Source: Candidatus Levyibacteriota bacterium
Lineage (GTDB): Bacteria; Patescibacteriota; Microgenomatia; Levybacterales; UBA12049
Direction: 5' to 3'
Assembly (NCBI GenBank): GCA_052034235.1
Contig: JBPOIT010000009.1
Location: 136,203 to 200,202, forward strand
Length of the DNA: 64,000 nucleotides
The notes under the pieces are model-generated. The model saw only the letters and a program-made list of their open reading frames with translations, ran no database searches and was not told where the DNA came from. Each line of letters begins with the position of its first letter. Within the stretch, counting starts at the first letter, position 1. The translations under genes were made by a program, and so were the position numbers. This document shows positions 1-64,000 of this stretch, one piece after another.

Positions 1-142
1 GATTAGAATTGCTAAAGAAGGTTCAGGTCATTCAGAATACACTTCATCAGTGATTAAAACTGCACGTGATTTCGAAGTAAAAGAAAAAGATAAAAAAATT
101 ATTATCCTATCAAATGACAAGATTTTTGAAATAAACCTCTAG
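1..142 (+). CDS. 3' end of a partial gene running in from the upstream window; unknown product
   Basis: Open frame from window edge to TAG at 140-142 (IRIAKEGSGHSEYTSSVIKTARDFEVKEKDKKIIILSNDKIFEINL*); too short to assign. Confidence 0.3.
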   Translation, partial: IRIAKEGSGHSEYTSSVIKTARDFEVKEKDKKIIILSNDKIFEINL

Positions 143-192
143 CACAACACTGGCTGTTTGTTTTTACTCACGTTTTCAAGTATCATAAAGGC

Positions 193-633
193 ATGAAAAT
201 CCTTAATAAAAAAGCAGGTTTTGATTATCAATTGCTTGAATCCTTTGAAGCAGGTATTCATCTATTTGGAGCAGAAGTAAAAGCAGCAAGAGCTGGCAAT
301 ATTGATTTGCATGGGAGTTTTGCCAGAATTATCGGTAGTGAGATCTATTTACTTAACGCAAAAATCCTTCCGTATAAATTTGCACGTCCTGAATCTTTTG
401 ATGCCACACGTACACGAAAATTACTTCTGCATAAAAAACAAATCGTCTCTTTAAAGTCAAAAATTATCGGAGCGAATTTGACAATAGTGCCTGTTTCCAT
501 GTATACTAAGGGCAATCTAATCAAGCTCGAGCTAGCCTTGGCGAAGTCTCGAAAAAAGTTTGAAAAGAAAGAGCTTCTTAAGAAGCAGGACCTTGACAGA
601 GAAATAGCAGAATCGTTAAAAGGAAACTACTAA
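193..633 (+). CDS. smpB: SsrA-binding protein SmpB
   Basis: 146 aa; SmpB-like motifs (KKAGFDYQLLESFEAGIHLFGAEVKA...FDATRTRKLLLHKKQI); directly upstream of the tmRNA gene. Confidence 0.9.
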   Translation: MKILNKKAGFDYQLLESFEAGIHLFGAEVKAARAGNIDLHGSFARIIGSEIYLLNAKILPYKFARPESFDATRTRKLLLHKKQIVSLKSKIIGANLTIVPVSMYTKGNLIKLELALAKSRKKFEKKELLKKQDLDREIAESLKGNY

Positions 634-698
634 CCGATTCGTCATTCACCTAGGTTTTACGAGTAAAAGGGATACATCCCTGAAGCTCGCAGAGCGTA

Positions 699-1122
699 GG
701 GGGATGACTTGATTCGACGGGAGAAGTACTTTAAAATTGCAAGCCGACGATGATTCATAGTCGTTAAAAAGGATCAAAAAATAAATGCTAAATCTAGCAT
801 TACAAGCCTAGATGAGAAGCTCGCTAAGCTTCAAGCTCAGTGGGACGCTCTTAATCAAGGCGGCCAACGCGCTTACGCACTCGCTGCTTAAGCCGTAAAG
901 CCAGTTCATACATGTCTTTCCTTATCGGGACAGTAGGGGCTAAAAAACAGGTGAGGAAAACTGTAAAAAGTCAGGTTACGCTTTTTACTGTACACAGTAG
1001 CCTATACTTTGTTATTCCGTCCGACAGGAAACGGCAAAGCGAATTCTAAGAGTCGGATAAGCTTGTAGACGTTTTACATTATCTCTATCCGGACTCCGGT
1101 TCATAACCGGACATCTCCACAC
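699..1122 (+). ncRNA. ssrA: tmRNA (ssrA), not in the ORF track
   Basis: 5' GGGGGATGACTTGATTCGACGGG matches the canonical tmRNA 5' tRNA-like end. 3' T-arm TCCGG-TTCATAA-CCGGA (1094-1110) and acceptor 3' strand CATCTCC (1112-1118) pair with 5' GGGGATG including a G3:U wobble (alanine identity). Internal tag frame ends ...GGQRAYALAA-TAA at 889-891. Confidence 0.85.
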
Positions 1123-2632
1123 TTCCGTTTTTAGCCTGTCCTATTTCGCTAATTAGCTTGACAGGATAGGCTAAAGATGCGGTTCCAAACCCCAAATTAT
1201 AATCGTACCGCAGTTCTTCCTCAAAATACATAAAAAGTATCGCTTTTTTATCGTTGTAGTTATCACTTTTCCACATATCAACAGGCTTTTTTAATGTGTT
1301 AAACACTTTTTCCGAGGCGGTTCCAAACTGTTCTGGGGTGTAACTTTGTTTCAATAAACTCTGCTCTATTTGGTCTTCAGTTTTTACTAATTCTTTAATT
1401 TGTGACTCATACGTACTGATTAATGTCTCATCTTTTGTCTTTCTTGCTCTAGCAGCATACCATTCAATACTCTCCTTTGTTTCTACAAGCTCGGAAGAAA
1501 GTCGTGTTCGATATTCTGTATCCTGCGTCACTCGCTGTTCCCATTGTTCCTGCAATAGGTCCTTAGTTATATCAACATATCCATCTAAAGGCTTTACTCT
1601 CAATAACAACTGTTCAAACTCAGGCTCAATTTTATATTTCCTAACAACCTTCCAACGATAAGGACACTTTTCTGTGCGGCAAAAGTAATTAGGATAATAA
1701 ATACTGCGCCCCTTATTCCAGCTTGCAGTCATAGCCTTACCACAGGCAGCACAAAGCACCCAAGGACGCAAAGGAAAGTCTTTAGAATAATCTTTTCGTT
1801 GCCATGGCTTGGTACGCCCACCCAATCGCTCTTGCACGATCTTGTAGGTCTCAATCGTTATAAACCCCTCATGCTTAGCTTTCATAAGAGGAATGTTCCA
1901 TTTTGGATAAGCAATGTATCCTGCATAGAGGGGATTTTTCAATATCTCTACTGTGGTACTTAATGATGGTCTGTTGGGTAAACCTGCAATCTCATATTGT
2001 TTATGAAGTTCTTGTCTAACTTCCTCCTGAGTAAGCAAAATCCCATCACGATATTTTTCTATTGCATCTTTAAATATAGCTGCATGTGGTTCTACAGGAG
2101 CTAATATCTTCCCATGGAGTGGCTCTCTTTTGTTTTTTAAAGCTGTTGGTGGCATAAAGGACCAATAGCCTCTTTCTAACCTAGCTTTCATTTTTTGAAT
2201 TACTTGCCTTCTATTTTGATTCCTTTCCAGTTGAGCAGTTGCGGCCATTACAGTCTCAACAAATTCTCCTTCGGGTGATTCTTCAAAACGAAAGTTAGGA
2301 CTTTCGACTCTTCCATTTCTTCCATATATCTCACTTTTTAGTTTAAAATGAACCTGTGTATCTCTAGCGAAGCGCTTTAGATCATCAAAGATAACAACAA
2401 CTCTTTCATTGAGATTACCTGAATCATTTTGTTCCAAGCAGACAAGCAACCGCTTCATAGCGGGTCTATCAAATAATCCCCCTGATTTCCCTTCATCTCG
2501 AAAAACATCAATAATCTGATACCCAGCATCTGCTGCATATTTCCTACAACGTTGTTCTTGGCTACCTAAACCATCACCTTCTTTTACTTGTCTTTCAGAA
2601 GACACCCTGCAATAAATAACTGCCTTTGTCAT
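1085..2632 (-). CDS. large serine recombinase/integrase (resolvase catalytic domain, recombinase domain, zinc ribbon)
   Basis: 515 aa; N-terminal IYCRVSSERQ catalytic-serine motif; Cys-rich segment LCAACGKAMT...CRTEKCPYRW; 3' end overlaps the tmRNA 3' end antisense. Confidence 0.9.
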   Translation of the reverse strand: MTKAVIYCRVSSERQVKEGDGLGSQEQRCRKYAADAGYQIIDVFRDEGKSGGLFDRPAMKRLLVCLEQNDSGNLNERVVVIFDDLKRFARDTQVHFKLKSEIYGRNGRVESPNFRFEESPEGEFVETVMAATAQLERNQNRRQVIQKMKARLERGYWSFMPPTALKNKREPLHGKILAPVEPHAAIFKDAIEKYRDGILLTQEEVRQELHKQYEIAGLPNRPSLSTTVEILKNPLYAGYIAYPKWNIPLMKAKHEGFITIETYKIVQERLGGRTKPWQRKDYSKDFPLRPWVLCAACGKAMTASWNKGRSIYYPNYFCRTEKCPYRWKVVRKYKIEPEFEQLLLRVKPLDGYVDITKDLLQEQWEQRVTQDTEYRTRLSSELVETKESIEWYAARARKTKDETLISTYESQIKELVKTEDQIEQSLLKQSYTPEQFGTASEKVFNTLKKPVDMWKSDNYNDKKAILFMYFEEELRYDYNLGFGTASLAYPVKLISEIGQAKNGSVEMSGYEPESG

Positions 2633-2790
2633 AAGGTCTTTTCTCCTTCGTGGATGGCTGAATCAATAGCTCTATTACAGAGAGTTCGAAGTGTATTAAG
2701 TAGGTTATTTAGCTCTTCATCCGTCATCTTTTCTGCTCTTTTGCCTAACTTTTGGCGAGCATATTCAATTGTGATTGTATTCTTAGTCAT
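2629..2790 (-). CDS. small 53-aa ORF translationally coupled to the integrase; possible Xis/RDF-like or regulatory protein
   Basis: Minus-strand ORF MTKNTITIEYARQKLGKRAEKMTDEELNNLLNTLRTLCNRAIDSAIHEGEKTL; its TGA stop overlaps the integrase ATG (ATGA); below the ORF-track size cutoff. Confidence 0.35.
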   Translation of the reverse strand: MTKNTITIEYARQKLGKRAEKMTDEELNNLLNTLRTLCNRAIDSAIHEGEKTL

Positions 2791-2874
2791 AGCCAGCAAT
2801 TGCAGTGAGTGCTGGCATTTCCAAGAGTATTCCTCTAAAGCCCTAGTCTACGTGTAGCTAGATTTCACAATTAA

Positions 2875-3180
2875 TTATTTTCCTAAAATTTCATTCTCTA
2901 AGAACTCTGCAAGTTCTTTTTTATTTACAATTTCTTCATTGATTTTCCACCTAAGTCTTCCGTCCTGATCTCTTCCTGCTGGAACAATAATAGGTTCATC
3001 AGGAAACTTCATTCTTCTTAATGTACTGATTTGTCCTTTCAGTTCCGACTCTGCTGTACTGGTAGAATCCGAAATCTCATTTAATTCCAAAGCAACTGCA
3101 CCAGTTACTGCCAACGTGTGAAGAAAGGAGAGGAGGTCTATTCTAAGATGTCGTAATTTATCTTTAGTCTGTTTATCCAT
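2875..3180 (-). CDS. hypothetical protein (island cargo)
   Basis: 101-aa ORF with no recognisable motif. Confidence 0.4.
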   Translation of the reverse strand: MDKQTKDKLRHLRIDLLSFLHTLAVTGAVALELNEISDSTSTAESELKGQISTLRRMKFPDEPIIVPAGRDQDGRLRWKINEEIVNKKELAEFLENEILGK

Positions 3181-3340
3181 GCACGTATTCTACAATAACA
3201 GACATATCGCGTCAAGTCGTAATCTATCGTAACCTATTGTAGGAATTAGTTTTCTAAAGCGGCTTTTTTGTTGCGTAAACTGATCTCTTTTTAGTTATGT
3301 TAGCTACAAATTTGTCTTTAGTTTCTGCAACAAATTGAAC

Positions 3341-3904
3341 CTAGGCGTTGCCTTCAGGCCTAGCAGTTGCAGGAAATGTTCTTGGTAAGTCATGGGGCAA
3401 GCCTACTCTCATGAACTGCTTGGCAAAGGCTTGTGCTAAATGCTCTCTGTAAGGAGGAAGTAATCTTACTCTCGTACCATAGGATCCCTTGAAAACTTTT
3501 AAGAATGAATAAGGAACTGTATATATCTGCTTGAGAACTACTCTTTGATAATTAAAACTGTGCCAACGATGCTGATGTTGATTAATAATTCTTGAAGCTA
3601 CAATTTCTTCTTTAACCATTGGCTCCCAGTCGCTTTCGGACATCTTTCCCCCCTGAATTTGTTCTGGAATATCAAACATAGGACATAAAACAACTGTCCC
3701 ATCGGTTCGGTTCATCTTTAACAAATCACATGATTGGGATAAAACGATGACACTTGCTGATTCTTCATCTATTGTGACGGTTTCGCCAGTCTGCGCATCA
3801 TTCGTATACCGCGGAACATATATTGGAAAGTTAAAGAAAATGTCTCCCTGCTCTAGTTGGGTATCTGCTCGTACAACTTTATACCATGGATATGTGTTTG
3901 GCAT
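3341..3904 (-). CDS. hypothetical protein, third gene of the three-gene operon
   Basis: 187 aa; 2-nt gap from the upstream gene; no recognisable family. Confidence 0.55.
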   Translation of the reverse strand: MPNTYPWYKVVRADTQLEQGDIFFNFPIYVPRYTNDAQTGETVTIDEESASVIVLSQSCDLLKMNRTDGTVVLCPMFDIPEQIQGGKMSESDWEPMVKEEIVASRIINQHQHRWHSFNYQRVVLKQIYTVPYSFLKVFKGSYGTRVRLLPPYREHLAQAFAKQFMRVGLPHDLPRTFPATARPEGNA

Positions 3905-3906
3905 TT

Positions 3907-4440
3907 TTAGTCTCCATATTCTCTGTCCTCATCTTTAACAGCAAGTGCGCCAAGTTTACCAGATTTGTTGATTCTTATACCCGACCTTACCTTAGTAAGT
4001 TTTATATATGTCATCGCATCAATTTCATAATCTTCATATAGGCGTTTTTGAGGAGTAGCAACAGGATAATCAAATGCTTTTGCAAGAGTAATATATGTGT
4101 CAAACGCGAATGGAGTAGGAGATGCTATTGTCGTAACCATTGCATAACTTCCAGCATTTCCTTCCCATTCGACCCATCCTCTTTGACGAGCTTCTGTTAC
4201 AGGTAAAGATGCAGTATGTTCGTAAGCGGTTTGTGCATCGTCAGACAAGCCAATGAGAATACTACCTCCAGAATACTGCATATGTCCCAATGGATTAACA
4301 ATCGGTGCCGTGGCTGCAAAATCAGTATGATCTTGAGAATAGGGCTGAGCATGAACAGAAGACAAACTAGAACCGATATTCTCCTTACTTGCCAAATGCT
4401 CCATATATAATTTACTGTAATCTCGATAGTCTGCTAACAT
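3907..4440 (-). CDS. hypothetical protein, second gene of the three-gene operon
   Basis: 177 aa; 2-nt gaps on both sides. Confidence 0.55.
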   Translation of the reverse strand: MLADYRDYSKLYMEHLASKENIGSSLSSVHAQPYSQDHTDFAATAPIVNPLGHMQYSGGSILIGLSDDAQTAYEHTASLPVTEARQRGWVEWEGNAGSYAMVTTIASPTPFAFDTYITLAKAFDYPVATPQKRLYEDYEIDAMTYIKLTKVRSGIRINKSGKLGALAVKDEDREYGD

Positions 4441-4442
4441 AT

Positions 4443-5246
4443 TTATTTATCGTGTTCTGCTAATGATGAAAACCACTTTTTAGCGACACCATGAGAATTG
4501 TCCAACCACTTCTTAAAAGCATCTTCATCGTAGTAGTCTGGACATTCATTGTTATTTGAAACTATTTCATTATCAAATACAATGTGCTTGATCTCTTTTT
4601 CAATCCCTTTATTGTCTTTCTCTTTCTTATATCCTGTTGCAACCCTAAGTATACCTTGTGCTTTCGGTGTTTCTAATTTAAAAACGGTCGAGAAGTTGAT
4701 ATCTTGTACAGGAGTTGTTGTTGCATCATCCGATGGAATTCCTATTGGTAGCTGGACATGATAATTTAGCTTATCTTTTAATAAAGCAAATAAATCTTCT
4801 TTCTCATCAAATAGAATTGCATTTCTGTATCGGAGTGAGATAGCTTCTGGCTTTAATTTTGTACTTTCATATGCTTTTATGAGCTTTTTTCTCAGGAATA
4901 AAGCATTGTCTAGAAATGACTTCCAGTCGTAGTTCTCCGTATAGTTTAATGTTGAGACACCAGGTCCAAGTTGAACTAAAGGCCATCCATTAATCCCTCC
5001 CGTTCTAAATTGATAGCGTGGTATAAATGGCAGGAGTTCCAACGGGGCATCGTTTTCTTTTGTAGGAACAGCCGAACTAAATCTGTCTTTAACTCCTTCT
5101 GCGAACATTCCCAAAGCAATAGGGAAAGTTACATCCTTTTGGAATGCAGGGTTTTGACTACTTTTTTCTAGCTGCCAACGTATGGATAACCATGCTTCTT
5201 GTAAGGGACTTTTTTCATCTTTTGTAGAAGACTTTTTCATATTCAT
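4443..5246 (-). CDS. hypothetical protein, first gene of the three-gene operon
   Basis: 267 aa; sigma70-like promoter immediately upstream. Confidence 0.55.
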   Translation of the reverse strand: MNMKKSSTKDEKSPLQEAWLSIRWQLEKSSQNPAFQKDVTFPIALGMFAEGVKDRFSSAVPTKENDAPLELLPFIPRYQFRTGGINGWPLVQLGPGVSTLNYTENYDWKSFLDNALFLRKKLIKAYESTKLKPEAISLRYRNAILFDEKEDLFALLKDKLNYHVQLPIGIPSDDATTTPVQDINFSTVFKLETPKAQGILRVATGYKKEKDNKGIEKEIKHIVFDNEIVSNNNECPDYYDEDAFKKWLDNSHGVAKKWFSSLAEHDK

Positions 5247-5262
5247 GTTAGTTTACAAATGT

Positions 5263-5291
5263 ATTATACAGGGAATTGTGATTTATTCCAA
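5263..5291 (-). promoter_or_regulatory. sigma70-like promoter for the 4443-5246 operon (-35 TTGGAA, 17-nt spacer, extended -10 TGTATAAT)
   Basis: Minus strand reads TTGGAAtaaatcacaattcccTGTATAAT, ending about 16 nt before the ATG; short leader with no SD. Confidence 0.4.
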
Positions 5292-5428
5292 GCCTAGCTT
5301 TACTTAACAAAACATTAAGTTGTCTTTCAAATACTCTTTTTCGGCACATGACTAATTATTCGTTTTGCCAATAATGATGAGCCAAATCGCATTGTGGGGC
5401 TTTAGAAGTGATAGTGACAACAGTCTAT

Positions 5429-6079
5429 TTAGAAGCCGTAGGAATCAACATCTTCAAACTTATCAGTGATAACACCATTGCCAGTCTTCACAATTTCATT
5501 CCCTTTCCTAACGGTGTAGGTAAACTTTGTTATGCCACTTGCCCCATGGACACTTGTTGGACCAGTATTCGCATCCATATTTACTGATGTTCCTAGCTCT
5601 GGTTCAATGGCTTTGGTTGTACTGAAAGCATCTCCAGCGATAGGGTTCTTTAGCTCACTGGTAAAAAGAGCAATGGATACGCTGCCTTCAAAGGGTTTGG
5701 TATCTTTATTCCTGATGTCAAAGAAGTATCTGTATTTGCCATCAACTTTCTTCACAATTTGACTGGTAACAACGATATTATACTTCTCAACAGGCTTAGG
5801 TGTGTTTGTTGGAGCTGCTGCATTCATACCATCTTGAAATGATTTAGCTGCAGAGTTTTGTTGACTTCCTGTGGTGGTAGCTTTATTGTCATTACTTGAT
5901 CCCACGATAAGAACAAATCCCCAAAGTGCAGCAATGACAACAAGACGTACTACCTTATTCCATTTTTGTCTCCAAATCAGACGAGTGAGATAGCCCATCA
6001 AGAAAAGCGGAAAGGACAGGACAATCAACAGAATGCCCCATTTGGTTTTATACCATTTCTTTTTCATTTCAGTACTCAT
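5429..6079 (-). CDS. membrane-anchored protein with an extracytoplasmic domain
   Basis: 216 aa; N-terminal TM helix (WGILLIVLSFPLFLMGYL and VVIAALWGFVLIV), then a Ser/Thr-rich linker and a beta-rich domain. Confidence 0.5.
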   Translation of the reverse strand: MSTEMKKKWYKTKWGILLIVLSFPLFLMGYLTRLIWRQKWNKVVRLVVIAALWGFVLIVGSSNDNKATTTGSQQNSAAKSFQDGMNAAAPTNTPKPVEKYNIVVTSQIVKKVDGKYRYFFDIRNKDTKPFEGSVSIALFTSELKNPIAGDAFSTTKAIEPELGTSVNMDANTGPTSVHGASGITKFTYTVRKGNEIVKTGNGVITDKFEDVDSYGF

Positions 6080-6144
6080 ACTCTACAGTATACCACAATA
6101 CTAGTGCAGTGTCAAAAAGAGCAGGTTGGTGTGTAATAATACCC

Positions 6145-6411
6145 ATGAATCCAAAAAATCTCGCTAACGAGAATACACCAGAAAATAGAAGAAAGGAAAA
6201 GCGTGAATTTGCTGTAGCAATTGGTAAGCATCTACGCAAGATTAGAGAAGCAAGGAATATAAGCCAAGAGCAGCTCTCTGTGAAAGCTGGATATTACCAT
6301 ACCTATGTCAATAAAATTGAGCAAGGCAAGTACTCTCCAAGTATGCACACAATATGGAGACTCTCTCATACCTTGGGGTTATCTCTGGACGATTTTTTCA
6401 GCGAGTTTTAA
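6145..6411 (+). CDS. XRE-family helix-turn-helix transcriptional regulator
   Basis: HTH_XRE signature IGKHLRKIREARNISQEQLSVKAGYYHTYVNKIEQGKYSPSMHTIWRLSHTLGLSLDDFF; internal ATG at 6145 preferred over the ORF-track start 6109; divergent from the membrane protein gene. Confidence 0.75.
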   Translation: MNPKNLANENTPENRRKEKREFAVAIGKHLRKIREARNISQEQLSVKAGYYHTYVNKIEQGKYSPSMHTIWRLSHTLGLSLDDFFSEF

Positions 6412-6487
6412 AATTGTAAGATCTTCCAATTTTCATTTTTTATCCTTAAGTCTAATAAAACCTATGGTATAAAGCCCAAACGGAGTA

Positions 6488-7276
6488 CTATTTTGGTTTT
6501 GGAATCTCTTGTGTTGCTTTAGGAGAAACAATTGATTTTCGAAAGTCCTGCAGACTTTTTTCAGCAGCTTTTATTGCCTCTTCATGTTCTTCCATTTCCT
6601 CTTTTGAATATTCTTTTGCTACCCAATCGCTTCCATTTTTCACCAAGGACATCATTTGAATGGGATCAGAAACGCCTCCAGGACTTACAGAAATAGCATG
6701 ACGTAACGTCCAAAAAGTAGCAAAGATTGCCTCATTGATATTTGGTGGACAATCACCATCCCAAAAGACTCTCCTAATAAGTCCCAAAAAGGGGTCAGCG
6801 ATAGCTTGTCCACTCCCAATACTTGCAAAAGGTAGGTCATCATTAGTTTCCTCTGGTGATCCTTGATGATCAAATTGAAACAAAGAGGATTTATGTTTTA
6901 TAGGAAGAGCTACAAGTGTGGAACATAAAGCGCTCTGTGTTGCCACGCCATTGCCCAATACCGGGGCAGAAATACGAGCTGTTTCCAGTTCAGGTAAAAT
7001 ATGATTTCTAAACTTTTGACTTATAATAGTCATTGCTTCAAAAGGAACTTTGCCAGATAAGCCTCCTGCTTGATAGAGTTTATCCATTTCACCCTTTAAT
7101 CTTTGACCCAAACCTACTGGGCCGGATACACCAACGATAATTTGATCTTGCAAAATCGAAAGTTTTTTTGTAGGCTGCATTGCGGTAGGTGTACCAAGCG
7201 CACCGAAAGTAGCAGCACCATCTGCGCCCATCACGATACTACCATCTTTACATTTTATTCCAATAATAAGAGTCAT
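6488..7276 (-). CDS. HslV/proteasome-beta family Ntn-hydrolase homolog with an ~80-aa C-terminal extension
   Basis: 262 aa; N-terminus MTLIIGIKCKDGSIVMGADGAATFG...KKLSIL...IIVGVSGPVGLG and later FASIGSGQ align with HslV [23 protein letters not shown]...KKVRRL...VIAGFAGGTADA...IAIGSGG; 8-nt gap to the upstream Panacea-like gene. Confidence 0.65.
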   Translation of the reverse strand: MTLIIGIKCKDGSIVMGADGAATFGALGTPTAMQPTKKLSILQDQIIVGVSGPVGLGQRLKGEMDKLYQAGGLSGKVPFEAMTIISQKFRNHILPELETARISAPVLGNGVATQSALCSTLVALPIKHKSSLFQFDHQGSPEETNDDLPFASIGSGQAIADPFLGLIRRVFWDGDCPPNINEAIFATFWTLRHAISVSPGGVSDPIQMMSLVKNGSDWVAKEYSKEEMEEHEEAIKAAEKSLQDFRKSIVSPKATQEIPKPK

Positions 7277-7284
7277 TCTGCCTA

Positions 7285-7758
7285 TTAATCCCTAAATACA
7301 CTATTTTTTTTGTATTCGGGGAATTCTTTATAAACTGAGGAGACAAGCTCCTGAAAAGATAAGGGAAGCATCCAATCAATCAACTGCTTTAAATATTTAG
7401 TTGCTTCCTCTGTCACCTGTTCGTGTAATTCTTTAGCTCGTTTCTTGCCGCTGCTTGTTATGTTGTATTTACGTCCAGCACTTTGGGCGGAATGAGTCTC
7501 GACATATCCTTCCTTTTTCAAAAGGTCTGCATCGTGGTATATCCCTATATCAAAAGGGCCATAATTATACGCAACAAAATGGTAGAAATCTTTGGTCTCT
7601 TTGGGCATGGCATGATGCAATAAAAATAAGGACTTTTGGAGTTTTACTGGTGTAAGGCCAGTTTTATCTGCTTCCGCAATAACTAATAAGGTCCAGTCTT
7701 TTCTCTCAATATTCATTGGGACAATTGTATCATATACGGATAACTGCCACCGGTGCAA
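7285..7758 (-). CDS. Panacea (DUF4065, PanA/SocA-like) domain protein
   Basis: 157 aa; GLTPVKLQKSLFLLHH ... FVAYNYGPFDIGIYHD resembles Panacea-domain consensus (KLQKLLYF...W.YGPV.P.VY). Confidence 0.55.
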   Translation of the reverse strand: MHRWQLSVYDTIVPMNIERKDWTLLVIAEADKTGLTPVKLQKSLFLLHHAMPKETKDFYHFVAYNYGPFDIGIYHDADLLKKEGYVETHSAQSAGRKYNITSSGKKRAKELHEQVTEEATKYLKQLIDWMLPLSFQELVSSVYKEFPEYKKNSVFRD

Positions 7759-7837
7759 CAGGGAACGAGTACATGTACTGTATGCAAATAAATGTGTAGT
7801 GCCAAAAATTACTGACTGCAGTGAAAACTTTCTGGCA

Positions 7838-8206
7838 CTACAAAAATCTTCTTATTACTTCTTTTCTGCTTTGACATTCAAGTAAGCAAGTTTTATCTCG
7901 CTCAATTATTTTATTCATCTTTGTCGTTATATTATTAACCGTATCGTAAGCCGAGATCATAGTAAAGGGGTGCTTACCAGTTTTTAAAAAATCATCCAGT
8001 CTTTTTTCATCTCTTGAAAGCGCTGCTAATAATGCTGCTGCTTCTCGTTCAGTAAATGCGAAAAGCTCAGGAACAGTTTTACATCTACCCAATTTTAGCA
8101 ATGTTTTCCTCTTTATTTTATTATCTTTGCGATAATTTGCTACAAGGTAATATAACAACCTTTCTCGTTCATGAAAAATTGATTTTTTTGTAATGATAAA
8201 TGCCAT
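7838..8206 (-). CDS. hypothetical protein
   Basis: 122-aa ORF, first gene of the minus-strand trio 8206->6488. Confidence 0.4.
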   Translation of the reverse strand: MAFIITKKSIFHERERLLYYLVANYRKDNKIKRKTLLKLGRCKTVPELFAFTEREAAALLAALSRDEKRLDDFLKTGKHPFTMISAYDTVNNITTKMNKIIERDKTCLLECQSRKEVIRRFL

Positions 8207-8363
8207 ACTATTATATTTATTTCTCTATATACCTTGTTCTATTACTTACATGTGATACTTTCTCAAGCAAATTGCCTGGATTGGAAGCTAAAATTACGTT
8301 CACTGAGGATTGGATACCATTTAAAGACATAGTCTTCAATTCGTCTCCAACTTATTTCGCCTA

Positions 8364-8404
8364 TGTCCACCAATAAAGCCGCAGTAATGCGGCTTTTTTT
8401 GTGG
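8364..8404 (+). repeat. hairpin-containing ~40-nt repeat, copy 1 (orphan terminator-like: AAAGCCGCA-GTAA-TGCGGCTTT followed by a 7-nt T-run)
   Basis: tgtccaccaataaagccgcagtaatgcggctttttttgtgg; no co-directional gene ends here; near-identical copy at 11033-11075. Confidence 0.5.
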
Positions 8405-8448
8405 ATTAGCAATACTTTACAATCAAACTGACAAAAACAAAGAGTCAC

Positions 8449-8494
8449 TTGACAATCTACTTGACAATTGTATACTAATAGTTTACAATTGTCA
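8449..8494 (+). promoter_or_regulatory. promoter (-35 TTGACA 8449-8454, 16-nt spacer, -10 TATACT 8471-8476) overlapped by an inverted repeat TGACAATTGTA-N11-TACAATTGTCA containing two ACAATTGT palindromes
   Basis: Read directly from sequence upstream of the wHTH-ATPase gene; likely autoregulatory operator. Confidence 0.5.
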
Positions 8495-8496
8495 GT

Positions 8497-9534
8497 ATGG
8501 ATACGAAAAGTAAAATTCTTGAGATAGCATCAAAGGAAACAAAATTTAAAACGTCAGATGTTGTGAAATCGTTGCGTGGAAATGTATCAAGACAATTTAT
8601 AAGCTACGAGATAAATAATCTAGTAAAACAGGGCATACTTGTAAAAGGTGGTTCTACTAAAAACTCATTTTATACGTTACCCTCAAATGCAATTGTTCTT
8701 GGAACTAAATTTCATAAACGGTTAACGAATAAAGATCTCAAGGAACATGAGGTATTTGATAAATTGCAGCATCAAACTACTTTCATTGAAAATTTAAGAG
8801 AAAATGTATATAGCATTCTTGCATATGCATTCTCTGAGATGCTGAACAATGCGATAGAACACTCAGAATCAAAATATATTGAAGTCTCTGTCGAAAAAAT
8901 ACAAGATAATTTTGTTTTTGTTGTAGATGATTTTGGAATTGGAGTTTTTAGAAATGTGATGAATAAAAGAAAACTTAATTCTGAAATTGAAGCAATACAA
9001 GATCTTCTAAAAGGTAAAACAACAACACAACCACAAGCGCATTCAGGAGAAGGGATATTCTTTACGTCAAAAGCTGCAGATGTATTTATATTGGAAAGCT
9101 TTGGATACAGATTGAGAATAGATAATGTAATAAACGACATCTTTCTAGAAGAATTAAAACCATCAAAACAAGGAACTAGAGTTACTTTTACCATTTCGAT
9201 AAACTCAAAAAGACATCTAAATAAGATTTTTAAGGACTATCAAACTGATCCTGAAGAAATGGCTTTTGATAAAACAGAAGTCAAAGTGAGACTTTACACA
9301 ATGGGAACAATTTATATTTCGCGCTCTCAAGCTAGAAGAGTATTAACAGACTTAGAAAAATTTCGATCAGTTATTCTTGACTTCGATAAAGTTCCGACCA
9401 TTGGACAAGCATTTGCAGATGAAATTTTTAGAGTATTTCAGACAAAACATCCAGAAATAACAATAAAGCCAATCAATATGAATGATGCAGTTTCTTTTAT
9501 GATAGGTCGTGTAGAAAAACTAAACTCTGATTAG
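8497..9534 (+). CDS. wHTH - GHKL (HATPase_c-like) ATPase - STAS-like (DUF4325-like) three-domain protein
   Basis: 345 aa; Bergerat-fold motifs N-box EMLNNAIEH, G1 DDFGIG, G2 SGEGIFF; C-terminal RRVLTDLEKFRSVILDFDKVPTIGQAFADEIF resembles a STAS/anti-sigma-antagonist fold. Confidence 0.55.
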   Translation: MDTKSKILEIASKETKFKTSDVVKSLRGNVSRQFISYEINNLVKQGILVKGGSTKNSFYTLPSNAIVLGTKFHKRLTNKDLKEHEVFDKLQHQTTFIENLRENVYSILAYAFSEMLNNAIEHSESKYIEVSVEKIQDNFVFVVDDFGIGVFRNVMNKRKLNSEIEAIQDLLKGKTTTQPQAHSGEGIFFTSKAADVFILESFGYRLRIDNVINDIFLEELKPSKQGTRVTFTISINSKRHLNKIFKDYQTDPEEMAFDKTEVKVRLYTMGTIYISRSQARRVLTDLEKFRSVILDFDKVPTIGQAFADEIFRVFQTKHPEITIKPINMNDAVSFMIGRVEKLNSD

Positions 9535-9795
9535 AATCTGCTTCGTCGTTTATCCCAGTTACTTAATGAGGTATACCATGAGAATAAATTATGCCTTGAC
9601 TGCAAAAGTAGAAACCACTTCCAATTATAATCTTAATTCTTGTTCCAACTTATATCTAAAGTGTCCACAAGTTTAAAATCCTGTTACAATTAGCGTTTTT
9701 ATTATTAATAATCATTTTCTAAAAATGCGAAATACCCGTTTAGCTACGTTATTAACTAAGCTTAAGATTATTAATTAAATTTTTCTTTTTTCTCT

Positions 9796-10887
9796 TCACC
9801 GCGGTTTATATTTTAACTTTTGCACTGGATTATCAATAAGCAGAAGTAGCATAATTGATGCAATAACCGTTACAATAATAATCGTCAAACTAAAAAGAGG
9901 ATTTTGCATAGCAAAATTAAGGTAATAAGTATTATAAATCTGGATTACAAATATATGTGTTATATACATTGGATAGGATAAACGGCCCACAAAATTATCC
10001 ACCTTGCTCAATTTTGTAAGCTTAAAAATAAATGGAATAGATACTACTAGGAGAATATATAACAGTATACGAAATGGATTATAGGTGTATAAATCTATTC
10101 CTGGAATTTGTGAATAGAAGACAATACTAAAAACGAGGGTTGCAAACAGAATCCATGGAATTTTTGACGGTACATGTTTCAATCGTATATACCTATACAG
10201 TAAATATGAATAATGCCCAGCGAGGAAAAAACAAATTTCAGCTGGGAAGAAACGATAAGGCCACGGTTCAAAAGTTAAACCTATTACATAGAGAAAACAT
10301 TTTATAAAAAGACTTAGTGAAAAAACAGTGAGAATAAATTTCCATCCGCGTTTAAAGATAAACGGAGCAATCACATAAAAACTTAACTCTATTCCAAGGG
10401 TCCAAGCCTGTGGAACAAAAAGAAAACTTTCCAGCCAGATTTTTGTCGTAGTATATTGCTGCGTAAAAAACAGTAATCCGGTATGAGTATTTAAACTCAT
10501 AAAAAAGAGCATGTCTTGACCAAAAAGAAATAAATTTGTAAATATAAAATAAAGTAAGGTCAAAGGATTCATATAAGGTATATATGTAATATAGGCAATG
10601 AAATGATTATCTAAATGTGCAAAATGCCAAAATAATGAGGTTATAAATACCATCAGAAGTACTGTCCAGTACATCGGATACAATCGCAAGAATCTGTTTT
10701 TCAGAAAGTGTATATAGGTCTTCTGGCCTTTATTATATTTTTCATGCAAGACTAGAGACATATAAAACCCAGAAAGGATAAAAAATGATTCGACAGCAGT
10801 CATACCTCCTACTAATTTAACACCAAAAATTGGCAATGTATGTCCAACTATTACAGCCACTGCAAGCAAAAAACGTATTAATCCCAT
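9796..10887 (-). CDS. acyltransferase family 3 (OafA/YrhL-like) membrane O-acyltransferase
   Basis: Multi-TM protein with FFILSGF motif; the ORF-track start 11031 probably over-extends, internal start MGLIRFLLAVAVIVGH at 10887 preferred. Confidence 0.7.
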   Translation of the reverse strand: MGLIRFLLAVAVIVGHTLPIFGVKLVGGMTAVESFFILSGFYMSLVLHEKYNKGQKTYIHFLKNRFLRLYPMYWTVLLMVFITSLFWHFAHLDNHFIAYITYIPYMNPLTLLYFIFTNLFLFGQDMLFFMSLNTHTGLLFFTQQYTTTKIWLESFLFVPQAWTLGIELSFYVIAPFIFKRGWKFILTVFSLSLFIKCFLYVIGLTFEPWPYRFFPAEICFFLAGHYSYLLYRYIRLKHVPSKIPWILFATLVFSIVFYSQIPGIDLYTYNPFRILLYILLVVSIPFIFKLTKLSKVDNFVGRLSYPMYITHIFVIQIYNTYYLNFAMQNPLFSLTIIIVTVIASIMLLLLIDNPVQKLKYKPR

Positions 10888-11032
10888 GTGAATTGAGTTT
10901 AGCAGACGAATATAGCGTATGTATATCGGAATGCCAATCGGCACCGTAACACTGATCGTATATGGTTGTTCACGAGCATCGGAAAAAATACCATATACAT
11001 CCTTTCCAATATATTTCAGATTTGTCCACATA

Positions 11033-11075
11033 ATTAAGCCGCAGTAATGCAGCTTTTTTATTGGTATAATAGATT
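11033..11075 (+). repeat. hairpin-containing ~40-nt repeat, copy 2 (tgtccacataattaagccgcagtaatgcagcttttttattgg)
   Basis: About 38 of 42 nt identical to 8364-8404, same orientation, one stem mismatch. Confidence 0.5.
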
Positions 11076-11087
11076 GCGGGTGGCTTC

Positions 11088-12608
11088 ATGACTCCAAAAA
11101 AAATCTTTCTGCTTCTTATTCCTTTTATATATCTTCTTTTTCTGCTTTTAAAAGTTGATCCGAGTTTCGATGTGGATTTGGGGAGGCATATTAAAATGGG
11201 CCAGATTATTAGTGAGTGTGGTTGTGTTCCTGATCAAAATTTATTTTCGTTTACACACCCGGAATATAAAACGGTAACACATTCATGGCTAAGTGAAGTG
11301 ATTTTTTTCCAATTTGCATCTCTCTTTGGGATTACAAGTTTACTTTATTTGAAGGCAGGAATTATAGTTATTACCTTTGGGATAGTTTATATGTTTTCTG
11401 TAAAGAAAGAAGCGTTTCTTACCTCCGTTTTATTTAGTCTACTTACAGTTGCGATTTTTGCAACAAGATTTACCGTTAGACCTGAACTCTTTAGTTATCT
11501 TTTTATTGCGCTTTTCCTGCTCATTTTCGAACTCTATAAAAGAAGGCATAAAATGATATTTTTATGGCTTTTGCCGTTTATAACTGTGCTTTGGGTTAAT
11601 ATGCATATTTATTTTTTTCTGGCATTCTTGCTGTTTGCATCTTTCTTGGTTGAAGATATAATCACAAACAAAAAATTTAATAAGGCATTTATTCCGCTTT
11701 CTCTTGTTATGTTATGTGCGCCATTTATTAATCCAGCTTTTGTTGCAGGAGCGTTCTATCCGCTGCATATCTTTAATAATTACGGGGCGCCAATAATTGA
11801 GAATTACCCGGCTGCAAGACTACTTACTTTTTATACTCCTTTGTCACCACAATTTATAACGATTCTTATTTTTGAAGTGATTAGTTGTTTTGCATTGGCA
11901 GGAGTACTTTTATATCCAAGAAAAAAAATGATAGCAGTAAAAGTGAATACAACAGTCGGAATTTTACTGGGGCAACTATTAATTCGTTGTATGGCCCTTT
12001 TTTCACTCCTTGGCTTACCGTTCGTTATAAAAGAATATATTTATCTTGAAAAGCATGTGACAAAGTCTGCGAAAAAAAAATTCGCCATAGTTCTCAATGG
12101 CGTATTGTTGATAAGTTTTATCATCCTTTTTGTTACGCAGATAAAACAAATCATCATGTATGAACAATTACATTTTGGTTTTCAAATGTCTCAAGAAAGA
12201 GCGGTTAATTTCTTTTCGAAAAATAATCTACAGGGAAATATTTTTAACAATCCATCAGTCGGAAATTATTTAGTTTATCGTCTTTATCCAAATCAAAAAG
12301 TATTTATTGATAGTAGACCGGAAGCGTATCCCTCAATTATTTTTGACGAATATTTCAAAATGCTGCAAGATAAAAATTATTTTAATGAGCAGGCCGAAAA
12401 GTATAACATCAATGTGATATTTTTTAGTCCGATAGAATATCCACAATTTTCAAGGACATTTCTAGCAAATATAATAGATGATTCTCATTGGGCACCGGTT
12501 TATTGGGATGGAAATGTTATGATTTTTGTTAAGAATACAAAGGAAAACGAAATCATTATTAAAGAGAATAGCCAATTGAGAACTATGCTACTCAGAACAC
12601 TACATTAA
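11088..12608 (+). CDS. polytopic membrane protein, GT-C-like glycosyltransferase (tandem paralog 1 of 3)
   Basis: 506 aa, >10 TM; shared motifs DLGRH, SWLSEV, WVNMHIYF and C-terminal QGNIFNN...VFIDSRPEAYP with 12644 and 14915. Confidence 0.6.
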   Translation: MTPKKIFLLLIPFIYLLFLLLKVDPSFDVDLGRHIKMGQIISECGCVPDQNLFSFTHPEYKTVTHSWLSEVIFFQFASLFGITSLLYLKAGIIVITFGIVYMFSVKKEAFLTSVLFSLLTVAIFATRFTVRPELFSYLFIALFLLIFELYKRRHKMIFLWLLPFITVLWVNMHIYFFLAFLLFASFLVEDIITNKKFNKAFIPLSLVMLCAPFINPAFVAGAFYPLHIFNNYGAPIIENYPAARLLTFYTPLSPQFITILIFEVISCFALAGVLLYPRKKMIAVKVNTTVGILLGQLLIRCMALFSLLGLPFVIKEYIYLEKHVTKSAKKKFAIVLNGVLLISFIILFVTQIKQIIMYEQLHFGFQMSQERAVNFFSKNNLQGNIFNNPSVGNYLVYRLYPNQKVFIDSRPEAYPSIIFDEYFKMLQDKNYFNEQAEKYNINVIFFSPIEYPQFSRTFLANIIDDSHWAPVYWDGNVMIFVKNTKENEIIIKENSQLRTMLLRTLH

Positions 12609-12643
12609 AAAGTATTACTGCTCTCGTGTATAATTATTTATAG

Positions 12644-14047
12644 ATGCATACTCGTTTAATGGTGGTTCTATTTCTACTCTTTCTCTCTCTGTTCTTTTTT
12701 AAAAGCCTTGCACTTGATCCTGATTTAGGTTGGCATCTTGCAACTGGTAGTTATATATTATCATATGGATTTCCACAGACAGACCCTTTTTCTTATAGCA
12801 TGCCTAGTTATCCAATCATTTTTTATGCTTGGTTAACAGATGTTATACTCGCAAGTCTTTATAAAGTAGTAGGTATTCCAGGACTAGCATTTCTTGTCGC
12901 TGCGTTTGCAATTGCTAGTCTTTGGTTGCTTCTTCCAAAATCAAAACAAAATCACATTGTTATACCACTATTGTTATGTGGCTCGACATTGTTATTTGTA
13001 ATAGGTATTAGAGCACAGGTTTTTACCTGGTTACTATTTGCATTGTTCCTCTTAGTACTAAAAAAAGAAAAGAAACAGAAATATATCCTACTGCCGATTA
13101 TCTTTTTGTTTTGGGCCAATATGCATGGGAGTTTCATTTTAGGTCTAGGTATAGTTGCACTCCATAGTATTATTGCTGTCTATACACGTAAGAAAAATTA
13201 CTTACATGATATAGCAGCTGGTTGCATTACCTTTCTCGTAACATTGATTAATCCTTATGGTCTGAAATTGTGGGAAGAGACCTTTCAAATTATATTTTGG
13301 ACTGAGAAACATTTTTTACTTCTAGATTGGTTCCCTGGAATCTTTGTTCCTTATATTCCACTCTGGATTATTTTCTTTTTATCAACGTTTTTCCTTTATA
13401 AATTAGCTAATCGATACACTTTATTTGAGAAAATAGGTTTTATTGTGCTTTTTAGCATTGCAATGGGCGCGATTATCGATATACCCTATTTCGCAATTTT
13501 TGCTTTTCCAATTCTCATAAAAGGTTACAACTATTATCTAGCTGAACCAAAGACAGAGAAAAAACTATTTCTTTCAAGCAGACGTTTTCTTAGTATTATT
13601 TGTCTCGTTATCTTTCTTCACGGAATATTCTTGTTTTATGCAAAACCATATCCTGAAAATGCAGTACGTTATTTAGACAGCCAAAATATTCGAGGGAATA
13701 TTTTTACCGACTTTAATTGGGGTGGATATATTTTATGGGCTTTACCGGATAAAAAAATCTTCATCGATGGACAAATGACTCATTGGAAACAACAAAATAC
13801 ACAAATTGGAGAAAGTGTTAATGCGTTTCAAGAATATCTTCGTATTGCTAGTAGGAAAGAGAGCATAGCAAAATTCACGACAAAATATCATATAAATACT
13901 TTGATTCTGCCGCCGGGCTTTGGAGATTCACATGTTTCAAACGGAGCGAAATTATATCCAGCAGTCTCAGTACAACTCATGAAAGGTGGCTGGGAAATTA
14001 TATATAAAGACGAAATAGCAATTGTTTATCGCAAGATAAGTAAGTAA
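12644..14047 (+). CDS. polytopic membrane protein, GT-C-like glycosyltransferase (paralog 2)
   Basis: 467 aa; DLGWH, AWLTDV, WANMHGSF, RGNIFTDFNWGGYILW...IFIDGQ. Confidence 0.6.
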   Translation: MHTRLMVVLFLLFLSLFFFKSLALDPDLGWHLATGSYILSYGFPQTDPFSYSMPSYPIIFYAWLTDVILASLYKVVGIPGLAFLVAAFAIASLWLLLPKSKQNHIVIPLLLCGSTLLFVIGIRAQVFTWLLFALFLLVLKKEKKQKYILLPIIFLFWANMHGSFILGLGIVALHSIIAVYTRKKNYLHDIAAGCITFLVTLINPYGLKLWEETFQIIFWTEKHFLLLDWFPGIFVPYIPLWIIFFLSTFFLYKLANRYTLFEKIGFIVLFSIAMGAIIDIPYFAIFAFPILIKGYNYYLAEPKTEKKLFLSSRRFLSIICLVIFLHGIFLFYAKPYPENAVRYLDSQNIRGNIFTDFNWGGYILWALPDKKIFIDGQMTHWKQQNTQIGESVNAFQEYLRIASRKESIAKFTTKYHINTLILPPGFGDSHVSNGAKLYPAVSVQLMKGGWEIIYKDEIAIVYRKISK

Positions 14048-14050
14048 CTC

Positions 14051-14914
14051 GTGTATAATGAAACAATGTGGTTGTCTTTACTCTCACTTCATTTGGTAGG
14101 AAATGTTGGCTACAATTTGCTTCTTAGAAAGTCAGTCCTCGCAAAAACTGATAAATGGTTACTCGCCACTATCCTTCAAACAGGGATTGCCATTCCAGCT
14201 TTAATCATAACTCTTTTTAAACCATTCAATTTTTCAGGTTTTAATGATTTTGATATTTTTTTGTTTATCAGTACGATGACTTTAACGATTCTTTTGCAAG
14301 TGTTAAATGTTAAAGCATTGCAGTATCTTGAAGCAAGTGTCTATTCCGTCGTTTATAATACTCGAATTATTCTCATTTCTATTATCGGAACATTACTGTT
14401 GGCCGAAAAATTAACGCCTTTACAAATTATTGGCGGTTTGCTCATTTTTGGTTCTGTTTTTATTGTTAGACAAAAAGAAAAATTTACTGTCACAAAAATC
14501 GGTTTGCTATACGGTTTTGGAGCTGCATTGACGTTGAGTTTTCTTAACGTAACAGAAAAACTTTTAAATCAGAGTGTTGGATTTTTTGAATATTTTTTAC
14601 CTGAATCTATTGCGTGTGCTGTTATTATGTGGGTAATCGTCATAATCCGAAAGACAAAAGTATCCTCGACGCTTTTTACAAAACCCTCAAATATTTTTCT
14701 GATGGGTTTTCGTGCATTATCTGCATTTGGTTTTTCAGCGGCGATTATTTATGGGCCTGTTGCGCTTTCAAATTACATAGCTAGTTTGATCGTTGTTTTG
14801 ACGGTTATTTGTGGTGTACTTTTTCTAAACGAACGCGATTATCTGAAATCAAAAATAATTGCAGCTAGCATTGCCTTTATTGGTTTAACATGTATTTTAT
14901 TTGCAGGATTTTAA
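14051..14914 (+). CDS. DMT/EamA-like 10-TM transporter (possible lipid-linked sugar flippase; inference)
   Basis: 287 aa, two similar ~140-aa hydrophobic halves; embedded between GT-C paralogs. Confidence 0.45.
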   Translation: MYNETMWLSLLSLHLVGNVGYNLLLRKSVLAKTDKWLLATILQTGIAIPALIITLFKPFNFSGFNDFDIFLFISTMTLTILLQVLNVKALQYLEASVYSVVYNTRIILISIIGTLLLAEKLTPLQIIGGLLIFGSVFIVRQKEKFTVTKIGLLYGFGAALTLSFLNVTEKLLNQSVGFFEYFLPESIACAVIMWVIVIIRKTKVSSTLFTKPSNIFLMGFRALSAFGFSAAIIYGPVALSNYIASLIVVLTVICGVLFLNERDYLKSKIIAASIAFIGLTCILFAGF

Positions 14915-16426
14915 ATGCAAAAAATATTACTTTCTCTCTGCTGCATTGTACTTTTTTTACTACTTTTCGTGGGGGTTTTTCATCCTATAAAATCAATTAA
15001 TGAAGATTTAGGTAGGCATTTGCTCCTCGGAGAAATCATTAGTCAGACAGGAAATGTTCCAACAATTAATCTTCTTTCTTATACCTATCATGACTACCCG
15101 TTTATTAATTCTCATTGGCTTTCCGAGGTTGTTTTTTACCAAGTAGTAAGCAGGGGAGGATTTGTGATGTTACTATTTTTCACAACTATGCTAACTGTTG
15201 TTTCCTTTTCCTTACTTTTTACTTTCGCGAGTAAACATTATGCTTTATCATATAGTTTATTAACGGGTGTTGTCTTACTGCCTGTTATTTTGAGAAGGAG
15301 TGAAATACGTCCTGAAGTTTTCAGTTTTTTCTTTGAAGCAATTTTTCTCCTGATTCTTTTTACTTATAGATCTAAATATACGAAATGGATTTATCTTCTT
15401 ATTCCGTTGCAAATACTTTGGGTTAATATGCATATCTATTTTGTGATAGGAATAATTCTTATCATAATCTTTCTTTTTGATTTACTTGTTAGACAAAAAT
15501 TTCATTTAAATTATAAAACAAAGGTATTAACTTTTGTTTTTCTTATTACTGTATTAAGTACTCTCTTTAATCCGAATGGTATACATGGTTCACTTTTCCC
15601 TTTTTTCGTTTTGCAAAATTATGGAATGCCCATTCTTGAGAATCAAAGTATTTTTCTCATCACTAATCAAAATCATATCTTTCAACTTGCGTATAGCGTG
15701 CTAATCATCATCGCAGTATTCATGGCCCTTTTCTTAAACAGAAAAAAGACTTCTTCGAGTGATTGGCTACTGGTTATCGTTTTTTCAATTTTGGCGTTTA
15801 CTGCTGTTCGAAATATTCCTCTTTATGCATATGCAGTGTATGTGCCATTAACTGCTTTATTTTCCAGATACATACCTTTAGTGGGTAAGATCTTCTCAAA
15901 TATTTATTCAAAAACGTTTGTAAAATCACTCAAACTATTTTCTCTCTCTATGCTCATCATTTTTTTAATATTCTATCTTTTTACTATTTCGACAACACGT
16001 CCTTTTGGATTCGGTGTTATTGAAAATGCAAAAGGAAGCGCTGATTTTTTTCTCAAAAACAAGTTACAAGGTCCCATGTTTAATAATTTCAATACGGGCA
16101 GTTATTATGCTTACAGATTTTATCCCAAAGAAAAAATATTTGTTGATGGAAGACCTGAGGCGTATCCAAAAGCATTTTTTGAAGATATCTATCTTCCGAT
16201 GAGAAGAAATCCTCAAATGTTTGCAAAACAAATGAAGGTGTATGATTTTAATACGATCATTATTTCAGACTGGAAATATGGCGGAGTAGAAAAGAACGTT
16301 ATTGAAATGTTGCAAAATGACAAGAGGTACGCATTAGTATATCTTGATGAACATGAATTAATTTTTGTAAAACGAATTACGGAGCATACAGAAGTTATAT
16401 CTCATTACGCTATCGAAAATGAATAA
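14915..16426 (+). CDS. polytopic membrane protein, GT-C-like glycosyltransferase (paralog 3)
   Basis: 503 aa; DLGRH, HWLSEVVFYQ, WVNMHIYF, QGPMFNNFNTGSYYAYRFYP...IFVDGRPEAYP. Confidence 0.6.
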   Translation: MQKILLSLCCIVLFLLLFVGVFHPIKSINEDLGRHLLLGEIISQTGNVPTINLLSYTYHDYPFINSHWLSEVVFYQVVSRGGFVMLLFFTTMLTVVSFSLLFTFASKHYALSYSLLTGVVLLPVILRRSEIRPEVFSFFFEAIFLLILFTYRSKYTKWIYLLIPLQILWVNMHIYFVIGIILIIIFLFDLLVRQKFHLNYKTKVLTFVFLITVLSTLFNPNGIHGSLFPFFVLQNYGMPILENQSIFLITNQNHIFQLAYSVLIIIAVFMALFLNRKKTSSSDWLLVIVFSILAFTAVRNIPLYAYAVYVPLTALFSRYIPLVGKIFSNIYSKTFVKSLKLFSLSMLIIFLIFYLFTISTTRPFGFGVIENAKGSADFFLKNKLQGPMFNNFNTGSYYAYRFYPKEKIFVDGRPEAYPKAFFEDIYLPMRRNPQMFAKQMKVYDFNTIIISDWKYGGVEKNVIEMLQNDKRYALVYLDEHELIFVKRITEHTEVISHYAIENE

Positions 16427-16438
16427 CATATTCTAACT

Positions 16439-18328
16439 CTAGAAGAGATCTTCATTCTCTTTGAATTCTTGAGATTTTTTTATCTTTTCAAAATTTTGAG
16501 AGATTACATGTTCTGGTATCTCAAGAACAAAACGAGAGACAGTATTAGTAAGTCTTTGTCCAAAGAATAATCGACGTCTGGCATACGTAATAAAAAGTTT
16601 TTCTTTTGCTCGGGTCATACCCACATAGCAAAGGCGCCTTTCTTCTTCCAATTCCTGCTTATCCATTAGGCTTCTGCTGTGAGGGAATAATCCTTCTTCC
16701 ATGCCAATCATAAAGACAATAGGGAACTCGAGCCCCTTTGCTGCATGTAGTGTCATCAGTGTTATCGCATTTTTCTTATCATTATTCTCTTGTGGGTCAT
16801 GATGATATTCTTGCTCGACTAATGCAACATTTTCCAGAAATTCAGTGAGATTTGGAAAAGCGATAGCAACAGATCGTAGTTCTTTTATATTCTCAAGTCG
16901 TGCACGATCTTCTTCAATTTTTTCATCGTATAAATCAAGGTATTTTGTTGAACGAATGACACCGTCCAGTATATCTATTGTGTTCATTTGATCAGCAACA
17001 GTTTCACCTTCCATTTCTTTTGGCAATGGAACAGCAAGTGTCTCTCTAAAGAGAAGGAAATGCTGCAACCGACCTTTACCGAGTTTTTCGATACGTTTAT
17101 ATGCAAGCATATCTTTTTCATTATGGATAACACGTAAATAGGAGAGAATATCTTTTATTTCTTTACGGTCATAAAAACGTACACCTCCTATAAGGAGGTA
17201 TGGAACTCCGTGATGGAGGAGTGCTTCTTCGATAACACGCGATTGTGCATTGGTGCGGTATAAGACTGCTACTTTTCTCAAGTTCTTGAGTCCCAGATTG
17301 GCGACGGTTCGCAATATGAAATCTGCTTCATCCTGTTCATTCATAGCTTCATAAACTTCTATTTCTTCGCCGTCCGGATTTTCAGTCCATAACTTTAAAA
17401 CAGGATGTGAAGTATTTCTTGCGATAACGGTCGATGCTGCATCGAGTATTTTTTGAGTTGAACGATAATTTTGAGACAATGAAAAGGTTTGTGTTTGTGG
17501 ATAATCATCTTTAAATTTCATAAGATTTCTGTAGTCAGCACCACGCCAGGAATAAATACTTTGAGAAAAATCTCCGACCACACAAATATTCTTCCACTTA
17601 TCTGAAAGGAGTTTAGTTAGACGATACTGCGCTCTATTGGTGTCTTGATATTCATCAACAAGAACGTAGCGAAATCGGTTTTGATATTTCTCAAGAACTT
17701 GAGGATTTTCCATAAAAAGTCGAATTGTTTGGAGGATAAGATCGTCAAAATCTAGTGCGTCATTAGCTTTAAGTATTTTTTGGTAAACAGGGTAGATTTT
17801 GGCAACAGTTTCTTGGAAATAACCCCTGGCAAACTTAAAATAATCCTCATGAGATAAAAGTTCGTTTTTTGCCTGTGAAATAGTTGAAAGAACAGAATAA
17901 GGCTTAAAATCTTTTGTAGAAATCTGGAGCTGACTCATTGCTTCCTTTATAGCGTCAAGTTGGTCTTGGGAGTCGAAAATAAGAAATTTTTGAGAATAAC
18001 CAAGGTATTTCCCTTCAACTCTCATTATCTTGGCACAGAGAGAGTGAAATGTTGCTACCCATGGTGTGCCTGTATGCTTGGAAAGATCATATTCAGCAAG
18101 ATTCTTTTGTATTCGCTCTTTCATCTCATTTGCAGCTTTGTTGGTGAATGTAACCTGCAAAATGGATTCTGGCTCGACATTCTTTTCGGTTATTAAATAA
18201 ATGACTTTAAACGTGAGTACGCGAGTTTTTCCTGAGCCTGCACCTGCAAGAATAATTGTCGGACCTTCTGTATTGAGCACAGCTTTTTTTTGTTCTGGAT
18301 TTAAATCCTTGAGCAGTATATGATTCAT
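16439..18328 (-). CDS. UvrD/PcrA/Rep-family superfamily-1 DNA helicase (compact form)
   Basis: 629 aa; Walker A AGAGSGKT, LNPEQKKAV, QVTFTNKAANEM, VDEYQDTN. Confidence 0.85.
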   Translation of the reverse strand: MNHILLKDLNPEQKKAVLNTEGPTIILAGAGSGKTRVLTFKVIYLITEKNVEPESILQVTFTNKAANEMKERIQKNLAEYDLSKHTGTPWVATFHSLCAKIMRVEGKYLGYSQKFLIFDSQDQLDAIKEAMSQLQISTKDFKPYSVLSTISQAKNELLSHEDYFKFARGYFQETVAKIYPVYQKILKANDALDFDDLILQTIRLFMENPQVLEKYQNRFRYVLVDEYQDTNRAQYRLTKLLSDKWKNICVVGDFSQSIYSWRGADYRNLMKFKDDYPQTQTFSLSQNYRSTQKILDAASTVIARNTSHPVLKLWTENPDGEEIEVYEAMNEQDEADFILRTVANLGLKNLRKVAVLYRTNAQSRVIEEALLHHGVPYLLIGGVRFYDRKEIKDILSYLRVIHNEKDMLAYKRIEKLGKGRLQHFLLFRETLAVPLPKEMEGETVADQMNTIDILDGVIRSTKYLDLYDEKIEEDRARLENIKELRSVAIAFPNLTEFLENVALVEQEYHHDPQENNDKKNAITLMTLHAAKGLEFPIVFMIGMEEGLFPHSRSLMDKQELEEERRLCYVGMTRAKEKLFITYARRRLFFGQRLTNTVSRFVLEIPEHVISQNFEKIKKSQEFKENEDLF

Positions 18329-18374
18329 AGGGTATAATATTTTAAAGGTTAAGAAGTACTATTTATTCTACCAT

Positions 18375-19088
18375 ATGAAAAAACTTTTTATTGTAGCTAA
18401 TTGGAAATCATATAAAACAACACCTGAAGTTCGACGATGGCTGGATTTTTTTGGACAGAATAAAGGATATCTTCCTCAAGCTAGCGAAAAGGAGATTATT
18501 ATCTGTCCTTCCTTTCTCCATTTGGGGGTAATTAATGCATTTATAACGCAATATAACCTACCCTTCCGTGTAGGTACTCAAGACATTTCTCCATTTGAAG
18601 AAGGTTCAAAGACTGGCGCTGTTTTTGCAAAACAAGCCGCGGATTTTGCTACACACGCAATTGTGGGTCATTCGGAAAGACGTAAATTTTTTCATGAAAC
18701 TGACGAAGATGTCCTGGCAAAAGTAAAACAATTACTTGAAAACAATATCACGCCAATTCTATGCATCAGTGATATGACCCAACTTGACTATTATCTTAAA
18801 GAGGATACTATCTTAATCGAAAAATCTGACAAGATTATTTTTGTCTATGAACCGCCGAGTGCAATCAGTGGTGGTGGTGCCTTCCATGCTGAAATACCTG
18901 AAATAGCAGATAAAAATGCGTTATCAATAATCGAGAAAATTGGTAAAAAAGTGACCATATTATATGGTGGAAGTCTTAATCCAGACAATGCCCATACATT
19001 CTTCAGGCTTGAGCATATCAGTGGTGGATTGATTGGACAAGCAAGCTTAGATGCTGCAAAATTATTACAAATTATCAAAAGTTTCTAG
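18375..19088 (+). CDS. tpiA: triosephosphate isomerase
   Basis: 237 aa; IVANWK, VGHSERR, YEPPSAISGG motifs. Confidence 0.85.
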   Translation: MKKLFIVANWKSYKTTPEVRRWLDFFGQNKGYLPQASEKEIIICPSFLHLGVINAFITQYNLPFRVGTQDISPFEEGSKTGAVFAKQAADFATHAIVGHSERRKFFHETDEDVLAKVKQLLENNITPILCISDMTQLDYYLKEDTILIEKSDKIIFVYEPPSAISGGGAFHAEIPEIADKNALSIIEKIGKKVTILYGGSLNPDNAHTFFRLEHISGGLIGQASLDAAKLLQIIKSF

Positions 19089-19155
19089 TGAAAATTTCCC
19101 TTTAGCTATTTATTATTTTCCGTTTATTTGACTGTATGTGATAGGTCATATATAA

Positions 19156-20379
19156 ATGGTAAACAGAAAGAGAATAACTATGGATCGTAAAATTTCCCGA
19201 CGACGAACGAGACGTATTAGAAAACGAGTCTTCTTAGCATTTCTCGTTTTTTTTGTCGTAATTGCAGGTATTATTATCGCAAGTACTGCAAAGTATTTCC
19301 CAGCTCTATGGGAACTAACTTTTGAAAAAGACGTCATAGAGCTCAAAGAAACGAAAGAGAAACGAGTTAATATCTTAATTCTTGGAGTCGGTGGGGGAAA
19401 CCATGACGGACCAAACCTGACAGATACAATCATATTTGCAAGCATAGATCCAGAAACAAAAAAAGTGACACTAGTGTCATTGCCGAGGGATTTATGGGTA
19501 CCTGACTTAGGAGCGAAAATAAATACGGTTTATACTTTCGCAGAAGAGAAAGAACAGGGGAAAGGACTATCCGTCACCAAAGCACTTATTGCAAAAACGT
19601 TGAATCAACAAATTGATTATGCGGTAAAAATTGATTTCAGAGGTTTTGAAAAGATGGTTGATATGATTGGCGGATTAAAAATTGATGTTGAAAATACGTT
19701 CGATGATTATGAATATCCACTGAGTGGTAAAGAAGCTGATCCGTGTGGTTTAACTGAAGACAGAATTGCTAGTCTTTCGGCAGAGATTGCGTCAGGAAGT
19801 GCTTCAGTTGTTGATTCTTTCCCCTGCAGATATGAACATCTCCATTTTGAAGAAGGTTCCTTAACTATGGAGGGTGAAACTGCTCTTAAATATGTCAGAT
19901 CTCGTCATGGGACAGGGAAAGAAGGCTCTGATTTTGCAAGATCAAAACGACAAGAAAAAGTGATAACCGCATTTAAAGATAAAGTTCTTTCAGCTGAAAC
20001 ACTTCTCAATCCAGTAAAGGTTGTCAGCATAGTCCAAACACTGGAAGGAAGTATTGAAACAGATATTAAGGAGAATGAGTATGATGACTTTGTAAAACTT
20101 GCGCAAAAAATGAAAGGTGCAAAAGTGACAAGTGCAATTGTTGATACAGGCGATAGTAGTGAAGACAGATACGGATTATTAGAAAATCCTCCAATCAGAA
20201 GTGAATATGGCAATCAATGGGTACTTTCTCCACGTATTGGTAACGGTGAATTTTCAGAACTTCAGGAGTACGTTGCCTGTATGATAGAGGGAAGTAGCTG
20301 TTCAGTGGGTCAAGCTGGTATTATTACACCGACAATGATTCCAACTCCTCGTATAACAAAAACCATTCAAGGAAGATAA
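19156..20379 (+). CDS. LytR-CpsA-Psr (LCP) family cell-envelope phosphotransferase with a C-terminal extension
   Basis: 407 aa; N-terminal TM, NILILGVGGG...DTIIFASIDPETKKVTLVSLPRDLWV LCP core. Confidence 0.75.
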   Translation: MVNRKRITMDRKISRRRTRRIRKRVFLAFLVFFVVIAGIIIASTAKYFPALWELTFEKDVIELKETKEKRVNILILGVGGGNHDGPNLTDTIIFASIDPETKKVTLVSLPRDLWVPDLGAKINTVYTFAEEKEQGKGLSVTKALIAKTLNQQIDYAVKIDFRGFEKMVDMIGGLKIDVENTFDDYEYPLSGKEADPCGLTEDRIASLSAEIASGSASVVDSFPCRYEHLHFEEGSLTMEGETALKYVRSRHGTGKEGSDFARSKRQEKVITAFKDKVLSAETLLNPVKVVSIVQTLEGSIETDIKENEYDDFVKLAQKMKGAKVTSAIVDTGDSSEDRYGLLENPPIRSEYGNQWVLSPRIGNGEFSELQEYVACMIEGSSCSVGQAGIITPTMIPTPRITKTIQGR

Positions 20380-20389
20380 TTCAGATAAT

Positions 20390-22681
20390 TTATTTTAGTT
20401 CGTAGATCTTTGTATTATCCTTCTGAAATACCACAGTTCCTAGTTTCACAAATTTACCTTCGTTTAGTGATGGATGTTTTTGGTATTCCATAGCACCGAT
20501 GAAAACATATTTGATTTTGTATTTACTTATCAGATCAAGCGTTTGCTTCTCGTCATTTGACTCGTAGAGATTTTTAATATCATTAATTCTAGCTGCAGGA
20601 ATGTCATAACTTCCTCTCCATAACCATTCATGGACTGTCCAGCCAAGCACTGTGGGAAGTCCAGTATTTGCAGAAACCCGCGCATAATCTGTATATGAAT
20701 CACCCTGGGCTTCGAGTATTACTGGTTGGCCTTTCACGTTTTTGTTAAGCCACATAATTGCTTCGTAGTCTGCTGGATATTGAGTTTTTATGTATACAGT
20801 TCCATCAAGACCTTTGTAGGTTTTTAGTTCTCCGTAATATGAAGAAATTGCAAGATATGGGTATGTCAGAACAAGTCCGATTAGTGAAATTGAAATGACA
20901 GGGAACAAGACAGCGCTAAAAGGGGTAATCCATCCACGATGTGCAACTGCTGGTTTCATAAGTCTAAAAATAATATAACCGCAAGCAATACTTAGCATAA
21001 TAAATGATTGAAAAACGAGTTTAAACATAGTATTCGCCCGATAATGGGCTGGGTAAATGTCCTTAACATAAATAAATTCAGGAATAATAATAAGTAGTGT
21101 ACCCAGAAGGATAAGTATCAAAATAAATAAATCTACGTGAAATAGTTTTTTAGATCTAGTTACGAAAATTGTAAAAAGCAGAACAAAAAAGTAGAAGAAT
21201 CCGTACAGCATCAAAAGTTGCCACCATTCAGAATGTTGGCAGTGGTTCGCTTCAAACATAAAAGGTCCGATTTTCCCAATCTTGGTAAGAAAATCAGGAG
21301 CACAAAGGATTCCAATTCCAGAAACAAATGGTTTGAAAAACAAATTATATGGCACAGTAAATAAGCTAAAAGCAGCAGTAACTGTACCGATTGCTAAAAG
21401 CATATCTCTTAGCCATGGCATAAGCCATCGAGTATGAATTGTTCCAGACGCTTTTTTTGAGGCTTTAAGATTCTTAATAACCATACCGTCATCAATAGCT
21501 GCGTTTTCATTTTTGTATTTGGGTAACTGCTGCCAATAAAGGAAAAGAATGACAAAGCTCGTGAGGAGGAGATAAATTGCCCCATCCCATGCATTGGTCA
21601 TATACATTGTTGAAAGGAAAAAACCAATCAGAATGAGTATCATTGGATGTACGAGGAATGACTGCATGAATTGTGACGGTTTATTCTTTGAAGTATTTTC
21701 ATCAACTTTTTCATCAGGATCATGAGACATAAAGATTGCAAGTAAAAGACCAATGATGAATAAGACAAGAGGGATATCTAAAACATGTCCATGAAGATCT
21801 GCAACTACCCAGGAATAAATAGGAAATTCGTGAATGGTATTGTAAATATAACGTGTAGCATTTGGATACCAATAGGCATTCGGGAATGTTTGCGGTGAAA
21901 ACACAAGTTCCCACAGCGGTTTTGGTGCGTCATTTTTGTAAGGCGTGAAGAATGAATAAAGAATATGAAGATTCCCGGCAAAAGTTGCAAGTGCGGCAGT
22001 TAAGAAGCCAGATGTGAACTGCTTCACTTTTGAAAGGTGCTCATCTTTTACAGCAAATGTATAGAGTGCGGCCCCGATTGAAAATGTTTGTGTGAGACAG
22101 AGTGCAAATATGGTTGAGAGCATAAGATTAAAAGAAATATTGGAAGGAACAAATGAGAGTTTCGTAAGCACAGCCGTCATAATATGACCGAAATAGTAAT
22201 AATTAATAGTAAACGGAGGAAACCACATATCAGTAGGAGGGAAATAATCTCCACGGATCGCGGAATTTATAAATCCATAATCCATATATTTTTCAAGTCC
22301 ATGAATATCAGGCGCGAATGAATGTATGTACGCCCAGAAAAAGAGTGCAAGGAGAAAGAATAACTCTTCGAAGAGAAAAATCGGCCAGAATTTTTGAAGG
22401 GCGAAACGAATTTTCCATTTGTCACGGATTAGAAAAAAGCTAATTCCGGCTGCTAGTGCAAACACGATATAAGAACTGAGAGGAGAAAATGGTACTATTC
22501 GAATTGTGCCTAACACAAAGATAAAATATGTAGTAATTGTTACACCTAAAATTTTAGAAAAAATATAACCTTTATCAAAGTACTTATCAAAAAGCAAAAT
22601 AGTAAGTGGTAAGAAGCCTATTCCTAAAAGCAGGAAGACCCCCCACCATTGTAAAACTGCGTAAATATCTGTTGGAAGCAT
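20390..22681 (-). CDS. large polytopic membrane protein, DUF2298 / YYY-motif family (GT-C-like)
   Basis: 763 aa; conserved INYYYFGH motif; more than 12 predicted TM segments. Confidence 0.5.
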   Translation of the reverse strand: MLPTDIYAVLQWWGVFLLLGIGFLPLTILLFDKYFDKGYIFSKILGVTITTYFIFVLGTIRIVPFSPLSSYIVFALAAGISFFLIRDKWKIRFALQKFWPIFLFEELFFLLALFFWAYIHSFAPDIHGLEKYMDYGFINSAIRGDYFPPTDMWFPPFTINYYYFGHIMTAVLTKLSFVPSNISFNLMLSTIFALCLTQTFSIGAALYTFAVKDEHLSKVKQFTSGFLTAALATFAGNLHILYSFFTPYKNDAPKPLWELVFSPQTFPNAYWYPNATRYIYNTIHEFPIYSWVVADLHGHVLDIPLVLFIIGLLLAIFMSHDPDEKVDENTSKNKPSQFMQSFLVHPMILILIGFFLSTMYMTNAWDGAIYLLLTSFVILFLYWQQLPKYKNENAAIDDGMVIKNLKASKKASGTIHTRWLMPWLRDMLLAIGTVTAAFSLFTVPYNLFFKPFVSGIGILCAPDFLTKIGKIGPFMFEANHCQHSEWWQLLMLYGFFYFFVLLFTIFVTRSKKLFHVDLFILILILLGTLLIIIPEFIYVKDIYPAHYRANTMFKLVFQSFIMLSIACGYIIFRLMKPAVAHRGWITPFSAVLFPVISISLIGLVLTYPYLAISSYYGELKTYKGLDGTVYIKTQYPADYEAIMWLNKNVKGQPVILEAQGDSYTDYARVSANTGLPTVLGWTVHEWLWRGSYDIPAARINDIKNLYESNDEKQTLDLISKYKIKYVFIGAMEYQKHPSLNEGKFVKLGTVVFQKDNTKIYELK

Positions 22682-22696
22682 AGTATTAGTTAAATA

Positions 22697-23236
22697 TTAT
22701 TTGAAAATTTCGTCAAGTTGATTGATAGAATAGACATTCTTTTCGCGAGGTTTATCCTCATTGCGATGATTGAGCCAGAGAAATTTCGTATTTCTATTGT
22801 GCTTTGCGGCATAATTGACAAGAGATAAGTCATCATCGATATATAAATCCAAATTGAGACCTTTAATGATTTCGTTTTTGAAAATATGTGGCTGCTTATT
22901 TTCATAATTAAAGTATAATCCATCAAAGGTTTCATCGAGGTTATAGCGTTTAATAAGTTTATTGGTGATGCCTTCTAGGAATTTATAACGGCTTGATATA
23001 AGGTAAAGTTTATTTTTATCTTTTGGAATACTGCGAAGAAATTCCAAGTTTGATTTGATAGGTGGTCTGAGAAGAGGGTAATGGAGCGCTTTTCTGAGAA
23101 GTTGTTCAGGGTACGATGGGATACGGTAGATGAGTACGCCATTATCTTTCTTTTTATAAAATTTATCAAACAAAACTGAAGGTAAAAGTGGTGGATAGTC
23201 GATAAATACTTTATCTAGATCAAAGCCAATGTTCAT
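22697..23236 (-). CDS. HAD-superfamily hydrolase (putative phosphatase)
   Basis: 179 aa; motif I IGFDLDKV, motif IV DDDLSLV. Confidence 0.5.
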   Translation of the reverse strand: MNIGFDLDKVFIDYPPLLPSVLFDKFYKKKDNGVLIYRIPSYPEQLLRKALHYPLLRPPIKSNLEFLRSIPKDKNKLYLISSRYKFLEGITNKLIKRYNLDETFDGLYFNYENKQPHIFKNEIIKGLNLDLYIDDDLSLVNYAAKHNRNTKFLWLNHRNEDKPREKNVYSINQLDEIFK

Positions 23237-23367
23237 GATTTATGATGTCTATTGTACTATGCGGGTTTGTCTGTTGGCAAGCTTATTGTAGGGGCTAAAT
23301 CGTAAAGTCATAAGATTTCCTTTTTATATAGATATGAGTTATTCTATGCTACAATAATACCACTTTT

Positions 23368-24411
23368 ATGAAAGCGCGACGGTTTCTTGTTACGGGTGGA
23401 TCAGGGTTTTTAGGAATTAATCTCATCAGATATCTTCTCAATAAAGGTGAGAAAGTTGTTTCTTATGATATTGTCCCATTTGATTATCCAGAGAAAGAAA
23501 AGATTACTGCGATTCTCGGTGATATTCGAGATAAAAAAGCTGTTGTAAAAGCAATGAATGGTGTTGATATTGTTGTGCACTGTGCAGCAGCTCTACCTCT
23601 TTATAAGAAAGAAGATATTTTTTCAACAGATATTGACGGTTCAAAAAATGTGTTAGAAGCTGCATATAAAGAAAAAGTTGATCGCTTTATTCATATATCC
23701 TCAACTGCTGTGTATGGAATTCCAGACCATCATCCACTTTATGAGCATGATAAGTTAATTGGAGTTGGACCATATGGTATTTCAAAAGTGAAAACAGAAA
23801 AAATAGGTGAGGAATATCGAAAAAAAGGTATGTGCGTGAGTATTATACGGCCAAAATCGTTTGTAGGGCCAGAAAGACTTGGTGTATTTGCGCTTTTTTA
23901 TGATTGGGCAAAGTCTGGTCATAATTTCCCGATGATTGGAAGCGGCAATAATAGATATCAGTTACTTGATGTTGAGGATCTTTGTGATGCAATATATCTA
24001 TGTTCTGTGAAGGATAAAAAACTTGTTAACGATACGTTTAATATCGGTGCTAAGGAATATACGACGATGAAAGAGGATTATCAAGCAGTTCTCGATAAGG
24101 CAGGATTTGGTAAAAAAATTATTGGTTTTCCTGCAGAGCCTGTCATCTGGGGACTACGAGTACTTGAATCACTCCATGTCTCACCGCTTTACAAATGGGT
24201 ATATGAAACAGCATCAAAAGATTCATTTGTATCAATTGAAAAAGCAGAAAAAAAATTGGGTTTTAAGCCAAAATATTCAAACAAGGATGCACTGTTACGT
24301 AATTATAAGTGGTATTTGGATAACCTCAAATATTTTGAAAACCAAAGTGGTGTTAGCCATAGAGTCCCCTGGAAACAAGGTGCGTTGGGAATTATAAAGA
24401 ACTTATTTTAA
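23368..24411 (+). CDS. NAD-dependent epimerase/dehydratase (SDR family, nucleotide-sugar modifying)
   Basis: 347 aa; VTGGSGFLGINLIRYL Rossmann motif, YGISK catalytic YxxxK. Confidence 0.8.
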   Translation: MKARRFLVTGGSGFLGINLIRYLLNKGEKVVSYDIVPFDYPEKEKITAILGDIRDKKAVVKAMNGVDIVVHCAAALPLYKKEDIFSTDIDGSKNVLEAAYKEKVDRFIHISSTAVYGIPDHHPLYEHDKLIGVGPYGISKVKTEKIGEEYRKKGMCVSIIRPKSFVGPERLGVFALFYDWAKSGHNFPMIGSGNNRYQLLDVEDLCDAIYLCSVKDKKLVNDTFNIGAKEYTTMKEDYQAVLDKAGFGKKIIGFPAEPVIWGLRVLESLHVSPLYKWVYETASKDSFVSIEKAEKKLGFKPKYSNKDALLRNYKWYLDNLKYFENQSGVSHRVPWKQGALGIIKNLF

Positions 24412-24415
24412 ATGA

Positions 24416-25921
24416 TTACGGAAGAACTTCACCAATAAAAAATGCAGGTTTATCGTTCGGGTAATAAATGATTTTTTTTGTGTTGAAATGAATATCTGGA
24501 TGCTCCAGTAAATAATGAGGAGTTACCGTAAAAAGTTGCCGCTTTAAAGGATTAAAGACTTCATGAGGTGCAGCAACGAGACATTTCTCACACCCGTTTG
24601 GTGCGTAAAATTTGAAGAAAATATATGGCGCATTAAATTCCCCAATCAAATACAATTCATCATAATTATTTTTTTGATTTTCAAAATAAGGAACAATCTC
24701 CCGTGGTCCATATTGCCATCCCCAAAAGTCTGCAGAATAGTGAGGATATTTCAAAAAATAAAAGTTACTAAAAATTAATGTGTTTACTAATATAAGTATT
24801 CCAATAATACCGACTGATATATACTGTGGCAAAGACATTCTCATAAATCTAACAACAACACTGATACCAAGTGCAATTAGGATTGCACTAAGCGGTGCTC
24901 CAATAATGGTTCTGCCGGTAAACGGCCCTTCAGCAGCCACTGCTGCGCCGACAGGGTATAACATGAGCCAAAGGAGAAGAATTTGCCCGTGAGTTTTTTT
25001 CCATATATGTATGACATAACCAATCCCAATATAAAAGAAGGGAATTGTTATAGCGAGAAATGGTGTCAGTCCATTCGTAAAATGACGAGTTATAAATGTT
25101 TGTTCGCCGTGCAGAAAAAGCGCGGGGGATAGTTGCGAAATATAATTCGAAAGTATTCGTAATAAGGTATCGCTGAGATTTAATTTTGCGCTGAACACAG
25201 ATATTTCATTAAACCGTGCAGTGCCTTCTCCATTGAGAAAGCTAAAGATAAAGGGAACACTCATAACAACAAATACAAGCGCTGCTATACTGAGTTCTTT
25301 TTTATGTGAGAGTATTTTTTTACGGTAGATAAATAATAATCCCAACACAAAAAGCGGTATGATAAGTTTTGCTGAATAATAGGTATATAAACTGAGCGAT
25401 GCTACAAGAAATGCTGGGATGATATACACTTTTTGTTTGACAGCTTTTATAAGAAGCCAGATCGTCGCCGTAAAAAATGCCAGATAACTATTCATCTCAA
25501 AACCTGTTCTGTTGTAATGAATAAGCCACGGCATGGTTGTTGCGATTGCCGCACTTGTAAGTGCAATTTTTTTTGTAAACAGGTCTTTTGTTATTAGGTA
25601 CACCATGACAATAGTAACCATCCCAAAAAGCACAGATTGCAACCTTACACTGAATTCATTTAACCCCAAGAAAAGAATAAATGGCACCGTTGCGTAAATG
25701 GCAATTGGGCTTTTAAATTCACCAAACGATCTGAAAAATGTTGGGAAAGGAGTACCATACTCATCCTTGCCCGTTGTCAGTATCGAATAGGCGTTATACC
25801 CAATCGCTGCTTCATCGCAGAAAAAACCTGTGGGGTTTTTATCAAGCGCGTATATTCGTAGTGCAAACCCAATAAGGAGAATTATTATGAGAAAAAAAAG
25901 ATGGGAATGATGTTTTTTCAT
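24416..25921 (-). CDS. glycosyltransferase family 39/83-like (PMT/ArnT-type) membrane protein
   Basis: 501 aa; first loop DEAAIGYNAYSILTTGKDEYGTPFP typical of PMT_2/ArnT. Confidence 0.7.
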   Translation of the reverse strand: MKKHHSHLFFLIIILLIGFALRIYALDKNPTGFFCDEAAIGYNAYSILTTGKDEYGTPFPTFFRSFGEFKSPIAIYATVPFILFLGLNEFSVRLQSVLFGMVTIVMVYLITKDLFTKKIALTSAAIATTMPWLIHYNRTGFEMNSYLAFFTATIWLLIKAVKQKVYIIPAFLVASLSLYTYYSAKLIIPLFVLGLLFIYRKKILSHKKELSIAALVFVVMSVPFIFSFLNGEGTARFNEISVFSAKLNLSDTLLRILSNYISQLSPALFLHGEQTFITRHFTNGLTPFLAITIPFFYIGIGYVIHIWKKTHGQILLLWLMLYPVGAAVAAEGPFTGRTIIGAPLSAILIALGISVVVRFMRMSLPQYISVGIIGILILVNTLIFSNFYFLKYPHYSADFWGWQYGPREIVPYFENQKNNYDELYLIGEFNAPYIFFKFYAPNGCEKCLVAAPHEVFNPLKRQLFTVTPHYLLEHPDIHFNTKKIIYYPNDKPAFFIGEVLP

Positions 25922-27648
25922 AGTGAAACTATGCCTTTTTTCTGAAAGATCATCACTTTTGGATGATCATATACAGTAAAGGATTCATCAGCTGATTGGT
26001 CATCTATTTGTATGTTTAGAAGCGGAACTGTTGGGTAATTAGTGAATTCAGCGACTTTAACAAAACCAAGTTCGCCTGAAAAAAGTTTTTGGTAATAATC
26101 AGTTGTTTCTTTATAACATCTTGTTGGTGGTAGATGCTCGCAATCGGTTAACTTTTGTAGTGGTGTATATAATCTGTTGGATGCAATAATGATGTAGTCA
26201 GCTTGCGCGAGTTGACTTCTTACCAAATCCCATTTCCATGTCGTATCCGGTTCATACAACCCAAGTGTAATCATGACATATTTTTCCTGCCCCATAAGCG
26301 GTAATCCATCATCCCAATGTTCAATAGCGATGGCTTTGCCTTCTGGAATATACTGATTAATCCACGTCGTCGCATCAGTTCTCGGATTATTTCTTGTATA
26401 TGTATGTACGAAACTCAAAGGCCAAATTAAAAGAAGTATCACAAGCGCTGTTTGAAGGACAAAAAAGAGTGAGAGAGGTTTTATTTTTTTATGCATATAT
26501 TTCAATAATTCAATACTTACTACTGCTCCAAATAAACAAAACAGGGGATAGACAGGCAACATATACCTCATAAAGCCAATCGCAAATCCACCAACTACCC
26601 AGAAATAACTTAGAAAAAAAGAGAAAAGTATTATGAGTTTTGCAAAAAGCGTATCATGTTCTTTTTTTAGAGCGTACACAATTGTGTAACCTGTGCCTAA
26701 GAAGCAAAGCAAGGCTAGTAGTGGACCTAGTCCGAATAAAAAGATGTTTTGTAGTTCGTAAAAGTAAGGAATTTTCCCTACGTATTGCAGTGTGTAAGGA
26801 AAAACAAACGCGTCTTTGGTCATCATTGATTGATAAAGTGTTTGCTCCCAAAAGGTTTTGTTGTCTATAAGAGCATACGGTTCAACTATTGCAAAGGATG
26901 CGAGCGTTGCAAGTCCTACGATTAGACCGTAGCTCACAAGATTTTTTATACTAATTTTTAATGGATTTCGATACAAAGTTATTTTTTTTGGGCTGTTGAG
27001 AAACCTTAGAATAAAATCTATAAAAAATGCTGCGAATATTGAAAAGCACAAGACAATCGCACTCACTTTAGTTCCGAGTGCAAAACCAAATGTTATCCCG
27101 ACAAGAAGTGATTTCAGTACAGTGGGTTTTTCGTACAGGTGAAGTAATACATAAAGAGATAGTGTCACGAAAAAAGTCAAAATAGTGTCAACAGCATAAA
27201 AATGAGAAAGCTGGATAGGAAGCACACCAAGTGCATAGAAAAATGCAGCTGCAAGCCCAACTCGTTCACGAAAAAGTTTGCGTCCTAAGAAATAGAGTAC
27301 AAGAATTGTCCCCATATCAAACAGTGCTGAGAGAAAACGTCCGACAATATTTATGAGGGCATACTCAGAATATAGCGGATCAAATTGTCCCATAACATCT
27401 CCAGCCCATTGCAATAAATACATGGGAAAGCTTCCATAGGCAAAAAATTTAGGATTCCAAGGGCTTTCAGGTGAGAGAAATTCAGCAATACTTGTAGGAT
27501 ATACGAGTTTATCAACGGTCATCACAATAGCTCGTTCGTCTGGATGTAAATGGTAGCCTTGATCCCAATTGATTCCAGTAAATCTCAATATGGCAGCAAG
27601 TATGAGGATCAAGATGAGTAAGCGTTTGGTAGTAACAAATCGTTTCAT
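25918..27648 (-). CDS. GT-C-like membrane glycosyltransferase (HPDER-motif family, paralog A)
   Basis: 576 aa; HLHPDERAIV...NPKFFAYGSFPMY; paralogous to 30886-32550. Confidence 0.6.
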   Translation of the reverse strand: MKRFVTTKRLLILILILAAILRFTGINWDQGYHLHPDERAIVMTVDKLVYPTSIAEFLSPESPWNPKFFAYGSFPMYLLQWAGDVMGQFDPLYSEYALINIVGRFLSALFDMGTILVLYFLGRKLFRERVGLAAAFFYALGVLPIQLSHFYAVDTILTFFVTLSLYVLLHLYEKPTVLKSLLVGITFGFALGTKVSAIVLCFSIFAAFFIDFILRFLNSPKKITLYRNPLKISIKNLVSYGLIVGLATLASFAIVEPYALIDNKTFWEQTLYQSMMTKDAFVFPYTLQYVGKIPYFYELQNIFLFGLGPLLALLCFLGTGYTIVYALKKEHDTLFAKLIILFSFFLSYFWVVGGFAIGFMRYMLPVYPLFCLFGAVVSIELLKYMHKKIKPLSLFFVLQTALVILLLIWPLSFVHTYTRNNPRTDATTWINQYIPEGKAIAIEHWDDGLPLMGQEKYVMITLGLYEPDTTWKWDLVRSQLAQADYIIIASNRLYTPLQKLTDCEHLPPTRCYKETTDYYQKLFSGELGFVKVAEFTNYPTVPLLNIQIDDQSADESFTVYDHPKVMIFQKKGIVSL

Positions 27649-27654
27649 AAATAA

Positions 27655-29610
27655 TTAAAGACACGTTTTTTTCACATCAACAAAGACAATCGGTTCATTC
27701 TTTTCATCAGCTGTCTCAAAATGAATAACCGATCGAGCTTGATTTTTTAACGGAGAAATTGTGCTCGATCCGAATTCGACATAGTCAATATTGTAAGATT
27801 TTGTAATGCTGCAAAACGTGCCAAAAGACGACGCGTTATAAAGTGACTGTATTATCGCAGTTCTACGGTTTTTGTCCAGAACTAAGTCGTCGTGTCCACG
27901 AAGCGTATAGGCTAAGAATAATTTTCTTCCAGCGAGATAAAGTTCTATATTTTTCGTACTGACAAAAACAGCTTTTGGTGGTGTCTTTTCTCTTACTGCA
28001 GTTATGAAAGGTGAAGTATATGAAGCAACAGCTTGTGTTGGTTTTGAATTAATAAACGTCATGTGTTCAAGTACACCTGAAAACGTTAAAAGAAAAAGAA
28101 CGATAAAGCCAGCAGCTTTGATAACTTTGACTTTCTTTGTAAAAAACCAAAAGAAGACAACCCATGCAACGAGTAGATCGACAATAAAATTCATTGGTCT
28201 AAAGAATTTGTGATTTTCAAAAACAGACGGAGGATTTAGTTCAATTGTGTTCACGAGTAAAAATGTTGGGATAAGAATCGCACCAAAAAGCAAAGCAAGT
28301 TGCTTATTTTTTCTCCATAAAAGAAAAAATCCAACTGGGATTAAAAGCAACTTTAATCCGTAAGAGAAAAGGTACCATTTGAATGCATGCATAAATGAAA
28401 AAGGTATTTTTTCTTGGTCTGAAAAGCCGGTATTAAAAGCAGGATAGTGTCCAACTTGATCAATAAACCAAACTGATTGGGTTAACTGTTTAAAATAGAG
28501 ATAATGACCGATAAATACAATACTAAAACCCGCAAATAGAAAAAGCGTCTTTTTACGTTCTCCTGAGAAGATAAGTAAAAAGACAATCGCCATCAGCAGC
28601 ATAAGAGTTATTTGTAAATGCCATAAAAAGAAACCGCCCATGACTGCTCCGATTATGATCAGTGTTTTCTCCGAAAAACGCTTACGTTCAAATAATATCC
28701 AAAAAGAGAGTAACAAAAATAGAATGCCCGTTATCATTTGCCGTTCTTCCAGAATATAAAATAAGTTATACATCGTTCCGTTATACGTGATTCCCCCAAA
28801 TTCATATAATGAAAAATGCCACGGATGCTGTGTGTTGTTAAAAATTGCGTTAATAAGTGCAGGAAGTGATAGCGTGGCAGTTTTTTGAAGAAACGTAATA
28901 AAACTCAAACTACTTGAGGTGATTGCAAATAAAACGGCAATGAATCCTGCCAGACGAGAACGAAAAAGTTCTTCTCCCAAACCGATCAGTGCTAAAAGGA
29001 TAAACGTAAACCCTAAAATACTCGCAGCATTTATCGAATGAGCGAGATCTAATCCACCTGCTCCGTAGATTGCTGCATGTACCATCCAAAAGTAATGATA
29101 TGTATGTGGAAGTCCTGCGAAGGCTTCATTTTGAGGTGGAAAATTATCTCCATAGATGAAATTTTGAATGAGTGAAAGCTGCCAAGAAAAATCCCAATAA
29201 ATAGGTGTGGTTAAAACATAATTATTTTCTATGATCAAATGATGTGCAAAAAACGCATAGGAAAATAAGAAACAAAAAATTGTCATTAAAAATGCTCTCA
29301 CTTGTCTATTTGTAGGATTCTGCAAGATTTTTTGAATTGAGACGAGTATTTGATGGGTATCTTTCAAATAAAAGAGTAGAAAACACTGGGTTATAAGTAA
29401 CGATGAATAGGTTGCTTTAATGAGTACATTTGTCGTGAACGCTGCAAAAAAAACTGCCAGAAAAAAAGTCAGTAGTGTGAAGACAAATGTCCCAGCCATC
29501 CAGGCGAGTGAGGCTTTTAGAAAAGTACTTTTTGGTTTTAAATCAGTTTTTGAAAGCAGGATATGTGCGAGAACTGTCGGAAGTGTAAAAATAAGCAGGG
29601 CAGTTATCAT
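27655..29610 (-). CDS. large polytopic membrane protein (GT-C-like, unassigned)
   Basis: 651 aa with about 14 hydrophobic segments. Confidence 0.45.
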   Translation of the reverse strand: MITALLIFTLPTVLAHILLSKTDLKPKSTFLKASLAWMAGTFVFTLLTFFLAVFFAAFTTNVLIKATYSSLLITQCFLLFYLKDTHQILVSIQKILQNPTNRQVRAFLMTIFCFLFSYAFFAHHLIIENNYVLTTPIYWDFSWQLSLIQNFIYGDNFPPQNEAFAGLPHTYHYFWMVHAAIYGAGGLDLAHSINAASILGFTFILLALIGLGEELFRSRLAGFIAVLFAITSSSLSFITFLQKTATLSLPALINAIFNNTQHPWHFSLYEFGGITYNGTMYNLFYILEERQMITGILFLLLSFWILFERKRFSEKTLIIIGAVMGGFFLWHLQITLMLLMAIVFLLIFSGERKKTLFLFAGFSIVFIGHYLYFKQLTQSVWFIDQVGHYPAFNTGFSDQEKIPFSFMHAFKWYLFSYGLKLLLIPVGFFLLWRKNKQLALLFGAILIPTFLLVNTIELNPPSVFENHKFFRPMNFIVDLLVAWVVFFWFFTKKVKVIKAAGFIVLFLLTFSGVLEHMTFINSKPTQAVASYTSPFITAVREKTPPKAVFVSTKNIELYLAGRKLFLAYTLRGHDDLVLDKNRRTAIIQSLYNASSFGTFCSITKSYNIDYVEFGSSTISPLKNQARSVIHFETADEKNEPIVFVDVKKTCL

Positions 29611-29660
29611 ATATTACTTATTGTAGCGTAGAGAGTATGTGCTGAACAATAAGTTGAGGA

Positions 29661-30239
29661 TCAACTTTTTGCACGAGATCGTAATCGCAAAATAGAGAAA
29701 ACGAGTACATTTAGTAAAACAATATAGAGGGGGAAGGCGTATGTTGCGAAGTTCCAATTGGAAATAGTTAAAAAGGTGATGATGGCACCTATTCCTGTAA
29801 TAAAATATGCTGCAGGGCTCTCTGTTTGGGGTGCTTTATAAGCTTTTACTACCGTTGGTATTGAAGCAAAGACATCCGCAATAAGGCTCAAAAGTATTGC
29901 AAGGACACCATCTTGTGTTATTTGCCACAAAATAAGCCCCACAATTGCAATTATTCCGCAAGAGTAATCAAAAAAGGTCAATTTCCATGCATTACCTTTA
30001 TGAAGGAAAGATGCTGCGAGTACTAATAATGGCCCTGCACCAATGGAAAATGAAAGGAATGCTTGTATTCCAACACCTTCACTTATTTGTGCTGCGAAAG
30101 CGATAAGTGGTGCTATTGCCCATATGAAAAAAGAAACCCTATTAGGTTTCACTGTACCTTTAATAGTCCCTACAAGATAGATAATTGTTGCAATCCAAAT
30201 AAGTGCAATTCCTAGGATTGCAAATGACTCAGGTAACAT
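29661..30239 (-). CDS. small multi-TM membrane protein (tandem paralog 1)
   Basis: 192 aa; KPNRVSFFIWAIAPLIAF shared with 30279-30866. Confidence 0.5.
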   Translation of the reverse strand: MLPESFAILGIALIWIATIIYLVGTIKGTVKPNRVSFFIWAIAPLIAFAAQISEGVGIQAFLSFSIGAGPLLVLAASFLHKGNAWKLTFFDYSCGIIAIVGLILWQITQDGVLAILLSLIADVFASIPTVVKAYKAPQTESPAAYFITGIGAIITFLTISNWNFATYAFPLYIVLLNVLVFSILRLRSRAKS

Positions 30240-30278
30240 AATAGCAATTGTACCGTAGATGAGTGTTGAAACATAGCG

Positions 30279-30866
30279 TTATTTCTTATTAAAGCGCAGA
30301 GAACCCCTAATAGTCAGAAGTCCGAATATTATTGTATTTATCAATATTAAATATAAAGGAAATCCATAAGTGGCAAAATCCCACGTGTTGATCGTTAAGA
30401 AAGTCAGAATGCCACCAATAGTTGCCAAAAAATAAGATTTCTTACTTTCCGTTTGAGGTGCTCTATACGCTTTAACCAGTGTTGGGAGAGCAGCAAATAC
30501 ATCAGCGACAATACTAAAAACAATTGCTATATTTCCAATTTGCGTAATTTGCCAAAAAATTAGACCGATAATTGCTAGTAAGCCGCAAAAATAATCCAAT
30601 AGTCCAAGTTCCCAAGCTTTGTTCTTATGAAGAAATGATGCAAGAAGAATTACCAGTGGGCCAAGACTTGCAGAAAAAGCCATAAAAGCATGGATGCCAA
30701 CACCTTGATCTATTTGAGCTGAAAATGCAATAAGTGGTGCTGCCGCCCATAACGAAAATGTTACCCTGTTTGGTTTGGCCTTACCTTTTATTGTGTCAAC
30801 AAGATAAACGACGTAGGATAATGAAATAATACTAACACCGATATATGCAAATAGTTCAGGCAGCAT
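30279..30866 (-). CDS. small multi-TM membrane protein (tandem paralog 2)
   Basis: 195 aa; KPNRVTFSLWAAAPLIAF; about 55% identical to its neighbour. Confidence 0.5.
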   Translation of the reverse strand: MLPELFAYIGVSIISLSYVVYLVDTIKGKAKPNRVTFSLWAAAPLIAFSAQIDQGVGIHAFMAFSASLGPLVILLASFLHKNKAWELGLLDYFCGLLAIIGLIFWQITQIGNIAIVFSIVADVFAALPTLVKAYRAPQTESKKSYFLATIGGILTFLTINTWDFATYGFPLYLILINTIIFGLLTIRGSLRFNKK

Positions 30867-30885
30867 TTACAAATTGTATCGTACT

Positions 30886-32550
30886 TTAGTTCTTTTTGAA
30901 AATGTAGACAGTAGGACGGTCAAAGACGTTTGCTGTTTGTTCATATCTGAAAGACGGACTTCCAAGGTATGTTATCTGACAAAATATATCGCATGGTGTT
31001 TCGTAAATCTTTTGAAAACCCAAGCTGCCATTGAAAAGTTGCGTGTAAAACGCATGGCCCTTTGGAAACCTCTCTTTTTGAAGCAGTCGAGATTTGATGA
31101 CTCGCTGACTTGGTAAAATTATATACTCTGCTTTCATCAGTTCGTCTTTTAATGTTTGTTCATTTGATTCAGGTGTATTGGTTTCAAGATCATAAAAATT
31201 ATATAGTTTAATGGTGGGAAAGAGGCTGTTAAACGGTACAATTCCCATATCATATACTTCGCTGAGTATATATGCATCTTTACTAATTTTTTTGTCAGCA
31301 TATGCTGCAGCCGCAATACGTGTATCTGGTCTCACAAAGGCGGTTATGAAATAAGAAAGAGCGAAAATGAAGCAGACAACTGTGCCTGTAGCAGCTCCAA
31401 CTGTCACAATGTTACGCTTCCAATGATGAACAGTGGTAGCTGTTGTCAGTGCTATTGCAATGATGAGATAGAGAAAGGGGAGAGTAGGGACCATATATCT
31501 TGTCCATTTAACAAAAAGAACTGCTTGTGTGGTAAGTAGAAAGCTAAAAAAGAGTATAAGGAATAAAAAGGGGAGTCGTTTAGATTTTTTTACGGCATAG
31601 AGAATATAGACGAAAGAGGGGAGTGCAAAAAGAAAAATAAGAGGATTAATAAGAAATGGATAGACATTTTGCATTTGAAATAGAAAGGGGATAGTGTCAA
31701 AAAATTCACCTGTGTAAAAGACTGGCAAGCTCCCAAGAGCAAGTTCAGATTCATACTTGATACTATCTGTGTATGCTTTTTGGTCAAGCTGCACATAAGG
31801 GTTGGTGACAAAATAAACGGTTATTGCAATAACGGTAAAAAGCATAAGATTTTTTGTTGCATGGATAAGCCCGTGCATCAGCATCCATGCTTTAATTTTT
31901 GTTTTGCGGTGAGGGGGAATGTGCCGAATAAGGATGGCTAGAAGTGGTAATGGGAGAAGGACAAGTGATGAAATTTTGGTGGCAATAAGTATGCCAAAAA
32001 ACAACCCAATAAGCATAACAAACCAAAACGATTTTTTTTGAGCAGTTTTCACACATGCCCAAAACAGCAACACGCTGAAAAAAGTTAACCACATTTCAAA
32101 AGTTCCAAAATGCGCAAATTGAATAAATCCAACACTTGTTGTTGCTAAAAATGCTGCAATAATGCCAGTTTTTTCATCTTTAAATGATTTGCCTAGAAAA
32201 AATAACAGGGGAATCAGCAAAGTAGAGAAGAGGGCAGAGTAAAAACGACTTATAAGAAGAGCCTGTGAAAAATCAACAACTGACTTTTCACAAGAAGCCC
32301 ATAATAATTGGCACGGAGCGACGAAGTCTGCTAATAGGCCTGTATAATAGATCGTATAGATTGGCAAAGACCCATAGGCAAAGAATTTTGGGTTCATTGC
32401 TTCAGGAAAACGCAATTGCGATACGCTTGAAGCTATATTTCGTTCATCTGGGTGGAAATAAAGCGGTGCTCCCCAGTTGAGGTTATAGAAGTGCAAAAAA
32501 GCTCCGAATACAGTCAAAAAAAATACGAAAAGCGTTATACGATTAGGCAT
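30886..32550 (-). CDS. GT-C-like membrane glycosyltransferase (HPDER-motif family, paralog B)
   Basis: YFHPDERNIAS...NPKFFAYGSLPIY; ORF-track start 32571 is GTG, ATG at 32550 preferred. Confidence 0.6.
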   Translation of the reverse strand: MPNRITLFVFFLTVFGAFLHFYNLNWGAPLYFHPDERNIASSVSQLRFPEAMNPKFFAYGSLPIYTIYYTGLLADFVAPCQLLWASCEKSVVDFSQALLISRFYSALFSTLLIPLLFFLGKSFKDEKTGIIAAFLATTSVGFIQFAHFGTFEMWLTFFSVLLFWACVKTAQKKSFWFVMLIGLFFGILIATKISSLVLLPLPLLAILIRHIPPHRKTKIKAWMLMHGLIHATKNLMLFTVIAITVYFVTNPYVQLDQKAYTDSIKYESELALGSLPVFYTGEFFDTIPFLFQMQNVYPFLINPLIFLFALPSFVYILYAVKKSKRLPFLFLILFFSFLLTTQAVLFVKWTRYMVPTLPFLYLIIAIALTTATTVHHWKRNIVTVGAATGTVVCFIFALSYFITAFVRPDTRIAAAAYADKKISKDAYILSEVYDMGIVPFNSLFPTIKLYNFYDLETNTPESNEQTLKDELMKAEYIILPSQRVIKSRLLQKERFPKGHAFYTQLFNGSLGFQKIYETPCDIFCQITYLGSPSFRYEQTANVFDRPTVYIFKKN

Positions 32551-32553
32551 AAA

Positions 32554-32624
32554 TGATATAGTTAGATACACATATTAGAGTTTGATAGAGTCGGGAAATG
32601 TGGATAACTTTGATATAGTTAGAT
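32554..32624. repeat. two copies of the 12-mer ATATAGTTAGAT (32556-32567, 32613-32624) in a promoter region
   Basis: Exact 12-mer repeated within 57 nt; third copy at 39399-39410. Confidence 0.5.
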
Positions 32625-32734
32625 CATGTAAATTGACCCACAAACGCCATCAGCTCCAAAAGTTCGAAATTTACAGATTTTGCTTATTTAATTACATAAT
32701 TAATTACTAAAAAATCAAAAAGATTATAAAATTG

Positions 32735-34018
32735 TCACAATTCACCCAATATTTTTTTTGTAACAGTCTCCCCCAGTTGTACTGCATAATTGGTCCCCCG
32801 GTCCCACGGATAAACCTGTTCCATATTGGCTAGAAACACGTTTTTAAGGGGGGTCTCCATGGGTGGTATCATTTTGGAGTAATTTCTAGGAATTATAGGT
32901 TGTGCAAATGGTGCTTTGAATAATTCTGAGGCTATCAAATGCTTTTTATATTCAGGATTGAGCTTCATAAGGAAAGGATGATAGAGTTTCAAAACGTCGT
33001 TTTTTTCCATAGCAAATCTTTCTGAATCAGCTGGCATATAATTGCCTAAGTAGAGCAATGTTTCATTATTATAATGAGCTTTATCCATGAAATTTGTATG
33101 TTCTACTACTGCCATAACTGGAGACGTGGGATCACAAACACTTAGCCAATATGATCCATCTTTGAAAAAAGGTTTTTTTAGTCTGAGGACTAAATTTGTT
33201 GCACCAAGTCCCCTGCGATTTTTAAACTTCTGTTTATAACTTTCTGGTAATTGAGGAGCCGCTTTGAGAAAAAGTACTGATGGCAATGTAAATATGACTT
33301 TATCAAAAGTTTGAGTTTTTAGCTTATTTTTAGTTCTAAATGTTACCGAAAGTGTTTTATTTTCTTTTACTTCAACAAGTTCTGTATTAAAAAGGAAGAC
33401 TCCGTTTTGTTTTTCTATCTCCCCTACCAAATGAGTTGCAAACTCCAGGAACCCACCTTCAGGATATGCAAGTGATGGTGTTCTTTTGGTAATGCGTGCC
33501 CAAAACCATGCAAGAGAGATATCTGCAGCTGCCTCACCGAATTTATTGTGAAAGAGAGGTTTCCAAATTAAATTGTACGCTCTCTCCCCCATTGCCTTTG
33601 GCAAAACCTCAGCAGCGTTAAGTTTCTCAAGAGGCTTCCAGAAAGGATTGTAACGAAGCACGCCTATTGCAGCAGCCATGCGGAGTCTATCGACAACTGG
33701 CAGTTTTGGAAATGTCAGGACGTCAACTGGTGAGTCAAATTTATAAATAGAGCCGTCCACATAAGATGATGTTTTCGGGCGTTTTATAAGTACGTTATGA
33801 TTGATTTCTCGGGCTAAATTTAAAACATCAGCATCGTTTGTAAACCAATGATGGTAGTGCTTTTCAAGACTCCAGTTCCATTCTTTTTCTTTATACCCAA
33901 TTGCCAGGCCACCCGGCATAGCATCTTTTTCAAAAATTGTTACATTGTGCCCTTTTTTTGTGAGCTGATAAGCTGCAGAAAGTCCGGTAAAACCGGCTCC
34001 AATAATTGCAATATTCAT
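32735..34018 (-). CDS. FAD-dependent flavoprotein, UDP-galactopyranose mutase-like
   Basis: 427 aa; IAIIGAGFTGLSAAYQL...GGLA dinucleotide fold; HHWFTNDADV resembles the Glf HIFHTND motif. Confidence 0.5.
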   Translation of the reverse strand: MNIAIIGAGFTGLSAAYQLTKKGHNVTIFEKDAMPGGLAIGYKEKEWNWSLEKHYHHWFTNDADVLNLAREINHNVLIKRPKTSSYVDGSIYKFDSPVDVLTFPKLPVVDRLRMAAAIGVLRYNPFWKPLEKLNAAEVLPKAMGERAYNLIWKPLFHNKFGEAAADISLAWFWARITKRTPSLAYPEGGFLEFATHLVGEIEKQNGVFLFNTELVEVKENKTLSVTFRTKNKLKTQTFDKVIFTLPSVLFLKAAPQLPESYKQKFKNRRGLGATNLVLRLKKPFFKDGSYWLSVCDPTSPVMAVVEHTNFMDKAHYNNETLLYLGNYMPADSERFAMEKNDVLKLYHPFLMKLNPEYKKHLIASELFKAPFAQPIIPRNYSKMIPPMETPLKNVFLANMEQVYPWDRGTNYAVQLGETVTKKILGEL

Positions 34019-34069
34019 AATTTTACAGTTTCTAGTATTTTTTACCGTCCGTCAAGATGCTTATTTTAC

Positions 34070-35452
34070 TTATATGAAGAAAAATAATAACGTCCCTACC
34101 CCAGCGGTAATAAGTATTCCGACAAAACCAAGAATCCAGGTTGAACTTCCAGAGTTTGGAACCGGTGGATTGCCAGATGGGATTGTCGGCTGTGGTGAAA
34201 GATCAGCTGGTATCGGTGTGCTCGATATGACTATCGTGGGGGTTGGCTGAGCCACTGTCGGCGAAGGTGCTGTTGTCGCTGACGGGGATGCCATAACAGG
34301 GGTTGGCAATACTGGAGGAGATATTGATGGTTCTATAAATTGACTACCTTCAGCATAGACGGTGAACGATTGTGAAATAGACTGCAGTATTCCTTCTGTA
34401 TCTGGTGATTTAATAGTAATGGTATGTTTCCCTGGAGTGATTGGTAGTGTTGGTTGGAATTCCCAATTACCATTAGCATCCGACTGAAGTGTTGCTTCAA
34501 TGGTTGTCTCTGATTCTATAGTGATGACTACCTCTTTTTCAGGGAGGGCTTTACCGCTAAAGACAGGTTGCGGATCAGTAAACGTTTGATCTTCTTTGGG
34601 CACGCTGATGACGGGTGATGTTACCTGCTGCGTATCTACTGGGATAGGAAGATCGAGTACAGGCTCTGCTGATTCTGTTGCGTCTGTTTCACCTACTGCA
34701 ATTGAAAAATCATAATTTTTAGAGAGAACCATGAGCGGTGCTGGGTTTGCTTGTCCGGCTAGAACCACAGCGTCTGATTGCTGATTTGTGTCCACAACTT
34801 TGATAGAAAGCTTAGTTTCAGGGGTAATTGGTTCCCAAGATGATAAATCTTTACTGCGGAGTTTATCCACCGGTAATTCATAACTACCGTCAGGGCCGAG
34901 TAATGCTGTCACAATTTGCGAAGTTGGTGTCGAGATCATGGCAATGCCTTCAATTGGAATCGACCCATCGTCTCTTGTCACTTGCCCTTTTACCGGCTGC
35001 AACGAGGTTAGTTGAGCGTTGAGTGTGGGCGCAGTGGTTACTTCGTAGAGTTGTTCATTGTTTTTGTAAGTTGTTCCTCCAGAAGAAATTTCAAAAACAT
35101 ACTTCGAACCTGGGGTGAGGTTTCGTATCGTGATATGGTGGATACGATGTTGATTAGCTTTATTCATTATTTGGTCGCGGTCATCGAGTCCGATATTGCC
35201 AAGAGTATTATTGGTTCCATACCCTACTGAACCAATCACAGGATCAATCGTCTGGTAGGTTATTGAAAATGATGTATCGGTGATGTTTGTGACTTGTATA
35301 TTCTTTGGTTCTGCCCCAGCGGCAGCCTTGGTACTAAAGAGAACCACATTGCTTGTTAACCAAGAAATAGTTAAAAGGAGTGCCATAACAAGTACCAGTC
35401 CAGAAAATGGTGGTAAGTGTTTTTCCCAAATAGTGTTCGTATTATTTTTCAT
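34070..35452 (-). CDS. cell-surface protein with Fn3/Ig-like domains, a Pro-rich stalk and a C-terminal TM anchor
   Basis: 460 aa; N-terminal signal/TM, NIQVTNITDTSFSITYQT Fn3-like, P/T-rich region, C-terminal hydrophobic ILGFVGILITAGVGTLLFFFI. Confidence 0.55.
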   Translation of the reverse strand: MKNNTNTIWEKHLPPFSGLVLVMALLLTISWLTSNVVLFSTKAAAGAEPKNIQVTNITDTSFSITYQTIDPVIGSVGYGTNNTLGNIGLDDRDQIMNKANQHRIHHITIRNLTPGSKYVFEISSGGTTYKNNEQLYEVTTAPTLNAQLTSLQPVKGQVTRDDGSIPIEGIAMISTPTSQIVTALLGPDGSYELPVDKLRSKDLSSWEPITPETKLSIKVVDTNQQSDAVVLAGQANPAPLMVLSKNYDFSIAVGETDATESAEPVLDLPIPVDTQQVTSPVISVPKEDQTFTDPQPVFSGKALPEKEVVITIESETTIEATLQSDANGNWEFQPTLPITPGKHTITIKSPDTEGILQSISQSFTVYAEGSQFIEPSISPPVLPTPVMASPSATTAPSPTVAQPTPTIVISSTPIPADLSPQPTIPSGNPPVPNSGSSTWILGFVGILITAGVGTLLFFFI

Positions 35453-35814
35453 TCGCCTTGTACTGTAATAGGTATATCGATTTCAGGATTGGGCAACTGT
35501 GTTGGCGCCGGTTGTGTTTCATTCGTTGTTTCGTTTGGTGATAAGCTTTGTGCTGCTATTGTAGGTGTTGGCACAGCAGCTGCTTTGCCCGACAAATTTG
35601 TGATCGGTTGTACTTGTCTTCGTGTTTTCAATGTCTGTATCGTTGCCATATCAAATTCCGGTTGAATAGGTATAATTTGTATTTGCAGCTCAGGTGTAAT
35701 TGTTGTTGTGACGTAAGAATGATAGATATTAAAACCAACCCAAGCCACAACGACAATAAATGATGATATCGATAAGAAAAGTATATCTTTGATTGTTGAT
35801 GGTTTCTTTTTCAT
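35449..35814 (-). CDS. small bitopic membrane protein in the pilNO operon (PilP-like position)
   Basis: 121 aa with an N-terminal TM. Confidence 0.4.
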   Translation of the reverse strand: MKKKPSTIKDILFLSISSFIVVVAWVGFNIYHSYVTTTITPELQIQIIPIQPEFDMATIQTLKTRRQVQPITNLSGKAAAVPTPTIAAQSLSPNETTNETQPAPTQLPNPEIDIPITVQGE

Positions 35815-35818
35815 ACTG

Positions 35819-36478
35819 TTACGGTTTGAAATACTGTCTGCCGCGAATGTTTAATACAAGCTCTTCTGTTCGGGTGTCTCTACTAATTGAAATTGCTTCA
35901 ACAGTTACGATTCTATTAAAGGATGTTAATTTCTCAGCAAGTGCAATCATATTCTCGTACGTTCCTGATGCTTCTAAATTAAAAACATACGATAATCCGT
36001 TCGGACTTGCAGGGACTGTACTGCTCGTGAGTGATACCTCGGCAATACGTAAATTTCTTACATTCAAATTTGATTCTGCAGCTAACGTGTGAATTTGACC
36101 TGTGAGCTTGGTTGCTGCTGCTTCTTTCGGAATCGCCTCCTCTACAATTTGCAGTTCAGAGTGCAAGGTCGTATATTTTTGCTGCAGGTTTGAAAGATTG
36201 GTAATCTTTGCTGTCAGTTTTTGATGGGTAAACTCGCTATCATCAAGCTGTTTTTGCAGTTCAATAATTGTGGTTAAAGTGGGATTGATTGCAAATAGTC
36301 CGAAAAATGAAAGTGCAAAAAAAGTGAGAATGAGCGTTATTGCAAGGCGCGTGTTTTCCTTACGCATATCAGGCAAAATTTTTAGGTATTGCCGATATTT
36401 GCTGTTTGATAAATTTTCGAAATAATTTGACGGTAATTTCATACTGTTATTGTGCCGGTAACGGCGCAGTGACGACAC
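35819..36478 (-). CDS. pilO: type IV pilus assembly protein PilO-like
   Basis: 219 aa; N-terminal TM, coiled coil, C-terminal ferredoxin-like domain; downstream of pilN. Confidence 0.55.
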   Translation of the reverse strand: MSSLRRYRHNNSMKLPSNYFENLSNSKYRQYLKILPDMRKENTRLAITLILTFFALSFFGLFAINPTLTTIIELQKQLDDSEFTHQKLTAKITNLSNLQQKYTTLHSELQIVEEAIPKEAAATKLTGQIHTLAAESNLNVRNLRIAEVSLTSSTVPASPNGLSYVFNLEASGTYENMIALAEKLTSFNRIVTVEAISISRDTRTEELVLNIRGRQYFKP

Positions 36479-37055
36479 CGGGTGTTGGGCTTACATCTGT
36501 TTGCAAAATAGCTGGAGGAGTCTTTAGTTTGGCGCTGATAATAACGACAACGGTAGAAGTTGTTGCTTTGTTTTCAACTTTATCGACACTCACATCAGTG
36601 ACTTCCGGATGTTTTTTGAGTGCATCGGTAAATTGCGAAAGCGCGCTCGCAGAGGGTGCAACCGCTTCAATTTTTATTGCATCAAGCGTCACAAAGAGGC
36701 TACGAAATGTAATTTTCCCTCGTCCTAATTCAGCAATATCTTTAAAAACAGTCACGGCAGGATTTGTTTCTCCATACACTTTTGCCATCGCAAGCCGTGA
36801 TTGCAGATTTCGGAATTCAGCTTCCTGATTGGCAAAATTTTCAATAATAAAACTTTCTGCTTTGATCTGGTCATGCAGGTCAACAATTTTCATGTCCAGG
36901 TTAAACCGATATAAAAATGTTCCTAAAGCGAGCGTTTCAACAAGAATGATTAGTAAACGCCCAACGGTTAAAGACCAGTTAAGAAATTGTGTAACGAGGC
37001 CGCCTTCTTTTCCGGGTAGTAGATTGATAGACTTCTTTTCGTTAGCCATAGCCAT
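36447..37055 (-). CDS. pilN: type IV pilus assembly protein PilN-like
   Basis: KKSINLLP N-terminal signature plus TM and coiled coil; internal start MAMANEKK at 37055 preferred over ORF-track 37118. Confidence 0.6.
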   Translation of the reverse strand: MAMANEKKSINLLPGKEGGLVTQFLNWSLTVGRLLIILVETLALGTFLYRFNLDMKIVDLHDQIKAESFIIENFANQEAEFRNLQSRLAMAKVYGETNPAVTVFKDIAELGRGKITFRSLFVTLDAIKIEAVAPSASALSQFTDALKKHPEVTDVSVDKVENKATTSTVVVIISAKLKTPPAILQTDVSPTPGVVTAPLPAQ

Positions 37056-37185
37056 AAAGCCGTCGTTGGGTACAACACGGCTTAATTCTAGTCTATGGTT
37101 TTTAGGATGAAAAGTCAAAGCAAAATTAGCCGTGAAAAAATGAAAGACTTTTCTTCTGAAAGGTCTTGTGTTATACTCTGTTAAA

Positions 37186-37217
37186 TCCCTACCTAACTAG
37201 GGATGTTTTCTTTTCTT
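37186..37217 (+). promoter_or_regulatory. leader hairpin TCCCTA-cctaac-TAGGGA plus U-rich tract immediately 5' of the fusA start codon
   Basis: Seen directly; an extended -10 TGtTATACT lies about 20 nt upstream. Confidence 0.4.
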
Positions 37218-39356
37218 ATGGCAGACGACAAAAAATCACGAATCTATCCACTCGACCGTATCCGAAATATCGGTATTATTGCGCATATTGACGCGGGCAA
37301 AACCACCACAACTGAGCGTATTCTTTTTTACACTGGCCGAACCTACAAAATTGGCGATATTGATGAAGGCAACACGCAGATGGACTGGATGGATCAAGAA
37401 AAAGAGCGTGGTATTACCATCGTTTCCGCGGCAACAACAGCTTTCTGGACACCTCGAACAGGCCTTTTTGAAGGTCTAGACACAAGATTTAACATTATTG
37501 ATACTCCTGGACACGTCGATTTTACAGCTGAAGTTGAACGTTCACTCCGTGTGCTTGATGGTGGTGTTACTGTGCTTGATGCTGAAGAAGGTGTGCAATC
37601 TCAGTCTGAAACTGTTTGGCGCCAAGCAGATAAATACAAAGTTCCACGTATTTGTTTTGTTAACAAAATGGACAAACTCGGTGCGAACTTTCTGCAGACG
37701 GTTAAAAGTGTCGAGGACAGACTCGGTGCAAATCCAGCAATCATGGTCCTTCCAATCGGTGCTGAAAATACCTACGAAGGAAATGTCGATTTGCTGACAC
37801 GCCAATCATTTATCTGGGGTTCAGATGAACTTGGTGCTAAATACGAGGTTAAAGATGAAGTTCCTGAAGATATGAAAGCTCAGGTAGAAGAATACCGCAG
37901 TAAATTGATTGAAAAAATTGCAGAAACAGATGACACGCTTCTTGAAAAATATCTGAGTGGAGAAGAACCAACAGTTGAAGAATTGAGAAAAGCACTTCGC
38001 GCTGCAGTTATCGCATACAAACTCGTTCCTATGTATGCAGGCACATCACTTCGCAACAAAGGAGTGCAGCCACTTCTCGATGCGATTGTTGACTATCTCC
38101 CCTCCCCTCAAGATTTGGATGATGTTAAGGGCTTGAATCCAAAAACTGAAGCCGAAGAAACACGAAAACTTATTACAGAGGAATCATTCTCAGGATTGGC
38201 ATTTAAAATTCAAAACGATCCACACGTTGGAAAGCTTGCATACTTCCGTGTCTATTCAGGGAAGATTATCGCAGGATCCTATGTGTATAATGCCAACAAA
38301 GGTGTTAAAGAGCGTGTCGGACGTCTTTTAATGATGCATGCAAATGATCGTGAAGAAATTAAAGAGGCATATGCTGGTGAAATCGTAGCTATTGTTGGTC
38401 TGAAAGATACGATTACTGGTGACACCCTCTGTGATGAAGCAAAACCAATTGTCCTTGAACAGATTACCTTCCCTGAACCAGTTATTTCACTTGCGATTGA
38501 ACCAAAAACAAAATCAGATCAGGAAAAACTGGGATACGCACTGAAGAGACTACAAGAAGAAGATCCGACCTTTAGAGTCAAAACTAATCATGAAACTAGT
38601 CAAACTATTATTTCAGGTATCGGTGAACTCCAACTTGAAATCATGGTTGATCGTATGAAGCGTGAATTCAATGTTGAAGCAAATGTTGGTGCACCGCAAG
38701 TTGCATATAAAGAAACAATTGAACGTATGGCTGAAGCTGAAGGTAAATACATCAAACAGTCAGGCGGACGTGGTCAATATGGTCACTGCTGGCTTAGAGT
38801 CGAACCAAAACCACGAGGTGAAGGTTATGAATTTGTCGATGCTATCAAAGGTGGCGCGATTCCTGCAGAATTTATAAAAGCTATTGAAAAAGGTGTGAAA
38901 GAAACACTTGAAAACGGTGTGCTTTTGGGTTATCCGCTCATTGACGTTGCTACGACTTGTTATGATGGTTCATATCATGACGTTGACTCAAGTGAAATTG
39001 CCTTTAAAATTGCTGCAAGTCAGGCTATTCAAGCAGCAACCAAAAAAGCAGGCATTTCTCTACTTGAACCTATCATGAAAGTTGAAATCACTACACCAAG
39101 TGAATACATGGGAGAAGTTATGGGTGATATCTCATCCAAACGTGCACAAATCAGCGGCAGTGAAGAACGTGGTAACGCTACCATCATTCTCGCTCTGGTC
39201 CCACTGTCAGAACTTTCAGGATACGCAACACAGCTCAGATCTCTCACCAAGGGTCGTGCAAGTTACTACATGGAACCAAGTCACTACGAAGCAGTTCCAA
39301 AGAACATCGTAGAGGCTATGGTAGCCAAATCAACCTTTACCGGACGTGTTGAATAA
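37218..39356 (+). CDS. fusA: elongation factor G
   Basis: [16 protein letters not shown]-domain and full-length EF-G; second ATG (MADDKK) preferred because the first ATG at 37203 sits in the hairpin. Confidence 0.95.
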
Positions 39357-39398
39357 TCCTTGTCAATATCCTCGTTGACAAAAAAAACCCTCTAGAGT

Positions 39399-39410
39399 AT
39401 ATAGTTAGAT
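39399..39410 (+). repeat. third copy of the 12-mer ATATAGTTAGAT, 2 nt upstream of the 39413 start codon
   Basis: Exact match to 32556-32567 and 32613-32624. Confidence 0.5.
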
Positions 39411-39412
39411 AA

Positions 39413-40120
39413 ATGAAAAAAGTACATTGGATTTTTTCTGGGCTTTCATTGGTAATTATTTTACTTTCACTTAATCGTTTAACTCCTTTTACTGCAGATT
39501 ATTTACAACCATTTGAATTTTTACGTTGGTTGGATTTTAACGCAATGATCCCTATTCCCCTACTGAGTGTGGTTTTATATTTTCTTTTAAAGAGGGAAGT
39601 CGTCTATGACTCTGCGTTTCGTAAATCTCTTACCTATACAGTTTTAAGTGCACTTTTTATTGTGGGCGTTTATTTTTTTGGTGCCGGCTCTGGAACTCAT
39701 GAAGTAACAAATTATCTCAATAGCAGGTTCTGTCTGGGGGAAGCAACGTCTAGTCTGTGTAACATTATCAGCTATAACGATGATATATTTAGCCATTATG
39801 TTTATTACATAGGCTTTCTCCTTCTTAATGTTTCCCTTATCCTCATGGAATTTTCAATGCCGAGGAAAACTGATATGCGGCGTATCGATTTTGCGCTTAT
39901 TTGTGTCAATGCGCTTTTTATCGCTTTTGGAATTTTCGCGAACTTAGCTTTTGAAGAGATAGGTTTTGATCTGTACTTTTTTGCAGTAGTAATGCTTCTT
40001 ACCCACTGGATACTTATCTGGGGTAGAAAACCCTTCTCACTGCTTCCTGTTACGTTTTATTTTGCTGTTGCGTACACGTTGGGTGTTATAGGTACCATAT
40101 TTTATAAAATTAATTCTTAA
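39413..40120 (+). CDS. polytopic membrane protein, unknown function
   Basis: 235 aa, about 7 hydrophobic segments. Confidence 0.5.
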   Translation: MKKVHWIFSGLSLVIILLSLNRLTPFTADYLQPFEFLRWLDFNAMIPIPLLSVVLYFLLKREVVYDSAFRKSLTYTVLSALFIVGVYFFGAGSGTHEVTNYLNSRFCLGEATSSLCNIISYNDDIFSHYVYYIGFLLLNVSLILMEFSMPRKTDMRRIDFALICVNALFIAFGIFANLAFEEIGFDLYFFAVVMLLTHWILIWGRKPFSLLPVTFYFAVAYTLGVIGTIFYKINS

Positions 40121-40158
40121 GGGATTGAAAAAAAGAGAAAAAGGAGTATGATTACTAC

Positions 40159-40830
40159 ATGAGGCCAGTTGTGGGCGTTTTTGCGCATCCAGATGATGAG
40201 GTATTTGCCGGAGGTGCGTTAGCAACTTTTGCAACCAAACGTGACGTATATCTCGTTTGTATTACCAATGGTGAAGCTGGTATCAATAGTAGCAGTAAGC
40301 CAAAAGAATTAGGGGAGTTGAGAAAAGACGAGCTGAAAGCTTCTGCCACGGCCTTAGGTGTTAAGGAGGTTTTCTTTCTTAATTTTGGGGACGGAGACCT
40401 CAGTAATAACCTCTACGGTCCAATTGCCGAAAAACTGCAAGAGTCTATTGAAAAATTTGATCCGGAAATTCTTCTAACCTTTGAACCACATGGTGTTTCC
40501 GGGCACATGGATCACGCAGTCACATCAATGGTGACCACATATGTCTTTGAAAAATTACCCAACGTTCGTGAATTGTGGTATTACGGTTTTGATGAGTCTG
40601 AGCGAAAGCTCTTCAGAGAATATTTTGAAGGATTTTTTGTGTATACGCCACCTGGGTTTAAAAAGCATGATATTTCAAAAACTTTAAACGCAGAGCCTGT
40701 TTGGGAGAAAAAAGTGAAGGCTATGCACCAGCATGAATCTCAAAAACACGATATAGAAAAACTGGTTGAAATGTTTGATAAGCAGAAAAAGGAAGAATAT
40801 TACAAAATCCTCAATAAAGATACGGTATAA
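40159..40830 (+). CDS. PIG-L/LmbE-family N-acetylglucosaminyl deacetylase
   Basis: 223 aa; VFAHPDDEV zinc-binding motif. Confidence 0.75.
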   Translation: MRPVVGVFAHPDDEVFAGGALATFATKRDVYLVCITNGEAGINSSSKPKELGELRKDELKASATALGVKEVFFLNFGDGDLSNNLYGPIAEKLQESIEKFDPEILLTFEPHGVSGHMDHAVTSMVTTYVFEKLPNVRELWYYGFDESERKLFREYFEGFFVYTPPGFKKHDISKTLNAEPVWEKKVKAMHQHESQKHDIEKLVEMFDKQKKEEYYKILNKDTV

Positions 40831-41362
40831 GCTTGTGCGTGCGCTTCTTATGTATCGCAAAGTCTTTACTGTGTTTTTCCATCATTTTTTCCTCTAGAAG
40901 CATATTCATAAGAATAGCCACAAAAAACGCGGTAAAAACCAAATAGCGCAGTAATGTTGGTGCTCCCTGTACATATCCTGAAAAGAAGAGTAAAACCGCT
41001 GCGTATATGGGATGTCTGATAATTTCATAAGGTCCCTTGGTGACAAGAAAATATCCATCAGGTAAGGTTCGAGTTTCATGGTGAGTATTGAGCTTAATTG
41101 ATAATATTGCCCAAACAATGAGCAACAGCGCAAATATTTGCGTTAAAAGAATGGGGATGTTTTGTATAAAGAGAGGGCCTGAGAAAAGAAGAAAGGCAGC
41201 TGTTATTACTGCGATTGATAAAAAAATACGAGACCTAGTTTCGGGTTTCATATGCCTTATAAGTAAGTATACACGAGTAAGGTATAATATGCACATGAAG
41301 AGAGTATTACTCCTTATCCTGCTGATCACAGGTCTTGGAGTCTTAGCGGTCAATGGAATCAA
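40811..41362 (-). CDS. isoprenylcysteine carboxyl methyltransferase (ICMT)/PEMT-family membrane methyltransferase
   Basis: 183 aa; GPYEIIRHPIYAAVLLFFSGY and LEEKMMEKHSKDF motifs. Confidence 0.65.
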   Translation of the reverse strand: MIPLTAKTPRPVISRIRSNTLFMCILYLTRVYLLIRHMKPETRSRIFLSIAVITAAFLLFSGPLFIQNIPILLTQIFALLLIVWAILSIKLNTHHETRTLPDGYFLVTKGPYEIIRHPIYAAVLLFFSGYVQGAPTLLRYLVFTAFFVAILMNMLLEEKMMEKHSKDFAIHKKRTHKLIPYLY

Positions 41363-42389
41363 AGCAAAGGTAAAACATGATCTCGCCCAGCCCTTCGTTT
41401 CGTCTCTTACTCCAAGTGCTGTTCCTCAAACTAAGCATGCTCCTGCAACAGGAAGTGACACTACCTCTCTTTTTGTCCCTTATTGGACAATGAACAATAC
41501 TGATTTTTCAAGTGAAGACTATGATGCATATCTCTATTTTGGTGTTACGCCTACTAAAGACGGTTTAAATACAAAGGAGAATGGTTATGTCAGTATTGAA
41601 AAGTTTGTATCTATTGTCCCTCCAGGAAAAGACAAGATACTCGTTTTGAGAATGCTTGAAGCAGATATAAACACGGCAACACTACGAAGTGCTGCAAAAC
41701 AAAAAACACTCATTAGACAGACACTTGCAGCTGCCAAAGAGTATGGTTTTGATGGTGTAGTGCTTGATTTAGAATTATCAGCTATTCCGTTTGATTCGCT
41801 TATTGCACAGATACGTGACTTTAATAGTTTGTTTTATGATCAGACTAAGGCTGCGGGTTTATCATATGGAATAGCAATTTATGGCGATACGTTTTATCGG
41901 CTGAGACCATTTGATGTTAAAGCGATTGCGAAAGATGCAGATATGCTTTATGTCATGGCATATGATTTCCATAAATCGAGAGGCAATCCAGGACCTAATT
42001 TCCCTCTTTCAGGTAAAGAAACATATGGTTATGACATCTCTGAAATGAGTGAAGATTTTTTACGCGATGCTGATGCAGAAAAAGTAACTGTTGTTTTTGG
42101 GTTGTTTGGATATGATTGGAAAACTGATAACAAGGGAAATGCCATCGGAAACGGTGATCCGCTTGCGTTTAATGAAATATCCTCACGTTTTCTCAATGGA
42201 TGTAAAGAACGTGAGTGTACCATTGCAAGAGAGTCAAAAGCGGGAGAAAATCAAATTCGTTTTATTGATGAAGAGAATGCAAAACATGTTGTTTGGTTTG
42301 AAGATATGGATTCTGTGACTGCCAAACAGGTGTATTTACGCAGCAAAGGTATCAATAATTTTAGCTTCTGGGCGAACAGTTATTTCTAA
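41289..42389 (+). CDS. glycoside hydrolase family 18-like (chitinase/YaaH-like) secreted protein
   Basis: DxxDxDxE motif FDGVVLDLE; signal/TM MHMKRVLLLILLITGLGVLAV; ORF-track start 41088 overlaps the convergent gene, so internal ATG at 41289 (preceded by TATAAT) is used. Confidence 0.6.
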   Translation: MHMKRVLLLILLITGLGVLAVNGIKAKVKHDLAQPFVSSLTPSAVPQTKHAPATGSDTTSLFVPYWTMNNTDFSSEDYDAYLYFGVTPTKDGLNTKENGYVSIEKFVSIVPPGKDKILVLRMLEADINTATLRSAAKQKTLIRQTLAAAKEYGFDGVVLDLELSAIPFDSLIAQIRDFNSLFYDQTKAAGLSYGIAIYGDTFYRLRPFDVKAIAKDADMLYVMAYDFHKSRGNPGPNFPLSGKETYGYDISEMSEDFLRDADAEKVTVVFGLFGYDWKTDNKGNAIGNGDPLAFNEISSRFLNGCKERECTIARESKAGENQIRFIDEENAKHVVWFEDMDSVTAKQVYLRSKGINNFSFWANSYF

Positions 42390-42457
42390 TTGAGCTTTCT
42401 TACATGCTTCTTATCATTTCTTGCATAGCTTTTTAAGAAAAAAGGTAAAATAACCTA

Positions 42458-42486
42458 TTGACGTGCTACAAAAAATATTGTATTAT
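42458..42486 (+). promoter_or_regulatory. sigma70-like promoter of tuf (-35 TTGACG, 17-nt spacer, -10 TATTAT), followed by leader hairpin CTCTCA-aattc-TGAGAG
   Basis: Read from sequence. Confidence 0.45.
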
Positions 42487-42530
42487 ACATTCACTCTCAA
42501 ATTCTGAGAGATTATTTTTTTAATAAACAT

Positions 42531-43715
42531 ATGGCTGACAATAAATTTCAAAGAACAAAACCACACGTAAACATCGGTACCATTGGTCACGTCGATCACG
42601 GCAAGACCACAACAACCGCTGCTATTACAAACGTACTCGCTAAAAAGGGTATGGCAAAAGCACGATCTTACGCAGATATTGATAATGCACCTGAAGAAAG
42701 AGCTCGAGGAGTCACGATTAATATTTCCCACCAAGAATACGAAACAGAAAAGCGTCACTATGCACACATCGACGCTCCAGGACACGCAGATTACATCAAA
42801 AACATGATTACCGGTGCAGCTCAGATGGACGGAGCAATCTTAGTCGTCTCAGCACCAGATGGCCCAATGCCACAAACACGTGAACACATCCTTCTTGCAC
42901 GCCAAGTCGGTGTTCCAGCAATTGTTGTTTACCTTAATAAATGTGACATGGTTCAAGATGCAGAACTCCTTGACCTTGTTGAAATGGAAGTTCGTGAATT
43001 ACTTACAAAATATCAATATCCAGGTGATGACACGCCAATCATCCGTGGCTCATCAATGAAAGCACTCGAAGGAGATGCAGATGCAGAAAAAGCAATTCTT
43101 GATCTCATGGATGCAGTTGATTCATTCGTTCCAACACCAGAACGTGCACTCGATAAGCCATTCTTAATGCCTGTTGAAGACGTCTTCTCAATCAAAGGAC
43201 GCGGAACAGTTGTTACCGGAAGAATCGAAAGAGGAATGATCAAAGTTAACGAAGCAGTCGAAATCGTCGGCATGGACAAGAACAAAGATTCAGTTGTAAC
43301 CGGAGTTGAAATGTTTAAAAAGCAGCTTGATGATGGTCAAGCAGGAGACAATGTTGGTCTTCTCCTTAGAGGTCTAGAAAAGAACGATGTTGAAAGAGGC
43401 CAAGTTATTGCAAAGCCAAAGAGTGTTACTCCACACACAGAATTTGAAGCAGAAGCATATATCTTAACAAAAGAAGAAGGCGGACGTCACACACCATTCT
43501 TTACCGGATATCGTCCACAGTTCTATATCAGAACAACCGACGTTACAGGTACAGCAACACTTCCACAAGGTGTTGAGATGGTCATGCCTGGAGACACAAC
43601 AAAAATGACAGTAAAACTTATAGTACCAGTCGCACTTGAAGAAGGTGTCCGATACGCAATCCGCGAAGGCGGAAAGACGGTTGGAGCCGGTGTTATCACC
43701 AAAATAATCAAATAA
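42531..43715 (+). CDS. tuf: elongation factor Tu
   Basis: 394 aa; [21 protein letters not shown] motifs. Confidence 0.97.
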
Positions 43716-43737
43716 TCCGCCCAAGGCGGGTTTTTTG
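43716..43737 (+). terminator. intrinsic terminator after tuf (CCGCC-caag-GGCGG plus T6)
   Basis: GC hairpin followed by TTTTTT. Confidence 0.55.
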
Positions 43738-43778
43738 ATTAAGAGGTGTAGATCTTTAACAGTCTGAGAGGATAATAT

Positions 43779-44087
43779 ATGCCAAAAGGAAGAATTAGAG
43801 TTCGATTAAAAAGTTATGATGCAAGAGTCCTTGACTCTTGTTGTCAGCAAATTCTTGATTCGGTTATCAGAACCGGAGCTAAGGTCGTTGGACCAGTTCC
43901 ACTTCCTACTGACAGAAGTGTCTACGCAATCAATAAATCACCATTTATTGATAAAGATGCGAGAGATCATTTTGAAATCAGAGTGCATAAGAGATTGATT
44001 GATATCGTCTCTCCTACAGACAAAACGATTGATAGTTTAACAAATTTAGCTCTCCCGGCGGGAGTCGATGTAGAGTTGAAGATGTAG
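43779..44087 (+). CDS. rpsJ: 30S ribosomal protein S10
   Basis: 102 aa, RIRVRLKSYD... Confidence 0.95.
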   Translation: MPKGRIRVRLKSYDARVLDSCCQQILDSVIRTGAKVVGPVPLPTDRSVYAINKSPFIDKDARDHFEIRVHKRLIDIVSPTDKTIDSLTNLALPAGVDVELKM

Positions 44088-44203
44088 TTAATACATTTTA
44101 AGATGCCCAGAATAATTAAACATACAAGGTATGATTGATTAAAAACGCCTAGCTAGGCCACCCCGATTATAGGGGATCACATCAAACGCTGTGAACAAAA
44201 ATG

Positions 44204-44227
44204 GTAGCCTGACGGCTACTTTTTTTA
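44204..44227 (+). terminator. terminator/attenuator-like hairpin GTAGCC-tgac-GGCTAC plus T8 inside the rpsJ-rplC spacer
   Basis: Perfect 6-bp stem plus T-run; additional hairpins at 44147-44159 and 44161-44177. Confidence 0.45.
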
Positions 44228-44242
44228 TGTCTTAAAAAATAT

Positions 44243-45157
44243 ATGATAAACGTAATATTAGGAATTAAAACAGATCAAACGCAAAAGTTTCTGGCTAACG
44301 GCAGAAGAATTCCTGTTACTGAAATTTCAGTCGCAGATAACACTGTTGTTCAGGTAAAAACGAAAGCAAATGATTCATATGATGCTGTTCAGCTTGGACA
44401 AGGTGTAAAAGTGCGCCCAATCAAGGCTATTGCAGGACACGCAAAGAAACTTGGCTTAACAGAAACACCAAGAGTACTCAAAGAGGTTCGTATATCAGCA
44501 ATTGATGCTGAGGGTGAAACTTTGAAATCAGGTGACAAAATTAACGTTGAATCAGTTTTACAGCCGGGTGATATCGTTGCTGTAACAGGTACATCAAAAG
44601 GCAAAGGTTTTGCAGGTGTCGTTAAACGTCATGGATTCAGAGGGGGACCAAAGACACACGGTCAATCAGATCGTCATCGTGCTCCTGGATCTATCGGACA
44701 AGGTACAACACCAGGTCGTGTCTATAAAGGCAAGAGAATGGCAGGACGCATGGGAACTGAAACCGTAACAGTAGCAAACCTGACTGTTGTTAATGTCGAC
44801 TCAGAGAACAATAAACTCTATGTTTCAGGTTTAGTTCCTGGTTTGAAAAAAGGATTAGTAATTATTACCAAGACTGGCGAAAAAAAGAATTTTGTCCAAC
44901 TTCTTGAAGTAAAAGAACAGGAAGATGCAAAAGCAGCAGTTGAAGCAGCAAAGGCTGAAAAAGAGGCAGCAAAAGCAGCAGAAGAGGCTGCAGCACAAGA
45001 AGCAGCAGCGCCTGTAGAACCTGCAGTTGAAGAGGCTGCTAAAGAAGAAGCAGTTAACGAAGAAGTGCAAGAAACAGAAGAAACAAAAGCAGCAGAGGAA
45101 GTAAAAGAACCTGAAGCTCAGACAGAAGAAACAGAAGAAAAAGTTGAGGAAAAATAA
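44243..45157 (+). CDS. rplC: 50S ribosomal protein L3 with an acidic Ala/Glu/Lys-rich C-terminal extension
   Basis: L3 core VVKRHGFRGGPKTHGQSDRHRAPGSIG; about 90-aa low-complexity tail. Confidence 0.95.
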   Translation: MINVILGIKTDQTQKFLANGRRIPVTEISVADNTVVQVKTKANDSYDAVQLGQGVKVRPIKAIAGHAKKLGLTETPRVLKEVRISAIDAEGETLKSGDKINVESVLQPGDIVAVTGTSKGKGFAGVVKRHGFRGGPKTHGQSDRHRAPGSIGQGTTPGRVYKGKRMAGRMGTETVTVANLTVVNVDSENNKLYVSGLVPGLKKGLVIITKTGEKKNFVQLLEVKEQEDAKAAVEAAKAEKEAAKAAEEAAAQEAAAPVEPAVEEAAKEEAVNEEVQETEETKAAEEVKEPEAQTEETEEKVEEK

Positions 45158-45161
45158 AACT

Positions 45162-46004
45162 ATGGCAACGACAAAAAAAATAACAGAAGAAAAGAAAGTA
45201 ACCAAAACAGTAAAACCTGTTGCTGTTAAAAAAACAGCTGCAAAAACGACTGTTAAAAAAGAAACAGTAAAGGAACCTGTTAAAAAAATGGTAGCTGAAA
45301 AGGCGGAGCCAAAGAAGGTTGAATCCGTTGCAGCACCTAAAAAAGCAGCAGCAAAAACTGACACAGTAAATCTTTCAGTTGATGTCTTTGATCTGACTGG
45401 AAAAACAACGGGCAAGCTTTCGCTTCCAGTGGAGATCTTTGGTGAAAAAATCAATAAAGCATTGCTACATCAGGCAATCAGAGTTTACCAGGCAAATAAA
45501 CGCCAAGGTAACGCATCAACCTTAACACGCGGCGAAGTTGATGGATCAACAAGAAAAATTTATCGCCAAAAAGGTACTGGACGTGCACGTCACGGATCAC
45601 TTCGTGCTCCTATCTTTGTAAAGGGAGGTATCGTTCACGGACCAAAACCAAGAGATTACAGTCTTGATTTGCCAAAAAAGATGAGACGAAAAGCATTGTT
45701 CTCCGCACTCTCAAGTAAATTTGCAGCTGGAGAAGTTACGGTTGTCACAGGTTTTGAAGCAATCGAACCAAAGACAAAAGTATTTGCAGCAAGTCTTAAC
45801 AGTTTAGGGTTTGCAAAGGTTTCAAGTCTGCTTTTGGTTATGCCATCTGACCTCGCAAACGTAAAGCGTGCAGCAGGTAATGTAAAACAAGTCACTATGA
45901 CAGTTGCAGGTAGATTAAACGCACTTGATGTTCTTCTGAGTAGAAGAATTGTCATTACAAATGAGACAGTTGCTGAGATGAAGAAACTTTTTTTAACAAA
46001 ATAA
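45162..46004 (+). CDS. rplD: 50S ribosomal protein L4 with a basic Lys/Ala-rich N-terminal extension
   Basis: L4 core GTGRARHGSLRAPIFVKGG; ATG at 45162 preferred over the TTG ORF start 45144. Confidence 0.93.
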   Translation: MATTKKITEEKKVTKTVKPVAVKKTAAKTTVKKETVKEPVKKMVAEKAEPKKVESVAAPKKAAAKTDTVNLSVDVFDLTGKTTGKLSLPVEIFGEKINKALLHQAIRVYQANKRQGNASTLTRGEVDGSTRKIYRQKGTGRARHGSLRAPIFVKGGIVHGPKPRDYSLDLPKKMRRKALFSALSSKFAAGEVTVVTGFEAIEPKTKVFAASLNSLGFAKVSSLLLVMPSDLANVKRAAGNVKQVTMTVAGRLNALDVLLSRRIVITNETVAEMKKLFLTK

Positions 46005-46008
46005 TATT

Positions 46009-46335
46009 ATGAATGCGCAAAGTGTCATTATTAGACCATTAGTTACAGAAAAATCAATGAATAGTGCCGTTGCAGGCAGATATTCATTTGCGGTCGCAGA
46101 GTATGCAACCAAAACCGATATTAGGAGTGCAATTGAAAAAACGTTCAATGTAAATGTCGTTTCAGTTTCAACAAGTGTGATAAAAGGTAAAGCACGCCGT
46201 GCAGGAGCAAGACGTCTTGAGATTGCAGATCCAATTTGGAAAAAGGCTACAGTAACTGTTAAAAAAGGTGAGAAGATTTATCTTTTCGAAGCAGGCGGAG
46301 AAGAACCAGTTGCGAAGGAGGCAAAAAAGAAATAA
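46009..46335 (+). CDS. rplW: 50S ribosomal protein L23
   Basis: 108 aa, L23-like. Confidence 0.9.
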   Translation: MNAQSVIIRPLVTEKSMNSAVAGRYSFAVAEYATKTDIRSAIEKTFNVNVVSVSTSVIKGKARRAGARRLEIADPIWKKATVTVKKGEKIYLFEAGGEEPVAKEAKKK

Positions 46336-46337
46336 CT

Positions 46338-47093
46338 ATGAATAAGTTGAAAACAATAAAGAAAAAACATTCAGGTCGTGATGCGAGTGGAAAAGTTGTT
46401 GTTCGTCATCAAGGTGGCCAACAGAAAAGATATTACAGAAAAATTGATTTTAAACGTGATAAAGTAGGAATTACCGGTAAAGTTCTTACTGTTGAGTACG
46501 ATCCAAATCGCACAGCAGATATTGCTTTAGTACAATATCCCGATGGAGACAAACGTTATATTTTGGCTCCGCACGGAATGAAAACTCATGATACAATAGT
46601 GGCCGGGAAAAATACCGATGCGCAGCCTGGGAATGCTATGCCGCTTTCAGATGTGCCAGTCGGTACAGTTATTCACAATGTTGAGTTGACCCCTGGTAAA
46701 GGTGGTCAGATAGCAAGAGGAGCTGGTACAGGAGCGACTGTTACGGCAAAAGAAGGTGCATTTGCTCATGTAAAATTGCCTTCAGGTGAAATAAGAAAAA
46801 TTTCACTCTTGGCTATGGCAACTGTTGGACAGTTGAGTAACATTGATCAGAAAAATAAAGTTATTGGTAAAGCAGGCAGATCACGTCTTATGGGGCGTAG
46901 ACCAACTGTTAGAGGAGTAGCCCAGAATCCTCGCTCTCATCCACACGGTGGAGGAGAAGCCCGATCTGGTGTCGGTATGCCAGCACCAAAAACGTACGCA
47001 GGACGCGTGGCAGTTGGAAATACGAGAAGAAAGAATAAATATTCGAGTAAATATATCTTACAAAAACGAAAGGGAGGACGAAGTAGAAAATAA
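46338..47093 (+). CDS. rplB: 50S ribosomal protein L2
   Basis: 251 aa; GGGEARSGVG, PHGGG motifs. Confidence 0.95.
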   Translation: MNKLKTIKKKHSGRDASGKVVVRHQGGQQKRYYRKIDFKRDKVGITGKVLTVEYDPNRTADIALVQYPDGDKRYILAPHGMKTHDTIVAGKNTDAQPGNAMPLSDVPVGTVIHNVELTPGKGGQIARGAGTGATVTAKEGAFAHVKLPSGEIRKISLLAMATVGQLSNIDQKNKVIGKAGRSRLMGRRPTVRGVAQNPRSHPHGGGEARSGVGMPAPKTYAGRVAVGNTRRKNKYSSKYILQKRKGGRSRK

Positions 47094-47111
47094 TACTTCT
47101 CAATTCTAAAT

Positions 47112-47396
47112 ATGTCTAGATCAACAAAAAAAGGACCATATATTGACGAAAAACTCATGGCGAAAGTCATGAAACAGAAAGCATCTGGCGACAGAGCTGG
47201 AATCAAAACTTGGGCACGTGCATGCCAAATTCCACCGGAATTTGTTGGGCACACGTTCTTAGTTCACAACGGCAAGCATTTTATTAATGTCTATGTTGTT
47301 GAAGGTATGGTCAGTCACAGATTAGGTGAATTTTCACCAACAAGACTGTTTAGAGGACATGGAAAAGTTGTCGCCCGTGAAATTAGTAAGACTTAA
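47112..47396 (+). CDS. rpsS: 30S ribosomal protein S19
   Basis: 94 aa; [16 protein letters not shown]. Confidence 0.95.
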
Positions 47397-47402
47397 TGTA
47401 TT

Positions 47403-47825
47403 ATGGAAGTTCGAGCAATTGCAAAATCAGTACGAGTTAGTCCGAGAAAAGTTCGCTTAGTTGCGGATGCTGTTCGGAATCTCTCAATAGAAGAAGCACT
47501 GCATGTGTTGGAAACTGCTGAAAAGCGTGCAGCATTGCCAATAGAGAAGACACTGAAAAGTGCTATTGCAAACGCAGTAACAAATGCAAAACTTGAGAAA
47601 ACGCAACTGACAATCAGCAGTATTCAGATTGCTGAAGGACAACCTTTAAAAAGGTTTCATCCTTCAACCAGAGGCCGGATTCATCCGTACAAGAAGCGAA
47701 GCAGTCACATAACAATTGTTGTTAAAGGCAACCCTGTAACAGCAAAAGTTGAATCAAAAAAGGCTGATGAGAAAAAAGATATGAAACCTGTTAAAAAAGA
47801 AGAAAAGAAAGGAACTGATAAATAA
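47403..47825 (+). CDS. rplV: 50S ribosomal protein L22 (Lys-rich C-terminal tail)
   Basis: 140 aa. Confidence 0.92.
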   Translation: MEVRAIAKSVRVSPRKVRLVADAVRNLSIEEALHVLETAEKRAALPIEKTLKSAIANAVTNAKLEKTQLTISSIQIAEGQPLKRFHPSTRGRIHPYKKRSSHITIVVKGNPVTAKVESKKADEKKDMKPVKKEEKKGTDK

Positions 47826-48472
47826 TGGGACAAAAAGTTAATCCACACGTCATTAGACTTGGAACTGTTCATACATGGAGCAGTAGATGGTTTGATGAGC
47901 GTCAATATAAAGAAACTGCGCTTGAAGATTTTCATCTTCGAAAGCAGCTGATGACACGGCTGAGACCTGCAGGTATTTCAAAAGTGGAACTTGAGCGTTC
48001 AATTAACAGTATGAAAATTATTTTACACGTTTCACGTCCAGGTATCGTTATCGGACGAGGCGGAACAGGTCTTGAAGATTTGAAAAAATCAATAATTGCT
48101 TTCTTTGTTAAAACGAGAAAGAGTAAGCAGATTCCAAAGCTTGATATCCGGGTAGAACCAATCAAAGATGCTAATTTGGAAGCACAGCTTGTTGCTACAA
48201 ATATCTCAGATCAACTTATTCGCAGATTGCCATATAAGAGAATTCTGACAAGTACAGCAGAGCGTGTCATGAATGCAGGAGCAAAGGGTGTTAAGATTCT
48301 TTTAACCGGAAGAATTGGCGGCTCAGAAATTGCAAGACGTGAGAAGATCCATGTTGGAACTGTTCCATTGTCAACGATTCGTGCAAATATCAGTTATGCA
48401 CAGTTCCCTGCTCTTACGAAAAAAGGATACATTGGAATTAAGGTGTGGATAAACAAACCGGAGGAAAAATAA
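47825..48472 (+). CDS. rpsC: 30S ribosomal protein S3
   Basis: [13 protein letters not shown]; KH domain. Confidence 0.95.
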
Positions 48473-48473
48473 T

Positions 48474-48890
48474 ATGTTAATGCCAAGAAGACAAAAGTAT
48501 CGAAAACAACAACGTGGAACGCAAAAGGGTAATGCGACTCGTGGAACAAAGCTTTCATTTGGTGAGTTCGGTATTTTAACAACAACGACCGGTTGGATTT
48601 CCAGTCGTCAGATAGAGTCGGCAAGACGTGCAATTACACATTATACTGCACGTGGTGGGAGACTTTGGATAATGATTTTTCCGGACAAGCCGATCTCAAA
48701 GAAACCACCGGAAGTGAGAATGGGTGGAGGAAAAGGTGATACAGCAGAATTTGTAGCTCCTGTAAAACCAGGACGTATAATGTTTGAAATGTCTGGTGTA
48801 TCGCGAGAAATGGCTGTTGAAGCACTGAGACGTGCATCACACAAATTGCCTGTTAAAACAAGAATTATTGTAAAAGGAGAAGCACTCTAA
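48474..48890 (+). CDS. rplP: 50S ribosomal protein L16
   Basis: 138 aa, [11 protein letters not shown]. Confidence 0.95.
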
Positions 48891-48891
48891 C

Positions 48892-49212
48892 ATGAAAATT
48901 AACGATAAAAAAGAATTACATACAAAAAGCGCAGCTGAGCTAAGGAAAATGCTCAAAGATGGACATGAATTATTGATGTCACTCAAGCTTGATCGAGAAC
49001 AGAATAAACTGAAAAATACACGAGGTATGTTTAACACAAGAAAGAATATTGCAATTATTAAAACAATCCTTAACGGAAAGGAGGAAACAGTTCAAGTTAA
49101 AGATCAAACATCAGATCTTAAAAAAGAAGCAGTTCTTAAAGAAGAAGTTGCAGCTGAGCCAAAAAAAGCTCCAGCAAAAAAAGCAACAGTTAAGAAAGCA
49201 GCAGCTAAGTAA
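48892..49212 (+). CDS. rpmC: 50S ribosomal protein L29 (with Lys/Ala-rich C-terminal extension)
   Basis: 106 aa. Confidence 0.88.
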   Translation: MKINDKKELHTKSAAELRKMLKDGHELLMSLKLDREQNKLKNTRGMFNTRKNIAIIKTILNGKEETVQVKDQTSDLKKEAVLKEEVAAEPKKAPAKKATVKKAAAK

Positions 49213-49256
49213 TTTAAGATTTAATCTTTATTTTTAATTTGACAGAAAGAAAAACT

Positions 49257-49499
49257 ATGGCAGCAAAAATATTATCAGGAAAAGTAACATCAGTTAAAAT
49301 GCAGGACACTATTTTGGTAGAGGTTACGAGGCGTGTTCCACACCCTCTCTACAGAAAATTGCTGAGAAAATCAAAGCAGTTTAAAGTAGATACCAAAGGA
49401 CAAGAAGTGCCTGAGATTGGTAAGACAGTAAAAATTATTGAAATAAAACCAATTTCAAAAACCAAACATTTTAAATTGGTAGAAGTGGAGAAGAAATAA
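49257..49499 (+). CDS. rpsQ: 30S ribosomal protein S17
   Basis: ATG at 49257 preferred over the TTG ORF start 49239. Confidence 0.92.
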
Positions 49500-49503
49500 C
49501 ACT

Positions 49504-49878
49504 ATGGTACAACTAAGAAGTATATTAGTCGCAGCAGATAATTCTGGAGCAAAAGAGCTTAATGTGATCCATATTTTTCCAGGATCACACAAAAAGTTCG
49601 GGCGGATTGGTGATATCATCAACGCGGTCGTTAAGACAGCTGTCCCTCATGGACAGGTTAAAGACGGTGAAATTGTTAAATGTGTTATAGTACGTACTCG
49701 TAAAGAAGTAAAACGTGCAGATGGCTCATATATCAGATTCTCAGATAACGCAGCAGTTGTTATTGATAACATGAAAGATAAAAATCCACGAGGCACACGT
49801 ATCTTTGGCCCTATCGCCAGAGAGGTCCGTGACCGAGGATTTATGAAGATTGCCAGTATGGCAACAGAAGTTGTTTAA
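49504..49878 (+). CDS. rplN: 50S ribosomal protein L14
   Basis: 124 aa. Confidence 0.95.
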
Positions 49879-49882
49879 TATT

Positions 49883-50191
49883 ATGAAATTACGTACAGGA
49901 GATACAGTTAAAATACTAAAGGGTAAAGACAGCGGCAGAACTGGAAAAGTTGAGAAAGTTTTTCCAAAAGAAGCTAAAGTGCTTGTTGAAGGCGTGAACC
50001 AATTTAAGAGACACGTAAAAGCAAAAGCTCAAGGCCAAAAGTCAGAAATTATTACATTGACGAAACCATTGTCAGCATCAAATGTCATGCTGCAGTGTCC
50101 AAAATGCAAAAAGCCGACACGTGTCGGATATAAAATCCTGAAAGATGGTAATAAGACGAGATTCTGCAAGAAATGCAGTGCAGAAGTATAA
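49883..50191 (+). CDS. rplX: 50S ribosomal protein L24
   Basis: KOW motif; ATG at 49883 preferred over the TTG ORF start 49850. Confidence 0.92.
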   Translation: MKLRTGDTVKILKGKDSGRTGKVEKVFPKEAKVLVEGVNQFKRHVKAKAQGQKSEIITLTKPLSASNVMLQCPKCKKPTRVGYKILKDGNKTRFCKKCSAEV

Positions 50192-50195
50192 AACT

Positions 50196-50753
50196 ATGAC
50201 AGACACACAAGAAACATTTTTTACAAAAGAATTTGCACCAAAGTTACAAAAAAGCTTGGGTATTAAAAACGTCATGGCACTTCCACGACTCACAAAGATT
50301 GTCGTAAACATGGGTGTTAAGGATGCGATTGGTGATAAGAAAAACATTGAAAAAATGGCTCAGAATTTGGGCATTATCACTGGACAAAAAGCAAAGGTAA
50401 CTCGTGCGAAAAAAGCTATCGCTGGATTCAAACTTCGCCAAGGTGATGCGATCGGTTTGGTTGTCACGATCCGTGGTAAGAGAATGTATGCCTTTTACGA
50501 CAAACTCGTTAAAGTTGTTTTGCCTCGTATTAAAGATTTTCGAGGAGTACGCCGAACAAGTTTTGATGTTCAGGGTAATTACACATTGGGTCTTTATGAA
50601 TATTCAGTTTTTCCTGAAATTGATCCAGGAAGTGTTGAAAGGCTGCAAGGCATGGAAATTGTCTTTGTAACAAGTGCACGAACCAAAGAAGAAGGACTTG
50701 CTCTTCTTGAAGCACTTGGGATGCCGTTTACAAAAGAAGCGAAGCAAGCATAA
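50196..50753 (+). CDS. rplE: 50S ribosomal protein L5
   Basis: Internal ATG at 50196 (MTDTQ...) used. Confidence 0.93.
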   Translation: MTDTQETFFTKEFAPKLQKSLGIKNVMALPRLTKIVVNMGVKDAIGDKKNIEKMAQNLGIITGQKAKVTRAKKAIAGFKLRQGDAIGLVVTIRGKRMYAFYDKLVKVVLPRIKDFRGVRRTSFDVQGNYTLGLYEYSVFPEIDPGSVERLQGMEIVFVTSARTKEEGLALLEALGMPFTKEAKQA

Positions 50754-50811
50754 ATCGTGGGAAGTATGATATAATCCCAAGGCTAGAAATTCTTTACACA
50801 TTTAAAAAAAT

Positions 50812-50997
50812 ATGGCAAAAGTATCAGACATAGTAAAATTTAACAAAAAACAGAAATTTGCAACCCGCATGGTTAATCGCTGCGGTATCTGCGGCCGTTC
50901 ACGGGCGTATATTAGACGATTTGGTCTTTGCAGAATTTGTTTCCGAGAGCAAGCAAATAAAGGCGTGCTTCCCGGTATCTATAAAGCAACTTGGTAA
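50812..50997 (+). CDS. rpsZ: 30S ribosomal protein S14 type Z (zinc-binding)
   Basis: 61 aa with CxxC...CxxC. Confidence 0.93.
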
Positions 50998-51003
50998 ACT
51001 ATT

Positions 51004-51393
51004 ATGAATTATTCAGTCGGTGATTTCGTTATACAATTAAAAAATGCGGCAATGGCACGTAAACGTGAAGTGCAGGTCCCGTATTCAAATATCGCTAAGG
51101 CGATTTCAAAAGTCTTGATTAAAGAAGGCTTTGTTGAAACGGTGAGTGAAGAGAAAGACGGCGTCAAGCGTACGCTCGTTGTGAAACTCAGATATCAGCG
51201 CAGAAAACCATCAATAACTGACGTGAGGTTAATTTCAAAACCTTCACTGCGTGCATATCTTCCTGCAAAAGAAATTGGTGCATCACAAGGCAGATCAGCA
51301 ACAGCAATCCTTTCAACCAACGTGGGTATTCTCACAGGCAAGGATGCTATTAAAAAAGGCGTTGGCGGAGAATTGATATTTAAGATCTGGTAA
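51004..51393 (+). CDS. rpsH: 30S ribosomal protein S8
   Basis: 129 aa. Confidence 0.95.
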   Translation: MNYSVGDFVIQLKNAAMARKREVQVPYSNIAKAISKVLIKEGFVETVSEEKDGVKRTLVVKLRYQRRKPSITDVRLISKPSLRAYLPAKEIGASQGRSATAILSTNVGILTGKDAIKKGVGGELIFKIW

Positions 51394-51409
51394 ATGGAGA
51401 AATATATTT

Positions 51410-51961
51410 ATGTCAAAAATAGGAAAATTACCAATTACATTAGCAAATGGCGTATCAGTAGCGATACAAGGTGACCAGGCACAGGTAAATGGTCCTAAAG
51501 GAAATGTGTCATACACAATTCCAGCAGGTATTGTTGTAGCTGTGGAAGAAGGAAGAGTTGTTGTCACTGCTGAAAATAAACAAGATAGAGCTGTGAGAGC
51601 ATTATTCGGACTGACACGCGCAAATCTTGCTAATATAATAAAGGGCGTTGATACAGGCTTTGAAAAGAAACTTGAGATGACCGGTGTCGGTTATCGAGCA
51701 GTAATGCAGGGTGCAATGCTGCAATTATCGTTAGGTTTTTCACATCCTGTGAAGTTCACACCTCCTGCGGGTATTACGCTCTCTGTTGTTGATAACGCAA
51801 TTATCGTAACAGGCAGTGATAAAATTGCAGTAGGCCAAATGGCTGCACTCATAAGAGCTGTTAAGCCACCAGAACCTTATAAAGGAAAAGGAATCAAATA
51901 CGCAGGAGAACATGTGAGGCGCAAGGCTGGTAAAGCAGCAAAAGCAGCTGGAGCAAAATAA
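51410..51961 (+). CDS. rplF: 50S ribosomal protein L6
   Basis: 183 aa. Confidence 0.95.
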   Translation: MSKIGKLPITLANGVSVAIQGDQAQVNGPKGNVSYTIPAGIVVAVEEGRVVVTAENKQDRAVRALFGLTRANLANIIKGVDTGFEKKLEMTGVGYRAVMQGAMLQLSLGFSHPVKFTPPAGITLSVVDNAIIVTGSDKIAVGQMAALIRAVKPPEPYKGKGIKYAGEHVRRKAGKAAKAAGAK

Positions 51962-51963
51962 GT

Positions 51964-52320
51964 ATGAATAACGTTAATAACAAATTAGCAAAAACACAAA
52001 GACAAACAAGGATAAGAAGTAAAATTACTAAAACTTCTGATCGCCCTCGTTTGAGTGTCTCACGCTCAAATAGATATGTTTTTGCGCAAATCATCGATAA
52101 GAATGGTAATGCAATTATCGGATTGTCAGAAAAAACATTAAAAGCGGATATTAAAAAGACAACGCCAATTGAGAGAGCACGTGAACTCGGAGCAGCAATA
52201 GCAAAAGTAGCACTTGAGAAAAAAGTAAAGGAAGTTGTTTTTGACAAAGGCAGTTATGCATACCACGGCCGTGTTAAAGCAGTCGCAGAAGGTGCACGAG
52301 AAGGAGGATTAAGTTTCTAA
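51964..52320 (+). CDS. rplR: 50S ribosomal protein L18
   Basis: 118 aa. Confidence 0.93.
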   Translation: MNNVNNKLAKTQRQTRIRSKITKTSDRPRLSVSRSNRYVFAQIIDKNGNAIIGLSEKTLKADIKKTTPIERARELGAAIAKVALEKKVKEVVFDKGSYAYHGRVKAVAEGAREGGLSF

Positions 52321-52321
52321 T

Positions 52322-52825
52322 ATGCAAAACAGAAATAGACAACAGAATTATCAGCAGACACCAAGCGAATTTGAAGAAAAGATCGTTCAAATCAACCGTG
52401 TCTCTAAAAAGACCAAAGGTGGTAACAAAGTAGGTTTTTCCGCACTTACTGTTGTTGGTGACAGAAAAGGCAAAGTTGGCGTTGGACTTGGAAAAGCACC
52501 TGACGTTGCAAGTGCAATCAGAAAAGGTATCTCCCAGGCAAAAAAACATATGATTGAAGTACCACTTGTTAACGGTACTATTCCATTTAGAATCGATATC
52601 AAATTGGGTGCAGCAAAAATCATGCTTAAACCAGCACCTCCAGGATCAGGTATTATTGCAGGTGGTGCAGTTCGTAACGTTGTGTCAGCAGCTGGCATTG
52701 TGAACATCTCAAGTAAAATGCTTGGAACGACCAATAAAATCAGTAACATCTATGCAACACTGGAAGCACTCAAGCGAGTAAGTGATCAAGCAGAACGAAC
52801 AAAAGAAAGGATTGTTAAAAAATAA
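52322..52825 (+). CDS. rpsE: 30S ribosomal protein S5
   Basis: 167 aa. Confidence 0.95.
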   Translation: MQNRNRQQNYQQTPSEFEEKIVQINRVSKKTKGGNKVGFSALTVVGDRKGKVGVGLGKAPDVASAIRKGISQAKKHMIEVPLVNGTIPFRIDIKLGAAKIMLKPAPPGSGIIAGGAVRNVVSAAGIVNISSKMLGTTNKISNIYATLEALKRVSDQAERTKERIVKK

Positions 52826-52834
52826 CACACACCT

Positions 52835-53275
52835 ATGGATTTATCGAATCTTAGCAAATTACCAACAAAGAAAAAGAGACGTCTAGGACAAGGACATGGT
52901 TCAGGTCGTGTCAAAACATCCGGGCGTGGTACAAAAGGTACAAAAGCTCGTTATCATGTGCCACTAGATTTTGAAGGTGGAGCATTACCACTCATGAAGC
53001 GTTTACCGTTTCTTCGCGGAAAAGGTAAATTTAAGTCAATCAAACCTAAGCAGGTCGTTGTATCGGCTGATTCGCTCAATGTCTTCCCAAAGAATGCAAC
53101 AGTTGATCGTGAAAGCTTAATCAAACAAAAACTCATTCCAGCAGAGACATCACGACATCAAGGTGTTAAAATATTAGCAGGTGAATCTTTAACCGTTGCT
53201 CTCACAGTGAAGGTGCAAGTTTCAAAGAGTGCAGCAGCACAAATTGAAAAAGCAGGCGGCAGCGTAGAACTGTAA
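52835..53275 (+). CDS. rplO: 50S ribosomal protein L15 (directly follows S5; no L30 gene)
   Basis: 146 aa. Confidence 0.93.
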   Translation: MDLSNLSKLPTKKKRRLGQGHGSGRVKTSGRGTKGTKARYHVPLDFEGGALPLMKRLPFLRGKGKFKSIKPKQVVVSADSLNVFPKNATVDRESLIKQKLIPAETSRHQGVKILAGESLTVALTVKVQVSKSAAAQIEKAGGSVEL

Positions 53276-53376
53276 AATAGTTTTCAGTTTCTAATTTTCA
53301 ATTTTCAATCACAGCCCAAATGGTAATACGCAGTGAGCTATTGAAAATTCACTGAAAATCGTAAATTGAAAATTTC

Positions 53377-54669
53377 GTGAATAACTTTCTTAACACACTA
53401 AAAAGCAGCTTCAAATCACCCGAACTACGTAACAAGATTTTGTTTACGCTCGGCATTTTCCTCGTATTCCGTTTCTTAGCACATATCCCAGTTGCAGGTG
53501 TTGACCTTGAAGCAATTAAAAGTTTGTTTGCAGGCAACCAGTTCTTGGGCTTACTAAACATTTTTTCAGGAGGCACTCTGGCTAATTTCTCGATCATGGC
53601 CTTGGGTTTGAATCCATACATTAACGCTTCCATTATTGTGCAGCTGTTGACTATGGTGTTCCCTAAGCTTGAAGAATTGCAAAAAGAAGGAGAATCAGGA
53701 AGAAAAAAGCTTAGCCAATACACTCGTATTTTAACCATACCACTTGCTGTGCTTCAGGCAATCGGTATGTTTGCCCTTCTTCGAAGTCAAAGTATTATTG
53801 GTAATTTAGATCCATTGATGCTTATCTCATTTATTTTTACTATGGTTGCGGGAACGATGCTGCTTGTGTGGCTGGGAGAACTTATTACTGAGCGTGGTGT
53901 CGGGAATGGTATTTCTCTTCTTATCTTTGGTGGTATTGTCGGACAGCTACCTGTTGTTATCGGACAGACGCTTTCCACGGCTTCTGCAGAAACGATTGTG
54001 ACCTATGCACCGTTTATCGTTATGGCACTTGCCGTTATTGTGGGGATTATCGTTGTGAATGAAGCTACCAGGCAAATACCTGTACACTATGCAAGACGCC
54101 TTCGTGGGAACAGATCATCAAGTGGACAAAATACACATTTGCCGCTTCGCTTAAATCAAGCTGGTGTTATACCGATTATCTTTGCTGTCTCCATTGTGCT
54201 TTTGCCGTCACTTATCGCAGGAGTACTGCAGACATCATCAAACGAAGTTGCAAAAAATATTGCTCAACAGTTAAATATTTGGTTTAACCCATCGGGTCTA
54301 GGATACAACGTATTGTACTTCTTACTTGTCGTTGGTTTTACCTTTTTCTATACTGCAGTTGTTTTTAACCCCAAAAAGATTTCAGATGATATCCAAAAGT
54401 ATGGCGGCTTTATTCCTGGCATTAGACCAGGAACTCCTACTTCTCGTTACCTTAACTACATTTTGACACGCATTACGTTAGTTGGAGCCATGTTCTTAGG
54501 TTTAGTCGCTATATTGCCAGAAATCGCTCGAGTACTTACCGGAGTGCAAACAATGCTTTTAGGTGGTACAGGTATCCTTATTGTTGTCAGTGTGGCGCTT
54601 GAAACATATAAGCAAATTGAAGCAAATCTCGTTATGAGAAATTATGAAGGGTTTTTAGATAGAAAATGA
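53377..54669 (+). CDS. secY: preprotein translocase SecY (GTG start)
   Basis: 430 aa, 10 TM. Confidence 0.95.
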
Positions 54670-55214
54670 AAATAGTACTTATCGGCATCCAAGGATCAGG
54701 AAAATCAACACAAGGCAATCTCTTAAGTGAGAAGCTTGGTGTACCATATCTTTCAACAGGACATATCTTCAGAAAAATGGCAAAAGAACAAACGAAGATT
54801 GGCCGGTATATTAAAGAAGTGATGAACGCAGGCTATCTCATTCCTGATGAAAAAACACTCAAAATTGTCGCTGAGTATTTGTCACGACCTGAATACGAAA
54901 AAGGCTACATTCTGGATGGGTTTCCACGCACGATAGCACAAGCGGAGTCTTTTGAAAATGGTATTGATAAAGTACTTTATCTGGATGTCTCTGATAAAGA
55001 ATCACATGCGAGAATTGCAGGTCGTCATGCAGACGGTGCGACACGTGAAGATGATACGGATAGTGCAATCAATAGACGCATTGAACTTTTTCATAAATTT
55101 ACCAAACCAGTCCTCGAGTTTTACGATAAAAAAGGTATTTTATCCACATTTAACGGTGAAGAGTCAATTGAAGATATTCACAAGAATATCATGAAGGTGT
55201 TTGACAACAAATAA
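54666..55214 (+). CDS. adk: adenylate kinase (short form lacking the zinc lid)
   Basis: [11 protein letters not shown]-loop; ATGA overlap with secY. Confidence 0.93.
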
Positions 55215-55219
55215 CGTCT

Positions 55220-55912
55220 ATGCCACAAGGATTTGCAATTGCTATTGATGGACCTGTCGCTTCGGGGAAAGGCACAATAGCACAGCGGCTTTCCCAGGAC
55301 TTACATGGATTTTATCTCTATTCTGGAGGCATGTATCGGGCTGTAGCGCTTGCATGTATAACAGGTGGCTATGATGTGACAAATCCCGAACAGGTAATTC
55401 GTGCACTGGCAAAGTCTGATATACGAGTTGGTCCTGAACATCAGGTTATGTTAAATGGGCAGGACGTTACTGACAGGATTAAAGAGTCAGATACAGCAAG
55501 CGGTGGCTCAATCATAGCGGTCATACCGCATGTGAGAAAAATTCTTGTCAAAAAGCAGCAAGAGCTTGCACATGAGGCTATCTCTCAAGGGCAAATCGTT
55601 GTCGCAGAGGGCCGTGATACAGGTACAGTTGTTTTACCTGATGCAGCAGTCAAAATCTTTTTAACTGCATCGCCTGAAGTACGAGCGAGAAGAAGACTAG
55701 CTCAGTATAAAGAACCTGAATCAGAACTCGCAGCAATGATTGCGACGATTAAAGAACGGGATGAACGTGATACGGGACGAAAAATTGATCCGTTACCAAC
55801 ACGTCCTGAGGAATTAGGATATGTCATTATCGATAATTCGAATATGACAGAAGATGAAACAATCAATGCGATAGAGCAAGAACTGAAAAAGAAAACATTG
55901 ATAACAAAATAA
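55220..55912 (+). CDS. cmk: cytidylate kinase
   Basis: IAIDGPVASGKGT; positioned between adk and map. Confidence 0.85.
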   Translation: MPQGFAIAIDGPVASGKGTIAQRLSQDLHGFYLYSGGMYRAVALACITGGYDVTNPEQVIRALAKSDIRVGPEHQVMLNGQDVTDRIKESDTASGGSIIAVIPHVRKILVKKQQELAHEAISQGQIVVAEGRDTGTVVLPDAAVKIFLTASPEVRARRRLAQYKEPESELAAMIATIKERDERDTGRKIDPLPTRPEELGYVIIDNSNMTEDETINAIEQELKKKTLITK

Positions 55913-55922
55913 AACTAAACGT

Positions 55923-56687
55923 ATGATTCATATTAAAACACAAGAAGAAATAGAAATAATGCAACATGGAGGGAAAATCCTTTCAGATGTGTTGTGGGAA
56001 GTCATGCATGCAATTAAGCCTGGTGTGACTGAAGATGAGTTAGATAAACTCGCTGAAAAACTCATTCTTGCCAGAGGTGGAGAACCAGGTTTTAAAAAAG
56101 TCCACGGTTATAAGCACACGATTTGCGCATCAACAAATGATGTTGTTGTGCACGGCATTCCAAATCACATCAAATTTAAAGCAGGAGACGTCGTAGGAGT
56201 AGATTGTGGTGTTTATTATAAAGGGTTTCATACTGATATGGCCGAAACCAGAATTGTCCCAGGAGGCAAAGGTGAAGCACTAAAGGAAATCGAGTCATTT
56301 TTGGAAATTGGAAAAAACGGTATGCTTGAAGCAATTAAAATGGCAATTCCTGGAAATAGAGTTGGACATATCTCAAAAAAAATGCAGGATATTGTTGAAA
56401 AACAAGGCGGTTACAGTATTGTTCGAAGTCTTATCGGGCATGGTGTCGGACGAGAACTGCATGAAGCACCAGAAGTGCCAGGCTATTTAGCCCAGCCAAT
56501 TGAGCGAACGCCGCTTCTTAAAGTTGGTATGACCATTGCGATTGAGGCTATTTATAATATTGGACACAAAGATGTCATGCTTGATCCCGACGGCTGGACG
56601 ATCAGAACCCGGGACGGAAAAATGGCTGGACTGTTTGAAAGATCAATTGTAATTACCAAAGACGGCCCGGTATTATTGACGCCATAA
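55923..56687 (+). CDS. map: methionine aminopeptidase type I
   Basis: 254 aa, pita-bread fold motifs. Confidence 0.93.
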   Translation: MIHIKTQEEIEIMQHGGKILSDVLWEVMHAIKPGVTEDELDKLAEKLILARGGEPGFKKVHGYKHTICASTNDVVVHGIPNHIKFKAGDVVGVDCGVYYKGFHTDMAETRIVPGGKGEALKEIESFLEIGKNGMLEAIKMAIPGNRVGHISKKMQDIVEKQGGYSIVRSLIGHGVGRELHEAPEVPGYLAQPIERTPLLKVGMTIAIEAIYNIGHKDVMLDPDGWTIRTRDGKMAGLFERSIVITKDGPVLLTP

Positions 56688-56704
56688 TAGATTGATATAG
56701 AATG

Positions 56705-56733
56705 TTGCTCTTTTGAGCCTAGTTTGCTATAAT
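56705..56733 (+). promoter_or_regulatory. candidate promoter upstream of infA (-35 TTGCTC, 17-nt spacer, -10 TATAAT)
   Basis: Read from sequence. Confidence 0.3.
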
Positions 56734-56739
56734 CGTTCA

Positions 56740-56958
56740 ATGGCTCACCAAGGGTCTTTCGAAAAAGACGGAATTGTACGAGAAGCACTGCCTAATACGC
56801 TGTTTAGAGTTGAACTTGACGACGGGTCAGTCGTTCTCTGCCATCTCTCAGGTAAAATGCGAATGCACTTTATAAAAATCCTTCCTGGGGATAAAGTGCG
56901 TATAGAGATGACTCCGTATGATCAGGATCGCGGTAGAATCATGTATCGATATAAATAA
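56740..56958 (+). CDS. infA: translation initiation factor IF-1
   Basis: [19 protein letters not shown]...; S1-like OB fold. Confidence 0.93.
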
Positions 56959-56970
56959 TGGGGAATAACT

Positions 56971-57084
56971 ATGAAAGTACAAGCAAGTGTCAAAAAAAGA
57001 TGTCTTAAATGCAAAATTATCCGCAGACGCGGAGTTGTTCGCGTTACATGCGAAAATCCAAGACATAAACAAAGACAAGGATAA
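56971..57084 (+). CDS. rpmJ: 50S ribosomal protein L36 (37 aa; below the ORF-track cutoff)
   Basis: [37 protein letters not shown] matches L36 MKVRASVKK..C.NCK...R.G...V.C..P.HKQRQG. Confidence 0.9.
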
Positions 57085-57087
57085 ATT

Positions 57088-57495
57088 ATGAGAGTAGTAG
57101 GAGTAAACTTACCAGACGAAAAGAGAATTGATATCGCATTGACGTATATCTATGGCATAGGCAGAAGTAATGTTTTGCCAGTTTTGAAAGAAGCAAATAT
57201 TGATGTCGCAACACGAACAAAGAATTTAACAGAAGATGAAGTAAAACGTCTGACACGAGCTCTGGATCCTTACAAGATCGAAGGAGACTTGCGAGCAGAG
57301 ATTGCAACAAATGTAAGACGACTGAAGGATATAGGCAGTTATCGTGGCAAACGACATGCACAAGGTCTGCCATCACGTGGACAGAGAACTCGATCAAACG
57401 CACGTACAAAGAGAGGCAAGAGAGTAACCATCGGTGCAGTCAAGAAAGAGGTAATGGCAAAGATGGAAGCAGCCCAGAAAGCAAAGGGCAAGTAA
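57088..57495 (+). CDS. rpsM: 30S ribosomal protein S13
   Basis: 135 aa. Confidence 0.95.
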   Translation: MRVVGVNLPDEKRIDIALTYIYGIGRSNVLPVLKEANIDVATRTKNLTEDEVKRLTRALDPYKIEGDLRAEIATNVRRLKDIGSYRGKRHAQGLPSRGQRTRSNARTKRGKRVTIGAVKKEVMAKMEAAQKAKGK

Positions 57496-57499
57496 ACCT

Positions 57500-57904
57500 A
57501 TGGCAAAGCAAACCAAAAAAACAAATAAAGTAACAAAAAAGAAATCAGCACTTAATGTGACTGAACATGGACGTGTATATATTACATCAACCTTTAATAA
57601 TACACTCGTTACAGTAACGAACGATAAAGGTGACACGCTCGGTTGGAGTAGTGCTGGAGCGAAAGGTTTTAAAGGCGCACGTAAATCAACACCATACGCT
57701 GCAAACATGGCAGTAGAGGATGTTGTTAAGAAAATTGTCGAACAGGGACTCAAGACAGCCGATGTTTTTGTGAAAGGACCTGGATCGGGTCGTGATTCAT
57801 CACTCAGAGGTATCAAAAACGCAGGAGTTGTGATTTCATCAATTGAAGATGTTACGCCAATGCCACATAATGGACCAAGGGCAAAGAATAGGAGAAGAGT
57901 CTAA
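57500..57904 (+). CDS. rpsK: 30S ribosomal protein S11
   Basis: 134 aa. Confidence 0.95.
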   Translation: MAKQTKKTNKVTKKKSALNVTEHGRVYITSTFNNTLVTVTNDKGDTLGWSSAGAKGFKGARKSTPYAANMAVEDVVKKIVEQGLKTADVFVKGPGSGRDSSLRGIKNAGVVISSIEDVTPMPHNGPRAKNRRRV

Positions 57905-57908
57905 TACT

Positions 57909-58511
57909 ATGGGAAGATATACTGGACCAAAACATAAATTAGCAAGACGTGAAGGTGTAAACCTGCTTGAAAAAACATCAGGAAGTCTCATGAGACGACT
58001 GAATGTCCCACCAGGTGTCCACGGCAGACGTGGAAAGCGTCGTCCATCAGAATTTGGAGCACAGCTTCGTGAGAAACAAAAGGCAAAGGTAATGTACGGC
58101 ATGTACGAGAGACAGTTCAAAAAAATCGTTGCTGAAGCAACTCGTCAAACAGGAGATACAGAAGAACTGTTGCTGTCACTTTTGGAACGAAGACTCGATA
58201 ATATTGTGTATCGTCTTGGTTTCGCATCATCTCGTATGATGGCACGCCAAACAGTTACCCATGGACATATTCTAGTTAATGACAAAAAAATGTCTATCCC
58301 TTCCTATACAGTTAATGAAGGTGATACAATAACACTTGGCGGCAAAATGCAAAAGAATCCAGATGTCGTCAAATTATTTGCTGAAAAAGTAGAGACAGCA
58401 ACATTCTTAGAAAAGAAGGGACCTGTAGGAAAACTTAAGAGGATTCCAAAAGCAGACGATATTCAGGCACCTTTTAATACAAGACAGATTATTGAATATT
58501 ATTCAAGATAG
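57909..58511 (+). CDS. rpsD: 30S ribosomal protein S4
   Basis: MGRYTGPKHKLARREG; internal ATG used. Confidence 0.93.
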   Translation: MGRYTGPKHKLARREGVNLLEKTSGSLMRRLNVPPGVHGRRGKRRPSEFGAQLREKQKAKVMYGMYERQFKKIVAEATRQTGDTEELLLSLLERRLDNIVYRLGFASSRMMARQTVTHGHILVNDKKMSIPSYTVNEGDTITLGGKMQKNPDVVKLFAEKVETATFLEKKGPVGKLKRIPKADDIQAPFNTRQIIEYYSR

Positions 58512-58529
58512 TGATATAATAGGGATCTT

Positions 58530-59456
58530 ATGGATGACTTTAACTTTAAAGTAAAAGAAATAACAACCGCCGAAGACTTCGGTGAGTTTGTCATTGAACC
58601 GTTAGAACCGGGCTATGGACACACAATGGGAAATGCTTTGAGACGTGTGCTTTACACATCGATCGCAGGAGCAGCAGTTACCAGTGTTCGTATTACTGGT
58701 GTCAAACACAAGTTCTCAACCCTTACCGGTTTGAAAGAGAATATCATTGACTTGCTCTTAAACATTAAAGAACTTAACATCAAACTTCTTGATGATCGCC
58801 CAAATGCAACCATCAAACTTTCAGTTAAAGGACCAAAACAAATTACAGCAGCTGACCTTGAAGTAACAGATGGTGTTGAAATTGTTAACAAAGATCAATA
58901 CATCGGTTCACTTTCAGGTGATAAATCAAAACTTGAAATGGAACTTACCGTCGAAAGAGGTATGGGTTATTCACTCGCAGAAGAAAGACGTGCTTCAGCA
59001 CTCGGTGTTATCACCTCAGATGCAGTGTTTACACCAATTCGTCGTGTTACTTATGAAGTCTCAGCAACCCGTGTTGGTCGCCGAACTGATCTTGACAAGG
59101 TAATTCTTAAGATTTGGACAAATGGTACAGTCGCACCAGCAGATGCTCTTCAGAACGCAGCAAAGATATTAACATCTTTCTTCCAACAAGTGCATGAGCC
59201 AAAAGCTTCAGATGCAGTTGCAGAAGGTCCAACACCTACCAGTACCGTTCCACAAAATGTGCTTAAAATGACAATTGACGAACTTGATCTTCCTACCCGG
59301 ATCTACAATAGTTTGAGAAACGGTGGAATTGAAACAATTGAACAGCTGCTCAGCGCACCACGCAAAGATTTAATCTCCATGAGAAACATGGGAGGCAAAT
59401 CAATCTCAGTCATTGAAGAAAAACTACAAGAAAAAGGAATCAGCTTAAATATTTAA
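58530..59456 (+). CDS. rpoA: DNA-directed RNA polymerase subunit alpha
   Basis: 308 aa, NTD and CTD. Confidence 0.95.
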   Translation: MDDFNFKVKEITTAEDFGEFVIEPLEPGYGHTMGNALRRVLYTSIAGAAVTSVRITGVKHKFSTLTGLKENIIDLLLNIKELNIKLLDDRPNATIKLSVKGPKQITAADLEVTDGVEIVNKDQYIGSLSGDKSKLEMELTVERGMGYSLAEERRASALGVITSDAVFTPIRRVTYEVSATRVGRRTDLDKVILKIWTNGTVAPADALQNAAKILTSFFQQVHEPKASDAVAEGPTPTSTVPQNVLKMTIDELDLPTRIYNSLRNGGIETIEQLLSAPRKDLISMRNMGGKSISVIEEKLQEKGISLNI

Positions 59457-59585
59457 TTTAGTATCTCAAATCTTAGATCTCAAATGGCAAGAATATACTG
59501 ATCGCAAATATAAGTTAACTGGAAATAGGATTTAAGATTTGCGCAGGTGAGTTTGCCCATTAAGACTTAGGATTTGAGTTTTTTT

Positions 59586-60125
59586 ATGAAAAAAAATGTT
59601 TTTGGAAGACAATTTAAAAGAGATGCAAATGAGCGCAAAGCGCTTTTTAAAAACTTGCTGACTTCTTTAGTCATGGAAGAGCGCATTCAAACAACTGAAG
59701 CGAAAGCGAAGGCTATTAAAGCTGCAGCTGACAAATTAGTAACCCGCGCAAAAAAAGGTGGAGCAAGTGCAGAGCGTTTTCTTTCACCAGATGTCAATCA
59801 CAATGCGGTTGTTAAGCTGATAAAAGATATTGCCCCTCGCTTTGAAGGTCGTCAAGGTGGTTACACCAGAATTATCAAAGTTAAAAACAGAATTGCAGAT
59901 AATGCGCCACAAGTGCTTATGGAGTGGACAGTTATACCAGAACCTGTTAAGGTAGAACCAAAAGCAAAGAAAGCAGGCAAAGCGGTACCAGCTAAACCAA
60001 AAGCAGCAAAGGCAACCGAAACAGTTGAAGCAGCAGTGGTTGCACCAAAAGAAAAACCAGGAAAAGAACAAGCAACAAAACCAGGAATCTTTAAGAGATT
60101 GGTAACACGACAAAAGAAAGGCTAA
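59586..60125 (+). CDS. rplQ: 50S ribosomal protein L17 with a Lys/Ala/Pro-rich C-terminal extension
   Basis: MKKNVFGRQFKRDANERKALFKNLLTSL; start could be 59574. Confidence 0.9.
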   Translation: MKKNVFGRQFKRDANERKALFKNLLTSLVMEERIQTTEAKAKAIKAAADKLVTRAKKGGASAERFLSPDVNHNAVVKLIKDIAPRFEGRQGGYTRIIKVKNRIADNAPQVLMEWTVIPEPVKVEPKAKKAGKAVPAKPKAAKATETVEAAVVAPKEKPGKEQATKPGIFKRLVTRQKKG

Positions 60126-60127
60126 TT

Positions 60128-60571
60128 ATGAATCACGCAGCAATGACCCAAACAACAAAAGTATCAGATATCAAGCGCGAATGGCATTTGGTTGATGTCA
60201 AAGATTTGGCAATAGGTCGTGTCAGTTCAAAGATTGCACAACTTTTGATGGGTAAGAGTAAGCCATATTTTGTCCGCAATCTTGATTGTGGTGATTACGT
60301 GGTTATCATCAATGCAAAAGAAGTGAAAGCAACCGGTAACAAAGAAGAACAAAAGAATTATTATCGTCATTCAGGATATCCAGGCGGTTTCAAACAGGAA
60401 ACCCTCAGAGAGCTGAGAGCACGAAAACCTGAAGAAATCATCGTTCATGCAGTAAAGGGCATGTTGCCGCAAAACAAGCTGCGTGATAGAATGCTGAGAC
60501 GGTTATTTGTATTCGCTGGAGAAGAACATAAATATCAGGATAAGTTCAAAAATACAAAAACAAGTGAGTAA
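60128..60571 (+). CDS. rplM: 50S ribosomal protein L13
   Basis: 147 aa. Confidence 0.93.
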   Translation: MNHAAMTQTTKVSDIKREWHLVDVKDLAIGRVSSKIAQLLMGKSKPYFVRNLDCGDYVVIINAKEVKATGNKEEQKNYYRHSGYPGGFKQETLRELRARKPEEIIVHAVKGMLPQNKLRDRMLRRLFVFAGEEHKYQDKFKNTKTSE

Positions 60572-60585
60572 TTATAAATAATACT

Positions 60586-61071
60586 ATGGCAGAAGTAGCA
60601 CAACCAAAAACAGCAAATAGTAGAAAGAACGCAAAGCGGGATTATATCTTCGCAGTTGGTCGACGCAAGTCAGCAGTTGCACGTGTCAGACTGCATGAGA
60701 AGGTCAAGGACGGACTCGTTTGGGGCGAATTAACTGTTAAGAAAGGTGATATTCTCGTTAACATGAAACCAATTGCTGATTACTTCCCAAGCGACGTTGA
60801 ACGCCATCTCTACACTGAACCACTTCGAATAACCAACGCTCATCAGCAAAACTATGCATTTACCATCAAAGTAGCTGGTGGAGGTCCTGCAGGTCAGCTT
60901 GATGCGACAATCGCAGGTATTTCAAATGCGCTTAACAAATTAGATCCAGAACAATATCGTTCTATCCTCAAGAAAAAAGGCATGCTTACCAGAGATGCCA
61001 GAGTTCGCCAACGCCGCAAAGTCGGTACAGGTGGTAAATCCAGACGCCAAAAACAATCACCAAAGCGTTAA
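60586..61071 (+). CDS. rpsI: 30S ribosomal protein S9
   Basis: 161 aa, ends RRQKQSPKR. Confidence 0.93.
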   Translation: MAEVAQPKTANSRKNAKRDYIFAVGRRKSAVARVRLHEKVKDGLVWGELTVKKGDILVNMKPIADYFPSDVERHLYTEPLRITNAHQQNYAFTIKVAGGGPAGQLDATIAGISNALNKLDPEQYRSILKKKGMLTRDARVRQRRKVGTGGKSRRQKQSPKR

Positions 61072-61108
61072 TCGTACGTCTCATCTTTGTTGCCCCAAAG
61101 TACTCAGC

Positions 61109-61663
61109 ATGAACTTCGAATTAAAATTTCATTCAGAACTACTTCCAGGAGAAAAGTTTCTTTGGACAGGCCAACCCGACCCAAATATCTTTTTTACAAA
61201 AGGTGATATTTTTCTTATTCCATTTAGTCTTCTCTGGGGTGGATCGTTTATCTCAACGCTTGGTTCTTCGTTCCCAATGAATGGCGAATTTTCTATTTTT
61301 AGTCTTGTCTCAGTGGTGTTTAGCGTTGTAGGCGCGTATATGATTTTTGGAAGATTTATATATAAGTATCTGAAAAAAAAGAATACGTATTATGCAGTAA
61401 CCAGTGAGCGAGTGCTAATTCTTACTGAATTATTTGGAAGAAGTGTGCTAGCAATCAATGCGAAGTCACTTTCAGCTATTAACAAAACTGGAAATGGCAA
61501 TGGCATAGGTTCAATACTTTTTGGAGAACAGAACCAACAATCTTCAATGACAGGCAATATGGGCATGGACCTATTAGGATATGCTAATTCGCAAGCATTT
61601 TTTGATATTCACAATGTTGATGATGTGTATGGAAAGATAAACCGCTTAAAGAATGCAATCTGA
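61109..61663 (+). CDS. small membrane protein (2 TM), unknown function
   Basis: Internal ATG at 61109 (MNFELKF...) used; the ORF-track start 60995 overlaps rpsI. Confidence 0.45.
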   Translation: MNFELKFHSELLPGEKFLWTGQPDPNIFFTKGDIFLIPFSLLWGGSFISTLGSSFPMNGEFSIFSLVSVVFSVVGAYMIFGRFIYKYLKKKNTYYAVTSERVLILTELFGRSVLAINAKSLSAINKTGNGNGIGSILFGEQNQQSSMTGNMGMDLLGYANSQAFFDIHNVDDVYGKINRLKNAI

Positions 61664-61690
61664 TGCAAACAACTTTCCTCTGATTTTCAC

Positions 61691-62332
61691 TTATATCTCT
61701 ATGGCGTTTCCTGTTTCGAGGGGGTGGAAGATTATTTGGTTTTTGGTGAAGAAATCCTCAAGCCTGATGTAGAGGGCTTTTCTTACTTCGTCTTTTAACA
61801 TCCAGTCGTGAATTGGGATAATTTCCTTTGGTTTCAGCCTGAGTGCAAGTTCGACTGCTTCTCGTGTATTTCCCCAAGGAGCTTGTATCGGGAGTGCAAG
61901 AACATCCGTTGCGGTTTCAAAATGATGAGAATCTCCAGGATGTGTGAGTTTATTAAAAACCTGAAAAACGATATTCTGAGGAGTCGCTTTGTCCCACAAT
62001 TTTTCATGGCCAACTTCTTCAAATTGAATTCTCAAATCCGCAGGCAGACTTGAAAGGTCAGTATGAACGCGTATGTGTTTTTCTCTGAGAATCTCCGAAA
62101 CAGATGGATTGCTGATTATTTGAACTTGTGGGAATTTTTCAATCAGTTCCTGAATAAAGGGAAGAGACATATGATCAGGATGTTCGTGAGTGATGAGAAT
62201 ATAGTCAAGTTTGGCAATAGAATCAGTGGTAAGGGCATTCTCCTGATAGGTGTAGATACCTGGGTCGATAAGAACGGTTGTTTGTAGTTCTTTGACTAAA
62301 AGGCAGGAATGGAGGTGTTTGGATACAATCAT
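61691..62332 (-). CDS. MBL-fold metallo-hydrolase
   Basis: 213 aa; THEHPDH motif. Confidence 0.7.
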   Translation of the reverse strand: MIVSKHLHSCLLVKELQTTVLIDPGIYTYQENALTTDSIAKLDYILITHEHPDHMSLPFIQELIEKFPQVQIISNPSVSEILREKHIRVHTDLSSLPADLRIQFEEVGHEKLWDKATPQNIVFQVFNKLTHPGDSHHFETATDVLALPIQAPWGNTREAVELALRLKPKEIIPIHDWMLKDEVRKALYIRLEDFFTKNQIIFHPLETGNAIEI

Positions 62333-62338
62333 TTCGGA

Positions 62339-63514
62339 TTAACTTTTTTTAGAAGCAGCACTCGTTTTACTGACAAGTTTTTGTCCTGAGGTAAGATGTA
62401 CCAGTCCATAGAGAAGTGCTCCTGTTGAAACACAAAATGCGATTGCAACAGCGATCCAGCCAAGAATTGGCACCAGCATGACGATAAAGACGATGATTGG
62501 ACCGATAACGCCTGCTTTCCAATCAAGTGTGTAGGTCCTGTTATAACGGCTTTCCCACCAGCGCATAACGAACCATCCAACAAAAATTTTGGTTAGGTAA
62601 ATACTCGCAAGCAGCAGTAATCCGTACATGAGCCAAGCCGCAACACCGAGCCAGATAAGGATGAAAAGAATCATTGCAACGATAGGAAAGAGCATAATAA
62701 AGCCGAAACCGATCGCACCGCTTTCAACAGGTTTTTCTTTCATGCGGGAGAAGACAAACATGAGTGCCCGTCCCAGGAAGTAAATCAGCAGGATGCTTAT
62801 GATAATATCCGCTATAAGTTTATAAATTGAACCACCTGTTATGAGTTGGTCTTTGTTGGCCTCATGTCTTTCTGACTTTTCAATCGGGGTATAATTGGTA
62901 CTGCCTTGTACAACAGCACTATTTGCGATTTGTGCTTTCTCTTCAGATTTATAAGAAAGGTTGCCTTTAATTCTCGCATTTGGTCCGAGGGTGAGTTTCT
63001 CTACCTCTCCTTCAACATTGCCGTCGATAGCGCTATTGAGGGTGACATCTCCACCATAAATCACAACTTTTCCTTTGACAGGTGCTTCAAGTGTGAGTTT
63101 GCCGCCTGCAAAAATAAGATCCTGACCGATACTGGCATTATTTGAAACTGTGATCGTACCTCCTGCAACAATGAGATCTCGGGTTATCTTACTGTCAATT
63201 CTGATATTGCCGCCCGCAGTTCTCACCGTATTTCCAATTGTTCCACCTAAGGTTATATCTCCGCCGCCAGCCATCACACTTCCCGAAACATCTTCATCAA
63301 GGGTTATGTCTCCGCCGCCGAGGACTACGTCATTTTGAATAGGAGCGTTAACTTTGATATTGCCTCCAAAGAGATACATATCTTTAAGGTTGGGAGTTCC
63401 TTCGGTGATAATGACATCTTCGCCTGTTCTGAAGTCAGCTGCAAAAACAGACTGAAACCCGGCGGAGCCGAGAAAAACGAGGCAGCTGAGAATGAGTACT
63501 GTCAGCTTTTTCAT
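62339..63514 (-). CDS. secreted beta-helix repeat protein (DUF4097/LiaG-like GGxI repeats) with a C-terminal multi-TM region
   Basis: Signal peptide MKKLTVLILSCLVFLGSAGFQSVFA; repeated GG(D/N)I(T/R)L units; 4 hydrophobic helices at the C-terminus. Confidence 0.5.
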   Translation of the reverse strand: MKKLTVLILSCLVFLGSAGFQSVFAADFRTGEDVIITEGTPNLKDMYLFGGNIKVNAPIQNDVVLGGGDITLDEDVSGSVMAGGGDITLGGTIGNTVRTAGGNIRIDSKITRDLIVAGGTITVSNNASIGQDLIFAGGKLTLEAPVKGKVVIYGGDVTLNSAIDGNVEGEVEKLTLGPNARIKGNLSYKSEEKAQIANSAVVQGSTNYTPIEKSERHEANKDQLITGGSIYKLIADIIISILLIYFLGRALMFVFSRMKEKPVESGAIGFGFIMLFPIVAMILFILIWLGVAAWLMYGLLLLASIYLTKIFVGWFVMRWWESRYNRTYTLDWKAGVIGPIIVFIVMLVPILGWIAVAIAFCVSTGALLYGLVHLTSGQKLVSKTSAASKKS

Positions 63515-63556
63515 AAACTTATTGTATACCTTATCCTACTTAAAATGCAAAAGCTT

Positions 63557-64000
63557 TTATAACGCCAACAATTTTTCATGCGTCTTTCCAATGCGAGAAA
63601 GTTCTTTTGTAATTTCCTCAGGTTGGAGTTTGGAAAGATCAATGCCTTCTGCAAGTCTCAAGACAAGAAGACCTTGGATAATCTCTTGTGCGCGGAGGGC
63701 TTCTTTCTTCCATAGATTTGCAACTGCGTAGGTGATCGGCTGCAGGGGATGATGACTGTAGGTTAGGACGATGCGAGCGAGAAAAAAGTTTGACTGGACA
63801 ACAACATCAGTCATTTCTTCAAGGAGAATCGTTGTGACGGTTTCTGACGCAAAAAAGTTTTTATCGATAATTGTTATTTTGTTTGCATCAATTGTTATAA
63901 CGCTTGGGAAAAAGTCGAAAGGAAAAACAGCTGTCAGTTTTATAAGGAGATTGTTCGATCGTAAAACAATTTCATCTACTTTTTGAGCAGCATTATCTTT
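63557..64000 (-). CDS. partial CDS (5' end outside the window), hypothetical
   Basis: Minus-strand frame open from the window edge to a stop at 63557 (…LSRIGKTHEKLLAL*). Confidence 0.35.
   Translation of the reverse strand, partial: KDNAAQKVDEIVLRSNNLLIKLTAVFPFDFFPSVITIDANKITIIDKNFFASETVTTILLEEMTDVVVQSNFFLARIVLTYSHHPLQPITYAVANLWKKEALRAQEIIQGLLVLRLAEGIDLSKLQPEEITKELSRIGKTHEKLLAL

What the first reader, a model, noticed from the sequence alone, without database searches (positions are those of the whole stretch)
1085..2790. Large serine integrase overlaps the tmRNA 3' end antisense, marking an insertion at ssrA
The 515-aa serine recombinase (IYCRVSSERQ catalytic motif plus zinc ribbon) ends at 1085 on the minus strand, while the tmRNA T-arm and acceptor 3' strand occupy 1094-1119. 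The integrase C-terminal codons are therefore antisense to the tmRNA 3' end. tRNA and tmRNA 3' ends are classic integration hot spots, but they are usually hit by tyrosine integrases. A serine integrase fused this tightly to ssrA is unusual and suggests the element rebuilt or replaced the ssrA 3' end. A 53-aa ORF (2629-2790) is translationally coupled to the integrase start through an ATGA overlap. It could be a directionality factor or a regulator.
Basis: partly seen in the sequence, partly recalled or inferred. Interest (0 to 1): 0.75.

Follow-up and report, generated by a model that had tools for sequence, protein, structure and literature searches.

The report
Serine-integrase mobile element inserted at ssrA
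A 7.25-kb mobile element sits at the very end of the tmRNA gene of a CPR (Patescibacteria) bacterium, and because its attachment site lies inside its own serine-integrase gene, insertion swaps the enzyme's conserved C-terminal helix for a short peptide encoded by the opposite strand of the tmRNA gene.

Summary
A full-length tmRNA gene (700-1122, +) and a 515-aa large serine integrase gene (1085-2632, -) overlap tail-to-tail by 38 nt.

Nine contigs from near-isogenic strains lack the insertion. They define a 7,250-bp element (about 1121-8370) that crossed over in a 5-nt core, TCCAC. This core is U70-C74 of the tmRNA acceptor end.

The element did not rebuild ssrA. Only the last two encoded nucleotides of CCA and the terminator were displaced.

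attP lies inside int. The prophage enzyme ends in 10 host-encoded residues (EMSGYEPESG). The excised form would be 539 aa and end in a 34-aa tail encoded at the element's far end.

That tail is conserved at codon level. It is present on five circular 4-11 kb contigs and as remnants at the far end of about 20 integrated relatives. AlphaFold predicts it as an amphipathic helix.

Of the 120 closest homologs, 103 carry a tmRNA-antisense tail. Relatives in Proteobacteria use tRNA genes.

A 53-aa ORF is a conserved partner of int. Its function is unknown.

The closest precedent is the Dehalococcoides ssrA islands (dsiB overlaps attL, 2011). I rate this a new variant of a known kind. Whether the tail swap has any function is inferred, not shown.

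The parts
193..633 (+). smpB, a host core gene directly upstream of ssrA
   Evidence: Pfam SmpB, 3.1e-43. The identical protein is found on 14 contigs, occupied and empty.
700..1122 (+). ssrA (tmRNA gene). Positions 700-1120 are host DNA. Positions 1121-1122 (AC) are element DNA replacing the native CA of CCA.
   Evidence: Rfam RF00023, 109 bits, full length. Positions 1-1120 are 100% identical to the empty-site strains. Junction alignment.
1116..1120 (+). attL crossover core TCCAC (tmRNA U70-C71-C72, discriminator A73, C74)
   Evidence: This is the only block shared by attB, attL and attR. The same GTGGA core is found in all 17 reconstructed attP sites.
1085..1120 (-). Host-encoded 3' end of the prophage-form int: codons for (V)EMSGYEPESG plus the stop, read antisense through the tmRNA T-arm and acceptor
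   Evidence: Translation. 103 of the 120 closest homologs end with the same VEM/VET antisense signature.
1121..2632 (-). Element-encoded body of the large serine integrase (residues 1-504): catalytic domain, recombinase domain, zinc ribbon with embedded coiled coil
   Evidence: Pfam. PHROG integrase, 7e-60. Invariant S12 and C294/C297/C318/C323. The AF2 model of a homolog matches full-length SPbeta-type, Bxb1 and phiC31 integrases.
2629..2790 (-). 53-aa ORF with an ATGA overlap onto the int start; a conserved partner of int, function unknown (candidate directionality factor or regulator)
   Evidence: Homologs sit directly upstream of int in at least 17 loci, including the circular forms. No Pfam or PDB match.
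2875..8206 (.). Cargo and regulation genes:
- 101-aa ORF, 2875-3180 (-)
- 187-aa ORF, 3341-3904 (-)
- 177-aa ORF, 3907-4440 (-)
- TIGR04255-family protein, 4443-5246 (-)
- 216-aa ORF, 5429-6079 (-)
- XRE-type HTH, 6109-6411 (+)
- HslV/proteasome-like peptidase, 6488-7276 (-)
- SocA/PDC-M19A-like protein, 7285-7758 (-)
- 122-aa ORF, 7838-8206 (-)

No phage structural, replication or conjugation genes were recognised.
   Evidence: The whole block is absent from the empty-site strains.
8263..8370 (-). Detached 3' end of int: the core plus the 34-aa tail VDIGEISWRRIEDYVFKWYPILSERNFSFQSRQFA and its stop. It is joined in frame to int only in the excised circle. It includes the attP-arm motif TTGGAGAC at 8350-8343.
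   Evidence: Reconstruction of the 539-aa form. The tail HMM scores 1.6e-18 here. Homologous tails are seen on circular contigs and at the attR ends of relatives.
8366..8370 (+). attR crossover core TCCAC
8371..8404 (+). Displaced native ssrA 3' flank: CA of CCA plus the intrinsic terminator AATAAAGCCGCAGTAATGCGGCTTTTTTT
   Evidence: It directly follows TCCAC in all nine empty sites.
9590..9668 (-). Fossil attR: core (TCCAC at 9664-9668, + strand) with a decayed, frameshifted tail remnant (VDTLDISWNKN* / DYNWKWFLLLQ)
   Evidence: Tail HMM fragments; sequence. Also present in the empty-site strains.
11025..11064 (+). Second fossil attR: TCCAC preceded by a P-arm-like sequence and followed by an 88% copy of the ssrA terminator
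   Evidence: (family D4).

Best explanation
**What is shown**

- Window ~1121-8370 is a 7,250-bp integrative element in a Levybacteria-like Patescibacteria (CPR) genome.
- It was inserted by its own large serine integrase into the extreme 3' end of ssrA.
- The crossover fell within the 5-nt core TCCAC (tmRNA U70-C74, the alanine-identity acceptor end plus discriminator and first C of CCA). This core is shared by attB and attP.
- The mature tmRNA sequence stays host-encoded. Only the encoded ...CA and the terminator are displaced.
- attP lies inside the 3' coding region of int, so int exists in two isoforms:
  - The free circular element encodes a 539-aa enzyme. Its last ~34 residues contain a conserved, codon-constrained amphipathic helix (SW..IE.YI.KWYP.L).
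  - After integration that tail is left at the far end of the element (8263-8370). The prophage int instead reads antisense into the tmRNA T-arm and acceptor, ending in EMSGYEPESG (515 aa).
- The tmRNA T-arm half of attB is the conserved arm. Its TTGAACC motif lies ~4-5 bp closer to the core than the similar TTGGAACC motif in attP. This is the known zinc-ribbon-domain offset rule of large serine integrases.
- The architecture is family-wide: tmRNA targets in CPR, tRNA targets elsewhere.

**What is inferred**

- Integration is carried out by the long (helix-bearing) isoform, and excision by the short isoform. Free circles exist in relatives although prophages encode only the short form.
- The tail swap, possibly with the conserved 53-aa partner protein and with convergent transcription from ssrA into int, therefore helps set the directionality or level of recombination.
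- The tmRNA 3' end is completed by the CCA-adding enzyme after integration.
For: **Mobility and junctions**
- Nine empty-site and three occupied contigs give identical junctions.
- The flanks are 1120/1120 and 99.95% identical.

**tmRNA and integrase identity**
-.

**Two isoforms**
- Reconstruction of both forms.

**Family-wide signature**
- Of the 120 closest homologs, 103 have VEM/VET tails, 7 have attP-form tails and 3 have tRNA-type tails.
- Of 80 genome loci, 21 have a tmRNA (12 by ARAGORN, 9 by Rfam) and 26 have a tRNA overlapping the int stop antisense.

**Free circular forms**
- L014 has a 127-nt terminal overlap, and the contig breaks exactly at the core.
- L015 has a 26-nt overlap and L109 a 55-nt overlap.
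- L110 and L111, from two different samples, are exact circular permutations of one 4,639-bp unit.

**Tail remnants**
- About 20 integrated relatives carry a tail remnant at the far end. It is always on the int strand and always starts at GTGGA.

**Codon-level selection on the tail**
- For codons 10-22, pairwise identity at codon positions 1/2/3 is 0.56/0.67/0.42.
- Many synonymous codons are used at the conserved Y, I/V, R/K, P and L residues.
- Codons 3-9 show a DNA-level signature instead: TGGAAC is invariant.

**Structure**
- AF2 predicts the tail as helix 509-528 after a disordered linker at 498-510.

**att-site consensus and motif offset**
-, compared with Rutherford 2013 (PMC3783163).

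**Partner protein**
- The 53-aa ORF is conserved next to int.
Against: - No experiment or read-level data show excision or integration of this particular element. Its exact 539-aa excised isoform is not in the 15-billion-protein collection.
- The functional role of the tail is inferred from conservation only. AF2 confidence for the helix is moderate (pLDDT 64-75), and its docking site is unknown.
- The prophage-form tail varies in length among relatives (the stop falls wherever the tmRNA antisense frame provides one). This fits an accidental, function-neutral replacement.
- The left (non-tmRNA) half of attB is not conserved among hosts, and attP is not obviously palindromic. Site recognition therefore departs from the textbook symmetric model in ways I cannot explain.
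- No terminator-like structure follows ssrA in the integrated state. The effect on tmRNA maturation is unknown.
- How the element moves between cells is unknown.
Confidence: 0.8

Rival explanations
1. The element and the overlap are real, but the C-terminal swap has no regulatory meaning. attP sits at the 3' end of int only for compactness. The tail is a dispensable or merely stabilising appendage, and directionality is controlled as in other serine integrases, by the coiled coil plus a separate directionality factor (perhaps the 53-aa protein).
For: - All folded domains end before residue ~495, and the linker is disordered.
- Prophage-form tails vary in length and sequence.
- McMurdie 2011 considered the same trivial reading for dsiB.
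- The first 9 tail codons are constrained as DNA, not as protein.
- A conserved small partner ORF exists that could be a conventional RDF.
Against: - Codons 10-22 of the tail lie beyond the expected 25-bp attP half-site, yet they show a clear coding-type constraint and a heptad-like hydrophobic pattern. This holds across elements whose integrases are only ~45-65% identical.
- The tail remnant is still intact in most integrated copies.
Confidence: 0.35
2. One reading: the element carries its own copy of the ssrA 3' end and rebuilt or replaced it on insertion, as tyrosine-integrase islands do. On this reading the T-arm and acceptor at 1094-1119 are element DNA.
For: This is the rule for tyrosine-integrase t(m)RNA islands (Hudson 2015). 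In a few relatives (for example P0015 and L031) attP matches attB for a few more bases (GTGGAGATG).
Against: - The sequence up to 1120 is 100% identical to the empty allele, and divergence starts right after TCCAC.
- No second copy of the ssrA 3' end exists in the window, even allowing 2-3 mismatches.
- The far-end junction has an unrelated sequence left of the core.
Confidence: 0.02
3. The recombinase is a domesticated, non-mobile neighbour of ssrA, or the small circles are plasmids that use it as a resolvase. On this reading the ssrA association is synteny, not integration.
For: - The arrangement recurs in many genomes.
- The circles carry no recognised transfer genes.
Against: - There is presence/absence polymorphism between near-identical strains, with base-precise junctions.
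- Cargo differs completely between elements: R-M system, TIR + trypsin-like, S49-type protease, and the HslV-like + SocA-like pair here.
- The integrated copies have the split tail at their far end, exactly as attP x attB recombination predicts.
- Targets switch between tmRNA and tRNA genes.
Confidence: 0.02

Closest known systems
Dehalococcoides ssrA-specific genomic islands with the CcrB-like serine recombinase DsiB (McMurdie et al. 2011, PMC3146451)
   Same: - Small integrative, apparently mobilisable islands at ssrA, driven by a large serine recombinase.
- The int gene always overlaps attL at its 3' end and runs antisense into ssrA.
- Tandem arrays occur, including integrase-less relics.
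- The authors already speculated that the enzyme may be complete only on the circular form.
   Different: - The crossover there is in the T-loop and leaves a 20-bp direct repeat. Here it lies at U70-C74 with only a 5-nt shared core.
- There a second, small serine recombinase (DsiA) and a parB/mom/tRNA-like module accompany the integrase. Here the partner is a 53-aa non-recombinase protein.
- The host phylum differs (Chloroflexota versus Patescibacteria).
- No circular form or alternative tail was available there. Here both are seen, and the tail is conserved.
- Orthology between this integrase and DsiB was not tested.
Phage large serine integrases (A118/LI, Bxb1, phiC31, SPbeta)
   Same: - Same domain set and fold.
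- Short att sites with a minimal shared core.
- The ZD-type motif lies ~5 bp further out in attP than in attB.
- A separate small protein is encoded next to int.
   Different: - Those enzymes have attP outside int and one protein isoform. Their targets are usually protein-coding genes or intergenic sites.
- Here attP is inside int, the C-terminus depends on integration state, the target is a tmRNA or tRNA gene, and only one attB arm is conserved.
Tyrosine-integrase islands in tRNA/tmRNA genes (Williams 2002/2003; Islander)
   Same: - Same class of target, and the same logic of using an invariant RNA gene end while keeping the gene functional.
- The int gene lies next to the RNA gene.
   Different: - An unrelated enzyme family is used.
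- Those islands carry a replacement gene fragment that leaves a detectable direct repeat, which this element lacks.
Integration-dependent immunity of mycobacteriophages (attP inside the repressor gene) and SSV-type integrases split by integration.
   Same: attP lies inside a coding gene, so integration changes the C-terminus or the integrity of the encoded protein and so couples protein form to integration state.
   Different: - Those are tyrosine-recombinase systems.
- The gene affected is the repressor (removal of a degradation tag) or int is split in two.
- Here a serine integrase keeps all its domains and only exchanges its C-terminal helix. No ssrA-like degradation tag is evident in either tail.

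Membership tests
Large serine recombinase / serine integrase | N-terminal resolvase-type catalytic domain with the nucleophilic serine and conserved Arg/Gln/Asp residues | tested here: met
   PF00239, 1.7e-23 over residues 4-156. R9, S11, S12, Q15, R56, D83, R87 and R90 are invariant in 33 family members.
Large serine recombinase / serine integrase | C-terminal recombinase domain plus a zinc-ribbon domain with an embedded coiled coil | tested here: met
   - PF07508 scores 23.4 bits (cut-off 21.1).
- PF13408 scores 24.5 bits, just under its 25.3 cut-off.
- Four Cys residues are invariant.
- AF2 predicts long helices at 350-427.
- Foldseek gives full-length matches to SPbeta-type, Bxb1 and phiC31 integrases and to 4kis (E 3e-16 to 3e-10).
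Large serine recombinase / serine integrase | Short att sites sharing only a small central identity, with no long direct repeat flanking the element | tested here: met
   A 5-nt TCCAC core is the only shared block. No longer repeat of the ssrA end was found.
Large serine recombinase / serine integrase | The outer (ZD) recognition motif lies ~5 bp further from the centre in attP than in attB | tested here: inconclusive
   - TTGAACC lies at +12-18 in attB. TTGGAACC lies at +16-23 in attP, on the tmRNA-side arm. This is consistent with PMC3783163.
- It is seen on one arm only.
- The central dinucleotide is not determined.
Large serine recombinase / serine integrase | Catalyses attP x attB recombination; excision needs a directionality factor | not testable with these tools
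   Only the genomic footprints are available: empty sites, occupied sites, and circular forms in relatives.
Dehalococcoides-type ssrA-GI (DsiB/DsiA module) | Integration at ssrA, with the integrase gene overlapping attL antisense | tested here: met
   described in PMC3146451.
Dehalococcoides-type ssrA-GI (DsiB/DsiA module) | [quoted passage not shown] | tested here: not met
   The crossover is at U70-C74 and only 5 nt are shared.
Dehalococcoides-type ssrA-GI (DsiB/DsiA module) | A second, small serine recombinase (DsiA) is co-transcribed, together with parB/mom/pseudo-tRNA module genes | tested here: not met
   There is no second Resolvase-domain protein in the element and no tRNA-like gene in the window. 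The upstream partner is a 53-aa protein without known domains.
Dehalococcoides-type ssrA-GI (DsiB/DsiA module) | Orthology of the integrase to DsiB/CcrB | not tested
Tyrosine-integrase t(m)RNA genomic island (Islander type) | A tyrosine recombinase, plus a displaced target-gene fragment marking the far end | tested here: not met
   The integrase is a serine recombinase. There is no tDNA fragment at the far end beyond the 5-nt core.

The most novel reading that the evidence does not exclude
The recombination reaction itself rewrites the recombinase. The free element makes a helix-bearing integrase specialised for integration. Integration removes that helix, which may dock on the coiled-coil/zinc-ribbon region that governs directionality. 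The result is a prophage isoform that is permissive for excision, alone or with the 53-aa partner. Directionality would then be encoded in the topology of the int gene rather than, or in addition to, a separate directionality factor. This would hold across a large clade that uses the universally conserved alanine-type acceptor end (TCCAC) of tmRNA and tRNA-Ala as its landing site.
Probability: 0.25. Interest if true: 0.85.

Novelty: new variant of a known kind. Interest (0 to 1): 0.68.

Why it matters
**For integrase biology**
- As late as 2015-2020, serine integrases were said not to use tRNA/tmRNA genes. The few computational cases found were flagged as needing proof.
- This locus has base-precise empty and occupied alleles. 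It also opens onto a clade of more than 2,000 proteins, in CPR bacteria and in cultured Proteobacteria, that does exactly this.
- It turns a 2011 speculation about Dehalococcoides dsiB ('only fully functional on the circle?') into a concrete, testable statement. There is a conserved alternative C-terminal helix that only the circular form encodes.
- If the two isoforms differ in activity, this would be a new, self-contained way of controlling serine-integrase directionality.

**For applications**
- These enzymes recognise a ~25-bp site in an essential, near-universal RNA gene without inactivating it.
- That makes them attractive for genome engineering, including in CPR bacteria, for which genetic tools are scarce.

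**For annotation**
- Integrase C-termini in this family are routinely mis-stated, because the annotated end is host DNA.
- ARAGORN misses the adjacent tmRNA genes.

Tried and rejected
- **ARAGORN on the window** found no tmRNA or tRNA. Rfam was needed.
- **Search for a displaced copy of the ssrA 3' end** (30-mer with 3 mismatches, 14-mer with 2 mismatches) found only the original. In hindsight this is expected for a serine integrase.
- **Generic repeat search** gave mostly chance pairs. It did flag the duplicated terminator (D4) and a palindrome inside int.
- **PADLOC, PHROGs, Pfam and NCBIfam on the cargo** gave weak or no hits for most genes. No named defence system could be assigned.
- **Pfam and PDB sequence searches with the 53-aa family** gave nothing credible.
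- **IMG/VR scan** returned only 12 distant relatives (30-39% identity). The CPR elements are therefore not recognisable phages.
- **Terminator scan** found no replacement terminator after ssrA in the integrated state.
- **Exact look-up of the reconstructed 539-aa isoform** showed it is not in the collection.
- **Cluster look-ups** gave no organism names. The host was placed through SecY relatives instead.
- **attP palindromic symmetry** was looked for by eye in the reconstructed sites and their consensus, and none was evident. A scripted symmetry scan crashed before running and was not repeated.
- **An ssrA-like degradation tag** on either tail was considered and rejected. The tail ends are not conserved and are not LAA-like.
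Full report
**1. The observation**

The window starts with smpB (193-633, +; Pfam SmpB 3e-43). A complete tmRNA gene follows at 700-1122 (+; Rfam RF00023, 109 bits, model 1-374). ARAGORN does not call it, presumably because the T-loop is TTCATAA.

On the opposite strand a 515-aa ORF runs from 2632 to 1085.
- It matches Pfam Resolvase (1.7e-23) and Recombinase (23.4 bits). It matches Zn_ribbon_recom at 24.5 bits, just under the 25.3 cut-off.
- It matches the PHROG integrase family at 7e-60.
- The catalytic serine and four zinc-binding cysteines are invariant across the family.
- An AlphaFold model of a close homolog aligns over its full length with solved SPbeta-type, Bxb1 and phiC31 integrases.

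The two genes overlap tail-to-tail by 38 nt. The 53-aa ORF (2629-2790) overlaps the int start through ATGA.

**2. It is a mobile element, mapped to the base**

The identical SmpB protein occurs on 14 contigs. Nine of them (L003-L007, L009-L012) have smpB and ssrA followed directly by the gene that lies at 8497-9534 in the window. Three contigs (L001/L008, L002) are occupied like the window.

The alignment gives these junctions:
- attB: ...CATCTCCAC|CAATAAAGCCGCAGTAATGCGGCTTTTTTT
- attL: ...CATCTCCAC|ACTTCCGTTTTTAGCC
- attR: ...TTATTTCGCCTATGTCCAC|CAATAAAGCC

The only shared block is TCCAC (1116-1120 and 8366-8370), so the element is 7,250 bp. The flanks of empty and occupied strains are 1120/1120 and 99.95% identical.

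TCCAC corresponds to tmRNA positions U70-C71-C72, discriminator A73 and C74. The T-arm and acceptor strand are therefore host DNA. Only the last two encoded nucleotides of CCA, and the intrinsic terminator, were displaced to 8371-8404. The element did not rebuild ssrA, and no longer ssrA fragment exists at the far end. A 5-nt identity with no long repeat is what a serine integrase leaves.

SecY relatives place the host among Patescibacteria, near Levybacteria (74-76% identity).

**3. attP lies inside int, so the enzyme has two forms**

Because the core lies 12 codons before the stop, the last residues of the prophage enzyme (V-EMSGYEPESG*) are read from the antisense strand of the tmRNA T-arm and acceptor.

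Joining 8370 to 1121, as in the excised circle, extends the frame to 539 aa. That form ends ...NGSV-DIGEISWRRIEDYVFKWYPILSERNFSFQSRQFA*. The apparent 61-aa ORF at 8263-8448 (-) is this detached tail fused to host DNA.

**4. The arrangement is family-wide**

A protein search returned more than 2,000 relatives at E <= 1e-20. The named ones come from Patescibacteria, Levybacteria and Saccharimonadales.

Tail classes among the best 120:
- 103 end in VEM/VET followed by a G.EP-type motif. This is the translation of the reverse complement of CATCTCCAC plus a T-arm.
- 3 have a tRNA-type antisense tail.
- 7 are truncated or other.
- 7 (P0015, P0037, P0054, P0063, P0066, P0090, P0105) end in V(D/E)....SWN.IE.YI.(K/R)WYP.L. 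This is the same kind of tail as predicted for the excised form of the window's element.

In 80 loci from named genomes:
- ARAGORN places a tmRNA antisense across the int stop in 12. Rfam adds 9 of 9 tested loci that ARAGORN had missed (85-118 bits).
- ARAGORN places a tRNA there in 26: Ala 18, Met 2, Arg 2, Leu 2, Tyr 1, Thr 1.
- The tmRNA users are CPR lineages: Saccharibacteria, Roizman-, Gottesman-, Levy-, Ames-, Taylor-, Adler- and Peribacteria, and Paceibacterota.
- The tRNA users are mostly Alpha- and Gammaproteobacteria at 37-40% identity. They include cultured strains (Roseovarius marisflavi, Stappia indica, Rhodovulum bhavnagarense, Nitratireductor aquibiodomus).
- tRNA-Ala and tmRNA share the U70-C74 sequence. 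That plausibly explains switching between these two targets (inference).

**5. Free circular forms exist**

Contigs carrying attP-form integrases are small, and five of the six are circular:
- L014: 10,950 nt with a 127-nt terminal overlap. The contig breaks exactly at the GTGGA core.
- L015: 7,539 nt with a 26-nt overlap.
- L109: 4,224 nt with a 55-nt overlap.
- L110 and L111: from two different samples, 30-nt overlaps, exact circular permutations of one 4,639-bp unit.
- L108: a linear fragment.

Their cargo differs completely: an R-M system with Vsr, TIR + trypsin-like proteins, an S49-type protease. None has recognisable phage, replication or conjugation genes.

**6. The tail is conserved as a protein, and it is split off as predicted**

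An HMM built from 12 tails finds a remnant in about 20 further integrated CPR loci. The remnant is always on the int strand, always upstream at the far end of the element, and always begins exactly at GTGGA with unrelated host DNA before it. The implied element sizes are 3.3-10.3 kb.

In 20 tail DNA sequences:
- Codons 10-22 (28-66 nt from the core, beyond a 25-bp half-site) have pairwise identity of 0.56/0.67/0.42 at codon positions 1/2/3. Conserved Tyr, Ile/Val, Arg/Lys, Pro and Leu residues use many synonymous codons. This is a coding-type constraint.
- Codons 3-9 show no such periodicity (0.60/0.51/0.52). They contain an invariant TGGAAC in which Asn is always AAC. This is a DNA-level constraint.

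AlphaFold (mean pLDDT 85.8) predicts the tail as a helix at 509-528 (pLDDT 64-75). It follows a disordered linker at 498-510 that coincides with the core and attP-arm codons. By eye, the hydrophobic residues follow a 3-4-3-4 spacing (W, I, I, W, L).

**7. att-site logic**

Seventeen attP and fifteen attB sites were reconstructed.
- All contain GTGGA.
- The conserved attB arm is the tmRNA T-arm read antisense, with ttGAaCC at +12 to +18.
- attP has TTGGAACC at +16 to +23, which is 4-5 bp further out.
- Rutherford et al. 2013 showed that the zinc-ribbon-domain motif occupies bp 16-24 in attP and is shifted 5 bp towards the centre in attB (PMC3783163). The match is good for this arm.
- The other attB arm (downstream of ssrA) is not conserved between hosts, and attP is not visibly palindromic. 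This remains unexplained.

**8. The 53-aa ORF**

Homologs lie directly upstream of int in at least 17 loci, including both circular forms examined for it (L014, L015). The consensus is ITI..AR..LG.....MTDKQI...L..LY.LC.K.ID. There is no Pfam or PDB match. It is a conserved partner of int. A role as directionality factor or regulator is plausible but untested.

**9. Cargo**

- XRE-type HTH (6109-6411, +)
- HslV/proteasome-like peptidase (6488-7276)
- a SocA/PDC-M19A-like protein (7285-7758)
- a TIGR04255-family protein (4443-5246)
- five ORFs without matches

Sources. The content resembles toxin-antitoxin or defence cargo, but no named system could be assigned.

**10. Mechanism proposed**

Shown:
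- site-specific insertion at U70-C74 of ssrA by a large serine integrase
- attP inside int
- two isoforms
- free circles in relatives
- a codon-constrained tail

Inferred:
- The long isoform, made only from the circle, performs integration.
- The short isoform, the only one a prophage can make, performs excision, possibly with the 53-aa protein.
- Strong convergent ssrA transcription, now without its terminator, may dampen int expression.
- The CCA-adding enzyme completes the tmRNA. Some relatives' native ssrA genes also lack an encoded CCA (for example the L019 flank).

I put about 0.25 on the tail swap being a true directionality switch. I put about 0.35 on it being a functionally neutral consequence of a compact int-attP module.

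**11. Comparison with what is known**

- Hudson et al. [quoted passage not shown]
- Mageeney et al. 2020 found 14 of 297 S-Int islands at t(m)RNA genes, called this previously unreported, and asked for experimental proof. They also noted a 'promiscuous' S-Int clade in Alpha- and Betaproteobacteria. This may correspond to the tRNA-hopping relatives seen here (inference).
- The closest precedent is McMurdie et al. 2011. [quoted passage not shown] The authors wondered whether it is fully functional only on the circle.
- The present element differs in four ways:
  - The crossover position is U70-C74 with a 5-nt core, rather than the T-loop with a 20-bp repeat.
  - There is no DsiA.
  - The host phylum differs.
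  - The circular form and a conserved alternative tail are actually seen.
- Literature searches for CPR-specific descriptions, or for serine integrases with attP inside int, found nothing further. The library is not exhaustive.

**12. Verdict**

It is wrong on one point, because the tmRNA end is native and it is the integrase end that is borrowed.

The finding is a new variant of a known kind. It opens onto a large, barely described clade, and it gives a testable idea about integration-state-dependent integrase isoforms.

Noticed in passing
window 9590-9668 and 11025-11064: Two fossil attR-like sites lie downstream of the live element. (i) TCCAC at 9664-9668 has a frameshifted tail remnant (VDTLDISWNKN*/DYNWKWFLLLQ) that includes the GTGGAC...TTGGAAC arm. 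(ii) TCCAC at 11025-11029 is preceded by a P-arm-like sequence and followed by an 88% copy of the ssrA terminator. They bracket two low-GC (0.31) single-gene segments, HATPase_c/DUF4325 (8497-9534) and Acyl_transf_3 (9796-11031). Both segments are also present in the 'empty' strains. They look like integrase-less relics of earlier insertions at the same site.
   Followed up: partly
window 1130-1175: A 46-nt near-perfect palindrome (TTTAGCCTGTCCTATTTCGCTAATTAGC / GCTAATTAGCTTGACAGGATAGGCTAAA; 28-nt arms, 82% complementary) lies inside the int 3' coding region, 10-55 nt from the crossover core. It is on the P' arm side and includes the CTAAT motif conserved in attP. It could be an RNA hairpin ending ssrA read-through or the int mRNA, or part of site recognition.
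   Followed up: no
window 787-891: Read by eye, the tmRNA tag reading frame is unusually long: 34 codons, AKSSITSLDEKLAKLQAQWDALNQGGQRAYALAA*. Rfam shows a ~69-nt insertion in this region. ARAGORN predicts similarly long tags (13-30 aa) for the CPR relatives.
   Followed up: no
window 700-1122; L016, L018-L020, L022-L024, L026, L028: ARAGORN fails to detect the tmRNA genes of this clade (the window plus 9 of 9 relatives tested), although Rfam scores them at 85-118 bits. Here the T-loop reads TTCATAA instead of TTCGAAT. ssrA is therefore likely under-annotated in these genomes.
   Followed up: partly
L020:465-572 and L022:9404-9518: Rfam LOOT RNA motif (RF03000, 66-72 bits) lies in the 10-kb flank on the int side of two related loci. 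In L022 it lies inside the mapped element. In L020 the element's far end was not mapped.
   Followed up: no
L026:6429 and L026:7432; L036:4931 and L036:5784: Some relatives carry two tail remnants in tandem about 1 kb apart. This suggests arrays or nested remnants of elements at the same ssrA or tRNA site.
   Followed up: no
L041-L095 (for example L054 Roseovarius marisflavi DSM 29327, L051 Rhodovulum bhavnagarense DSM 24766, L057 Stappia indica, L075 Nitratireductor aquibiodomus): Relatives at 37-40% identity in cultured Alpha- and Gammaproteobacteria overlap tRNA-Ala, -Met, -Arg, -Leu or -Thr genes antisense in the same way. A few sit on IMG/VR viral contigs (L096 at tRNA-Ala, L105 at tRNA-Ser). 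These are experimentally tractable members. They may be the 'promiscuous' S-Int clade noted by Mageeney et al. 2020.
   Followed up: partly
window 11031-16430: A further low-GC stretch (0.326, against 0.388 for the rest of the window) encodes large unannotated membrane-type ORFs and an EamA transporter. It ends at the UvrD-like helicase gene. It may be another horizontally acquired, cell-envelope-related block. No att-like relic was found in it.
   Followed up: no
window 6488-7758: An HslV/proteasome-like peptidase gene is immediately followed by a SocA/Panacea-like (PDC-M19A, DUF4145-type hits) gene inside the element. This may be a toxin-antitoxin-like or defence pair. It is not matched by any named PADLOC system.
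   Followed up: partly

Follow-up and report, generated by a model that had tools for sequence, protein, structure and literature searches.

A gene for a proteasome-type protease that lacks a neighbouring AAA+ unfoldase gene and sits within a few nucleotides of a gene for a small Panacea-like protein raises the question of whether the two form a unit and, if so, what such a unit would do for the element that carries it. An earlier note on this DNA had proposed that a protease and a Panacea-like protein make up a module, carried by a mobile island, that is not a described system. Our analysis of the window (the whole 64,000-nt stretch of DNA, to which all positions refer; Table 1) and of related loci upholds this core idea, backed by near-universal pairing of the two genes, and no description of a link between a Panacea protein and a proteasome-type protease was found in the literature and PADLOC models searched.

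Table 1. Features of the gene pair, its surroundings and the integration module in the window
Feature	Position	Strand	Basis
tmRNA gene	700-1122	+	Rfam RF00023, 109 bits
Large serine recombinase gene	1085-2632	-	Resolvase, Recombinase and Zn_ribbon_recom domains
XRE-type HTH regulator, 88 aa by gene caller	6145-6411	+	Pfam HTH_3, 3.6e-15
Proteasome-family (MEROPS T1-type) N-terminal-threonine protease, 262 aa	6488-7276	-	ORF and Pfam
Spacer between Panacea-like gene and protease gene, 8 nt	7277-7284	-	Read from sequence
Divergent Panacea/DUF4065 (SocA/DarG-C-terminal-like) protein, most likely 143 aa from ATG 7716	7285-7716	-	
Mechanical ORF of Panacea-like gene, 157 aa from TTG 7758	7285-7758	-	
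Intergenic stretch 5′ of Panacea-like gene	7777-7839	-	Consensus scan and sequence reading
ORF upstream of the pair, 122 aa	7838-8206	-	

The minus-strand ORFs of 262, 157 and 122 aa and the 8-nt gap were found at the positions given earlier. The 157-aa ORF exists, but the start of the Panacea-like gene is most likely the internal ATG, because the gene caller picks it and homologs are 140-150 aa long. The short spacer fits a bicistronic gene pair, with translation of the two genes probably coupled. In the intergenic stretch 5′ of the Panacea-like gene, AGTGCCAGAAA at 7839-7829 and TTTTTGGCACT at 7808-7798 form an inverted repeat, and a consensus scan detected a sigma-70-like site (TTGGCA-17-TACAGT, 7805-7777); judged from its sequence, this stretch is probably either the pair's own promoter/operator or the terminator of the 122-aa gene.

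The 262-aa protein matches the Pfam Proteasome family above its cut-off (PF00227: 35 bits, cut-off 22.4, E value 1.4e-8), and a precomputed PF00227 match is present in most of its homologs. T2, D19, K38, G49/G52, G154 and G156 are invariant in 28 homologs, with S155 conserved in at least 90 % of them. In alignment with archaeal beta subunits, Thr2, Asp19 and Lys38 correspond to Thr1, Asp17 and Lys33, the GxSGxxG stretch (glycine G49/G52) corresponds to Gly47 and Gly154-Ser155-Gly156 to the GSG loop. The protein begins with Met-Thr and has no propeptide; its catalytic set is complete and the gene is under purifying selection. The product is a proteasome-family (T1) threonine protease, predicted from its residues to be catalytically competent. 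At E ≤ 1e-30, the family comprises 527 clusters at 50 % identity.

High-confidence AlphaFold models were obtained for both proteins. That of the protease has the Ntn alpha-beta-beta-alpha sandwich, a long H2 helix and a C-terminal helix (residues 225-249) followed by a flexible tail with a conserved [IV]PxP motif, and its closest structural relative is Anbu, with which it has the long C-terminal helix in common. The true C-terminal extension is about 40 residues (approximately 223-262, helix plus tail) instead of the 80 or so claimed previously, the remaining extra length over HslV being internal, e.g. in the long helix 78-116.

The description of the product as HslV-like needs qualification: the proteasome-type core, Thr2 and the GSG loop are all present, but the label is imprecise because the HslV equivalog models return only 13.9 bits (TIGR03692, cut-off 157.75) and 13.4 bits (NF003964, cut-off 137). 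Both sequence and fold place the protease nearer Anbu and 20S subunits, with HslV more distant. If the protein were an ordinary HslV, served by an HslU ATPase from another part of the genome, this would explain the shared Thr1 chemistry and a weak match to the PHROG 'HslV family' (8.4e-6). Against this stand the equivalog scores, the greater closeness to archaeal beta, Anbu and 20S subunits, the length of 262 aa with an extra helix and tail, and the mobile, sporadic distribution described below. The gene for the HslU AAA+ ATPase normally adjoins hslV. As the earlier note had stated, HslU is missing here: no Clp/HslU-type Walker A (GP[TS]GxGK[TS]-like pattern) occurs in the whole 64 kb, Pfam scans detected no AAA+ unfoldase among the two closest genes to either side of the pair in 53 non-redundant loci, and none appears in the gene tables of seven further loci. 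Beside more than 65 loci there is no HslU/AAA+ gene. The possibility of a conserved core gene with an HslU partner was likewise examined in the window and the related loci, where the protease gene proved sporadic, multi-copy and transposase-adjacent. As far as the window and the related loci go, the ordinary-HslV reading is effectively refuted.

The Panacea/DUF4065 signature reported for the small protein misses Pfam's own gathering cut-off (PF13274 SocA_Panacea: 17.3 bits, cut-off 25.7), as do the PF13274 matches seen at E < 0.1 in 10 of 40 homologs (best 2.5e-4); one homolog cluster, P0180, carries a precomputed PF13274 match. The assignment stands despite this miss because of profile-profile and structural evidence. 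A comparison by hhalign with WP_049938427.1, annotated by PGAP as 'SocA domain-containing antitoxin', returned 98.6 % (E value 9e-16, 145 columns), and the NCBIfam SocA antitoxin model is matched at 2.1e-5, with a score of 24 against an equivalog cut-off of 190. Among PADLOC models, the best match is PDC-M19A (3.5e-17, model positions 7-125 of 294), accompanied by DarG (8.6e-5) and by matches to generic LmuC and HsdS-fusion models. Conserved motifs of the family are TPVQLQKSLFLL, YNYGPF and LSFxELVxxIYxxYPEYKxNSVF, in which 'YGPF' occupies the position of the Panacea GPV signature.

The AF2 model of the 143-aa protein (pLDDT 94.2) has its best PDB fold match in 7yk3, the DarTG complex (chains B and D, 187-188 residues), a match that is marginal (E value 6.7e-4, TM 0.52-0.55, 15-16 % identity). 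Judged by their length, these chains presumably represent the C-terminal domain of DarG, the inhibitor domain that is, to our knowledge, the sole solved Panacea relative. Bona fide DUF4065 proteins have the same marginal fold similarity to this domain, and are homologous to it as the DarT-inhibiting part of DarG (PMC13621843). The 143-aa protein is a divergent Panacea/DUF4065-like protein. A profile search with its alignment gave 2082 matches, of which the best 120 all fall into one tight family; remoter relatives, together with their partners, came from the plasmid collection, and the sequenced-phage collection contained no match.

A survey of the co-occurrence of the two genes, as proposed earlier, revealed near-universal linkage. 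In 57 of 59 protease-seeded loci, the Panacea-like gene immediately precedes the protease gene and is read from the same strand. The loci represent about a dozen phyla, including CPR, Acidobacteriota, Chloroflexota, Planctomycetota, Gemmatimonadota, Latescibacterota, KSB1, Proteobacteria, Spirochaetota and others. The same pairing is found in all three IMG/VR phage contigs and, reciprocally, in all four loci seeded from the Panacea side, and an Asgard MAG encodes both proteins under consecutive locus tags. In most loci the two genes are spaced by -8 to +25 nt, and 4-nt overlaps are frequent; this order and spacing match those of type II toxin-antitoxin operons, in which the antitoxin comes first and the genes are closely spaced. 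When all neighbours were clustered, the Panacea-like protein and the protease were the only two conserved gene clusters and no third conserved gene emerged, an IS1595 transposase being present in 8 loci only. Pairwise identities of the two proteins are correlated (r 0.68, Mantel p 0.001). Their isoelectric points (5.5 for the protease, median 7.9 for the partner) are not discriminating. Apparent natural Panacea-protease fusions and N-terminal domains on long 'pan' ORFs were rejected as ORF-calling artefacts in GC-rich DNA. In five loci the protease is broken and its partner intact, with the reverse in one, an asymmetry that is not significant because gene lengths differ and some cases may be assembly errors or frameshifts.

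The 122-aa gene, previously counted as a member of the module, lies outside this conserved unit: it has no match in four family libraries and no homolog among 61 related loci, and it is missing beside the 80 %-identical pair of locus L066. Beyond the tight family, haloarchaeal relatives of the Panacea-like protein have mutually unrelated, non-protease proteins encoded 7-8 nt downstream; the nearest annotated relatives therefore swap partners.

The proposed location within an ssrA island was confirmed by the Rfam detection of the tmRNA gene, whose 3′ end is overlapped by the serine recombinase gene. These two genes (700-2632) are the integration module, and the pair is cargo at the far end of a serine-recombinase element inserted at ssrA. 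A run of ARAGORN had returned no tmRNA and was overridden by the Rfam result. No duplicated att site of the tmRNA 3′ end was detected in a search for the far island boundary; with serine recombinase integration, a long att repeat need not be expected. The XRE-type HTH regulator gene is convergent with the protease gene here and in the closest relatives, L066 and L067, the latter having the same layout (the pair, then HTH, small genes and a serine recombinase); in L067, too, the pair is cargo of a serine-recombinase element at ssrA. It adjoins the pair in only a few of 61 loci and is probably the repressor of the carrier element, outside the core of the pair.

Other loci point to the same mobility. 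IS1595 transposases adjoin the pair in the 8 loci mentioned above, one genome has three identical copies, and the copies on phage contigs sit within head-morphogenesis modules. Neighbours across loci include transposases, recombinases, methylases, restriction-modification and MADS components and phage head/portal genes; recognisable defence genes adjoin only a minority of loci, and many loci lie amid ordinary metabolic genes. Occurrence of the protease across more than 10 phyla is sporadic, and unrelated phyla harbour relatives that are 50-60 % identical. No copy of it was found in 72,556 plasmids and 50,697 sequenced phages. The cassette is horizontally mobile across many bacterial phyla, some archaea and phages.

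We consider the pair to be, with a probability of roughly 45 %, a PanAT-like cassette that serves in toxin-antitoxin or abortive-infection fashion and has a protease as its effector. It would be a self-contained mobile two-gene unit in which the gene of a Panacea antitoxin precedes that of an exchangeable partner, here a putatively competent, ATPase-independent proteasome homolog. Panacea antitoxins are defined by partner swapping (PMC8832971) and the stand-alone ones neutralise through direct binding (PMC10440598). In favour of this reading we count the linkage and mobility of the pair, the homology of the Panacea-like protein to direct toxin binders, the partner swapping among its relatives, the complete catalytic set of a protease that has no AAA+ partner in any locus, and the correlated identities of the two proteins. 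For the present pair, we infer binding, inhibition, toxicity and a trigger. The two genes would be co-transcribed and translationally coupled, and the 143-aa protein would bind the protease directly, the likely contact being either the C-terminal helix with the [IV]PxP tail, which are specific to the family, or the active-site face. Binding would hold the protease inactive or unassembled. Upon loss of the Panacea-like protein or sensing of a trigger (element loss, phage infection), the Thr1 protease would be freed to cleave proteins of the cell or the phage. With growth arrest or abortive infection as the result, the carrier element would be stabilised or the population protected. An element-stabilising role is suggested by carriage on an ssrA element in CPR-like genomes, which have very few accessory genes.

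Toxicity of the protease is not obvious, because a self-compartmentalised proteasome homolog usually does no harm when it lacks an unfoldase. A precedent for the PanAT-like reading is Rrp, a proteasome-like hydrolase borne on a mobile genetic element, which has ATPase-free activity and slows the growth of Escherichia coli (bioRxiv 10.64898/2026.08.10.744006). We counted against the PanAT-like reading the sub-threshold Pfam score, the failure of the protease to match any PADLOC model, the few defence neighbours and many metabolic-gene loci, the non-significant decay asymmetry and the absence of copies from the plasmid and sequenced-phage collections.

The main rival reading, which we regard as less likely, would make the pair SocA-like, the Panacea-like protein acting as substrate receptor or activator for a dedicated proteasome-type protease. 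Such a module would be non-toxic in itself and would serve the element or phage, e.g. through degradation of a defence protein or repressor of the host or through specific processing of one target. SocA, a founding Panacea protein, is a ClpXP proteolytic adaptor (PMC8832971), and in the present Panacea-like subfamily the link to a protease is strict and exclusive. Placement of the phage-contig copies among head-morphogenesis genes fits this idea, as does the known specificity of some proteasome homologs, namely connectase and Rrp (PMC7980362; bioRxiv 10.64898/2026.08.10.744006), and the protease's flexible, conserved [IV]PxP tail and the partner's conserved NSVF tail resemble docking motifs. 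However, tested Panacea proteins other than SocA neutralise by direct binding, independently of proteases, and no conserved third gene offers a candidate substrate. A toxin-changing antitoxin fits better than an adaptor because the nearest annotated relatives pair with unrelated non-proteases.

A housekeeping, ATP-independent quality-control particle, with the small protein as its assembly chaperone or gate and no role in conflict or addiction, seems improbable to us. ATP-independent clearance has been proposed for orphan proteasome homologs by Fuchs et al. (PMC8665760), several loci do lie amid metabolic genes, and in fold the protease comes nearest to Anbu and 20S subunits and has a C-terminal helix like that of Anbu. 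This is difficult to reconcile with the patchy occurrence at 50-60 % identity across unrelated phyla, the multi-copy and transposase-flanked loci, the presence of the pair on integrative elements and phage contigs, the existence of frameshifted or interrupted copies, and the homology of the partner to antitoxin domains. More improbable still is that the small protein is a winged-helix transcription factor (PadR/MarR-like) which regulates the protease gene, its likeness to Panacea reflecting a shared core. Weak PadR, EarA and MarR matches over residues ~57-95, Foldseek matches to MarR and PadR regulators (E value 0.03-0.1), the PGAP labels 'PadR family' or 'HTH regulator' on some plasmid relatives and the inverted repeat 5′ of the Panacea-like gene would be in keeping with such a role. 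Yet the best full-length matches are SocA, DarG and DUF4065, TM scores to MarR/PadR are only 0.3-0.45, and the invariant LQK, YGPF and C-terminal NSVF do not fall in a recognition helix; the median pI is just 7.9, and Ernits et al. (PMC10440598) argue against Panacea as the autoregulator.

Fuchs et al. (2021) described 22 orphan proteasome-homolog families whose genomic context gave no functional hint (PMC8665760). The cassette analysed here gives proteasome homologs a strict context, in the form of one obligate partner that is homologous to cognate-binding antitoxins. A broader picture, in which a Panacea-type sensor gates a minimal, ATPase-free relative of the proteasome as a weapon of mobile elements and phages, is one that we put forward more tentatively. 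Were it true, this would be the first toxin-antitoxin or abortive-infection conflict system with a proteasome-family effector and the first functional context for any orphan proteasome-homolog family. Thr1 proteasome-type chemistry would join the repertoire of Panacea partners, and SocA, the one known protease-linked Panacea protein, would be connected to a dedicated protease. In a less conventional variant, the Panacea-like protein would serve as substrate receptor and the pair as a two-protein targeted-degradation device.

Of the known systems, PanAT (Kurata et al. 2022, PMC8832971; Ernits et al. 2023, PMC10440598) is the most obvious point of comparison. It too has a small stand-alone Panacea gene in first position and a patchy mobile distribution, and its conserved bicistronic architecture and partner swapping among relatives are both found here, with the partner 8 nt downstream and the partners of the nearest relatives unrelated. 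The cassette differs in that the partner is a 262-aa proteasome-family protease and the Panacea-like protein falls below the Pfam threshold; no proteasome-family protease was found among PanT partners in the text and supplements of these papers, one supplement being covered in part. SocAB (type VI, Caulobacter) likewise ties a Panacea-family protein to a self-compartmentalised protease, but SocA hands the toxin SocB to housekeeping ClpXP, whereas in the cassette the protease is the adjacent gene and of proteasome type, and there is no SocB-like gene. In DarTG, the C-terminal domain of DarG binds and inhibits its cognate toxin (PMC13621843), a likeness suggested by the 7yk3 match; the cassette has neither macrodomain nor DarT.

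The PADLOC candidate PDC-M19 shares with the pair only the N-terminal half of its component A model, matched by the 143-aa protein, and the pair is not PDC-M19 because the protease has no match to any PADLOC model (PADLOC-DB v2.0.0). No single catalogued defence system in that database contains both components. Anbu, 20S alpha/beta subunits, HslV and BPH have only 12-20 % identity to the protease, which is set apart from them by its elongated H2 helix, [IV]PxP tail and Panacea-like partner. The Anbu locus is an operon with ATP-grasp, transglutaminase-like and alpha-E domain genes; none of these, nor HslU or an alpha subunit, was detected among the conserved neighbours of the pair.

Rrp (SP_1145) of Streptococcus pneumoniae TIGR4 resembles the cassette protease as a proteasome/Anbu-like Ntn hydrolase on a mobile element that works without an ATPase, and differs in being a 44.8-kDa protein with extra domains, for which no Panacea-like neighbour is mentioned (bioRxiv 10.64898/2026.08.10.744006). 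Finally, the orphan families of Fuchs, Alva and Lupas 2021 (PMC8665760) are, like the protease, widespread but sporadic in bacteria and archaea and without an AAA+ partner, and they share with it alpha- and beta-like traits, a predicted C-terminal coiled-coil-like helix and a longer helical region after H1/H2. Matched by description only, the protease family is probably the WPH or PHI family of that study (WP_040339656.1, WP_012956871.1).

In the window, ORFs of 122, 157 and 262 aa are arranged head to tail on the minus strand, and the 8-nt spacer between the Panacea-like and protease genes, as the earlier note had it, can be read directly in the sequence. On Logan contig SRR34217540, where the protease gene is identical, an independent gene call places the start of the middle gene at the ATG equivalent to window position 7716, and its homologs are 140-150 aa long, so the likely product has 143 aa. 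The stretch separating the 122-aa gene from this ATG holds an inverted repeat with 11-nt arms and a sigma-70-like site (consensus scan), and the pair probably has a promoter of its own. The 122-aa gene, previously counted as part of the unit, is set apart from it, as its product has no homolog at any of the 61 loci of the survey described below. The closest relatives are CPR MAGs. Two near-identical terminator-like hairpins bracket two genes nearby, and GC falls from 0.38 to 0.31-0.33 across 8-16 kb of the window.

Coordinates of features in the window and in the other sequences discussed
Sequence	Feature	Coordinates	Strand	Product or evidence
Window	smpB	193-633		
Window	tmRNA gene	700-1122		Rfam, 109 bits; missed by ARAGORN
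Window	Large serine recombinase gene	1085-2632	minus	515 aa; overlaps tmRNA 3' end by 38 nt
Window	Other island cargo, together with the TIGR04255-family gene	2875-6079	minus	101, 187, 177 and 216 aa; no family match
Window	TIGR04255-family protein gene	4443-5246	minus	9.6e-21
Window	Protease ORF	7276-6488	minus	262 aa; ORF scan
Window	Panacea-like ORF from TTG	7758-7285	minus	157 aa; ORF scan
Window	Likely Panacea-like gene	7285-7716	minus	143 aa
Window	122-aa ORF	8206-7838	minus	ORF scan
Window	Terminator-like hairpins	8372-8404, 11032-11064		88% identical
Window	HATPase_c + DUF4325 (STAS-like) gene	8497-9534	plus	345 aa; between the hairpins
Window	Acyltransferase-3 gene	9796-11031	minus	Between the hairpins
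L026 (Acidobacteriota MAG)	Insertion between the paired genes	4537-6000		1.46-kb insertion with 434-aa ORF
L035 (Acidobacteriota MAG)	Insertion in the protease gene	6672-8435		Insert of ~1.7 kb near residue 221
L064 (IMG/VR)	Pair directly before portal gene	1561-4977		phrog_156, 6.6e-138
L065 (IMG/VR)	Pair two genes after major head/protease gene	5770-8765		phrog_4523, 1.2e-94
L073 (Haloarcula marismortui pNG400)	Panacea-like relative and partner	2474-3488		164-aa partner
L075 (Halorussus salilacus plasmid)	Panacea-like relative and partner	2468-3544		194-aa partner
NC_012624.1 (Sulfolobus islandicus Y.N.15.51 plasmid)	Panacea-like domain in subunit S gene	14651-14998		33% identical over 87% of query

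Pfam identifies the 262-aa product as a proteasome-type peptidase (PF00227: 35 bits vs a cut-off of 22.4). The label 'HslV-like' had to be abandoned: HslV equivalog models returned 13-14 bits vs cut-offs of 137-158, sequence profiles place the protein nearer archaeal beta subunits (8.5e-7) than HslV (8e-4), and Foldseek matched its model equally to 20S alpha and beta subunits (E ~1e-12). The proposed Thr2 nucleophile and GSG loop hold up across 28 homologs (47-80% identity), which show no variation at T2, D19, K38, G49/G52, G154 or G156 and keep S155 in at least 90% of cases; a profile alignment with archaeal beta subunits brings the conserved residues onto Thr1, Asp17, Lys33, Gly47 and the Gly128-Ser129-Gly130 loop. 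The protein lacks a propeptide and begins Met-Thr. Its confident AlphaFold2 model (pLDDT 89.5, pTM 0.86) comprises the proteasome sandwich, an unusually long helix (78-116) and, after the last two strands, a C-terminal helix (225-249) with a less ordered tail, at the end of which an [IV]PxP motif is conserved (P259 invariant in the 28 homologs). On this model, the true C-terminal extension is ~40 residues rather than the ~80 first reported. Family scores, catalytic residues, model, and fold and profile matches together identify a predicted competent T1 protease of its own family, not HslV. When 1.84 billion representative proteins were searched exhaustively, 527 clusters reached E <= 1e-30, and the number rose only to 1411 at E <= 1e-3, i.e. 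a sizeable family well separated from canonical proteasomes.

The Panacea/DUF4065 assignment of the neighbouring protein stands, on evidence from outside Pfam. Pfam SocA_Panacea scores the 143-aa protein at 17 bits, under its cut-off of 25.7, and ten of 40 homologs match at E < 0.1, with no score as high as the cut-off. Clearer matches were obtained with the PADLOC models for PDC-M19A (3.5e-17), the fused HsdS C-terminus (2.9e-12) and DarG (8.6e-5), with the NCBIfam SocA antitoxin model (2.1e-5) and with phrog_14939 (7e-15). The top solved-structure match of its very confident AF2 model (pLDDT 94.2) is the DarTG complex 7yk3 (chains B and D; E 6.7e-4, TM 0.55). According to a 2026 paper, homology between DUF4065 proteins and the C-terminal domain by which DarG inhibits DarT shows at just such a marginal level (PMC13621843). 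Searching annotated plasmids (tblastn) revealed haloarchaeal and Sulfolobus proteins of 27-33% identity, with PGAP labels including 'type II toxin-antitoxin system antitoxin SocA domain-containing protein' and 'DUF4065 domain-containing protein', and the family aligns at full length with one such relative in a profile-profile comparison (98.6% probability, E 9e-16). Its invariant motifs are TPVQLQKSLFLL, YNYGPF and a C-terminal YPEYKxNSVF, with YNYGPF at the position of the Panacea 'GPV' signature (PMC8832971). Based on these models, the fold match, the annotated relatives and the motifs, we accept the protein into the Panacea superfamily, as a divergent member. In one Sulfolobus relative, the Panacea-like domain lies within a gene that carries the annotation restriction endonuclease subunit S, in agreement with the match to the PADLOC 'Specificity_I' model at the C-terminal part of fusions of this kind.

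Scanning one genome from each GTDB species with a degenerate pattern detected 61 loci, spanning CPR (Berkelbacteria, Zambryskibacteria, Woesebacteria and Saccharimonadales), Acidobacteriota, Chloroflexota, Dehalococcoidia, Planctomycetota, Gemmatimonadota, Latescibacterota, KSB1, Thermodesulfobacteriota, Alpha- and Gammaproteobacteria, the betaproteobacterial isolate Piscinibacter caeni, Spirochaetota and others; in a Heimdallarchaeaceae MAG (metagenome match), the pair bears consecutive locus tags. The co-occurrence that had been suspected is nearly universal: a Panacea-like homolog lies directly upstream on the same strand in 57/59 loci with a protease match, mostly with a gap of -8 to +25 nt, the exceptions being one contig end and one gene fragment. 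Reciprocally, Panacea-side seeding found a Proteasome-family gene directly downstream in all four long contigs. All-against-all clustering of neighbours returned these two genes alone as conserved, and the pairwise identities of their products correlate (r 0.68; 0.45 minus near-identical pairs; Mantel p 0.001). As noted earlier for HslU in the window, no AAA+ unfoldase was detected by Pfam in the two nearest genes per side at 53 non-redundant loci.

Some copies are damaged. Insertions separate the two genes in one Acidobacteriota MAG and, in another, interrupt the protease gene while leaving the Panacea-like gene intact. Frameshifts or truncations affect the protease (L047, L059, L061 and L071), the Panacea-like gene (L042) or both (L054). 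Counting the L035 insertion, the protease is broken beside an intact partner in five loci and the reverse holds in one, an asymmetry that is not significant given gene lengths; some broken copies may be long-read assembly errors.

The ssrA island described earlier was borne out by the Rfam tmRNA match and the overlapping recombinase gene. On the minus strand, the order is the 122-aa gene, the pair, a convergent XRE regulator, five small or unknown genes, the recombinase and ssrA; no duplicated att sequence was found elsewhere in the window. In another MAG, a 62%-identical pair (L067) is likewise followed by a convergent XRE gene, small genes and a serine recombinase, and the convergent XRE gene is also kept beside an 80%-identical pair (L066). 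This order and the matching layouts identify the pair as cargo of an integrative element, carried at what is probably its far end. The 216-aa cargo product has a weak homolog (1.2e-8) in a Berkelbacteria locus (L001).

Elsewhere, IS1595 transposases flank the pair in eight loci, and Latescibacterota MAG CBDCJO01 carries three identical copies (L015, L016 and L018) within a repeat of at least 6 kb that also holds a DDE_3 transposase fragment, a nucleoside 2-deoxyribosyltransferase-like gene and a DUF4326 gene. Genes found next to the pair encode DNA methylases, type I/II/III R-M parts, MADS components, AbiEii-like ATPases, integrases and ArdC, and some are ordinary metabolic genes. The pair is present on three IMG/VR contigs, and on two phage-like ones it lies inside the head-morphogenesis module; PLSDB plasmids and INPHARED phages returned no copy of the protease.

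In two haloarchaeal plasmids, a relative of the Panacea-like gene is followed, 7-8 nt downstream, by genes for proteins of 164 and 194 aa. These two proteins show no relationship with the protease profile, with one another or with any solved structure, and could be PanT-type toxins not yet described. Upstream of two other relatives there is instead an HTH or TrmB gene that overlaps them. Partner swapping is the hallmark of Panacea antitoxins, and these unrelated downstream partners place the protease in the 'toxin slot'.

The best-supported reading, to which we assign a probability of about 0.45, is a PanAT-like cassette. The small Panacea-like protein would bind and restrain the protease; its loss, or a trigger, would free the Thr1 protease to harm the cell or an invading phage. 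The data show the identities of the two proteins, their linkage and gene order, the mobility of the pair and the swapping of partners. We infer binding, inhibition, toxicity and trigger from how stand-alone Panacea antitoxins behave (PMC8832971, PMC10440598) and from a single precedent, in which a proteasome-like protease that is MGE-borne and needs no ATPase slows the growth of E. coli (bioRxiv 10.64898/2026.08.10.744006). The main rival, modelled on SocA, is possible at somewhat longer odds: the small protein may be an adaptor or activator of a dedicated protease, perhaps in the service of the element or phage. Housekeeping proteolysis seems unlikely. A plain winged-helix regulator is more doubtful again, MarR and PadR structures ranking well below 7yk3 for the 143-aa model, and a true HslV is barely conceivable given the scores on the HslV models.

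For the pairing, full-text literature searches for Panacea or DUF4065 together with proteasome, HslV, Anbu or threonine protease returned nothing relevant; no proteasome-family partner is listed in the papers on PanAT and NetFlax or in the supplementary files covered, one of them in part, and PADLOC v2 has no model for the protease. For the orphan proteasome homologs of Fuchs et al. 2021 (PMC8665760), it was stated explicitly that no genomic context had been found; the present protease family is very likely among these, probably as WPH or PHI. The earlier view of the module as undescribed therefore agrees with the sources searched, on which we base the term unprecedented. Compared with known systems, the pair is a two-gene module of the Panacea type whose proteasome-family partner is unprecedented, and it is of clear interest for proteasome evolution and for the toxin-antitoxin and defence fields.
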